Assembly: GCA_003554845.1 (NCBI GenBank) | Contig: PWHK01000019.1 | Span: 2,189-34,188, forward strand | Direction of reading: 5' to 3' | Origin: Candidatus Aenigmatarchaeota archaeon | Lineage (GTDB): Archaea > Aenigmatarchaeota > Aenigmatarchaeia > PWEA01 | Length of the DNA stretch: 32,000 bases | Part shown: positions 1 through 32,000 of the stretch, piece by piece | Position numbering within the stretch: position 1 is the stretch's first letter | How the letters are laid out: every line of letters starts with the position of its first letter | Notes under the pieces: model-generated | What the model was told of the DNA's origin: nothing | Databases searched by the model: none | The model's input: the letters and a program-made list of their open reading frames with translations, nothing else | Made by a program: the position numbers and the translations under genes

Positions 1-665
1 GAAACATAGTTGGTCCTCACTGTAGTGATGATGTTTGTGATATAGAAAGTCTCAATCCCGGTGTTATACACCAGTACCAAGTCGAGTTCCCTAGGGAAAT
101 ATTTGACGAAGATGCTTTAGAAGACATGAATCCCGGCGATCAGTTGAGGTACGGTATAGACGCGAGGTATGTGGTCGATACGAGCTCTCTGCTTGAGGTA
201 GAGATTATAGATAGCACTAGGTTTATGGAACTATCGGAGAGAGGTGACCTTGATTTCCATCAGCCTTTATCAAGATATGAATGGGGTCCTGTTGAGATAG
301 GAATGGCGGCCTCGCGGCAGCAGCCGATAAGAGGAGGCGAATCAATGCCGTTGATTCTTACGCTCAGGAACCAGGATGATGGTTGGGTGGAGTCTTTGAA
401 TAGTATAAGCATAGGGACATCAGAAGAAGGGTGGGTCGGGGGACTGGAAGACTGTGACTTCTCACAGAAGTACGAGGATAATTTTGACGATCTGGGATGG
501 GATGGACTTCAGCCCAAGGGAGATGAGCACGACAGCCTTACTATGAGCTGTACAATTGAAGTAGATGAACCAGAAGATATTACAGAGACAAAGGATCTGA
601 GAGTTGATATGAGCTACGAATACAGGATGGAAACCACGGACACAATAGAGGTCATGTATTCTTAA
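1..665 (+). CDS. Acidic secreted two-domain (CARDB-like) surface protein, paralog 0; 5' partial, frame open to the window edge
   Basis: The frame of ORF 126..665 has no stop back to nt 3 (NIVGPHCSDDVCDIESLNPG...). It shares the family motifs hxhxLRNxxDG (LILTLRNQDDGW), a Cys pair (EDCDFS...MSCTIE) and the C-terminal D-x-S-Y-E-Y motif with the next three genes. Stop codon is TAA. Confidence 0.75.
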   Translation, partial: NIVGPHCSDDVCDIESLNPGVIHQYQVEFPREIFDEDALEDMNPGDQLRYGIDARYVVDTSSLLEVEIIDSTRFMELSERGDLDFHQPLSRYEWGPVEIGMAASRQQPIRGGESMPLILTLRNQDDGWVESLNSISIGTSEEGWVGGLEDCDFSQKYEDNFDDLGWDGLQPKGDEHDSLTMSCTIEVDEPEDITETKDLRVDMSYEYRMETTDTIEVMYS

Positions 666-678
666 ACAGGCCCAAACA

Positions 679-686
679 TTTATATT
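679..686 (+). promoter_or_regulatory. Candidate TATA box (TTTATATT) for paralog 1
   Basis: AT-rich box 39 nt upstream of ATG 718. The same spacing class (31-39 nt from box to ATG) is seen at 2565, 9766 and 10822, implying very short or no leaders. Confidence 0.45.
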
Positions 687-717
687 ACAATAAAACCCAA
701 TGGTTGATAGTGGTTGT

Positions 718-1656
718 ATGAAAAGGATTGCAGTTGCTGTATTTCTAGTTTCAATGGTTGTATTTATATCTGGATGCGTTGAAGGCGGTGGTCTGGCAGG
801 TTTAATGGGAGTAGGCGACCAGGAAGTAGAAGATCCTGATGATGTTCTTGTAGTTGAAAATAGGATGGTAAATCCGTCTACAGTTAACGCCGAGAATCAG
901 TTCGAGTTCTCCTTCGAGTTGACCAATCTATTCGAAGCCGAGAGTGCTAGAGATGTTGAGGTGAGACTCTATGATTCTGGTATGTGTGATCCGATTCAGG
1001 GTGAGGATCCACAGGCAATGGACGGCCGGAACATATTTGAAGGTGCCACCAGGGTAATCGAGTGGAGTCTTCAGGCACCCACCAACACCGAACTTGGGAA
1101 TATGGCAGGTTCCTGTCCTTTAAAATACTATGTAAAATACAGGTTTGATGCATACAGTCGATCCGATGTTTATATTATGGGCGAAGACGTTTCCCGTGAT
1201 TCCGATGTTGCCAGTGTTTCACCTACAACAAGCAAGGCCAGAGGACCACTGAAAGTAGATATAGACTTTAGCGGGCAGCAGCCCTTCAGATACGGGAGTC
1301 CTGTTCCCTTCCAGATAAGATTACGAAATGCCGGTGATGGTGATCTAGACGACCTTAAACCTGATGATGTTAGTATTTTACTGGACCACGGTGAAACCGA
1401 AATACAGCTTGGAGAAGACAAATATCTTGCAGAAGACGATGACTGGGAAACAGGTTGCAGAAGTCCTGTTGATTTAGGTGATAAGTTCCAGTTCATAGAC
1501 GACAGAACACCGCCGATAAGCTGTAGACTGTATCCTGGCCATTACGAAGATTACTTTGAAGAACCATTGACAAGCTCCCAGATTAGAGTAAGTGTTGAGG
1601 ACTATGAGTATACTTTGGACGGCGAGGCTTCCGTTTCGATACAGCCTACTCTGTAG
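718..1656 (+). CDS. Acidic lipobox surface protein, paralog 1 (two CARDB-like domains)
   Basis: ORF 700..1656. ATG 718 gives MKRIAVAVFLVSMVVFISGC, a hydrophobic helix followed by an ISGC lipobox. It has two NxG(D) beta-sandwich-like motifs (FELTNLFEAES, IRLRNAGDGD), two Cys pairs and a C-terminal EDYEYTLDGE motif. Stop codon is TAG. Confidence 0.8.
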   Translation: MKRIAVAVFLVSMVVFISGCVEGGGLAGLMGVGDQEVEDPDDVLVVENRMVNPSTVNAENQFEFSFELTNLFEAESARDVEVRLYDSGMCDPIQGEDPQAMDGRNIFEGATRVIEWSLQAPTNTELGNMAGSCPLKYYVKYRFDAYSRSDVYIMGEDVSRDSDVASVSPTTSKARGPLKVDIDFSGQQPFRYGSPVPFQIRLRNAGDGDLDDLKPDDVSILLDHGETEIQLGEDKYLAEDDDWETGCRSPVDLGDKFQFIDDRTPPISCRLYPGHYEDYFEEPLTSSQIRVSVEDYEYTLDGEASVSIQPTL

Positions 1657-1663
1657 GGATAGC

Positions 1664-2545
1664 ATGAAAAATACTATAATCATGAGCATTTTCTTGGTAG
1701 TGTTGATTTCTGGATGCACAGGCTTTCCTGGTGTTGATCATACAGGGGCCGGTTTTCTTGGGTTCGGTGAGCCCGATTATACAGAACACGAGGAGATTTC
1801 CATCGATGTTGAAACCTTTCCTACGAGTGTACGCTCAGGTAGGAACATGGACGTTGTTTTTGATTTGGTAAACAGTGGAAATACTACACCAGAAAACATA
1901 CAACTTAGGATGGTAGATATTTGCTCTTTCCAGGGATTAACAGAACCCGATTCCGTTGACGATAAACTGGAGCCCGGTGATAAAACTATTTTGGATTTTG
2001 AATACCAGGCACCCGAGGTCAGTATGGGAAAGAGATGCGATATGAAATACAGGGTTTCATATGAGTCACTTGCCCACGCCACTTTCAGTGTCAATATAAT
2101 GGACGAAGATGAGTATATAACGAGGGAAAGAATGGGGAATCTTGCGGAAGAATCCAATGTACGCTACGAGAAAACACGTACTCCTGTGGAAATAGTTGCT
2201 GAAATTTCCCAAGAACAGCCTATTTTGGAGGGGGATGATTTTTTGGTCCACATCCACTTAGAAAACAAAGGAGACGGATTTGTCGTGGATAATGTAATAG
2301 AAGGCGGCGATGTAGAGATGTACTATCCAGATGATATTTTAGAGTTCGGAGGCTGTCAGGATATGGATACAGACGATAAACCTATAGTCTTTGAAGATAT
2401 GAGGTTTAGAAACGGGAGAACTCCGAGGGTCTCCTGTAGATTTTCAACAGACAGTGTTGATTTAGTAGAAACGGCTACTTTCCGTATGGACGTTGACTAT
2501 ACATACGTCAAAGACGGGTCGTTTTTTGTCAACATAGAGCCATAA
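1664..2545 (+). CDS. Acidic lipobox surface protein, paralog 2
   Basis: The in-frame ATG at 1664 gives MKNTIIMSIFLVVLISGC and lies 8 nt after the paralog 1 stop. The family motifs are present: FDLVNSGNTT, HLENKGDGF, KRCDMKYRVSYE, VSCRFS, DVDYTYVKDG. Confidence 0.8.
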   Translation: MKNTIIMSIFLVVLISGCTGFPGVDHTGAGFLGFGEPDYTEHEEISIDVETFPTSVRSGRNMDVVFDLVNSGNTTPENIQLRMVDICSFQGLTEPDSVDDKLEPGDKTILDFEYQAPEVSMGKRCDMKYRVSYESLAHATFSVNIMDEDEYITRERMGNLAEESNVRYEKTRTPVEIVAEISQEQPILEGDDFLVHIHLENKGDGFVVDNVIEGGDVEMYYPDDILEFGGCQDMDTDDKPIVFEDMRFRNGRTPRVSCRFSTDSVDLVETATFRMDVDYTYVKDGSFFVNIEP

Positions 2546-2564
2546 TGGAGCGATTAGGGTAAAG

Positions 2565-2572
2565 TTTATAAA
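2565..2572 (+). promoter_or_regulatory. Candidate TATA box (TTTATAAA) for paralog 3
   Basis: The box lies 37 nt upstream of ATG 2602 in a 56-nt intergenic gap. Confidence 0.45.
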
Positions 2573-2601
2573 TACTTGAGCAAAAGGTTATTTTAGGTAG
2601 C

Positions 2602-3492
2602 ATGGCAGCAAGAAGAAAAGAGATTTTTATCGTTTTAATTGCAGTATCCTTGGTATTTATTTCTGGATGTATTGAGTTTGGCGAGCAAGAGGAGGAAGTT
2701 GGATACGGAGTTGAGATAACTTCATTTGATGCAATACCACCCGAGGTTTTTTCTGGTGATTCCTTTGATCTACTTTTGGATGTCCGGAATATGGGCGACA
2801 GAACAGCCGATGATGTATGGGCTAATATAGAAAGATCTGGTGGAATAACCAATGTAGAGGGATTTGATGATGTGATGCCCTTGGATCCACCTACAGATGA
2901 ATTTCAGGGAGAGATGCATACATTTACTGCCAGTGCAAATGCTCCTCAGATATCTATAGGACCCGAAGACGTTAATGTAAGAGCAAGGGTTTACTACGAC
3001 TACAAAACAGATTCGAGGGTTCTTTTGCCGGTTATAGGAAAGGACGAATATGCCATGAGGCTTGAAGTTAACGATCCTATTCCTGAAATGGGTGTATCAA
3101 GGATGTCCCGTGGACCGATTTCTGTGGGAATAGATGGTCCTTCACCTGTACTTGTGGACGAAGATGATACAACCTTCAGATTTTACATAGAAGGTCGTAA
3201 TATAGGAGGTGGAGTTCCATACCTCACCGAGGCCCATGGTGATGTTCCCGACAGGGACCAGAGGAACAGGATAGGTGTAGACGTGAGCTTCCCCGAAGAT
3301 GCTCCTGTAAGCTGGGAAGACGAGGACTGCAGCGATGATGACGTAAGGGTTTATGGCGGTGATTTCCAGATAATCTGTAGAGGAGAGGTAGATGAACCCG
3401 TGGACTTTTTGGAAGTTCCTATTGATGTAACCCTAGACTACGGTTACTACGTAGACGGAGAAACCACCCTGACGGTTAAAGAAAGCATTTAA
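2602..3492 (+). CDS. Acidic lipobox surface protein, paralog 3 (possible Tat signal: AARRKEIF)
   Basis: N-terminus MAARRKEIFIVLIAVSLVFISGC. The family motifs are present: LDVRNMGDRTADD, IEGRNIGGG, DEDCSDD...IICRGE, TLDYGYYVDGE. Confidence 0.8.
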   Translation: MAARRKEIFIVLIAVSLVFISGCIEFGEQEEEVGYGVEITSFDAIPPEVFSGDSFDLLLDVRNMGDRTADDVWANIERSGGITNVEGFDDVMPLDPPTDEFQGEMHTFTASANAPQISIGPEDVNVRARVYYDYKTDSRVLLPVIGKDEYAMRLEVNDPIPEMGVSRMSRGPISVGIDGPSPVLVDEDDTTFRFYIEGRNIGGGVPYLTEAHGDVPDRDQRNRIGVDVSFPEDAPVSWEDEDCSDDDVRVYGGDFQIICRGEVDEPVDFLEVPIDVTLDYGYYVDGETTLTVKESI

Positions 3493-3526
3493 GGAAGTTT
3501 CATTTCTTGTTGGATATATAAAGTAG

Positions 3527-3602
3527 TGGTGGGTCCGCCCCGATTTGAACGGGGGACCTTCGCCATGTCAAGGCGACGTCATAACCACTAGACTACGGAC
3601 CC
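3527..3602 (-). tRNA. tRNA-Val (anticodon GAC), CCA encoded
   Basis: Reverse complement: GGGTCCG-TA-GTCTAGTGGTTATGAC-G-TCGCC-TTGACAT-GGCGA-AGGTC-CCCCG-TTCAAAT-CGGGG-CGGACCC-A-CCA. This gives a full cloverleaf. Confidence 0.93.
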
Positions 3603-4124
3603 ATTTCTGAAAAGTACGACGTAGCTCATCTCGTCGTCGGGATCTCCCACCAGTCCCTCCTTCAGTACCTCAAGATCGAACAACGATTTAACTTTATCCC
3701 CTTTCCTTTTAAAATTTCTTTCGTTGCAGTGGGTTGAAATTATTGCATGTCCACCCTCGGATAAGATTCTCTCTATTTCCCATGGCTTCTTTAGAAGATG
3801 AACTGTGTCGAAGGATAGAACTACATCGAAGCTGCTGTCTTTGAAAGGTATGTAGTCCCCTGACCCTACGACAAGGTCTATCCTGTCTGTGGCCATATCC
3901 ATCTTCTCTATATCAAGACCAACTGTATTTATATCGAACCCACTTTCAACAGCCTTTTTTTCAAACCATCCCTTTCCTATTCCTATATCTGCAATTTTGC
4001 TGTTTTCCAGGTCGATCTTTCCCCTGAGTGGAATTATGAAATCCAGGAGTATTTCCTTGTACTTCTTTTCCTGGGTTGACCTCATCCAGTCTGAATAGAT
4101 TTCACTGGTGAAATTTTCAGCCAT
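3588..4124 (-). CDS. Class I SAM-dependent methyltransferase
   Basis: Motif I-like ADIGIGKGWF and a post-I acidic residue pattern, plus FDVVLSFDTVHLL. 178 aa. The last 5 codons and the TAG stop lie inside tRNA-Val. Confidence 0.7.
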   Translation of the reverse strand: MAENFTSEIYSDWMRSTQEKKYKEILLDFIIPLRGKIDLENSKIADIGIGKGWFEKKAVESGFDINTVGLDIEKMDMATDRIDLVVGSGDYIPFKDSSFDVVLSFDTVHLLKKPWEIERILSEGGHAIISTHCNERNFKRKGDKVKSLFDLEVLKEGLVGDPDDEMSYVVLFRNGSVV

Positions 4125-4152
4125 GGCTCTTTTCTCTTTTCGAACTTTAAAT

Positions 4153-4827
4153 TTATTTATTGTTCCTTTTTAGTACCTGTGCCATCTGGGCAATACCACT
4201 GAGAACAAATGCTCCCCCGACCCAGTAGCGTATGAGAGCAGGGTATCTTATGACAAGCAGACCTGCAGCTATGAGAACAAGGCCTGTGGCTGCACCTGTT
4301 ACCTTTCCGGTTTTTGGCATTTTTTGTTCCACCTCGTCCAGTAAATCAACCAGACCCATTATGTTTAACGGGCCATGGTCAAGTTTGTGTTCTTTTGCTT
4401 TATAGGCGATCTCCGATCCCATCTCCTTCCAGAAATCCTGAAAAAATATGAAGTTAAACATAACAAGCGATATAGTTACAACAAAGGTATAGGTTATACC
4501 TGTCCAGTAGTCTGCAAACTCTGTCAGCAGCAGTCCTATCTCATCGAAGAACAGTCCAAGTCCAAGGCCGTATAAAATAGAAGCACTTCTCTCTATGTTT
4601 CTGTCTTTGTGTACCAGGGCAAGCCAACCGGCTACCATTACAAAGGCTACACCGTAGTAGAAGTGATGTATTGTGTACTTCTCGAAGGGAAATATATCGC
4701 CACCTGCAAGCCCGGGAACTAAAAAATATACATACACCCTCGCTGCGACAAAGGAAAAAAGAAAGGATATGAAAATAAGAAAGGGGATCTCCTTTCTCCT
4801 TTTCTGAAAAACCTCCATCCAGGACAT
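4153..4827 (-). CDS. Integral membrane protein, unknown function (about 6 TM)
   Basis: 224-aa ORF with several 20-aa hydrophobic segments (IPFLIFISFLFSFVAARVYVYFLV, YGVAFVMVAGWLALV, GAATGLVLIAAGLLVI). I recognise no family. Confidence 0.6.
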   Translation of the reverse strand: MSWMEVFQKRRKEIPFLIFISFLFSFVAARVYVYFLVPGLAGGDIFPFEKYTIHHFYYGVAFVMVAGWLALVHKDRNIERSASILYGLGLGLFFDEIGLLLTEFADYWTGITYTFVVTISLVMFNFIFFQDFWKEMGSEIAYKAKEHKLDHGPLNIMGLVDLLDEVEQKMPKTGKVTGAATGLVLIAAGLLVIRYPALIRYWVGGAFVLSGIAQMAQVLKRNNK

Positions 4828-4858
4828 ACTGTATAGTTAGATCTTGAGAAATAAAAAT

Positions 4859-4933
4859 TGGTGCGGTCGCCGGGATTTGAACCCGGGCTACGACCGTGGC
4901 AGGGTCGTGTCCTAGCCACTAGACCACGACCGC
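4859..4933 (-). tRNA. tRNA-Gly (anticodon GCC), CCA encoded
   Basis: Reverse complement: GCGGTCG-TG-GTCTAGTGGCTAGGAC-A-CGACC-CTGCCAC-GGTCG-TAGC-CCGGG-TTCAAAT-CCCGG-CGACCGC-A-CCA. Confidence 0.93.
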
Positions 4934-4958
4934 ACGGTATGATTTTGACCGTTGAACA

Positions 4959-4966
4959 ATATAAAA
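4959..4966 (-). promoter_or_regulatory. Candidate TATA box (TTTTATAT on minus strand) for tRNA-Gly
   Basis: The box is centred about 29-30 nt upstream of tRNA position 1 (4933). Confidence 0.45.
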
Positions 4967-4981
4967 CTTTTCATATAACCT

Positions 4982-5632
4982 TCAGAGAAGATCTTCCAGA
5001 GATCTTATAAGGTCATCGTGGTCTCCAAATACCATGTCTGCACCTGCTTCTTCAAGACAGTCTTCTTCGACGTATGTTGCAACTGCCCAGCATTTAAGTC
5101 CTGCTTCCTTTGCAGACCTAACTCCCAGGGGAGCATTTTCCACAACAAGCACCCCTTCCTTGTCTATACCGAGCCTTTTGAGGCTTTCAAGAAATGGATC
5201 AGGGTCGGGCTTCTTGTTTTCTGTGTCTTCTTCGGTTACGACAACGTCGAAAACGCCTTCGAAGTATCTGTTCATGAATTCATCCACTGTCTTCCTGTTA
5301 CTTCCTGTTACAAGGCCCATTTTGAACCCTTCTTTTAACTTGTCCAGTACGTTCTCCATACCTGGAAATACAGATGTTTTGTTTATCTCGTCGAATATAT
5401 TCCTTTTACTCCGAACAAGTTCGTCTATTATTTTGTTACTTGGACTCAGTCCCTGGTCTTCGAGTATATTTTTAATTGCTATCTCCGCGCCCTTTCCTTC
5501 GAGCATGTATATGTCCCTTTTGTCTATATCTACACCCATCTCACCCAGGGCCCTCTGGAAGGATGTTGCGTGGTATGCCATTGAATCAACAAGAACACCG
5601 TCCATATCGAATACGATTCCTTCTATTTCCAT
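4982..5632 (-). CDS. HAD-superfamily hydrolase (beta-phosphoglucomutase/phosphatase-like)
   Basis: HAD motif I FDMDGVLVDS is at the N-terminus, with motif II (LVTGS), motif III (K...) and motif IV (ENAPLGVRSAKEAG). A TTTTAAAT box lies about 25 nt upstream of the ATG, so the transcript may be leaderless. Confidence 0.8.
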   Translation of the reverse strand: MEIEGIVFDMDGVLVDSMAYHATSFQRALGEMGVDIDKRDIYMLEGKGAEIAIKNILEDQGLSPSNKIIDELVRSKRNIFDEINKTSVFPGMENVLDKLKEGFKMGLVTGSNRKTVDEFMNRYFEGVFDVVVTEEDTENKKPDPDPFLESLKRLGIDKEGVLVVENAPLGVRSAKEAGLKCWAVATYVEEDCLEEAGADMVFGDHDDLIRSLEDLL

Positions 5633-5671
5633 GCGAATCCCTTGTCTTTGTAGATTTAAAAGATTGGAAAA

Positions 5672-5874
5672 TGGCGCCGGCGGCAGGAGTTTCAGAAACC
5701 CCCCCTTTCTTTGAATGGGTTTTCTTTTGAACCTGCGTGGGCTTCATCGGAGGACGTGGTCAAAGACCACACCGGTCTTAAACGCCCAGTGGATGTTTCG
5801 CTTTCATCCTCGGGTGAGTCAACACATCCGCGGACTCGAATCCACCGCCTTTAGCCAGACTCGGCCACACCGGC
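5672..5874 (-). tRNA. tRNA-Ser (anticodon CGA) with three BHB introns (genomic 5795..5834, 5743..5778, 5689..5725); CCA encoded
   Basis: Exons: GCCGGTG-TG-GCCGAGTCTGGCTAAAGGC-G-GTGGA-TTCGAG^A-TCCAC-TGGGCGTTTA^GCCCAC-GCAGG-TTCAAA^T-CCTGC-CGCCGGC-G-CCA. Introns are 40, 36 and 37 nt. 203 nt minus 113 nt leaves a 90-nt class II tRNA with G73. Each splice site sits in a 3-nt bulge flanking a 4-bp helix. Confidence 0.85.
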
Positions 5875-5897
5875 GCATCTTAAAAAGAACCTTCAAC

Positions 5898-5907
5898 TTA
5901 TAATAAT
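5898..5907 (-). promoter_or_regulatory. Candidate TATA box (ATTATTATAA on minus strand) for tRNA-Ser(CGA)
   Basis: The box is centred about 28 nt upstream of tRNA position 1 (5874). Confidence 0.45.
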
Positions 5908-6294
5908 TTAATCCCTGGTAATCATGAATATGTATCTCATGGGCATGAACTCCTCGACGTCGCCGTGGTATCCACAACCCTCACACATGAATCCAACCTG
6001 TATTTTTTCTTCGTCAAGGTTTTTTGCGTAGAGAGTCTTTAGATCACCATTACAGGCAGGACATTTTTCTGGTTTGTCAGACTCTGATTTTCTTGTTTCG
6101 ATAGTAACCTTTACATCAGGGACCTCTATGGCTATCCTTCTTGCTCTTTCCGGTGTTATATGGAAGGAACTGTCAACCTTTTCCAGCTCCTTCTGTACTA
6201 TGCTTCCCAGTTCCTGTTGGCTTCTTACGACGCCTGTTTCCTTCAATTTTTCTCTTATTATCCGACCCACAAGCTCAGAGTTCGGTATCTTCAT
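5908..6294 (-). CDS. Hypothetical protein with C-terminal CxxC...CxxC zinc ribbon
   Basis: ORF 5908..6321. ATG 6294 (MKIPNSELVGR...) limits the overlap with the ThiI-like gene to 20 nt. The zinc-ribbon cysteines are CPACNG...CEGCG. Confidence 0.55.
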   Translation of the reverse strand: MKIPNSELVGRIIREKLKETGVVRSQQELGSIVQKELEKVDSSFHITPERARRIAIEVPDVKVTIETRKSESDKPEKCPACNGDLKTLYAKNLDEEKIQVGFMCEGCGYHGDVEEFMPMRYIFMITRD

Positions 6295-7411
6295 AGTCCA
6301 GCACCTCTTCAAGCACATCATTTGACATTCCTACTACATCTATTTTTTCCTCCAGTTCAACGACCTCTTCTTCTACTACATCGGAACTGTCCCTGTCCAT
6401 CGCCTCACAGCCTTCGTTTTTTAGAATAAATTCCCCTGCTAGGTCTTTGCATCTGTTTCTCACTGTTTCCTTGTCCAGACCTATAAGCGGTCTTATCACA
6501 GGAATCTCAGCGACGGAATCGTATATGCCTATGTTTCCCAGACTATTTCCGATTTTATCGCCTGTTATGATGGCATCTGAACCTGTTTTTTTGGCTATCC
6601 GAGACGCAACCCTGTGCATAAGTCTTCTGCAGAGAACGCATGTATAACCTCTTTCACCTTCTTCTGATAGTTCAAATATTCTCCTTCCCAGGTCAAACTC
6701 CATTGTCTTGATCGGCGAACCATGACTCCATTTTCTTATCCCATCCAGAGCTTTTCTATATGTTTCGTCGGGTGCATAGGGTTCCATGGTGCCGTGGAGA
6801 AGGACAACAGAACACCCTCTTTTCATCATCATCCATGTTGCAAGAAAAGAACTACAGTTTCCGTTGAAGAGCGATACAACCCTACCCTGTGTTCCCAGGG
6901 GAAGGCCGGCTGGTCCCTGTATTTTTTCACCGAATATATAGGCCTGTCCCTGTCTTATATCGGCCATGACCCTTTTATCGGGGTTGTCCAGATCTACAGA
7001 CGCACCGGTTTTCTCCAGTATCTCTGCTCCTGCTCTCTCCTCCACATCCTTGGACGAGAAGCCGTGGTTGCCTGTCCTTCTGACCCTGACAGCAAAACTG
7101 TCCTTCTCTTTGATCGTTTCCTTTCCCAGATCAACCAGACATTCGACTATGTCTTCGATACCTGAGTCTAATTTTTTACAGGGGGAGAAGCTAACTATTC
7201 CAAATGTCCTTTTCAGGACCTCTGTGGCCTTCTTTGTTTGTTCTGTACTGACAAAGATCCTTCCGTACCCCCTTTTGACTTTTCCGTCAATTCCGTGTGT
7301 TTCAAGACCATTTCTTATATTGTTTATCAGTCTATCCTCGAAGCTTCTTCTGACATAATCGCTCTTGAGACCTATTTCTCCGTATCTTATGAGTATCCAG
7401 TTCATTTCCAT
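6275..7411 (-). CDS. thiI: ThiI-like protein (THUMP domain plus PP-loop ATPase fold) with a degenerate PP-loop
   Basis: The N-terminus ILIRYGEIGLKSDYVRRSFEDRLINNI is typical of ThiI. A CxxC motif (CVLCRR) and IITGDKIG...IRPLIGLDKE are present. The SGGxDS position reads NGNCSS (6848..6865). Confidence 0.75.
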   Translation of the reverse strand: MEMNWILIRYGEIGLKSDYVRRSFEDRLINNIRNGLETHGIDGKVKRGYGRIFVSTEQTKKATEVLKRTFGIVSFSPCKKLDSGIEDIVECLVDLGKETIKEKDSFAVRVRRTGNHGFSSKDVEERAGAEILEKTGASVDLDNPDKRVMADIRQGQAYIFGEKIQGPAGLPLGTQGRVVSLFNGNCSSFLATWMMMKRGCSVVLLHGTMEPYAPDETYRKALDGIRKWSHGSPIKTMEFDLGRRIFELSEEGERGYTCVLCRRLMHRVASRIAKKTGSDAIITGDKIGNSLGNIGIYDSVAEIPVIRPLIGLDKETVRNRCKDLAGEFILKNEGCEAMDRDSSDVVEEEVVELEEKIDVVGMSNDVLEEVLDYEDTEL

Positions 7412-7413
7412 GA

Positions 7414-9012
7414 TTAATCACCTATACACGACTTCACAAACTCAATGAACACAGGACTGGGATCTTCAAATGTGGACTTAAACTCGGGATGGAACTGCGT
7501 TGCAAGGTAGAATGGATGGTTATCCATCTCCACGATCTGAACTATGTTGTCTTCTTTTTTTGAAAAGCCGGACAGTCTGAGGCCATGTTCCCTGAGTATA
7601 TCGTGGTATTCCGGATTTACCTCGTATCTGTGCCTGAACCTTTCCTTTACTTCGTTCTTATTGTATATATCCTTGGCCATGGATCCTTCCTCTATCTCTG
7701 TGGATTCTCCGCCCAGTCTCATGGTTCCTCCCTTCGCTTCTACGTCTTTTTGTTCCGGTATAAGGTCTACCACAGGATGCTCTGTATCTTCGTCTACCTC
7801 TGTGGAGTTGGCATCCCCGAGGCCACATTTATTTCTGGCAAACTCTGTGACCATGAGCTGTAGACCATAACAAAGTCCTAGGATAGGTATTTTGTTTTCC
7901 CTGCAGTGTCTTGCTACCTCTATCTTTCCTTCAGCTCCTCTTCTTCCAAAGCCTCCTGGTATGATTACACCATCCGCGTCTCCGAGAAGCTTCTCTGTTT
8001 CTTCTATGTCTGTGGTGTCTATGAACCTGTGGTTTATGCGGCACTCGAGGTGTGCAGAGCAATGTTTAAGCGATTCCAGTATAGATACATAGGAGTCCTC
8101 CAGACTGGTGTACTTTCCACAAATTGCTATATCTACTTTCCTCGTGGGATTTTCGAGGTTTTCAACAAGCTCGCCCCATCTTTCCATGTCTGTTGCATTG
8201 TTTGTGAGGTTCAGATTATCTACCACAGTCCTATCAAGCCCGTCCTTCTTCAGGTTCAGTGGTATTTTGTAGACCTCCTCTACATCGGGATTTGATACAA
8301 CATTGTCTTCAGGTACGTTACAGAAGAGGGATATTTTTTCCTTTGTCTTTTTCTTGAGTTCCATATCGGCCCTCCCGACTATAATGTCTGCCTCGAGGCC
8401 CAGTGAGTCAAGTTCCTTTACCGAATGTTGTGTAGGCTTTGTCTTTTGTTCTCCGACCGACTCCAGCCAGGGTACAAGGGTGACATGCACAAGGCAGGTG
8501 TTCTCCTCGGGTAGGTCCAGGCGCATCTGCCTCGCTGCCTCGAGAAATATCATATTTTCTAGATCGCCTACGGTTCCGCCTATCTCTACAAGTACGACGT
8601 CTGTGTCCTCATTGTCGGCGATGTCTTCTAATCTATGTCTTATTTCGTCTGTTACATGGGGTATCATCTGTACAGTCTTTCCCAGGTAGTCCCCTGATCG
8701 TTCCTTTTCTATGACGGACTGGAATATCTTTCCGGATGTAAGGTTCCAGTCGAACTTCGTCTCTGTACCAAGAAATCTCTCGTAGTGGCCGAAGTCCATG
8801 TCGACCTCCCCTCCGTCTTCGAGAACAAAAACCTCTCCGTGTTCTATTGGATTCATAGTTCCAGGGTCTACATTAAGATACCCGTCACACTTCACAGGTA
8901 CAACCTTGTAGTTTCTTGACTGTAGAAATCTTCCTATGGAGGCCGACACAAGGCCCTTACCAAGGCCTGAAAGTACCCCTCCGGTTATGAACACCCACTT
9001 GGTTCCCTGCAT
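7414..9012 (-). CDS. pyrG: CTP synthase
   Basis: N-terminus KWVFITGGVLSGLGKG...LNVDPGTMNPIEHGEVFVLEDGGEVDMDFGHYERF, with a C-terminal GATase domain (GLCYGLQ, HRYEVN). 532 aa. Confidence 0.95.
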   Translation of the reverse strand: MQGTKWVFITGGVLSGLGKGLVSASIGRFLQSRNYKVVPVKCDGYLNVDPGTMNPIEHGEVFVLEDGGEVDMDFGHYERFLGTETKFDWNLTSGKIFQSVIEKERSGDYLGKTVQMIPHVTDEIRHRLEDIADNEDTDVVLVEIGGTVGDLENMIFLEAARQMRLDLPEENTCLVHVTLVPWLESVGEQKTKPTQHSVKELDSLGLEADIIVGRADMELKKKTKEKISLFCNVPEDNVVSNPDVEEVYKIPLNLKKDGLDRTVVDNLNLTNNATDMERWGELVENLENPTRKVDIAICGKYTSLEDSYVSILESLKHCSAHLECRINHRFIDTTDIEETEKLLGDADGVIIPGGFGRRGAEGKIEVARHCRENKIPILGLCYGLQLMVTEFARNKCGLGDANSTEVDEDTEHPVVDLIPEQKDVEAKGGTMRLGGESTEIEEGSMAKDIYNKNEVKERFRHRYEVNPEYHDILREHGLRLSGFSKKEDNIVQIVEMDNHPFYLATQFHPEFKSTFEDPSPVFIEFVKSCIGD

Positions 9013-9045
9013 ATTATAAATAGTATATTCCCGTTTAAAAAAATA

Positions 9046-9600
9046 TTACCTGCTCAAAAAAACAGACTCCTTGCAGAAGAACCTGAGATTCCTGTCGTGG
9101 GTTTCTCCTACACCGATCCTCTTGCTCTTTCCTGTTCTTTTGCACCCTGGCCCGTCTTCTACCTTTATACTGCTCCTGTTTTTTGTTGCATCCTGCCCGT
9201 TTTCCTTCATTGTTATTCCCATGGCCTGTGTCAGCTTCCCGGGACCGTTTGTAAGTTTCTTCTTTGATGTGTTACGGTTACTCGTCATGGTTTCGAGGCC
9301 ACAGAGAGGTTCAATTGCCCGTATGAGGACTGCTCCAGGCTTTCCTTCTTCCCGTGCAGTGAAGTTGAGCATATGGTACATGCCGTAGCAAAGATAGACA
9401 TATACAGTCCCGGGTTTTCCGTACATGGGTCTGTTTCTCCCTGTCTTTCCGTTGTAGGCATGGGATGCAGGATCACTTCTTCCGTAGTATGCTTCTGTTT
9501 CAACTATCTTCCCGGACATACTGTTTTTTACCAGTTTCTTTCCCAGGAGTTCTCTTGCAACCACAGCAGGATCACGGGAGTAAAAACTTCTTTCAATCAT
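9046..9600 (-). CDS. mpg: DNA-3-methyladenine glycosylase (MPG/AAG family)
   Basis: The sequence FYSRDPAVVARELLGKKLV...ETEAYYGRSDPASHAYNGKTGRNRPMYGKPGTVYVYLCYGMYHMLN matches the MPG family signature. Confidence 0.88.
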   Translation of the reverse strand: MIERSFYSRDPAVVARELLGKKLVKNSMSGKIVETEAYYGRSDPASHAYNGKTGRNRPMYGKPGTVYVYLCYGMYHMLNFTAREEGKPGAVLIRAIEPLCGLETMTSNRNTSKKKLTNGPGKLTQAMGITMKENGQDATKNRSSIKVEDGPGCKRTGKSKRIGVGETHDRNLRFFCKESVFLSR

Positions 9601-9743
9601 TATACCATCGAGTAGAGCCCCTTTACTATAAGGGCAATTCCAAATACAATAAACAGAGCGCTGAATCTTGGATAGTATCCTCTGGATAGAACAAGGAGAA
9701 ATCCACCTACAAGATCTATACCTCCGAGTAGTCTTGCCGACAT
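9600..9743 (-). CDS. Small (47 aa) two-helix membrane protein, hypothetical
   Basis: MSARLLGGIDLVGGFLLVLSRGYYPRFSALFIVFGIALIVKGLYSMV. Its TAA overlaps the mpg ATG as TAATG, suggesting translational coupling. The longer 99-aa version would run into the divergent gene at 9797. Confidence 0.45.
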   Translation of the reverse strand: MSARLLGGIDLVGGFLLVLSRGYYPRFSALFIVFGIALIVKGLYSMV

Positions 9744-9765
9744 TATCTGTCTAATGGACCTTTTG

Positions 9766-9775
9766 TTATATAAAA
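9766..9775 (+). promoter_or_regulatory. Candidate TATA box (TTATATAAAA)
   Basis: The box lies 31 nt upstream of ATG 9797 in a divergent intergenic region. Confidence 0.45.
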
Positions 9776-9796
9776 ATTGTACTACAATGACCAGAT

Positions 9797-10396
9797 ATGA
9801 GAAAAAAGGATCTGGAGTTGGAGCTGCAGAAGTTGGAGGGCTTCGATAAACCGAATGCAGAACTTGAGCAGTACAGGACTCCACCTGAACTTGCCTCATC
9901 GGTTCTATGGAGCATTTATCTCAAGGGGGAGATATCCGATAAAAGGATATACGATCTGGGATGTGGAACCGGTACACTTGGAATAGGAGCCAAAATTCTG
10001 GGTGCAGAAAAGGTCGTGTGTGTAGATGCAGACGGCGATGCCATTGATATAGCAAAAAGAAACGCAGATTCCGCCGGTGTTGAAGTAGAGTTCAGGACCA
10101 TGGACGTAAGAGACGTTTCTGGTAGCGGTGATTTGGTTATCCAAAATCCACCCTTTGGATCACAGAAGAGAGGCAGCGATAGACCATTTATAGAGAAGTC
10201 TCTGGAGATTGCTCCTGTCGTGTACTCCTTCCATATGGAAGAGACCGATGGTTTTGTAAGAAAATACGTGGAGAGATGTGGAGGTACGGTTATTTCAAGC
10301 CAGACAGTGGACTTTCCTCTGGAGAGAACTATGCCATGGCATACCGAGAATATCGAAAGCATAAGGGTAGGATTTTACAGATTTGAAAGAAGTTGA
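9797..10396 (+). CDS. N6-adenine-type RNA methyltransferase (COG2263 / METTL5-like)
   Basis: LEQYRTPPELAS, SAM motif DLGCGTGTLGIGA, and the catalytic NPPFG motif (VIQNPPFGSQ). Confidence 0.82.
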   Translation: MRKKDLELELQKLEGFDKPNAELEQYRTPPELASSVLWSIYLKGEISDKRIYDLGCGTGTLGIGAKILGAEKVVCVDADGDAIDIAKRNADSAGVEVEFRTMDVRDVSGSGDLVIQNPPFGSQKRGSDRPFIEKSLEIAPVVYSFHMEETDGFVRKYVERCGGTVISSQTVDFPLERTMPWHTENIESIRVGFYRFERS

Positions 10397-10774
10397 CTAC
10401 TCTATCCTTACGGCATTTACATGGCCGTTTTGTCCTGGCCGTGATGTTATTCTTGCCTTGCCGTTCTCTGTTTCTACTACTGTTCCCTTTGTCAGGGCCT
10501 TTCTCCTTACAAAATGGGAGTTTGCCTTGTTTTCAACGACATCCTTTATCTCCTCTGTCTGTGTAGTTCCCTTTTCTCTGTTGGTGACGTTCACTTTTCT
10601 AGTGGTCCTCAGACGGGTCTTCGTTCTATTTCCCCTTACATTCATCTTTTTTCTCCTATCCTCTTCGGATACCTTACATAGGATACTTTCTCTTTGCATC
10701 TCGTGCTTTCTCTTCTTTCTCTTGGTGGTTCTCTTACCGCCCGTCAGCTTTCTTCTGGATTTACTCTGTAACAT
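10397..10774 (-). CDS. rps8e: 30S ribosomal protein S8e (eS8)
   Basis: SRRKLTGGKRTTKRKKRKHEM...NAVRIE, basic, 125 aa. Stop codon is TAG. Confidence 0.88.
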   Translation of the reverse strand: MLQSKSRRKLTGGKRTTKRKKRKHEMQRESILCKVSEEDRRKKMNVRGNRTKTRLRTTRKVNVTNREKGTTQTEEIKDVVENKANSHFVRRKALTKGTVVETENGKARITSRPGQNGHVNAVRIE

Positions 10775-10821
10775 AACAAAACACCTTTTTCTTCATCACT
10801 TAAATATTTTCAACCCATACC

Positions 10822-10829
10822 TTTAAATA
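10822..10829 (+). promoter_or_regulatory. Candidate TATA box (TTTAAATA) for the Sm/L37e/EF-1beta operon
   Basis: The box lies 36 nt upstream of ATG 10858. The divergent S8e gene has its own AATATTTAAG box on the other strand at about 10798..10808. Confidence 0.45.
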
Positions 10830-10857
10830 CTCTTTCAATAAAAGACAACGTGATAGC

Positions 10858-11088
10858 ATGGGTGAAAATGGTAAAAGACCACTTGATGCGCTTGAAAAGG
10901 CTAGGGGAAGTAGGGTCATTGCTAACCTAAAAAACGGTGAAAAGATAGCAGGAAAGCTGGTAGCTTTTGATCTTCATCTAAATCTTTGGCTCGAGGAAGC
11001 GGAGAAAGTGGGAGAAGAAGGCAACAAGACAAGACTAGGTACCATAGTCGTGCGAGGAGACAACGTAATCTTTGCCTCGCCCGAATAG
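10858..11088 (+). CDS. Archaeal Sm-like protein (LSm/SmAP)
   Basis: PLDALEKARGSRVIANLKNGEKIAGKLVAFDLHLNLWLEEAE...IVVRGDNVIF contains the Sm1 and Sm2 motifs. The conserved Sm-L37e pairing is present. Confidence 0.9.
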   Translation: MGENGKRPLDALEKARGSRVIANLKNGEKIAGKLVAFDLHLNLWLEEAEKVGEEGNKTRLGTIVVRGDNVIFASPE

Positions 11089-11115
11089 ACAAACATCTCT
11101 TGGATGTGATTTCAA

Positions 11116-11301
11116 ATGTCAAAGGGTACGCCATCTGCAGGAAAAATGAAGAAGCAGACACATGGAGTGTGTAGAAGATGTGGAAGAAAGTCTTTCAACC
11201 GCTCCAAGGGTAAGTGCTCAGCCTGTGGTTTCGGAAAGACAAAAAAACTCAAGAACGAAAACTGGAAGAACAAAAGAATAACAGGCGAAAGGAAGAGATG
11301 A
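11116..11301 (+). CDS. rpl37e: 50S ribosomal protein L37e (eL37)
   Basis: [38 protein letters not shown], a CxxC...CxxC zinc ribbon. Confidence 0.92.
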
Positions 11302-11305
11302 TAGC

Positions 11306-11560
11306 ATGGGAGATGTTGCAATTTCTCTAAAGGTTACTCCACAGGGAACAGAAGTAGACCTCGATGATCTAAAGAAAAGGATATGTGGTAAGTTTCCCGT
11401 CGAAGACTCCGATAGAGAAGAGATAGGCTTCGGTCTCACTGCTTTAAAGATACTTATAGTAAGAGACGAAAAGGAAGGCGGCACCGATGATATAGAGAAC
11501 GAGGTAGAAGAGATAGAGGGTGTTGCGTCGGTTGTTGTAGAAAACGTATCACTGATCTAA
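11306..11560 (+). CDS. Elongation factor 1-beta (aEF-1beta)
   Basis: MGDVAISLKVTPQGTEVDLDDL...GFGLTALKILIVRDEKEGGTDDIENEVEEIEGVASVVVENVSLI, 84 aa. Confidence 0.85.
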   Translation: MGDVAISLKVTPQGTEVDLDDLKKRICGKFPVEDSDREEIGFGLTALKILIVRDEKEGGTDDIENEVEEIEGVASVVVENVSLI

Positions 11561-11596
11561 TTTCATCTATAAGTATTTTGAAAACAGTATAATTCT

Positions 11597-11953
11597 ATGT
11601 CCGACGAGTTTAGATCCAAACTATTTGAAACCGAAGAAAAGCAGGAATTTTTCGAAGACTACTGTGTTAGTGTGTTGGAGCTTCTCGATGAAGTCGACAG
11701 GTATATTATTTCTTTGGATAATGAAATAGACAGTATTTCGGATGACAGGTATGAAGGTCTTCTTCTGTATGTAAATCAGTTCATGGGGGACATGAACGAA
11801 CCCGTCGGTGGGATAAGGGAGTGTTTTGACCGTCTTCTCAATGGAGAGATTTCCGACGGAGAAATATTCTATCTCATGAAAGCATATGATGAGATCTTTC
11901 AGGACAAGACTGATATAGAATGCTGTCTCAAGGAGTATAAAAAAACTATTTAA
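11597..11953 (+). CDS. Hypothetical acidic protein
   Basis: 118-aa ORF, very D/E-rich, with no motif I recognise. Codon usage is similar to its neighbours. Confidence 0.5.
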   Translation: MSDEFRSKLFETEEKQEFFEDYCVSVLELLDEVDRYIISLDNEIDSISDDRYEGLLLYVNQFMGDMNEPVGGIRECFDRLLNGEISDGEIFYLMKAYDEIFQDKTDIECCLKEYKKTI

Positions 11954-11962
11954 GTCTGGTTA

Positions 11963-12057
11963 TGGGCCCGACGGGATTTGAACCCGCGACTCCTAGGTTT
12001 CCCAAGACCATTTAGACCTTAAGAGCCTAGTGCTCTGCCAGACTGAGCTACGGGCCC
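11963..12057 (-). tRNA. tRNA-Lys (anticodon CUU) with a 21-nt intron at 37/38 (11999..12019)
   Basis: GGGCCCG-TA-GCTCAGTCTGGCAGAGC-A-CTAGG-CTCTTA^[21 nt]^A-CCTAG-GAGTC-GCGGG-TTCAAAT-CCCGT-CGGGCCC-A. CCA is not encoded. A CTTTATAATTT box lies about 30 nt upstream. Confidence 0.88.
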
Positions 12058-12102
12058 TGTAGGAGAATACTTAGTTGAAATAAATTATAAAGCTTTAGTT
12101 GT

Positions 12103-12507
12103 CTACTTTAACTTCAGATCTTCTACATCGCTGTTCCTTCTTAGAAGTGTTCTGACCTTTTCTATATTACTTCCGTTTGCTCCTATTACCCTTCCTCTGT
12201 CCTTTTCATCTACTTCTACGAAGGCAGTATCGCCGCTTATATCTACATTGTTGGACTCCAGTACCATATTCTTTACAAGCTTTTTGTCGTTTTCCTCGTA
12301 TTCAAATACCTTTATCCTCTTTCCGAGCATCTTTCCTATCTTCTTTATGTTTTTACCGTTTTTACCTATGGCCAGTCCTGCCTTTCCTTGTTCGACAAGG
12401 AAGTATGCAGAATCATCGTCTTCAATGAAGTCCTTTACTTCAACGTTGGTTTCTTCTTCGAAAAGACTTATAGACTGTATTGCTTCTTTGTCGAACTTCT
12501 TTTTCAT
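12103..12507 (-). CDS. nusA: Archaeal NusA-like protein (two KH domains)
   Basis: GKAGLAIGKNGKNIKKIGKMLGKRIKVFEY and RGRVIGANGSNIEKV are GxxG KH motifs. The gene sits directly downstream of rpoA''. Stop codon is TAG. Confidence 0.88.
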   Translation of the reverse strand: MKKKFDKEAIQSISLFEEETNVEVKDFIEDDDSAYFLVEQGKAGLAIGKNGKNIKKIGKMLGKRIKVFEYEENDKKLVKNMVLESNNVDISGDTAFVEVDEKDRGRVIGANGSNIEKVRTLLRRNSDVEDLKLK

Positions 12508-12511
12508 TTTT

Positions 12512-13663
12512 TCACTCCAGTCCTTCTGGTTTGTATACTACGTCGTACATTCCTGTGCCAACAGGAACTGCCTGGTTTACTATTACATTTTCTACAGTAG
12601 ATGTCAGATTGTCCACTTCGCCGTGTATTGATGCCTCTGTTAGGTGTCTTACAGTTACTTCGAAGCTTGCCCTTGCAAGGACCGATCCCTTTTCACCTGC
12701 TATGCCGTATCTTCCTATTGCCTTGAGTTCACCGTCTACTGTCATTGTGTCTGCAACAAGCATCATGTGCCTTATGTCTACGTCCAGACCCTGTTCCTTT
12801 ATTGTTTTATGTCCTTCCTTTAGTGCTGTATTTCTGCAGGCCTCTATTCCAAAAACCTTTTCCATTTCCCTTGGATCTCCTGAAACGGTTTTTGTTGGAT
12901 CAACGCCCTTTACCTTCAGTACCTTCTTCAGATTTGTTCCCAGAGTCTGTATGTTCCATCTTCCCTGTTTTTCGGTAACCACTGCCTGGGATATCCCCTT
13001 TATTCCCTTTAGGTGCTTGTCCATTACCTTGTTTTTCATTTTCTGCAGGTCCCTTACAGATAGATCATCGTCTTTCGGAATTATCTTTATCACATCGCCA
13101 TCGAGCTCTGCTTCGTATTTTCTTCTTCCCTTATTGAGGTTGCTGATCGCTTCTTCTCTGTCCATGCCTATGTTCTTCATGGCTTCTTTGTCAATTTCGA
13201 ACTCCACGATCAAATTTAAAAGATCTATGCGATCCTCGGTTATTATATCTATGAGTTTTGTTTCTCTTATTTCGTTTGCAACTTCCCTGGCTCCTTCCTC
13301 ATTCTGGTAGTCTTCCTTGAGGTAAACATCCATAGAAGGCGTTTTTATGGTTTTTCTTGCATCTACGATTTCTATGAGACGTGGAAGTCCCTGTGTAATT
13401 TCTACACCCTGGGCAGAACCGGCTACATGGTATGTACGCATTGTCATCTGTGTGGCAGGCTCTGATATGGACTGGGCGGCAACTACACCTATTGCTTCAC
13501 CCGATTCGAATCTACATCTTTTATACTCCCTGGTAGTGTTTTCTATGAGATCGTCTATTTCTTGACCGGATAGATCTTCTTCCTCTATTTTTTCGACTAA
13601 TCTATCCCTTACCCTCTTTGGAAGATCTTCTTCGAGTTTGTCTATCTTTTCTTTGTAGCTCAT
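12512..13663 (-). CDS. rpoA2: DNA-directed RNA polymerase subunit A''
   Basis: [28 protein letters not shown]...[15 protein letters not shown], 383 aa. Confidence 0.95.
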
Positions 13664-13667
13664 TGTA

Positions 13668-16142
13668 TCAATCGGTTTCTATTGGAACTTCTCCCTGTTT
13701 GCTCTTCGTTGGATCGACGCCGTCCTCTCCGGGCGTGAACTGTATAATTGTTTTTCTATTGTCCCTTACGGTTCCGTCCTTTTCTACCTTCAGGTCTTGA
13801 AGAGCGTTTACAAGCCTTCTCTCCATGTAACCACTCTTTCTTGTTCTGAGGCTTGTATCCATAAGACCCTCTCTTCCATTCATAACAAGGAAATAAAATT
13901 CTTCAGGCGAAAGTCCGCTCTTAAATGAGGATCTTACAAAACCATGTGCTTCTGGCGATAACTCACCTCTCTCAAACAGCGAAAGGGTTCTTTCCTTGTA
14001 TCCTCTGTGTATTCTTTCTCCCTGTAATGTCTGCTGTCCAACCACTCCTGCTATCTGCGAAAGCTGAACCATGCCACCTCTTGCACCTGACTTTGCCATC
14101 ACTACTGCTGAGCTTTCCTCGGGTAGGTCGTTTGCCACTACATCGTTTGCAGAGTTCTGTACCTGCCCAAGTCTTCTGTTTACGTGCGATTCGAGTGATT
14201 CTTCCACGGACTGTCCTGGAATCTGTTCTATTTCTCCCTTTTCGAAATTTTCTATAATCTTATTGGCATCCCTTTCAGCTTCTTTTATCATATTTTCTAT
14301 CTCTTCCTCCGATTCCTTGGATATGTCTACATCTGTGATGCTCATTGTTAGTCCTCTTCTGTTGAGGTACTCGAGGGATAACCTGCTTGCGGAGTCGAGG
14401 AAGTCCTTTGCTCTTTCACTTCCGTATTTTCTCTCTATCTTTTCGGTGAGTTTTCCTGCAAATGATCCCACTGCAGCTTCGTCTATTCTTCCTTGTTTGA
14501 GCTCACCATTTTCTATTATTACCTTCTCATCGCCGGCTTCTGTATCAAATGCGATTGTTACATCAGGAAGGAACTCCGAGAATACCTCTTTACCCGTAAC
14601 CCTTTCGGATTCTAGTGATACATCTTCCTTTCCAGCTTGTGTTATTATTTCCTGTGCGGTCTTTCTGTCGAACTCTACCTTGTCGCCTGTTATAAGATAG
14701 AGTCCTGATATGTGGTCCTGGGTGCATCCTATTATAGGTCCACCGAACCTTGGACTTCTTATGTTTTCCTGAACAAGCATTAGTTCTTCAGCTTCTGCCC
14801 TTGCTTCGGCGGTCTGTGGAACATGTAGATTCATCTCATCACCGTCGAAGTCAGCGTTGTAAGGATCACAGACACATAGATTTAAACGGAAGGTTCTTCC
14901 GGGCATTACCCTTACTCTGTGTGCCATAAGACTCATTCTGTGAAGTGAAGGCTGTCTGTTGAAAAGTGCAATATCTCCATCCTGTATATGCCTTTCAACA
15001 GTAAATCCTGTCTCAAGTTCTTCTGATATCTTTGTGCAGTTATCTGCTGTTATCTTCTTTTTCCCGCCGTCTGGTCTCTTTAGATAGTTTGCTCCGGGAT
15101 GTTTATCCGGACCGTTTTTTACCAGTGACTTTAGATCCTTAATATTGTCTTCTCTTACCTTTTCTGGTATTGTTATTTCCTTTGCAATGATGCTCGGTAC
15201 GCCAACTTCGTTTATCGATATATTTGGATCCGGGGATATCACAGTTCTGGATGAGAAGTCCGCACGCTTTCCAGCTAGATTTCCACGGAACCGTCCTTGT
15301 TTACCCTTGAGTCTTTGTGCCAGGGTCTTGAGTGCCCTTCCACTTCTGTGTCTTGCCTGTGGTACACTAGATAGATTGTTGTCGAAGAATGTTGAGACGT
15401 GGTACTGGAGCAGTTCCCACAGATCGTCTATTATAAAGTCAGGCGCTCCGATCTCTATATTGTCCGCAAGTCTCTGGTTTATTCTTATGAGGTCCACCAG
15501 TTTGTGTGTCAGATCGTCTTCGGATCTCTGACTCGACTGTAGTGTTATCGATGGTCTCATTGTTACAGGTGGAACAGGAAGTAGTGTAAGTATAAGCCAC
15601 TCTGGTCTACCTCCGCGTATGTTGAACTTTTCAATGGTCTCATCTGATATATCCTCAAACCATTCTCTTATCTCCATAGGGTTCAGCTGTCTTCCACCCA
15701 AGGTGAAGTTGTGTGGTCTATTTCTTTTGACCTTATCCTGTTCTGCATCACAGTGCGGACACTTCTTTCTTTTCTTGAGGTACAGATCGTATAGAGGATC
15801 TTCCATCTCCTCTATCTCTTCATCGTTTCCCATTGGTCTGTGGCATTCCTGGCATGTTGCCCTGAGAAGTTTGTATATAGTTTTAACGTATCTTACATGT
15901 ACAACAGGCCTCGATAGGTCTATGTATCCGAAATGACCCGGGCATGATCCTATGCTCTTGCCACATGTCCTACATTTCATTCCTGGATCTATTACGCCCA
16001 TCCTTGGGTCCATTACTCCGTTTTCTGCCGGGTAACCGCTCTTGTCGTATAGGTTGGGCTCTGTTATCTCACTAACTGCCATGTCCTTTATCTGCTTTGG
16101 TGAAAGTATTTTGAACTCTATGCTGTTTATCTTGTGTGGCAT
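13668..16142 (-). CDS. rpoA1: DNA-directed RNA polymerase subunit A'
   Basis: The Zn motif [20 protein letters not shown] and the catalytic [16 protein letters not shown] motif are present. 824 aa. Confidence 0.96.
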
Positions 16143-17942
16143 TTAGACCGAATCCTCTATGTTGAGTTTTGGATATATTGTCATTGATTTTAGTTCGTCA
16201 AGCAGCAACTTAAAGGCGTATCCCATTGGAACGTCCTCTATATGGTCACTGTCTTTGCACATTGGACATCTTGTTTCTCCCCTTGTTTCGTCTTCTACTG
16301 CAATGACACCGCATTTTTTGCACACAGGTAGTGTTACCTTATCCGAGGAGAACCTTTCCTTTAATGTCATCGATGCACCGTGTCCAATAAAACAGTCCTT
16401 TTCCATTTCACCGAGACGTAGACCACCTTCCTTTGCCCTTCCCTCGGTTGGTTGCTTTGTCAGTAGTGTTACAGGTCCCCTTGACCTTGCATGCAGCTTG
16501 TTTGAAACCATATGCTTAAGCTTTTCGTAGTATACTATACCTTGGAATATCTCCGCTTCCATTATTTCACCCGTCGTGCCGTTGTAAAGCACCTCTTTGC
16601 CGTCTGATCTGAAACCACAGTCTCTGAGCCTTTCCCTTATATCCTTTTCGTTTTCCGAAGAGAATGCTGTTGCATCGACTTTGCGGCCATCCATAGCACC
16701 TACTTTTCCTGATAGTACTTCCAGTATCTGACCAACCGTCTGTCTAGATGGTATTGCATGTGGATTTAATATTACATCGGGAGTTATTCCGTCCCTTGTG
16801 AAGGGCATGTCTTCTTCAGGTTCCAGAAGGCCTATTACACCTTTCTGGCCATGTCGTGTAGCGAACTTATCTCCCATTTCAGGTACCCTCTGTTCCCTCA
16901 CTGTAACCTTAACAAGCTTGTTTCCATTCTCCGTCTCCGAGAGCAGAACCTTGTCGGCAACCCCACCTTCACCGTGTCTTACAGTAACTGATGTTTCTCT
17001 TCTGTTTTGTATTCCTGTTACAAAATCACCTGTTCCCATGAAACGGAGTGGTGATGTTTTCCCTACAATTACATTTCCACTTTCTAAGCTTACTTCAGGT
17101 GGAACTATTCCGTCTTCTGATAGGTGCGAGTAGGCCTTTTCGGATCTATATCCCCTTACATCTTTGTCCGGTATGCTTATTTCATCTTCCTGTCCTCCTG
17201 AATATCTCTGTCTCTCGGCATCATATGTTCTAAAGAAGTAGCTTCTTGCAAATCCTCTTTCTACGCTGTTTTTGTTTACTATCAGTGCATCTTCTATATT
17301 AAATCCCTTGTATGATAGAAGTGCTACGACAACGTTCTGTCCTGCAGGGTGGTTTTTGAGTTCAACTGCCTCCTCTGTCTGTGTTGTTACAAGGGGAGTC
17401 TGTGGGTATGCAAGTATATTGCTCTTTGTATCTGCCCTCAGTGGGTAGTTTGCACTATAGAAACCAAGGGTCTGTCCTATCATCTTTGCTCCGTAGCTTA
17501 TTCTGTCACCTCTGTTGTATTCTGGAAATGGTACAAGAGAAGCGTTTATACCCAGTATGTTAGCCGGATGTATCTCGACATGTGTATGCTTTTCATTTAT
17601 CTCATCATCCTTTGATGCCACAAGGAGATCCTCTTCTTCTGATGCATCTATCCATTCGATTATACCCTGGTCTATTAGATCGCTCCAGTTCATCTCACCT
17701 TCCTCTACCTTTTCTATATGTTCCTCAGTCAGTAGAGATTCGCCGTCCTCGACCCTTACAAGTGGTCTTCTCACCCTTCCGGAGTCTGTGTTTACTCTTA
17801 TGTTTTCCTCATCCTGGTTGTATCTCATATTGAAGTCGTGTGGAATCTCACCGTTTCTTCTCTTTTCCTTTAGTTCTCTTACAAGCTCCTTTGGTTCTTC
17901 TGTTATGCCTGCAAACTTTCCGTTTAAAAATACATCTGTCAT
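16143..17942 (-). CDS. rpoB1: DNA-directed RNA polymerase subunit B' (C-terminal half of a split RpoB)
   Basis: GDKFATRHGQKGVIG, and the C-terminal Zn ribbon CKKCG...CPMC. 599 aa. Confidence 0.95.
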   Translation of the reverse strand: MTDVFLNGKFAGITEEPKELVRELKEKRRNGEIPHDFNMRYNQDEENIRVNTDSGRVRRPLVRVEDGESLLTEEHIEKVEEGEMNWSDLIDQGIIEWIDASEEEDLLVASKDDEINEKHTHVEIHPANILGINASLVPFPEYNRGDRISYGAKMIGQTLGFYSANYPLRADTKSNILAYPQTPLVTTQTEEAVELKNHPAGQNVVVALLSYKGFNIEDALIVNKNSVERGFARSYFFRTYDAERQRYSGGQEDEISIPDKDVRGYRSEKAYSHLSEDGIVPPEVSLESGNVIVGKTSPLRFMGTGDFVTGIQNRRETSVTVRHGEGGVADKVLLSETENGNKLVKVTVREQRVPEMGDKFATRHGQKGVIGLLEPEEDMPFTRDGITPDVILNPHAIPSRQTVGQILEVLSGKVGAMDGRKVDATAFSSENEKDIRERLRDCGFRSDGKEVLYNGTTGEIMEAEIFQGIVYYEKLKHMVSNKLHARSRGPVTLLTKQPTEGRAKEGGLRLGEMEKDCFIGHGASMTLKERFSSDKVTLPVCKKCGVIAVEDETRGETRCPMCKDSDHIEDVPMGYAFKLLLDELKSMTIYPKLNIEDSV

Positions 17943-17946
17943 TTTA

Positions 17947-19437
17947 TCATTTCTTTATTTCGGTTTTCAGTTCACCTAGTATTTCTTCTGCCTCTGATTC
18001 AGGTAACCCTGTTGATATGGATGCCATCAGTGCCAGGTATTTTCTAAGACCGATTGTTGGTCCTTCCGGAGTCTGTGTTGCTCCAAGCCTTCCCCAGTGG
18101 GTTGCGTGCAACTGTCTGGCATCGAAATGTTCTTGCTGGGTCGACAGCGGAGATGTTACATTTCTCAGGTGCGAAAGTGTTTTTATATAGTTGGTTCTCT
18201 CGAGCCTCTGTGATACACCGCTTCTTCCCCCGACCCACAGACCGGTTGCAAATGCCGACTGTATTTGTCCTGTCAACATATCAGACTCTACAACTGTATT
18301 TATAGTTGGTACCTTACCCCTTCTTGCTATCTTCTTGTAGTTGTATTTTATTCTTGAAATGAGGCCAACTCTACCCAGAAGCTTGCTTCTTATCAGTATC
18401 TCCAGGAGCTCCGAACTTGTTCTTATTCTCTTGTTTCTGTAGTGGTCTATGTCGTCTGGTTCAAGATCACCGTTTGAAACGTATAGTATCTTTTTAGCAC
18501 ATCTTCCGAGATACATTGCTTTGTCCATTCTACCCTCTTCGTCCTGGCTTATATGTGGAAGAAGGTATTTGTCTATTACTTCACCTGCCCTCCTTTTTCT
18601 GTATTCCTCGTCGGAGACGTTCATACCCTTTCCTATGTAGCTAAGGGCTTCTTCTGTATCGGATACATCTGTCTCGTATAGGTTGGCGTATATCTCTTCC
18701 TGGTAGTCCTCTTCGCTTGTTATGGACTGAACTATTTCTTTGTCGGTCTCCAGTCCAAGTGCCCTCATAACAACAACTAGAGGTACCTTGCGTGCATTTG
18801 CAAAGGATATTGTTAAAAGTCCATCCCTTTTCTTGTTTATTGTGTGTCTTTGTCCCCATCCACTTCTCTCCGAGTTTATTCTTGCAGCATATTCTATCTT
18901 TTTCTTGCTTCTTTTTTCAACTATTACACGGTTTGGTGCTACTTCTTCTAATAGCATAAGAACTCTTTCGGTACCGTTTACTATGAAATAACCCCCCAGA
19001 TCTTCTGGGTCTTCTCCTGCCTCTATCAACTCCTCGTCACCCATGTCTGAAAGTGGGCATTTATCGGATCTTACCATTATAGGAAGTTCTCCGATCTTTA
19101 CTTCCTTTTGTTCATGTACTTCGCCATCTGCCTTTGTAGTCATCTGTAGAAATACAGGTGCTGAGTATGTTATGTCTCTGAGCCTTGCCTCCTTTGGAAG
19201 TATCTGCCTTAGGCTTCCGTCTGCTTCTTTGACTGAAGGTTCACCTACCCTTACTTCTCCAAGTTCTATTGTAAAGTCACCGAGTCTCTCGGATTCAGGT
19301 TCTATATCTCCTATCCCGTCGATTATTTCTTGTAGTCTTTCATTTACAAATCTATTATAGGCCTCTATCTGATATCTTGCAAAACCCTTTTCGGATTTGA
19401 AGGCCTTGAGTAAGGACTGAAGTTTGGTTTTTTTCAT
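17947..19437 (-). CDS. rpoB2: DNA-directed RNA polymerase subunit B'' (N-terminal half of a split RpoB)
   Basis: 496 aa. It ends in HATHWGRLGATQTPEGPTIGLRKYLAL and lies 4 nt upstream of B'. Confidence 0.95.
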   Translation of the reverse strand: MKKTKLQSLLKAFKSEKGFARYQIEAYNRFVNERLQEIIDGIGDIEPESERLGDFTIELGEVRVGEPSVKEADGSLRQILPKEARLRDITYSAPVFLQMTTKADGEVHEQKEVKIGELPIMVRSDKCPLSDMGDEELIEAGEDPEDLGGYFIVNGTERVLMLLEEVAPNRVIVEKRSKKKIEYAARINSERSGWGQRHTINKKRDGLLTISFANARKVPLVVVMRALGLETDKEIVQSITSEEDYQEEIYANLYETDVSDTEEALSYIGKGMNVSDEEYRKRRAGEVIDKYLLPHISQDEEGRMDKAMYLGRCAKKILYVSNGDLEPDDIDHYRNKRIRTSSELLEILIRSKLLGRVGLISRIKYNYKKIARRGKVPTINTVVESDMLTGQIQSAFATGLWVGGRSGVSQRLERTNYIKTLSHLRNVTSPLSTQQEHFDARQLHATHWGRLGATQTPEGPTIGLRKYLALMASISTGLPESEAEEILGELKTEIKK

Positions 19438-19449
19438 AATGATCCGTAC

Positions 19450-19695
19450 CTATTTTTCTTCTACTACAAGTCTGTAGTAAATAGCCTCGCCTGCGGTGGG
19501 ACTTTTTCTTTTTATCTTTAAAACATCTCCAACTGAAGCTTCTATCTCCTTGACAACTGGATCTTTGTCGTATATCTTCGGGAGTTGTTTTTGGTTTATA
19601 CCGAACTTTTCCAAAAGCTCTTCCTTTTCATCGGAGGATAGAACCTCGTGTTCTGGCACTCTGATATGGTCCGTTACTTTGTATTTTTTGCCCAT
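19450..19695 (-). CDS. rpoH: DNA-directed RNA polymerase subunit H (Rpb5-like)
   Basis: HIRVPEHEVLSSDEKEELLEKFGINQKQLPKIYDKDPVVKEI...GDVLKIKRKSPTAGEAIYYRLVV. Stop codon is TAG. Confidence 0.92.
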   Translation of the reverse strand: MGKKYKVTDHIRVPEHEVLSSDEKEELLEKFGINQKQLPKIYDKDPVVKEIEASVGDVLKIKRKSPTAGEAIYYRLVVEEK

Positions 19696-19822
19696 ATTTT
19701 TCCATACCCTTTAAACAAAATATCCTATCTTTGGAGAAAGCTCATGAACTGGTAAATTCCATTATAGGTTAACGTTTATAAAGGTTTTGGTGTTTTTTCA
19801 TAGACTATCGACGAATTTTTAA

Positions 19823-19966
19823 TGGGCCCGACGGGATTTGAACCCGCGACTACTGGGTTTCTTTCTTCATCCAGGACCTTGGTATCAGTTTTGTTTGTAA
19901 GGTCCATGTCGGAGCTTTTAACATAAGTTAAAAGCCCAGTGCTCTGCCAGACTGAGCTACAGGCCC
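19823..19966 (-). tRNA. tRNA-Lys (anticodon UUU) with a 70-nt intron at 37/38 (19859..19928)
   Basis: GGGCCTG-TA-GCTCAGTCTGGCAGAGC-A-CTGGG-CTTTTA^[70 nt]^A-CCCAG-TAGTC-GCGGG-TTCAAAT-CCCGT-CGGGCCC-A. The BHB core pairs CTTT (32-35) with AAAG at intron -6..-3, with 3-nt bulges on both sides. The intron contains an inner hairpin, GGACCTT...AAGGTCC. Confidence 0.9.
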
Positions 19967-20172
19967 CTGTTGTTCCAAGACTCTATGAACTGTCCTATAG
20001 ATCTGTCGTGGGTCTTTTCACCTTCTTCGGGAAAAAGACAACCAGGTACTTCGTTGTTCTTTTTGTGGTATTTTATACATTCACAACAGAGTCCCTTTCT
20101 TGGGCAGCCGGGATACGTGCATGTGCAGTTCTCTCTGTTTGTATCCTTGTTTTGACAGACTGTTTGGGACAT
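19957..20172 (-). CDS. Small Cys-rich protein (resembles the family I recall as DUF6485)
   Basis: NCTCTYPGCPRKGLCCECIKYHKKNNEVPGCLFP...THDRSIGQFIESW, 71 aa. A GAGGT Shine-Dalgarno (SD) sequence lies 9 nt upstream of the ATG. The 3' end overlaps tRNA-Lys(UUU) by 10 nt. Confidence 0.7.
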   Translation of the reverse strand: MSQTVCQNKDTNRENCTCTYPGCPRKGLCCECIKYHKKNNEVPGCLFPEEGEKTHDRSIGQFIESWNNRGL

Positions 20173-20190
20173 CTTGACTACCTCTTAAAA

Positions 20191-20266
20191 TGGCGCCGCG
20201 ACCGGGATTTGAACCCGGGTCAGAGCCTCGACAGGGCTCTATGCTGAGCCACTACACCATCGCGGC
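20191..20266 (-). tRNA. tRNA-Asp (anticodon GUC), CCA encoded
   Basis: GCCGCGA-TG-GTGTAGTGGCTCAGCAT-A-GAGCC-CTGTCGA-GGCTC-TGAC-CCGGG-TTCAAAT-CCCGG-TCGCGGC-G-CCA. Confidence 0.93.
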
Positions 20267-20290
20267 CAACGACATATCATTTTGTTGGAA

Positions 20291-20300
20291 ACCTTTTAAG
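20291..20300 (-). promoter_or_regulatory. Candidate TATA box (CTTAAAAGGT on minus strand) for tRNA-Asp
   Basis: The TTAAAAGGTTT core is shared with the 5S promoter. It is centred about 30 nt upstream of tRNA position 1 (20266). Confidence 0.5.
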
Positions 20301-20338
20301 TATTTATGCTTACAAGCCACGGTAGGAAGGTAAATAAT

Positions 20339-20454
20339 GGCTGGCAGCGTCCTGGTGTTCACCTCTTTTCGAGGTTAAAGACCAATTCGCTGGAGGACTT
20401 TTCTTCCGTGTTCGGATGGGTACGGGAGTTGCCCCTCCGCTTTGGCCGCCAGCC
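20339..20454 (-). rRNA. rrf: 5S rRNA (stand-alone, not linked to 16S/23S in this window)
   Basis: The reverse complement contains the universal CCCGTACCCATCCGAACACGGAAG segment. The ends pair to form helix I: GGCTGGCGGC with GCTGCCAGCC. About 116 nt. Confidence 0.9.
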
Positions 20455-20465
20455 TTACTATTCGT

Positions 20466-20489
20466 TGAATCCAAACCTTTTAAATCTTT
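20466..20489 (-). promoter_or_regulatory. 5S rRNA promoter module (minus strand AAAGATTTAAAAGGTTTGGATTCA), copy A of a repeated 24-nt element
   Basis: The TATA core is centred 27 nt upstream of the 5S 5' end. The module ends exactly 12 nt before the 5S first nucleotide. A near-identical copy lies at 26016..26040. Confidence 0.65.
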
Positions 20490-20513
20490 TCTTTACTTTG
20501 TGTATTTTGAGAA

Positions 20514-21920
20514 CTATATTCCTAATCTTACCTTGGATGATGACCTTTCGAAGGTTCTTCCGTCTACTGAACCCCTTGCTCTGGCCTCTGGGAATATAAG
20601 TTCGTCTATTGATTCCACAAGAACCTTTGCCTTGTAGTGTACTACCCTGTCATCCCCTGGTCCCATATCACCTAGCTTCCATCTGAGTACTGTGTCGTCG
20701 CCCTGTCTTATTATATTTGGCTTTACAGTGTCAAACTTGTCCAGTACCCTTGTTACGGAAGGAACAGAGTCCTCTATTATTACATTTTTTGCTTTTCCGA
20801 AGAGCCTGTTCTTTACGTGTAGGGATATGGTCAGTATTCTCTTGTCCTCGGATACCTCACTTTTAACTACTTCTTTTTTGATAACAGGCGCCTTCATATA
20901 GAGATATGCTCTGAATGTTATCAGGGCTATAAGTACTATGAGGATATAAAGAGGCCAGTAGTTTATCTCGTAGCTCATCTGTGTGGACTCACCCGGCTCA
21001 AGTTCTATGTTCCATATGTATGTTCTTGAAAGTCCATCCCTTCTGATTTCGACGTCTTCTGCAGTTACGAGCAAAGATATGGGAAATCCTATCCTTTCCT
21101 CTATGTTCTTTTCCTCTACGATGTTTCCTTTATTTTGTGCGTGTATTGTGTTGGTTCTTATAATATATCTTCCGTCGGAGGTCACCTCTGTCTGATAGTC
21201 TGCTATTTCAATTACTCCAAACGGTTCCTCACCCGACTTTATTGTGTGTCCTGCTCCCCGGACTTCGTAATTTATTTTGTAGTCCCCCGGAGTCTGGTAT
21301 TCCTGTAGATCAACAGACGCGCTGACCGTTTTACTTTTTCCTGTTTCCAGAATGAACTCTTCCAAGTGGGATCCCACCATCTCGCCTTCACCTGTAACCT
21401 CTATGTAGAATTCGCCGTCTTCGAAGTCCTTTGTTCCGTCGTTTTCGACTACAACAGAGGCCCTTACTTCTTCGTTTGGACCGTAGTCGACCTTTTCAAG
21501 TATAAAGTCTCTGAATACCATCGAGTAGTCCCTCAGAACTATAAAACAGAGATCAGATGACTCTGAAACCTCTCTGTAGTTTTCGGAGATTACAGAAAAT
21601 TGTGTTTTGTACTCGCCGAGTTCTATGTTTCTCGGTGCGTTTATGCTTATTTCTATGGTTCTTGTCTCGTCTGAATTTATCCTTAGTAGATTGTTAGAAA
21701 GAGAGAACCATGTAGAAAATTCCCGGGGAGTCCTGACACGGAATATGTCCCTTGAATCGTAGGTGTTGGTTATGTTTACCTCGTATGTGTGGGGAAGAAT
21801 AACACAAGATCCTTCTTCATCGTAGTCTATCTCTATATGTGCTATAGAAACAGGAGTTATACCTACGAATACAACAAGGACCATTAAAACAAGAAAAACC
21901 TTCTTCAAAACATTCACCAA
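20514..21920 (-). CDS. Membrane-anchored surface protein with CARDB/DUF11-like beta-sandwich domains
   Basis: The N-terminus has a signal-like helix (KKVFLVLMVLVVFVGITPVSIA). It also has a CARDB-type motif (ASVVVENDGTKDFEDGEFYIEV), one TM helix (WPLYILIVLIALITFRAYLY) and a C-terminal DUF11-like segment (VIIEDSVPS...VLRWKLGDMGPGDDRVVHYKAK). The start is TTG 21920 or GTG 21917. Stop codon is TAG. Confidence 0.7.
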   Translation of the reverse strand: MVNVLKKVFLVLMVLVVFVGITPVSIAHIEIDYDEEGSCVILPHTYEVNITNTYDSRDIFRVRTPREFSTWFSLSNNLLRINSDETRTIEISINAPRNIELGEYKTQFSVISENYREVSESSDLCFIVLRDYSMVFRDFILEKVDYGPNEEVRASVVVENDGTKDFEDGEFYIEVTGEGEMVGSHLEEFILETGKSKTVSASVDLQEYQTPGDYKINYEVRGAGHTIKSGEEPFGVIEIADYQTEVTSDGRYIIRTNTIHAQNKGNIVEEKNIEERIGFPISLLVTAEDVEIRRDGLSRTYIWNIELEPGESTQMSYEINYWPLYILIVLIALITFRAYLYMKAPVIKKEVVKSEVSEDKRILTISLHVKNRLFGKAKNVIIEDSVPSVTRVLDKFDTVKPNIIRQGDDTVLRWKLGDMGPGDDRVVHYKAKVLVESIDELIFPEARARGSVDGRTFERSSSKVRLGI

Positions 21921-21957
21921 TAGTAGTTTTGTGTTTGTTATAAATAAAGATTAGGCG

Positions 21958-22149
21958 TTACTTCTTGAATTTGGATACCTTTCCAGTGAGATCCGTGTGG
22001 GTTAAAAACAGACTTCTGCAGCAGTATCTGTCGAGTCCGAGTTCATCCAGTACCTCCTTTGGATCTTCATCCCTTCTCCTTTCCTTGAACTCCTCCCATA
22101 GGTGGCCCACGGGTTTTCCACAGCTCATACATCTTACCGGTATTATCAT
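21958..22149 (-). CDS. rpoN: DNA-directed RNA polymerase subunit N (Rpb10-like)
   Basis: MIIPVRCMSCGKPVGHLWEEF...LDRYCCRSLFLTHTDL. ATG 22149 is preceded by AGGTGAAAAC, with the S9 TGA stop inside the SD. The 13-aa extension in the ORF track is unlikely. Confidence 0.9.
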   Translation of the reverse strand: MIIPVRCMSCGKPVGHLWEEFKERRRDEDPKEVLDELGLDRYCCRSLFLTHTDLTGKVSKFKK

Positions 22150-22153
22150 GTTT

Positions 22154-22555
22154 TCACCTCTTGCTCCTCTGCTTGTGCTTTCTTGCACCCTTTGAGGATA
22201 CAGATGGTTTATGTGGTTCTGTTGTTCTTGAATCCCTTACAAGCATATACCTATCATAACTTTCAAACTTCTTCTCAAGTTCTTCATCCCCTGTAAACTT
22301 AACAAGTCCCTTGGCGACTGCCTGTCTTACTGCGTCGGCCTGTCCCATCTTACCGCCGCCTGATACATTGATATCCATATCAACCTTTCCTGTTATATCC
22401 CCTGCCAGTTCGAGTGGTTCCCTTATCATAAGCCTTATCATCTCGTCGCTGAAGCTCTCTAGAGGACGTGAGTTTATTCTTATATTTCCACTTCCTTCCT
22501 CTACTCTTGCCCGTGCCTTTGCTTCCTTTCTCTTTCCGGTTGTATTTACAGTCAT
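22154..22555 (-). CDS. rps9: 30S ribosomal protein S9 (uS9)
   Basis: GKRKEAKARARVEEGSGNIRINSRPLE...GGGKMGQADAVRQAVAKGL...KGARKHKQRSKR. It overlaps L13 as ATGA. Confidence 0.93.
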   Translation of the reverse strand: MTVNTTGKRKEAKARARVEEGSGNIRINSRPLESFSDEMIRLMIREPLELAGDITGKVDMDINVSGGGKMGQADAVRQAVAKGLVKFTGDEELEKKFESYDRYMLVRDSRTTEPHKPSVSSKGARKHKQRSKR

Positions 22556-22953
22556 GGTTTTCCACCTATCTTTTCTGATAATTCCTCGAGAGTTATATAG
22601 TTTGTCTTTATGTCATCGGTTTTCTTTGAAACAACTTCTCCTTCCCTTTCCTCGTAGTTTCCTCTTACAACACTGAGTCTTTTAAGGGCTTCCCTTCCTC
22701 TGCTCTTTTTTGTGGGAAGCATTCCCTTGATTGAATTTCTCAATATCCTCTCCGGTTTTAGCTTGGAGAAGGGTCCGTGTTTGGCATCGCCTATACTTTT
22801 CTTTTTTAGATATTTCTCTACTGTGTTTTCGGGTCTACCCGTTATTACTGCCCTTTCGGAGTTGATTATCTCTATCTCTTCTCCGTCCAGTAGAAGAGAT
22901 GCGACCTCCGACGAGAGACGGCCCATTACCTGGTTCTTTGCATCTACAATCAT
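22552..22953 (-). CDS. rpl13: 50S ribosomal protein L13 (uL13)
   Basis: MIVDAKNQVMGRLSSEVASLLLDGEEIEIINSERAVITG, with the conserved L18e-L13-S9-RpoN gene order. Confidence 0.93.
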   Translation of the reverse strand: MIVDAKNQVMGRLSSEVASLLLDGEEIEIINSERAVITGRPENTVEKYLKKKSIGDAKHGPFSKLKPERILRNSIKGMLPTKKSRGREALKRLSVVRGNYEEREGEVVSKKTDDIKTNYITLEELSEKIGGKP

Positions 22954-22954
22954 T

Positions 22955-23308
22955 TTAACCCTCTAGTATCCTTACGTTTTTTCCCTTTGGATTTTTGTCG
23001 AGGAGATCAAGTATGCTTATGGTTTCTCCGGCTTCGTTTATCTTTTGTTTTGCCTTTCCCGAGAAGCCAAATGCAGCGACAGTTATCTTCTTGTCGAGTG
23101 TACCGTATCCTGTTACCTTTCCTGGAACCAGAACAGTTTCGCCGTCCTCCGAATGCCTGTTTATCTTTGCAATGTTTACGGCTTTTTTGTTTCTTCGGCT
23201 CTTTTTCAATCTTTGTGCAACGTCTCCCCAGATCCCTATACCTTTCTTTCTGCACTTCTCTTCTGCTTTGCTTATTGTCTTTTTCAAGACTGGATTTGTT
23301 TTCTCCAT
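22955..23308 (-). CDS. rpl18e: 50S ribosomal protein L18e (eL18)
   Basis: ATG 23308 gives MEKTNPVLKKTISKAEEK...VLVPGKVTGYGTLDKKITVAAFGFSGKAKQKI. The longer 152-aa ORF would read through tRNA-Leu. Confidence 0.88.
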   Translation of the reverse strand: MEKTNPVLKKTISKAEEKCRKKGIGIWGDVAQRLKKSRRNKKAVNIAKINRHSEDGETVLVPGKVTGYGTLDKKITVAAFGFSGKAKQKINEAGETISILDLLDKNPKGKNVRILEG

Positions 23309-23332
23309 CTTGTCACCTTTTACTGGGCTTGA

Positions 23333-23483
23333 TGCGGGGGGCCGGATTCGAACCGACGAAGGCACTAAGCCACAGGATTTCTTATCATTGTGCCCGTATA
23401 TATCGGGACTCAAAACTTAAGCTTGAACTTAAGTCCTGCACCTTTAGTCGTATGTTTACCTTTGACCGCTTGGTTACCCCCGC
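23333..23483 (-). tRNA. tRNA-Leu (anticodon UAA) with two BHB introns: D-loop (23444..23461, 18 nt) and 37/38 (23379..23427, 49 nt)
   Basis: Exons: GCGGGGG-TA-ACCAAGCGGTCAA^AGGT-G-CAGGA-CTTAAG^A-TCCTG-TGGCTTAGTGCCTTC-GTCGG-TTCGAAT-CCGGC-CCCCCGC-A. 151 minus 67 leaves an 84-nt class II tRNA with A73. D-loop BHB: GGTC pairs with GACT, flanked by AAA bulges. Anticodon BHB: CTTA pairs with TAAG. Confidence 0.85.
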
Positions 23484-24265
23484 TAGCTTAATTTCTCAAC
23501 TACCTTGTCTGCCTTTTCTTCGAGTACTTCAGCGGCCTTTGATATTATATATTCTGGGTCCAGTGAACATATGGATTCTATCTTGAATATAAACTTTTCC
23601 TCATCGCCTGTGACTACTACGCCCGAATCAACCTCTTCTACACATTCCTTACATAGAGTACATCTTTCTTCGTTCTCTATGTTGAGTTTGTCTCCATCCA
23701 GTTCGAATACGTTCCTTGGACATATTTCTTGACAACTTTTCTTTTCTTCAACAGTGAGTTCATCGTTGTCTACGTCTATTATAGGATAGTACTGGTAAGA
23801 TGATACCGATGCCTGGTGTTTTGAGTGGTCCTTTCCTATGGATAGACAGGCAGTTGCCTCCAGGTCAACCTCCTGGTTTTCGTCCATCTCTGTTATTGGT
23901 ATTCTATCGTAAAGTACTTCCACGTCTCCAGACTTGCAGTTGAGTTCTCCTGAATATAATATACCGGGTCCTTCTCCCTTGAGGGTGAACTTAACTTCAC
24001 AGTTGGAGCAACCTTCTTCGCATTCACAGTCCTCGTGCATATTGAACTTATCCGGATCGAATACGAGGGGTACCTGTCCCAGTCTCTGTGCTATTATCTC
24101 GTCAAACACAGGAGAGCTGTTCTCTATTATACCTACATTTTCTATTGCAAGAACCGGTATGTAGTTCATTGTAGTTCTTCTGAGTGCATTCATCATTGCA
24201 GGGTTTGTGTCCTCTGCTATGAACTTCAGTTTTTTACCTTTCCCGTCGATCTTTTCTAGTTTCAT
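23483..24265 (-). CDS. rpoD: DNA-directed RNA polymerase subunit D (Rpb3-like) with a ferredoxin-like Cys cluster insert
   Basis: NPAMMNALRRTTMNYIPVLAIENV, and Cys clusters CECEEGCSNC and CQEICPRNV...CTLCKECVE. ATG 24265 follows the S11 stop directly. The ORF track start at 24313 overlaps S11. Confidence 0.9.
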   Translation of the reverse strand: MKLEKIDGKGKKLKFIAEDTNPAMMNALRRTTMNYIPVLAIENVGIIENSSPVFDEIIAQRLGQVPLVFDPDKFNMHEDCECEEGCSNCEVKFTLKGEGPGILYSGELNCKSGDVEVLYDRIPITEMDENQEVDLEATACLSIGKDHSKHQASVSSYQYYPIIDVDNDELTVEEKKSCQEICPRNVFELDGDKLNIENEERCTLCKECVEEVDSGVVVTGDEEKFIFKIESICSLDPEYIISKAAEVLEEKADKVVEKLS

Positions 24266-24266
24266 T

Positions 24267-24653
24267 TTATACCCTCTTTCCTCTTTTACCTCCTGGTCTT
24301 CTGGTCGAGTCATGTGGTATTGGTGTTATATCCTCTATCTTACCTATTCTCATTCCTGCCCTTGCAATTGCCCTGATAGCAGGCTGCGCCCCTGAGCCCG
24401 GGCTTTTTGAACCGTGTCCTCCGGGAGCCCTTACCTTTATATCGACCTTTTCTATACCTTTTTCCTTTGCATCCTTCGCTGCTTTTTTAGCTGCCTGCAT
24501 CGCTGCAAAGGGAGCGCCTTTGTTTCTGTCCTGTTCTGTTACCATTCCACCGGTGTACCTACTTATGGATTCTGCTCCACTCATGTCGGTTATATGTATT
24601 ATTGTATTGTTTTCAGACGATCTTATATGTGCAATGCCTTTTTTGTTTGCCAT
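24267..24653 (-). CDS. rps11: 30S ribosomal protein S11 (uS11)
   Basis: [26 protein letters not shown]...[47 protein letters not shown] 24653 lies within the GGTGAATAAAATG junction cassette. Confidence 0.93.
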
Positions 24654-24654
24654 T

Positions 24655-25134
24655 TTATTCACCTATGAGTAGTTTTTCGTCTACAGATACCTTGTCTTCG
24701 AGTTTCTTTGGTACAAGAAACGAAGGTGATTTCATAACCCTGTCTCCTACCTTTACATGTCCATGTATAACAAGTTGTCTTGCCTGGTTTACAGTTCCAA
24801 CGCCATCTATCTTAGATACGATGGTCTGTAGCCTCTTGTCGAGTACATCTCTCAGGTCGATTCTGAGTATCTGACTGATGTCGTCTTCGTCTCCAATGAG
24901 ACCCATCTTTCTACATTTTCCAAGCAGCTCTTCCTTGTTCTTTTCGGTTGTTTCTGCTGCGGCCTCCCTTGCCCTTCTCCTTAGTTCTCTGAGGAAGCTC
25001 TCCATCTTAAGTATTTCTTCCTTTCTCTTGAGGCCGTAGTTCTGCATAATAGACCTGTCGTTTTCTATTCTTCTCTCGTCCCACGGTATAAGTGGTTTCT
25101 CGTACTTCTTTCTCTGCTTTTTTGGATCTCCCAT
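24655..25134 (-). CDS. rps4: 30S ribosomal protein S4 (uS4)
   Basis: [23 protein letters not shown]...RRLQTIVSK-type S4 domain. ATG 25134 lies within the GGTGAATAAAATG junction cassette. Confidence 0.93.
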
Positions 25135-25135
25135 T

Positions 25136-25603
25136 TTATTCACCCTTTCCTGACTTTTCCTTCTTTATCTTTGATGTCGAAACTCCAACCGAAGAGTCTC
25201 CTCTGAAGCTTGATTTGGTCTTCTGTCCCCTTACAGGAAGTCCGCGTCTATGTCGCAGTCCTCTGTAGTTACCGAGTTTCTTCATTGCTTCTATATCCTG
25301 CCTTATCTGCATCTCAAGGTTCGTCGATGTAAGCATTTTGTTATCTCCTGTTTCGGGATCCTTTCTCCTGTTGAGTAGATATGTAGGGATTTCGCCCTTT
25401 TCTATTACTTCCTCCAGAGTATTCTTTTCTTCTTTACTTATATCCCCTGCGAGCTTATCCGAATCTATTCCGGCCTTTTTCAGTATGGGTTTACTTGTCG
25501 AGAAGCTTATACCCTTTATACGTCTGATGCCTTCCCCTATTCTCGAATCACCGGGAATATCGGTCCCGAAAATTCTCAGTATGTTTTTTCTTCCTTCGGA
25601 CAT
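25136..25603 (-). CDS. rps13: 30S ribosomal protein S13 (uS13)
   Basis: ATG 25603 gives MSEGRKNILRIFGTDIPGDSRIGEGIRRIKGISFSTSK...GLRHRRGLPVRGQKTKS. The longer 185-aa ORF would read into tRNA-Ser(UGA). Confidence 0.92.
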   Translation of the reverse strand: MSEGRKNILRIFGTDIPGDSRIGEGIRRIKGISFSTSKPILKKAGIDSDKLAGDISKEEKNTLEEVIEKGEIPTYLLNRRKDPETGDNKMLTSTNLEMQIRQDIEAMKKLGNYRGLRHRRGLPVRGQKTKSSFRGDSSVGVSTSKIKKEKSGKGE

Positions 25604-25625
25604 ATTTTCACTTTTTCTTTTTGGT

Positions 25626-25819
25626 TGGCGCCGGGGGTGGGACTTCCAGTGGAACTGAAAGTATTGAACTTCGGTCCCATCTTTTGAACCCACGCGGGCT
25701 TCCGCAGATATCAGGTCTTACGCGACCCACCGGATCTCTCGAAAACCTGTCTTATCATCCTCTCGTCAACAGATCCGGTCTCAAGTCCGGCGCGTTGAAC
25801 CTGGCTTCGCTACCCCGGC
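25626..25819 (-). tRNA. tRNA-Ser (anticodon UGA) with three BHB introns (25736..25779, 25700..25719, 25643..25682); CCA encoded
   Basis: Exons: GCCGGGG-TA-GCGAAGCCAGGTTCAACGC-G-CCGGA-CTTGAG^A-TCCGG-TGGGTCGCGT^GCCCGC-GTGGG-TTCAAA^T-CCCAC-CCCCGGC-G-CCA. Introns are 44, 20 and 40 nt. 194 minus 104 leaves 90 nt, the same mature length and the same three intron positions as tRNA-Ser(CGA). Confidence 0.85.
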
Positions 25820-25827
25820 CAACTATA

Positions 25828-26004
25828 CTAAAACTTTTCCGCATCTTCCAAAAGCATGTTTGGTATGCCTTCGTCGACGGAAAACTTCAGTCGGCATTCG
25901 TGGCAAACTATCTTGTTTTCTCTTTTATTAAGCTTTACGTTTCCCTTGCATTTTGGACATGCTATTACTTCCATAATCCGATCCATGCTTCCCGGGGCAG
26001 ACAT
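25828..26004 (-). CDS. Trm112-like small zinc-ribbon protein (UPF0434/Trm112 family)
   Basis: CPKCKGNVKLNKRENKIVCHECRLKFSVDEGIPNMLLEDAE. ATG 26004 sits exactly where the upstream promoter module predicts the transcription start, so the mRNA would be leaderless. ATGs at 25986 and 25974 are alternatives. Confidence 0.75.
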   Translation of the reverse strand: MSAPGSMDRIMEVIACPKCKGNVKLNKRENKIVCHECRLKFSVDEGIPNMLLEDAEKF

Positions 26005-26015
26005 CACAACTCTTA

Positions 26016-26040
26016 TGAATCCAAACCTTTTTAAATCTTT
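26016..26040 (-). promoter_or_regulatory. Promoter module copy B (minus strand AAAGATTTAAAAAGGTTTGGATTCA)
   Basis: It matches 20466..20489 at 24 of 25 positions (one extra T). It ends 12 nt before ATG 26004, the same spacing as copy A to the 5S 5' end. Confidence 0.6.
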
Positions 26041-26050
26041 CCAGTGGATA

Positions 26051-27010
26051 TCAGTTCCATCCCTTGGGATATGTTCCACGGGACATGACTACGTTTATAA
26101 GCGAAGCAGCCTTACCATCCTCCCTTTTGTATATATCTTCCGAGTCCATGTCGGTCTTTCCTATTGCCACAAGCTCTCCTTTACCTGAAAGAATGGTCAG
26201 TTTGTCGCCCTTCTCTATATTTTTTTCCACCGCCGATACGCCACCTACGCCTAGATCTGCCCCGTTGCATATAGACTCTATGGCTGTGTCCTTTGCTACG
26301 ATGCACTTCGATACATCTGCTGCCACTTCTACAGGTAGTATATCCTTCTTTATGTCCTCGTTTTTTTCTTCTCTGAAAAATACATAATCGTCTTTGATCG
26401 TCTGAAGCTTTACAGCATTGTCTTCGGTGAAGGGTCCAACTGCTGTTCTTCTGAGCTCTTTCATATGGCAGCCACAGCCCAGTTCCTTTCCCAGATCATG
26501 GGCGAGCTTCCTTATGTAGGTTCCTGCCTCACAGTTTATTCTTAGAAGCATATCCTTTCCGTTCTTTTCAATGAGTTTGAGTTCGTTTATAGTCCTCGTT
26601 CTCTGTCTTCTCTTTACAGCAGACTTCTTTGGTGGTGTTTGTTTTATAGATCCTCTGAACTTTTCAAGGGCCCTTTGTACATCTTCCTCCGGTATATTCT
26701 CATGCAGAACAAATACAGATATATACTCCTTGTCGAGTTTGTTGAGCACAGGCATTGCCTTTGTTGATTTTTCAAGTGCAACGACAAGAACTCCTGTGAC
26801 CTTTGGATCCAGTGTGCCGGTGTGACCAGCCTTTTTTATATTCAGTATGTCTTTAAGCCATCCCGTGACCTGGTGTGAAGTCGGTCCCTTTGGTTTGTCT
26901 AGGACCACTATACCCCTTTTTATGAGCTCTTCTGTGGATCTAGAGCCGGGGTACTTTCCAAATCTTATGTCGGATATTACTCCTTCTCTAAAATTAAACT
27001 CTCGTTTCAT
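26051..27010 (-). CDS. cbf5: tRNA/rRNA pseudouridine synthase Cbf5 (TruB family, H/ACA RNP catalytic subunit) with C-terminal PUA domain
   Basis: The TruB catalytic motif GHTGTLDPKVTGVLVVAL is present, with a PUA-like C-terminus (AIESICNGADLGVGGV...LVAIGK). ATG 27010 overlaps the upstream gene's stop as ATGA. Confidence 0.92.
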   Translation of the reverse strand: MKREFNFREGVISDIRFGKYPGSRSTEELIKRGIVVLDKPKGPTSHQVTGWLKDILNIKKAGHTGTLDPKVTGVLVVALEKSTKAMPVLNKLDKEYISVFVLHENIPEEDVQRALEKFRGSIKQTPPKKSAVKRRQRTRTINELKLIEKNGKDMLLRINCEAGTYIRKLAHDLGKELGCGCHMKELRRTAVGPFTEDNAVKLQTIKDDYVFFREEKNEDIKKDILPVEVAADVSKCIVAKDTAIESICNGADLGVGGVSAVEKNIEKGDKLTILSGKGELVAIGKTDMDSEDIYKREDGKAASLINVVMSRGTYPKGWN

Positions 27011-27639
27011 GGACTTGCTCCCATCAACTTTCTGAATACCTGCGATACACCGAGAGATATCAGTATGTACCAACCCAGCCATCCAAGTGCGTTTCCCCAG
27101 AAGGGCAGCGAAACAGGAAGGCGTGCTGCAACCCGCAGTAGTTCCAGTTCTCCTGTGTCTTCTCTGAGTTCATCCACCTTGAGTTCGTAGCCATCTATGG
27201 TTAACACATCGTTTTCTCTGTATGTGTTTCCATCCATGGTGATCTCAAGCGGGTCGGTGTTTTCTAGGGATATGGTTTTCTCTATTCCACCGTATTCAAC
27301 TGTTCCTGTATTGTTTATTTCCACTGTAGCTGCAGGATATAGACCCGGCAGTACAAACCAGAATATGGGTATGATCAACACAAATGTAGCTATCATAGGT
27401 TTGAACTGCATCTTCATCTGTCTTTGGCTCTGTTTCATTACATCCTGTGTGTATTCCATTGCCTTTTCTTCGTTGCCGTCTTCGCGTGCCTCCTTGGATT
27501 TCTTTTTGAGTTCATTCATTTTTTCTTTTATACTACCCAGTTCATCGTGGTCCATCAGTATCTTGTAAAATAGGGATATTACAAAACTTGTGGCGGAGGC
27601 TATGATAAACACGCCGATTAGTGGATTTTCAAAAACCAT
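27007..27639 (-). CDS. DUF106 / archaeal YidC-Oxa1-like membrane protein with an enlarged acidic loop
   Basis: The layout is TM1 (IGVFIIASATSFVISLFYKIL), a charged coiled-coil (KEKMNELKKKSKEAREDGNEEKAMEYTQDVMKQSQRQMK), TM2, then a loop of about 70 aa, then LGWLGWYILISLGVSQVF. It occupies the usual position after secY. A GGGTGA SD precedes the ATG. Confidence 0.75.
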   Translation of the reverse strand: MVFENPLIGVFIIASATSFVISLFYKILMDHDELGSIKEKMNELKKKSKEAREDGNEEKAMEYTQDVMKQSQRQMKMQFKPMIATFVLIIPIFWFVLPGLYPAATVEINNTGTVEYGGIEKTISLENTDPLEITMDGNTYRENDVLTIDGYELKVDELREDTGELELLRVAARLPVSLPFWGNALGWLGWYILISLGVSQVFRKLMGASP

Positions 27640-27678
27640 ATTTTCACCCTATTAGTCTTTCTTTTGTCTAATAAAAAC

Positions 27679-29085
27679 TTACTTGTTCATGAACTGGCGG
27701 AGGGCCGGATGCATGTCTTCCATGTGTTGCTGTGCGAGTTCTTCGTAGAGCTTGTATATTATCATAGTTGCCAGTAGTATTCCTATACCCCCTCCGACTG
27801 CACCGAAAAAGTCTGCAAATACAGACAGTAGACCTATAAACAGTCCCGATAGAACTGCAAGGTAAGGTATGTATCTGTCGAGTATTCTTTTTATTATCCT
27901 CTTGTCCCTTCTGTATCCCGGAACAGACATTCCCATGTTGTGTATTCTCTCTGCAACAGTCTTTGAATCCTGTCCGGATGTTTTTGCCCAGAAGACAGAA
28001 AATATTATTGTAAGTGCACATACAGTGGCTGCATATGGTATCCATGCCGTAGTTATCTCAGGAAGAGGAGCTTCTGTTATACGGCTTACGACTATTTCGG
28101 TTAGAAGACCATCTCTTGGAGTTGCTGCCTGTGGGCTGTATATCCAGTAGAGTAGTCCGGATTCTGGTATGCCGCCTTCTCCAAACCTACCAAGTATAGG
28201 CATTCCTCTGTCTGCAAGCATCTGTCCCATTATATTGAGGTTTGCCAGCATTGCATGGGTGAAAATTATAGGTATTACACTTGTGTATAGAAGGCTCAAT
28301 GGATATCTCTGTCCAAAGCCCTTTACCTGGCCAAAGGCAAGAGGTATTTCTACCTTCATTGCGTTGAGATATATAACAAGGAAGAAGACGAGAACTGTGA
28401 AAATTATGGGTATAAGTGACGCAGCAGTCTCTACAAGGTTTCCTGCTGCAAGTGTTTGGAAGGCCTGTGGTATATAACCAACAGCCCCCTCTGCGGCAGA
28501 TGGAAGTGTTCCTTCTGCAGTTAGAGGATTGAGAAGCCTCTGTATAATCTGCATCGATACCCCGGATGCAATGAAGAGCGACACACCCGAGCCAAATCCC
28601 CATTTGGATATTACTTCGTCCATGAGCACTATTAGTATACCACCGACGGCTACCTGTGCTATAACAAATCCTGTCATTCCTGCCTGTGCGGGTATTGCTC
28701 CAAAGGAAACAAATGCCACGGCCTGTACTACACAGAATGCAAGTGCCAGAAGTTTCTGTGTCCCCATGAATATTTTTTTACCTTTGGCTGTGCTCGTATC
28801 CCACTGGAGTATATCACTTCCAGTAAGAAGCTGGAGTATGATAGAAGCATTTACAATAGGGACGATACCAAGTGTTATCAGTGATCCAAACTAGGATGCA
28901 ACTATTGTCTGTAGGAACTCAAATCTTTCGAGTCCAACCGGAGAAACTCCCCATACGGTTATGTTTCCCATTATAAAGTATACTATAACTATTATTCCGG
29001 TCCATTTGAGTTTGCTATTGAAGTTTAATCTTTTCTTTGGTCCTTCTACACCTGGAACTATAGAAAGTAGGTCACGATAATTCAA
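27679..29085 (-). CDS. secY: Preprotein translocase subunit SecY, a single frame interrupted by one in-frame TAG (28891..28893)
   Basis: ORFs 28891..29085 and 27679..28767 are in the same frame. The 41 codons between them read FGSLITLGIVPIVNASIILQLLTGSDILQWDTSTAKGKKIF, the conserved SecY TM2 segment. The total is 467 sense codons. The apparent start is TTG 29085, inside the L15 3' end. Confidence 0.85.
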
Positions 29086-29488
29086 TGGCGCTTCCCCCTG
29101 TTTCCTCCAGTTTTTCTCTGGCTTTTTCTGAGAAGTCCTTGGCCTTTACTTCGAGGGTTTTTGTAACATTTCCAGAACCAAGAAGCTTGTCGTATCCGGC
29201 TTTTTGAAGATCCACAACGAACCCATCTCCGTTCTTTTCTGCTGCTCCGGACTCTATAAACTCATCCAGCCTCTCTTCGAGGTTCTTTATATTTATTTCA
29301 TCTGCTGTCTTTATTACAGCCTGTGGCCTTTTGAAGCCCTTTCTTCGTTTTTTCTCCCTTGAGTACTTTATCTTTCGATGCTTCCTGCCACCTCTTCCTC
29401 TGCCTCCTCGTGATCCTGCTCCCCTTCTTTTTTTCTTGGAACCACCACCATGGGTTCCCGAGCCTCTGTATTTTTTCTTTTTTGACAT
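29072..29488 (-). CDS. rpl15: 50S ribosomal protein L15 (uL15)
   Basis: MSKKKKYRGSGTHGGGSKKKRRGAGSRGGRGRGG, a Gly/Arg-rich N-terminus, in the L30-L15-SecY gene order. Confidence 0.92.
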   Translation of the reverse strand: MSKKKKYRGSGTHGGGSKKKRRGAGSRGGRGRGGRKHRKIKYSREKKRRKGFKRPQAVIKTADEINIKNLEERLDEFIESGAAEKNGDGFVVDLQKAGYDKLLGSGNVTKTLEVKAKDFSEKAREKLEETGGSAIELS

Positions 29489-29490
29489 AG

Positions 29491-29895
29491 TTACATCATC
29501 TTCTCAAAAAGTTTTTCTACTCCGTCTTCTCTGTTACCTGCCTCTCCTTTGGGGTACATATTCTTTGTACTTCCTTTGAAACCTCCCGATGGAGGCGAAA
29601 GAGGAAAACTTCTTCTCACATTCATCTTTGATAGACTCTTTCCTTCTTCGAGTCCTTCGGCGATTTCCTCTGGATTTTCTACTCCGTTTTTATCAAGAAT
29701 TTTAATTGCAGTATCTTTGTTTATTTTTCCCCATGTGACAAACCTCTCGACCTTTTTGAGCATTCCTCTGTAGTCTTCCGTCTCGGGTAGAATAGTGCAG
29801 TTGAACTTGTTTTTGAGGTTCAGCATACCAAGTGTATCTTCTAACTTCTGTCTGACCCCGACCTTTCCCCTTATTCTTATAACGCCGTACATCAT
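29491..29895 (-). CDS. rpl30: 50S ribosomal protein L30 (uL30)
   Basis: YGVIRIRGKVGVRQKLEDTLGMLNLKNKFNCTILPETEDYRGMLKKVERFVTWG. Confidence 0.9.
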   Translation of the reverse strand: MMYGVIRIRGKVGVRQKLEDTLGMLNLKNKFNCTILPETEDYRGMLKKVERFVTWGKINKDTAIKILDKNGVENPEEIAEGLEEGKSLSKMNVRRSFPLSPPSGGFKGSTKNMYPKGEAGNREDGVEKLFEKMM

Positions 29896-30599
29896 ACTTC
29901 ACCTATTACAGTACCCGACTTTTCCTTGAATTCTTCGTCTATTTTTAGTTGGTTTAGGTTTCTCAGTGCGTTGTATACAGCTTTTATGAGATTGGTACGT
30001 GTCCTTGTTTTACCGAAGGTCTTGGCCCAACAGTCTTCTATTCCTGCAAGCTCAAGGAACTTCTTTACCTCGTCTGATACAACAAGGCCTACACCTCTTG
30101 GAGCAGGCTTGAGAACTGCAGTTACACTTCCTGATTTGCCCTTTATTTCTGTTGGTATCGAGTGATGTGAAGCACACTCACATTCCCAAGATCCGCATCC
30201 TCTTCTTACAGGGATTATATTTAATTTTGAGTTCTTTATGGATTTCTGTATTGCTGTTCTAAAGGCACCGGATCCTGTTGCCTGTCCCTCTCCTATGCCT
30301 ACGTATCCGTTTCTGTTACCTATTACGGCAAATGCGGTCATCTTGTATTTTCTGCCACTCTTATGCATCTTTGCGGTTCTCTTGGCAGGAGTTCTTCTTA
30401 TACCTCCACCCTTTCCAGGTGATCCACCTACGAGTATTAGTTCGTGGTCCAGGTTGGGAAGAAGCAGATCTATTATCTCCGGTTCCATTATCTTTCTTCC
30501 CTGTTCAAATACCTGATCTATCGATGTTATTTTTCCATCGACTACTTCCTTTCCAAGCTCTGTCTGTGGAGTCCAGTCCTTTGTTTGTTCTCCTGTCAT
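29892..30599 (-). CDS. rps5: 30S ribosomal protein S5 (uS5)
   Basis: WTPQTELGKEVVDGKI...FAVIGNRNGYVGIGEGQA...GTGLVVSDEV-type S5 domains. ATG 30599 lies within the GGTGAATAAAATG junction cassette. The ORF track start at 30614 is inside L18. Confidence 0.92.
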   Translation of the reverse strand: MTGEQTKDWTPQTELGKEVVDGKITSIDQVFEQGRKIMEPEIIDLLLPNLDHELILVGGSPGKGGGIRRTPAKRTAKMHKSGRKYKMTAFAVIGNRNGYVGIGEGQATGSGAFRTAIQKSIKNSKLNIIPVRRGCGSWECECASHHSIPTEIKGKSGSVTAVLKPAPRGVGLVVSDEVKKFLELAGIEDCWAKTFGKTRTRTNLIKAVYNALRNLNQLKIDEEFKEKSGTVIGEV

Positions 30600-30600
30600 T

Positions 30601-31170
30601 TTATTCACCTTCATCTATGTTTTCTAATACTTTATCAAAGTTTTCTGATAATTTTTCAGGATCCAAGCCGTTGTCTATCATATTTGAAAAATGTTCTTTC
30701 TTTTGATCAGGATCCATCTGTGATGCGTATTCCTCTATATGAAGTCCCTTTATCCTGTCTTCTGATGGAATTACTTCTTCTCCGGCTGGTACATCTACAC
30801 CTGAATCGATCAAACCCTTAACTGCCGCATAAATTCTGCTTTCCTTTGTATTTTTATGGAGTCCCAGGTCCAGTATGCATTCTTCTACTTCCTCTGCCCT
30901 TTTTCCGAGTAGGTATCCTGTGAGGTACGCCGACGGTATATTTCCAGTGTGTCCTTTCCATCCATAGCCTTTTAGTTCCTTTGCTTCTGCGTGTGATAAA
31001 ACAGTATCTCCGTCTTTGTTCCATTGTATTATCTGGGTCTTTGTGTTACCAAGGCTCTTTCTTACAACAAGCCTTGGTTTACCACTCTTAAGAAGACCAA
31101 GTCTCTGTTTGTAGTCTGTTTTCTTCTCTCTACGTCTCCTTTTTGGAACCCTTTCACTCAATTTTCTCAC
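30601..31170 (-). CDS. rpl18: 50S ribosomal protein L18 (uL18)
   Basis: KRRRREKKTDYKQRLGLLKSGKPRLVVRKSLGNTKTQII. The start is GTG 31170 or TTG 31161, and it overlaps the L19e 3' end. Confidence 0.9.
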   Translation of the reverse strand: MRKLSERVPKRRRREKKTDYKQRLGLLKSGKPRLVVRKSLGNTKTQIIQWNKDGDTVLSHAEAKELKGYGWKGHTGNIPSAYLTGYLLGKRAEEVEECILDLGLHKNTKESRIYAAVKGLIDSGVDVPAGEEVIPSEDRIKGLHIEEYASQMDPDQKKEHFSNMIDNGLDPEKLSENFDKVLENIDEGE

Positions 31171-31606
31171 CTTCTAACATACCTTCTTTTTTGGCATATA
31201 CTTTTAACTGTTTCTTTGATTTGAACCTGCCACCCTTTGCCTTTCTATAGAGCTCTCTGTAGGTCTCTCTGTCTATATCTCCATCTTCACGTAGGCTTTT
31301 TAGTAGCTTTCTCTGTGCCCTTATCCTGGACATCCATCTGTCTTTATCATTTTCTCTTGTTCCCTTTCTTCTTCCATGTCCTCTTCTTCTTCCCTTCTTC
31401 TTCTGTATCATTCTCTTTCTCGTTCTTCCGCGGGACTGCTGGTTCATTTTTTTCTTTTTTATGGCACCCTGCTGGACGAGCCTTCTTATATCTGCCTTTG
31501 TTATTGCGTCGTTTACATCCTCCATTCTTTCTGGATCTATCCAGATCTTGTTTCTTCCGCAGTCTAAAACATCTGCTGCCATCTTTCTTTGTGTGGATAG
31601 ATTCAA
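31154..31606 (-). CDS. rpl19e: 50S ribosomal protein L19e (eL19)
   Basis: NLSTQRKMAADVLDCGRNKIWIDPERMEDVNDAITKADIRRLVQQGAI. The start is TTG 31606, with a GAGGTG SD 7 nt upstream. Confidence 0.92.
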   Translation of the reverse strand: MNLSTQRKMAADVLDCGRNKIWIDPERMEDVNDAITKADIRRLVQQGAIKKKKMNQQSRGRTRKRMIQKKKGRRRGHGRRKGTRENDKDRWMSRIRAQRKLLKSLREDGDIDRETYRELYRKAKGGRFKSKKQLKVYAKKEGMLEGEKIE

Positions 31607-31616
31607 ACTTTACACC

Positions 31617-31778
31617 TCATGTCCAATGTATGTTTGTTTCGTTTTTTGGTGCATGTATTACACCGAACTGGTTGAACTTTGCTCCGCATTTCGGGCAGTC
31701 CGAAAGCTTTTCTATTCCGGAGTCCTGTCCCAGAGTACCGCAGAGCGGACATTTCGTTTCTTTAAATCTCAAAAACAT
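31617..31778 (-). CDS. Small (53 aa) zinc-ribbon protein inserted between L32e and L19e (below the ORF-track length cutoff)
   Basis: MFLRFKETKCPLCGTLGQDSGIEKLSDCPKCGAKFNQFGVIHAPKNETNIHWT. It has a CPxCG...CPxCG motif. A GAGGT SD lies 8 nt upstream of the ATG and overlaps the L32e TGA. Its own TGA is embedded in the GAGGTG SD of L19e. Confidence 0.55.
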   Translation of the reverse strand: MFLRFKETKCPLCGTLGQDSGIEKLSDCPKCGAKFNQFGVIHAPKNETNIHWT

Positions 31779-31787
31779 TCTATTACC

Positions 31788-32000
31788 TCAGTTTAAAACA
31801 TTTATTTCCATTTCTTCGGCTTTTTCAATGATCTTCTTTCTTTTTCTTTTTCCGATATTCGAGCTTATTCTTGCTGCTTCCCTTTCTTTGTCTATCTTCT
31901 GGAGATCGTCGATGTTTCTAACTAAAACTTCATAGTAGCCCGATGGGTGCATTCCCTTGTTTTGGCTACCGTATCCGGGTGAAGGTTTTATTCCATGTCC
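31788..32000 (-). CDS. rpl32e: 50S ribosomal protein L32e (eL32), 5' part outside the window
   Basis: My translation of the minus strand gives GHGIKPSPGYGSQNKGMHPSGYYEVLVRNIDDLQKIDKEREAARISSNIGKRKRKKIIEKAEEMEINVLN, followed by a stop. This matches the L32e C-terminal region, and the gene sits in the expected position upstream of L19e. Confidence 0.85.
   Translation of the reverse strand, partial: GHGIKPSPGYGSQNKGMHPSGYYEVLVRNIDDLQKIDKEREAARISSNIGKRKRKKIIEKAEEMEINVLN

Follow-up and report, generated by a model that had tools for sequence, protein, structure and literature searches.

How can a 203-nt stretch of archaeal DNA, which reads as a serine tRNA only when three insertions are taken out of it, serve as a tRNA gene? 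The locus lies on the minus strand of a 32,000-nt stretch (the window), and its host, one of the DPANN archaea, comes from the sediment of a hypersaline soda lake and is listed at NCBI as "Ca. Aenigmatarchaeota" and with relatives in GTDB's PWEA01; this DPANN affiliation leads us to reject a haloarchaeal origin. We argue here that the locus is probably a functional tRNA-Ser(CGA) gene, from whose transcript three introns of the bulge-helix-bulge (BHB) type are spliced out, and on the sequence evidence we assign this reading a probability of about 0.88.

The locus and its spliced product

The coordinates, the strand and the sequences of the locus agree with those of a preliminary description, and they are collected in Table 1. 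When the three segments of 40, 36 and 37 nt are deleted, the remaining 90 nt form a class II cloverleaf, which ARAGORN identifies as tRNA-Ser(cga); the product has G73, and its CCA is encoded. Given the unspliced 203 nt, ARAGORN makes no call, its intron mode included, and Rfam returns no match either at the gathering threshold or at E≤10. Misses by these two tools are uninformative where a tRNA gene carries multiple introns.

Five independent assemblies of this strain agree exactly in the sequence of the locus, and UCG codons occur in the genes of the window. Upstream of the mature 5' end stands a BRE/TATA-like element, which is kept as GGATTAAATT(A/C)TTATA(A/G), at equal distance, in six of six orthologous loci. 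By the architecture of archaeal promoters, we infer that this element is the promoter of the gene.

Table 1. Features of the tRNA-Ser(CGA) locus and of two further interrupted tRNA genes in the window. Positions are those of the window; a caret marks a predicted cut or junction.
Feature	Coordinates	Strand	Remarks
Promoter-like BRE/TATA element	5898..5914	-	GGATTAAATTATTATAA; 24-40 nt upstream of mature 5' end
tRNA-Ser(CGA) locus	5672..5874	-	203 nt
Exon 1	5835..5874	-	acceptor 5' strand, D arm, anticodon stem 5' strand, loop to G37 (anticodon CGA)
Intron 1	5795..5834	-	40 nt, canonical position 37/38; BHB core TTCG/CGAA
BHB1 central helix	5837..5840 with 5797..5800	-	TTCG (positions 32-35) pairs with CGAA
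Intron 1 conserved core	5804..5829	-	exon-mimic GGATGTG 5823..5829; TTGA 5819..5822; variable mini-hairpin; GATGA 5804..5808
Exon 2	5779..5794	-	A38, anticodon stem 3' strand, variable-arm 5' strand and loop
Intron 2	5743..5778	-	36 nt, variable-arm loop; BHB core CGTT/GATG
BHB2 central helix	5781..5784 with 5745..5748	-	CGTT pairs with GATG
Exon 3	5726..5742	-	variable-arm 3' strand, T stem 5' strand, T loop to position 59
Intron 3	5689..5725	-	37 nt, position 59/60 in T loop; BHB core TTCA/TGAA
BHB3 central helix	5728..5731 with 5691..5694	-	TTCA (positions 54-57) pairs with TGAA
Exon 4	5672..5688	-	T60, T stem 3' strand, acceptor 3' strand, G73, encoded CCA
TTTT run	5668..5671	-	adjoins CCA end; possible transcription stop; missing in some orthologues
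Predicted exon 1/2 junction			GATTCGAG^ATCCAC; longer form GGATTCGAG^ATCCACTGGG
Predicted exon 2/3 junction			GCGTTTA^GCCCAC; longer form GGGCGTTTA^GCCCACGC; shifted register GTTTAA^AGCCC
Predicted exon 3/4 junction			GGTTCAAA^TCCTGCC; longer form GCAGGTTCAAA^TCCTGCCG
tRNA-Ser(TGA)	25626..25819	-	three introns, 25736..25779, 25700..25719 and 25643..25682; ARAGORN tRNA-Ser(tga), spliced 90 nt
tRNA-Leu(TAA)	23333..23483	-	D-loop intron 23444..23461 and 37/38 intron 23379..23427; ARAGORN tRNA-Leu(taa), spliced 84 nt

Bulge-helix-bulge motifs at the three junctions

At each of the three insertions we recover the BHB core that had been proposed for it, that is, a 4-bp central helix flanked by two 3-nt bulges. 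The bulges of BHB1 are AG^T and AC^A, between an outer helix of 7 bp and an inner one of 1 bp; those of BHB2 are TA^A and AA^G, with 4 bp outside and 1 bp inside; and those of BHB3 are AA^A and AC^T, where the T stem provides 5 bp outside and the GAAA/TTTC helix, already described as following this core, provides 4 bp inside. The central helix of BHB2 consists of two Watson-Crick and two G.U pairs, a feature that the preliminary description did not stress, and intron 2 contains an internal 9-bp hairpin.

The strict hBHBh' form, in which each flanking helix has 2 bp or more, is found at intron 3 only. Introns 1 and 2 are relaxed rather than strict, because their inner helix is just 1 bp long, and relaxed BHB motifs in known systems need a splicing endonuclease (EndA) of broad specificity (PMC5829648). 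When the locus is shuffled, complete 4/4 cores whose outer helix has 4 bp or more and whose inner helix has 1 bp or more arise at 1.3e-4 of the (i,j) pairs; therefore, three such motifs at the very boundaries that restore a cloverleaf are not a product of chance.

Conservation and covariation across species

Five further species carry a tRNA-Ser(CGA) gene after ThiI as well, with ThiI proteins 58-67% identical to that of the window. The exon lengths are 40/16/17/17 in all six species, while introns 1, 2 and 3 range over 36-40, 35-40 and 37-62 nt, respectively. Mean pairwise identity is 96% in the exons, exon 1 being near-invariant, and 81%, 55% and 43% in introns 1, 2 and 3; intron 1 is identical in one orthologue (L009). 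The BHB register is held in the five orthologues, with at least three of the four core pairs in each and with compensatory changes. A more distant relative (L020) has an intronless Ser(CGA) gene after ThiI, and the T arm rebuilt by our splicing, GCAGGTTCAAATCCTGC, is identical to the T arm of that gene. The proposal that the insertions are BHB introns is thus borne out by cores kept in six species, by diverged interiors, and by a spliced T arm that equals the intronless one.

We assess the pairing by a covariation analysis of seven sequences, in which 94% of the cells are paired overall. The central helices of BHB1, BHB2 and BHB3 are paired in 96%, 89% and 93% of cells, respectively. In BHB1, the Ser(TGA) paralogue has C-G in place of U-A at pair 32; BHB2 has double changes at two pairs, along with a terminal mismatch of the core in three of the six orthologues (L006, L007 and L174); and the first inner pair of intron 3 covaries between G-C and C-G among species. 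Helix 5 of the analysis is just 57% paired, and introns 1 and 2 are without a real inner helix. Double changes affect 13 pairs, many of them owing to one paralogue alone, versus 3.6±1.4 in shuffles (0 of 500 reach 13) and at most 2 in slid controls. Taken as a whole, the comparative sequence data leave, in our judgement, no doubt that the three motifs are more than a chance result.

We also scanned metagenomes for the pattern of a D arm together with an NGA anticodon loop. This pattern was too loose: 111 of the 120 matches listed are bacterial-type tRNA-Ser genes, whose acceptor stem begins with GGA, and among these listed matches are one new orthologue (L174) and two duplicates.

Sister genes and intron families

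The window contains 10 introns in 9 tRNA genes, and three of the nine genes are missed by both ARAGORN and Rfam. The Ser(TGA) gene has introns homologous to those of Ser(CGA), at the matching three sites, with BHB cores CTTG/CGAG, TCGC/GCGG and TTCA/TGGA. It is kept with its introns in L205-L208, as is the Leu(TAA) gene; both occupy conserved slots in ribosomal operons, and in L210, a more distant relative, the equivalent slot holds an intronless Ser(TGA).

The relatives of intron 2 extend to other tRNA families. Searched with blastn-short, the introns return orthologues only; by global alignment against shuffles, intron 2 is related to the D-loop intron of a tRNA-Gly gene in L174 (z=7.4), and it is also related to D-loop introns of tRNA-Val. 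Sister species differ in whether they have these Gly and Val introns, and in six of six cases a 4/4 BHB core falls exactly at the boundary that the intronless orthologue forces. Intron families spread over several genes and positions, together with intronless distant relatives, indicate that introns were gained by spread within the lineage.

At the D-loop site of tRNA-Leu, a distant relative (L209) carries a BHB insertion of 786 nt that bears an open reading frame of 255 aa. This ORF-bearing insertion hints at a route of mobility at the DNA level. The frame has no match in Pfam and no sequence match in the PDB; the idea that it may encode a LAGLIDADG protein comes from motifs read by eye only.

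Alternative readings of the locus

The evidence above bears on four other accounts of the locus. According to one of them the introns are the same, except that both cuts bounding the variable-loop intron fall one nucleotide further 3', giving a 92-nt tRNA. In this shifted register the outer helix is a full GGGC/GCCC, the core is GTTT/CGAT and the variable loop has 7 nt. L008 and four of the five Ser(TGA) genes have a 5-bp helix at the junction, so that a 4/4 core can be drawn in either register, and the 92-nt product of Ser(TGA) likewise passes ARAGORN. Our hand counts of complete 4/4 cores, however, are three of six Ser(CGA) and five of five Ser(TGA) genes in the original register, against one of six and four of five in the shifted one, and the original register leaves a 5-nt loop in both isoacceptors. 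We regard the shifted cut as unlikely.

A second account accepts only the insertions at 37/38 and 59/60 as introns, and has the 36-nt insertion stay in the tRNA as an exceptionally long, structured variable arm. Class II tRNAs do vary in the length of this arm, the insertion forms a stable hairpin, and its BHB core is the weakest among the three. But its BHB geometry is held in 11 genes, its interior diverges as that of an intron does (the 55% identity given above), and its Gly and Val homologues are BHB-bounded and missing from orthologues. Moreover, the variable arms of the intronless genes in L020 and L210 are ordinary. Thus we think it very unlikely that the segment is retained.

The rejection of the locus by standard tRNA finders could suggest a decaying pseudogene, full of insertions and yielding no functional tRNA. 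We reject this account as scarcely credible: the exons are conserved across six species against diverging insertions, all stems remain paired, with compensatory changes, the promoter element is conserved, and the sister genes Ser(TGA) and Leu(TAA) are interrupted likewise in their conserved operon slots. That the insertions are group I or group II introns, MITEs or assembly artefacts, as the want of any Rfam match in the region might allow, has in our view a negligible chance, for 36-40 nt is far too short for a self-splicing intron, no ribozyme matches in the region even at E≤10, five independent assemblies agree, and every boundary has BHB geometry.

Folding and the proposed splicing pathway

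Folded unaided with RNAfold, the precursor does not recover the three BHBs. The enforced cloverleaf with all three motifs lies 12-15 kcal/mol above the minimum free energy fold, in which part of intron 1 pairs with the 3' strand of the anticodon stem; RNAalifold gives intron 1 a slightly different register, with no covariation. We count folding energy as evidence neither way.

Under our preferred reading, that of a gene with three BHB introns, transcription from the gene's own TATA-type promoter would yield a precursor of about 203 nt, in which the anticodon, variable and T arms would each be lengthened by one intron. Each pair of exon-intron junctions would fold into a bulge-helix-bulge, its two 3-nt bulges 4 bp apart, and the archaeal endonuclease EndA would presumably cut after the second nucleotide of each bulge. 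An RtcB-type ligase would then probably join the four exons into the 90-nt class II tRNA, and the three introns would be released, possibly as circles. The three BHBs can form and be cut independently, because they lie in separate arms; the order of the cuts, like the exact register of the cut in the variable loop, is conjectural. Pfam annotation of the window includes no splicing enzymes, and neither an EndA nor an RtcB gene was found within 226 kb of related loci, where tblastn with an approximate M. jannaschii EndA query, a weak probe, gave no match.

A guide-like layout in the canonical introns

The core of intron 1 is conserved to a degree that calls for separate comment. Its YTGA and GATGA elements are invariant in the six orthologues and, read by eye, the mini-hairpin between them has compensatory changes. 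A similar layout, resembling the D' and C' boxes of a guide RNA (K-loop-like), recurs in the 37/38 introns of Ser(TGA) and Leu(TAA): a segment complementary to the intron's own tRNA is followed by NUGA, by a variable hairpin, and by a GAUGA or AUGAUAA box. Counting five bases upstream from the D'-like box, we find by eye a base that pairs with U39 in 11 Ser genes and with U34 in 6 Leu genes. The guide-like duplexes, again by eye, span 6-10 bp, where about 9 bp or more would be expected of a guide, with one compensatory change, in the Ser(TGA) gene of L207. Each intron has a single D'-like box, YUGA or AUGA, and a single C'-like box, GAUGA or AUGAUAA, rather than two RUGAUGA/CUGA pairs. A regular expression for canonical C/D sRNAs, run over the related loci, finds no canonical match and one weak hit.

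These features allow the tentative, and on present sequence data rather doubtful, suggestion that the 37/38 introns of Ser(CGA), Ser(UGA) and Leu(UAA) are minimal box C'/D'-like guide modules with a single K-loop. If this were true, they would direct 2'-O-methylation of U39 (Ser) or of the wobble U34 (Leu) in the host tRNA, before or after splicing, and they would bring to class II tRNAs a reduced, "half-mer" form of the system known from pre-tRNA-Trp introns. In a weaker form of the suggestion, the motif may only be a K-turn that binds L7Ae and aids the folding of a BHB without an inner helix. The complementarity between intron and exon could alternatively reflect duplicated exon sequence.

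In the known system, the intron of pre-tRNA-Trp in Haloferax volcanii and Pyrococcus acts as a box C/D guide for Cm34 and Um39 (Clouet d'Orval 2001, Singh 2004; PMC7994747), and Pyrococcus guides target position 34 of tRNA-Leu(UAA) (PMC7994747). Our introns resemble it in their 37/38 site, a C-box-like GAUGA, a D-box-like YUGA, and a segment further upstream with complementarity to their own tRNA. They differ in having a single box pair instead of C/D plus C'/D', boxes that are off consensus, and the short duplexes noted above.

Relation to known multiple-intron tRNA genes

Triple-intron tRNAs had been said, in the preliminary description, to be documented mainly in Thermoproteales, and the literature agrees (PMC8450103, PMC4033280). 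In that order, tRNA genes with multiple introns are known from Pyrobaculum, Caldivirga and Thermofilum (Sugahara et al. 2007/2008; PMC4033280, PMC4090602, PMC8450103), and the average is 0.84 introns per tRNA gene (PMC8450103). Our genes resemble these in having up to three BHB introns each, relaxed BHB variants, a 37/38 intron combined with non-canonical sites that include 59/60 and the D loop (20/21), and a high overall intron load. They also resemble the transposing introns of Thermoproteales, in that related sequences occur in different tRNA genes and positions (Ser intron 2 and the Gly/Val D-loop introns) and close species differ in presence and absence (for the known system, PMC4033280, PMC4090602), although the phylum is a different one. 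The host, however, is a mesophilic, haloalkaliphilic DPANN archaeon and not a hyperthermophilic crenarchaeote; one intron lies inside the class II variable-arm loop, a site absent from the positions in PMC4090602 (45/46 and others); and the introns of the two Ser isoacceptors are homologous and occupy the same three sites.

The same description called the gene unusual for its host, but the case is less anomalous than was implied, because DPANN archaea have already been tied to a raised level of tRNA gene disruption (PMC5829648). Broad-specificity endonucleases are known from DPANN, namely the epsilon2 EndA of ARMAN-2 (PMC3239211) and an alpha4 EndA with an L3 loop (PMC5829648), and the latter study explicitly predicts disrupted tRNA genes in DPANN that have yet to be identified. 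The present genes match that setting in their DPANN host, their multiple and non-canonical introns, their relaxed BHBs, and a tRNA set left incomplete by standard tools; they differ in belonging to an Aenigmatarchaeota/PWEA01-type lineage outside the genomes analysed there.

Three-intron tRNA genes are known as well from a red alga, Cyanidioschyzon merolae (PMC3728597, PMC9602550). There, too, a single tRNA has three BHB-dependent introns, one each in its D, anticodon and T arms, but the genes are eukaryotic and nuclear, and both the enzyme complex and the intron positions are different.

Implications

A triple-intron gene is conserved among soda-lake relatives, so heavy fragmentation of tRNA genes extends to salt-loving DPANN archaea. 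Three introns per gene, non-canonical sites and shared intron families are not confined to the hyperthermophilic Thermoproteales, and the hidden tRNA genes of this window are of the kind predicted in PMC5829648. Three of its nine tRNA genes escape ARAGORN and Rfam; therefore, the tRNA counts of such metagenome-assembled genomes are underestimated, and it is these counts that feed estimates of completeness and quality as well as inferences of "missing" decoding capacity.

The clade also provides a data set on intron gain, in which outgroups are intronless, sister species differ in the presence of introns, two isoacceptors share homologous introns, and a distant relative has an ORF-bearing intron at one shared site. 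Finally, the guide-like layout of the conserved canonical introns leads to a testable hypothesis about what tRNA introns may do.

Structure of the tRNA-Ser(CGA) gene

ARAGORN and Rfam report six tRNA genes and one 5S rRNA gene in the window, and neither matches the unspliced tRNA-Ser(CGA) locus (Rfam even at E<=10), which on the minus strand (5874..5672) reads GCCGGTGTGGCCGAGTCTGGCTAAAGGCGGTGGATTCGAG (40 nt) ATCCACTGGGCGTTTA (36 nt) GCCCACGCAGGTTCAAA (37 nt) TCCTGCCGCCGGCGCCA, with introns in parentheses. The preliminary description had proposed removing these three segments and using ARAGORN as a check: the program misses the locus as it stands, but calls the spliced 90-nt sequence tRNA-Ser(cga). 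In the product, the acceptor stem is 7 bp long, the D arm is of class II and the variable stem GGGC/GCCC carries a GTTTA loop; the T loop is TTCAAAT, and G73 and CCA are present.

Each boundary was scored against the canonical geometry of the bulge-helix-bulge (BHB) splice motif, that is, a 4-bp helix with a 3-nt bulge on either side, cut after the second base of each bulge. The canonical core that had been claimed is present at all three boundaries (Table), but the strict hBHBh' form, with flanking helices on both sides, occurs only in intron 3, introns 1 and 2 being relaxed. In shuffles of the locus, a fully paired core whose outer and inner helices reach at least 4 bp and 1 bp, respectively, arises at 1.3e-4 of position pairs. 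For the variable-loop intron, a register shifted by one base must also be considered. It gives a perfect core in 1/6 Ser(CGA) and 4/5 Ser(TGA) genes, as against 3/6 and 5/5 for the register first proposed, and is less favoured than the latter.

Folding the precursor had also been suggested as a check, but the BHBs do not emerge from nearest-neighbour folding, and the enforced cloverleaf with three BHBs lies 12-15 kcal/mol above the minimum free energy (MFE) in 6/6 species. Folding energy is uninformative as evidence on these motifs.

Conservation across species

The gene occupies the same site downstream of ThiI in five other species (L006, L007, L008, L009 and L174, the last a metagenome contig). 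Exons measure 40, 16, 17 and 17 nt in all six genes, whereas introns 1, 2 and 3 range over 36-40, 35-40 and 37-62 nt; pairwise identity averages 96% across the exons, and 81%, 55% and 43% across the respective introns. Apart from single terminal core mismatches, the BHB register is held in every species, and a promoter-like element, GGATTAAATT(A/C)TTATA(A/G), lies 24-40 nt upstream in 6/6.

We assessed covariation of the cloverleaf, three cores and inner helices in a gap-free alignment, trimmed of intron interiors, of the six orthologues and the Ser(TGA) paralogue. Over the full structure, which was itself derived from these seven sequences, 94% of cells are paired. Thirteen pairs are changed on both sides, many of the double changes coming from the single paralogue, compared with 3.6+-1.4 in shuffles (0/500 reach 13) and no more than 2 in slid controls. 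In L020, an Aenigmatarchaeota MAG that is more distant, the corresponding slot holds a tRNA-Ser(CGA) gene without introns; its T arm, GCAGGTTCAAATCCTGC, is exactly that recreated by 59/60 splicing in the window gene. The data show the structure of the tRNA-Ser(CGA) gene, the geometry of its motifs, and the conservation of both.

Introns of the Gly and Val genes

The tRNA-Gly(GCC) and tRNA-Val(GAC) genes are intronless in the window, L008 and L009, and carry D-loop insertions in L006, L007 and L174, with a 37/38 insertion in one Val gene. The intronless orthologues set these boundaries without reference to any motif. In 6/6 cases the 4-bp core is paired throughout, with 3-nt bulges, at a forced boundary, against a chance rate of 2.6e-3 per position pair; this shows that tRNA-gene insertions in the clade are BHB introns. 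ARAGORN wrongly assigns the interrupted genes to Leu, Asp or Phe.

In L174, the D-loop intron of the Gly gene (33 nt) shares 27 identities with intron 2 of the window tRNA-Ser (z=7.4 against shuffles), and the two are clearly homologous. A single intron family is therefore present in different genes and at different positions, which points to the movement of introns from gene to gene. Such a family is described in Thermoproteales (Fujishima 2010, as summarized in PMC4090602).

Other interrupted tRNA genes

A T-loop motif scan of the window pointed to two more genes that ARAGORN and Rfam do not report, tRNA-Ser(TGA) and tRNA-Leu(TAA), both in conserved ribosomal-protein/RNA-polymerase operon slots. 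The former is interrupted at the same three sites as Ser(CGA) and splices to an ARAGORN-positive tRNA of 90 nt; the latter splices to one of 84 nt, its D-loop intron having the core GGTC/GACT with flanking helices of only 1 bp. Both genes are likewise interrupted in four further species, found via RpoD homologues (56-72% identity), and in L210, a distant relative, the Ser(TGA) gene of this slot lacks introns. Compared site by site, the introns of the two Ser isoacceptors give z of about 3-4 (intron 1), up to 5.9 (intron 2) and up to 16 (intron 3); judged by these scores, those at corresponding sites are homologous. The window total is nine tRNA genes and ten introns.

Positions of interrupted tRNA genes and related features, with splice-motif details
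Feature	Location	Strand	Details
Ser(CGA) intron 1 (37/38)			core TTCG/CGAA; outer helix 7 bp, inner 1 bp; terminal core mismatch in L006
Ser(CGA) intron 2 (variable loop)			core CGTT/GATG (two G.U pairs); outer helix 4 bp, inner 1 bp; terminal core mismatch in L006, L007, L174
Ser(CGA) intron 3 (59/60)			core TTCA/TGAA; outer helix 5 bp, inner 4 bp; terminal core mismatch in L006, L007
Hidden tRNA-Ser(TGA)	25626..25819	-	between Cbf5 and S13 genes
Ser(TGA) 37/38 intron	25736..25779	-	
Ser(TGA) variable-loop intron	25700..25719	-	
Ser(TGA) 59/60 intron	25643..25682	-	
Hidden tRNA-Leu(TAA)	23333..23483	-	between RpoD and L18e
Leu(TAA) D-loop intron	23444..23461	-	18 nt
Leu(TAA) 37/38 intron	23379..23427	-	49 nt
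37/38 introns with boxes	window 5804..5829, 25740..25775 (approx.), 23385..23420 (approx.)		NTGA ... (R)ATGA(A/T)A
5S rRNA	20339..20453	-	followed by tRNA-Asp
tRNA-Asp	20191..20266	-	followed by tRNA-Lys(TTT)
tRNA-Lys(TTT)	19823..19966	-	intron-bearing
Interrupted tRNA-Gly	L174:8666-8773, L006:13306-13417, L007:12496-12627		
Interrupted tRNA-Val	L006:14654-14781, L007:13869-13978, L174:10029-10125		
Intronless counterparts	window 4859..4933 and 3527..3602		

Long ORFs at 22955..23413 and 25136..25693 overlap the Leu(TAA) and Ser(TGA) genes at their 5' ends, and their true starts therefore lie further downstream. ARAGORN labels 11963..12057 (-) 'tRNA-Stop (tta)'. The Rfam alignment and the sequence give a CTCTTAA anticodon loop with an intron of about 23 nt after position 37, read by eye as a probable tRNA-Lys(CTT), and we reject a suppressor tRNA on this reading. 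There is no 23S or 16S gene near the window's 5S gene, which thus appears unlinked from other rRNA genes. Four consecutive very acidic ORFs (126..3492, +; pI 4.0-4.3) have no Pfam match, and a 468-aa ORF (20514..21920, -), kept beside RpoN in relatives, has only faint MG2/DUF11 matches; these may be secreted or surface proteins.

In another distant relative, the Aenigmarchaeota MAG JAGGXH010000009.1 (L209:3165-4110), tRNA-Leu(TAA) bears a 786-nt insertion (3189..3974) at the D-loop site also used by the window gene; its BHB has the core GGTC/GATT and an inner helix of 15 bp. The 255-aa ORF that it encloses matches nothing in Pfam or among PDB sequences and, by eye only, shows two LAGLIDADG-like motifs; the insertion may be a homing-endonuclease-bearing tRNA intron.

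Layout of the 37/38 introns

Intron 1 is far more conserved than introns 2 and 3, being identical in two species whose ThiI proteins are just 67% identical. Within it, GGATGT, YTGA and GATGA are invariant, the latter two separated by a small hairpin whose pairing is kept through compensatory changes. Its layout, an exon-complementary stretch followed by NTGA, a variable hairpin and a box resembling RUGAUGA, recurs in Ser(TGA) and Leu(TAA), again in the 37/38 introns. The fifth base upstream of the D'-like box pairs with U39 in 11/11 Ser genes and U34 in 6/6 Leu genes, a spacing that would place these bases at the box C/D 'N+5' position. The complementary stretch tracks the anticodon stem, differing from one Ser isoacceptor to the other as the stem does. 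In one species, the last intron base and the guide-like stretch are linked by a compensatory change, and the RNAfold MFE also adopts the guide-like alternative pairing of intron 1.

This arrangement resembles that of the pre-tRNA-Trp intron, a guide for Cm34 and Um39 (PMC7994747), but comprises one box pair only. The duplexes, moreover, are 6-10 bp, and the exon likeness could stem from duplication instead. We consider it possible, but rather unlikely, that the 37/38 introns of Ser and Leu act as guides like the pre-tRNA-Trp intron. The 71-nt intron of tRNA-Lys(TTT) contains CTGA ... GGATGAAG and a 9-nt stretch complementary to the anticodon loop of that tRNA, but fits the guide-like spacing poorly.

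Source organism

Contigs bearing the neighbouring HAD hydrolase were found in ENA, Logan and JGI sample 3300000557 (contig names SL_8KL_010_SED); the 203-nt locus is identical on all of them, one copy being truncated by the end of its contig. The nearest relatives of the adjacent ThiI (58-67% identical) are in Candidatus Aenigmatarchaeota MAGs with isolate names T1Sed10 and B1Sed10, which we take to be from a study of hypersaline soda-lake sediment. NCBI places the phylum within Nanobdellati, the DPANN kingdom. The PWEA01 MAG is among the relatives; PWEA01 has been described as a separate lineage near Nanohaloarchaeota (PMC9765267). To call the proteome halophile-like was fair, as the window's non-ribosomal proteins are acidic (pI about 4-5.5); a haloarchaeal host is ruled out, and the organism is a DPANN archaeon.

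Discussion

By the established archaeal pathway (PMC4090602, PMC5829648), EndA would cut at each BHB and RtcB would join the exons. The relaxed form of motifs at non-canonical sites implies a presumably broad substrate range for the endonuclease, which in DPANN is tied to alpha4 enzymes with an L3 loop or to the epsilon2 type (PMC5829648). Neither EndA nor RtcB was found in the sequence covered: Pfam annotation showed no splicing enzyme in the window, and tblastn with an approximate M. jannaschii EndA query gave no match in 226 kb of related loci.

Three-intron tRNAs are, as the preliminary description remarked, documented in Thermoproteales, together with 59/60 and D-loop sites, relaxed BHBs and intron families across genes (PMC4033280, PMC4090602, PMC8450103), and disrupted tRNA genes are known from some DPANN archaea (PMC3239211, PMC5829648). 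Our literature searches turned up no report of such genes in Aenigmatarchaeota or PWEA01-type genomes, and the intron sites given in the reviews consulted do not include the variable-arm loop of class II tRNAs. These genes carry practical weight for the annotation of MAGs, and the clade is useful for work on how introns are gained.

Follow-up and report, generated by a model that had tools for sequence, protein, structure and literature searches.

The secY gene of a haloalkaliphilic member of the Aenigmatarchaeota (DPANN, family PWEA01) from Kulunda soda-lake sediments is interrupted by a single in-frame TAG. Is this codon read through, tolerated, or foreign to the working gene? In the window, by which we mean the whole 32-kb stretch of DNA that was analysed, secY occupies 27679..29085 on the minus strand. 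It forms a 468-codon frame with a TTG start and a TAA end (469 codons in the translation), and its sole interruption is the TAG at codon 65 (28891..28893, minus). The translation, Pfam profiles and a structural match agree with the claim of an earlier note that this frame encodes SecY from end to end, apart from the one stop. In the intact allele, Plug_translocon (PF10559) covers residues 34-67 (E = 9.9e-07) and the SecY core (PF00344) residues 68-447 (E = 1.4e-62), and of the solved structures, M. jannaschii SecY 1RHZ matches best (E = 1.5e-96, residues 6-468). The neighbouring uL15 gene (Pfam Ribosomal_L27A; 29072..29488, minus) overlaps the start of secY by 14 nt, and the gene order around secY is identical in loci L001, L002, L083 and L091. 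L30-L15-SecY is the normal archaeal order, which marks this as the primary secY locus of the organism. By full-length profile, structure and synteny, the window gene is a member of the SecY/Sec61-alpha translocon subunits.

Codon 65 is flanked by the residues ...QTIVAS-X-FGSLITLGIVPIVNASIILQLLTGSDILQWDTSTAK and pairs in the alignment with Arg66 of 1RHZ. The TAG had been described as lying just before the TM2/plug segment. It does lie directly ahead of TM2b, but not before the plug: the C-terminal end of the plug helix includes it, at position 33 of the 35-position Pfam plug model. The 64 codons upstream (28894..29085, minus) encode TM1 and most of the plug helix, with a Plug_translocon match at residues 34-64. 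The next ATG stands at 28767, as reported before, and corresponds to codon 107, which is 42 codons past the TAG and not 41. It opens a 362-codon ORF (27679..28767, minus) without TM1, plug or TM2b, in which the Pfam SecY profile match begins only at position 44 of 306. P0125, a cluster member of 362 aa sourced from NCBI, has the same sequence as the product of this ORF and is apparently what was called publicly as the window's secY. Annotators should regard the public 362-aa 'SecY' of the window's record as a truncated call, the full protein having 468 aa.

Four more public assemblies of this organism were retrieved, 99.98% identical to the window and without indels. The DNA aligns to them gap-free, which bears out the earlier statement that there is no frameshift at the TAG. 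ENA ERZ27265998 contig k141_752079 covers window positions 6143..32000 with five differences and no gaps; JGI 3300000557 covers 17679..32000 and 1..4904, with two and zero differences, respectively; NCBI GCA_022257675.1 (JAKOPF010000009.1) covers 1..13492 with three differences; and ENA ERZ27266011 covers 27087..32000, with short contigs at 15135..19806 and 2093..3565. Three of the four include secY, and all three, ERZ27266011 among them, have GAG (Glu) at codon 65. The difference is a single base at window position 28893, where the plus strand reads A in the window and C elsewhere, a G>T change on the coding strand. Two 468-aa SecY proteins, P0001 from the homology search and P0123 from JGI, likewise equal the window frame except for Glu at codon 65.

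Over the 14,322 bp that include secY, k141_752079 has two mismatches to the window, at 28893 and 27703; the JGI secY contig (L083) also has two over this length, counted without individual location. At overlaps, the ENA ERZ27265998, JGI and NCBI assemblies agree on the allele wherever the window differs, the JGI mismatches in secY again being known as a count. In total, five single-base differences and zero indels are private to the window in 32 kb. The second one in secY (27703, minus) is synonymous, codon 461 being GCC in the window and GCA (Ala) elsewhere; relatives have GCA, GCG, GCT and GCC at this codon, so that the ancestral state is not indicated. The remaining three lie at 8229 (CTP synthase codon 262, Thr in the window and Ala elsewhere) and, in a 118-aa ORF, at 11769 (codon 58, Tyr in the window and Cys elsewhere) and 11851 (synonymous). 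The window's CTP synthase has no public record by exact look-up because of its private Thr262. Exact look-ups of the 362-aa and 64-aa truncated SecY products found no record in any other assembly. Scans of metagenome contigs with N at the variable base returned neither the TAG nor the GAG form, and the samples apparently lie outside that collection.

The nearest SecY proteins belong to MAGs labelled Candidatus Aenigmatarchaeota or Nanobdellati (DPANN), which come from hypersaline soda-lake sediments (T1Sed10, B1Sed10; JGI 3300000557 'SL_8KL_010_SED') and other brines. Among GTDB species representatives, the closest is PWEA01 (T1Sed10_94), which anchors an order and a family PWEA01, the latter proposed as 'Haloaenigmatarchaeaceae', halophiles with reduced genomes that are probably symbiotic (bioRxiv 10.1101/2024.03.10.584303; PMC6146748). 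The orthologue alignment that the earlier note had called for gives a consistent picture. Species with 82-94% SecY identity, congeners of the window organism, have GAG or GAC at codon 65. Across 78 related loci, this column holds S, K, E, Q, N, T, R or D (Lys in some DPANN) and TAG in none. Judged by these alignments, GAG is ancestral and the TAG arose from it by a coding-strand G>T change, private to one record.

We consider it highly probable (roughly 0.86) that the TAG is a non-programmed GAG>TAG substitution (Glu65>stop) confined to one assembly, and that the working secY reads GAG. Under the standard decoding of this genome, translation would end at codon 65, leaving a stub of 64 residues with TM1 and the plug. 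Re-initiation is ruled out as a remedy: no in-frame ATG, GTG or TTG occurs between the TAG and codon 107, which lies past TM2b, so re-initiation would remove TM2, as had been argued, and could not restore TM2b. The allele would then be null. SecY is established as essential. Because secY is both essential and single-copy, a null allele should be lethal and could hardly be a viable consensus genotype, which suggests that the base is an artefact of one assembly or a variant that is not fixed. The earlier note had listed a nonsense allele in a population assembly and a base-call error among its explanations; these are the two that the evidence supports, as a pair and undivided. The case resembles sporadic nonsense or consensus errors in MAGs. 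There, too, an essential single-copy gene departs at one base from assemblies that otherwise agree with it, and the decoding machinery shows no matching adaptation; no feature distinguishes the secY TAG from these errors. A lone in-frame stop in an essential MAG gene can mimic recoding, and near-identical assemblies expose it as a private base change. At least one tested feature contradicts each of recoding, pyrrolysine (Pyl) decoding, reassignment and pseudogene decay, and the TAG in secY would be best filed as something other than a decoding feature.

Between the two sources of such a base, an artefact of one assembly seems the most likely, arising perhaps through template damage, sequencing error or consensus error; failing that, a non-fixed variant may have been picked up in the consensus. 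Both private differences in secY are transversions, whereas the three outside secY are transitions, which favours an artefact. On the plus strand, the secY differences are C>A and T>G, the T>G being preceded by GGCGGAG. C>A, and T>G after such a motif, are typical of oxidative damage and of Illumina motif-associated errors. Two considerations count against an artefact. With its other private differences and no indels, the window resembles a genuine strain. Also, the longest contig in the cluster table of the truncated product is 56,657 bp; if this is the source contig, its coverage was decent, and random errors rarely win the consensus.

Alternatively, the TAG may be genuine, present at an appreciable frequency and tolerated by the cells. 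We regard this as improbable, although it fares best among the competing explanations. Tolerance might come from near-cognate leaky read-through at a variable and non-critical hinge position, or from a null copy beside intact ones in a polyploid cell. Nearly any residue should suit the position, given the variety of amino acids at this column in DPANN SecY. Moreover, the four other private differences (three of them transitions) and the zero indels make the window resemble a genuine strain, so that the TAG could be real DNA. Against this, the truncated products have no independent record in other assemblies, and nothing downstream of the TAG would promote read-through. The 103 nt from the TAG onward, whose folding had been proposed as a check, yield -21.9 kcal/mol, no better than shuffled sequences (mean -20.3 ± 3.0, z = -0.53). 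The basal level of read-through normally falls well short of what an essential translocon would require. A stronger version has only a slim chance of being correct: the TAG would be real and close to fixation in the sampled strain, with SecY production maintained by a Pyl-tRNA, another suppressor tRNA or unusually leaky termination. Fixation of the TAG in its population would be of interest because it would point to UAG suppression among DPANN archaea, and this version, if true, would provide the first sign of it in that group (Aenigmatarchaeota PWEA01).

How TAG is used in the rest of the window bears on any reading that involves decoding. TAG ends nine of the 44 genes (20%), which upholds the view that it is a genuine terminator here. 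RpoD and Trm112 extend the list given earlier; the other seven are the ORF ending at 1656, the methyltransferase at 3588, S8e, Sm, the NusA-like KH protein, RpoH and the 468-aa protein. Two of these stops form hard boundaries: the RpoD TAG shares its last base with the start of a tRNA-Leu gene, and the Trm112 TAG stands 8 nt ahead of a tRNA-Ser gene. In a six-frame scan of the approximately 44 genes, the TAG of secY was the only internal in-frame stop, in line with the earlier judgement that global reassignment is unlikely. The RpoH TAG (19450..19452, minus) is in frame with the downstream RpoB'' with no stop between them, and its read-through would fuse both proteins. This shared frame is an informal argument for efficient termination at TAG in this organism.

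It is very unlikely that a pyrrolysine tRNA or a different suppressor tRNA, with its gene in another part of the genome, decodes the UAG. Eight tRNA genes were found in the window (Val GAC, Gly GCC, Asp GUC, Lys CUU, Lys UUU, Ser CGA, Ser UGA and Leu UAA); the anticodon CUA is absent from this set, and an Rfam search across the window at a permissive E-value gave no further tRNA-like genes. With 20% of the stops, TAG shows no depletion. Pyl or suppressor decoding, as entertained in the earlier note, also conflicts with the Glu codon of the 99.98% identical genomes, and the UAG position is not conserved among orthologues. The Pyl genes mtmB, mtbB and mttB of Methanosarcinales, Methanomassiliicoccales and Methanonatronarchaeia do share with secY a single in-frame UAG in an intact archaeal ORF. 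In those genes, the UAG occupies a catalytic position and is conserved across species, and TAG is a rare terminator in their hosts. In contrast, the secY UAG is private and lies in a variable column, TAG is a common terminator, and no pylT, pylS or pylBCD was seen in the window. What speaks for pyrrolysine is that the TAG pairs with Arg66 of the M. jannaschii protein, a position taken by Lys in some DPANN, and that a distant link to Pyl genes exists through a single-cell genome.

This single-amplified genome (SAG), 'MSBL1 archaeon SCGC-AAA382A20', has been widely cited as an 'MSBL1' archaeon that encodes Pyl. Its contig LHYE01000036.1 (L086) is syntenic with the window and encodes a SecY with 71% identity. 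An incomplete or defective Pyl system has been reported for this SAG (PMC5424206), with PylRS and a pylT gene (A73) (PMC9630628, PMC9499178). MtmB, MtbB and MttB genes are reported for it as well, and its PylRS groups with Methanonatronarchaeia (PMC5424206, PMC9630628, PMC9499178). A DPANN lineage that uses Pyl seems less likely than a mixture of PWEA01-like DPANN DNA with DNA of a methyl-reducing methanogen, possibly a DPANN symbiont and its methanogen host. The data fit such a mixed SAG better than they fit Pyl use in a DPANN with a reduced genome of ~1.5 Mb (bioRxiv 10.1101/2024.03.10.584303). The SAG lead keeps the probability of Pyl decoding small but non-zero, and it does not outweigh the comparison of assemblies.

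The last two explanations can be dismissed briefly. A decaying second copy of secY, with the intact one elsewhere, has nothing but the stop codon itself in its favour and is scarcely credible, given that the gene lies in the canonical L30-L15-SecY-...-S13-S4-S11-RpoD cluster, that other assemblies have the intact allele at exactly the same syntenic locus, and that the lesions relative to them amount to one nonsense and one synonymous change with no indels or frameshifts. Conserved programmed read-through, or a lineage-wide reassignment of TAG, can be given almost no weight: the in-frame stop with coding that continues in the same frame does recall viral or cellular read-through, but the stop is missing from conspecific genomes and from all relatives, TAG ends nine genes, no stimulatory structure lies downstream, and the sequence 3' of codon 65 is the same in the GAG-bearing alleles, all of which also counts against the site-specific recoding raised in the earlier note.

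Several tRNA genes of the window contain introns. Three have multiple introns, tRNA-Ser(CGA) (5672..5876, minus), tRNA-Leu(UAA) (23333..23483, minus) and tRNA-Ser(UGA) (25626..25819, minus). Neither ARAGORN nor Rfam, at either threshold, detected them; they emerged from visual inspection of the intergenic gaps. All three have an intron that follows position 37, as well as further insertions, located in the D-arm region of tRNA-Leu and in the variable-arm region and T-loop of both tRNA-Ser. Once one or two introns are cut out by hand, ARAGORN calls all three with the anticodons given. The 'tRNA-Stop (tta)' that ARAGORN reported at 11963..12057, considered as a candidate suppressor, is really an intron-bearing tRNA-Lys(CUU) on the minus strand with an intron of ~21 nt. 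The tRNA-Lys(UUU) gene (19823..19966, minus), detected by Rfam only, has a 71-nt intron, and the bodies of the two tRNA-Lys are nearly identical.

Two public gene calls cross hidden tRNA genes. The S13 call (185 aa) is over-extended at its 5' end (25583..25693, minus) across tRNA-Ser(UGA), the S13 of relatives being 146-153 aa long, and the L18e call (152 aa) is likewise over-extended (23309..23413, minus) across tRNA-Leu(UAA), with 117 aa in relatives. Between tRNA-Asp and tRNA-Lys(UUU), a cysteine-rich 71-aa ORF (MSQTVCQNKDTNRENCTCTYPGCPRKGLCCECIKYH...; 19957..20172, minus) is represented in public calls by a 43-aa product only. It adjoins a stand-alone 5S rRNA gene (20339..20453).
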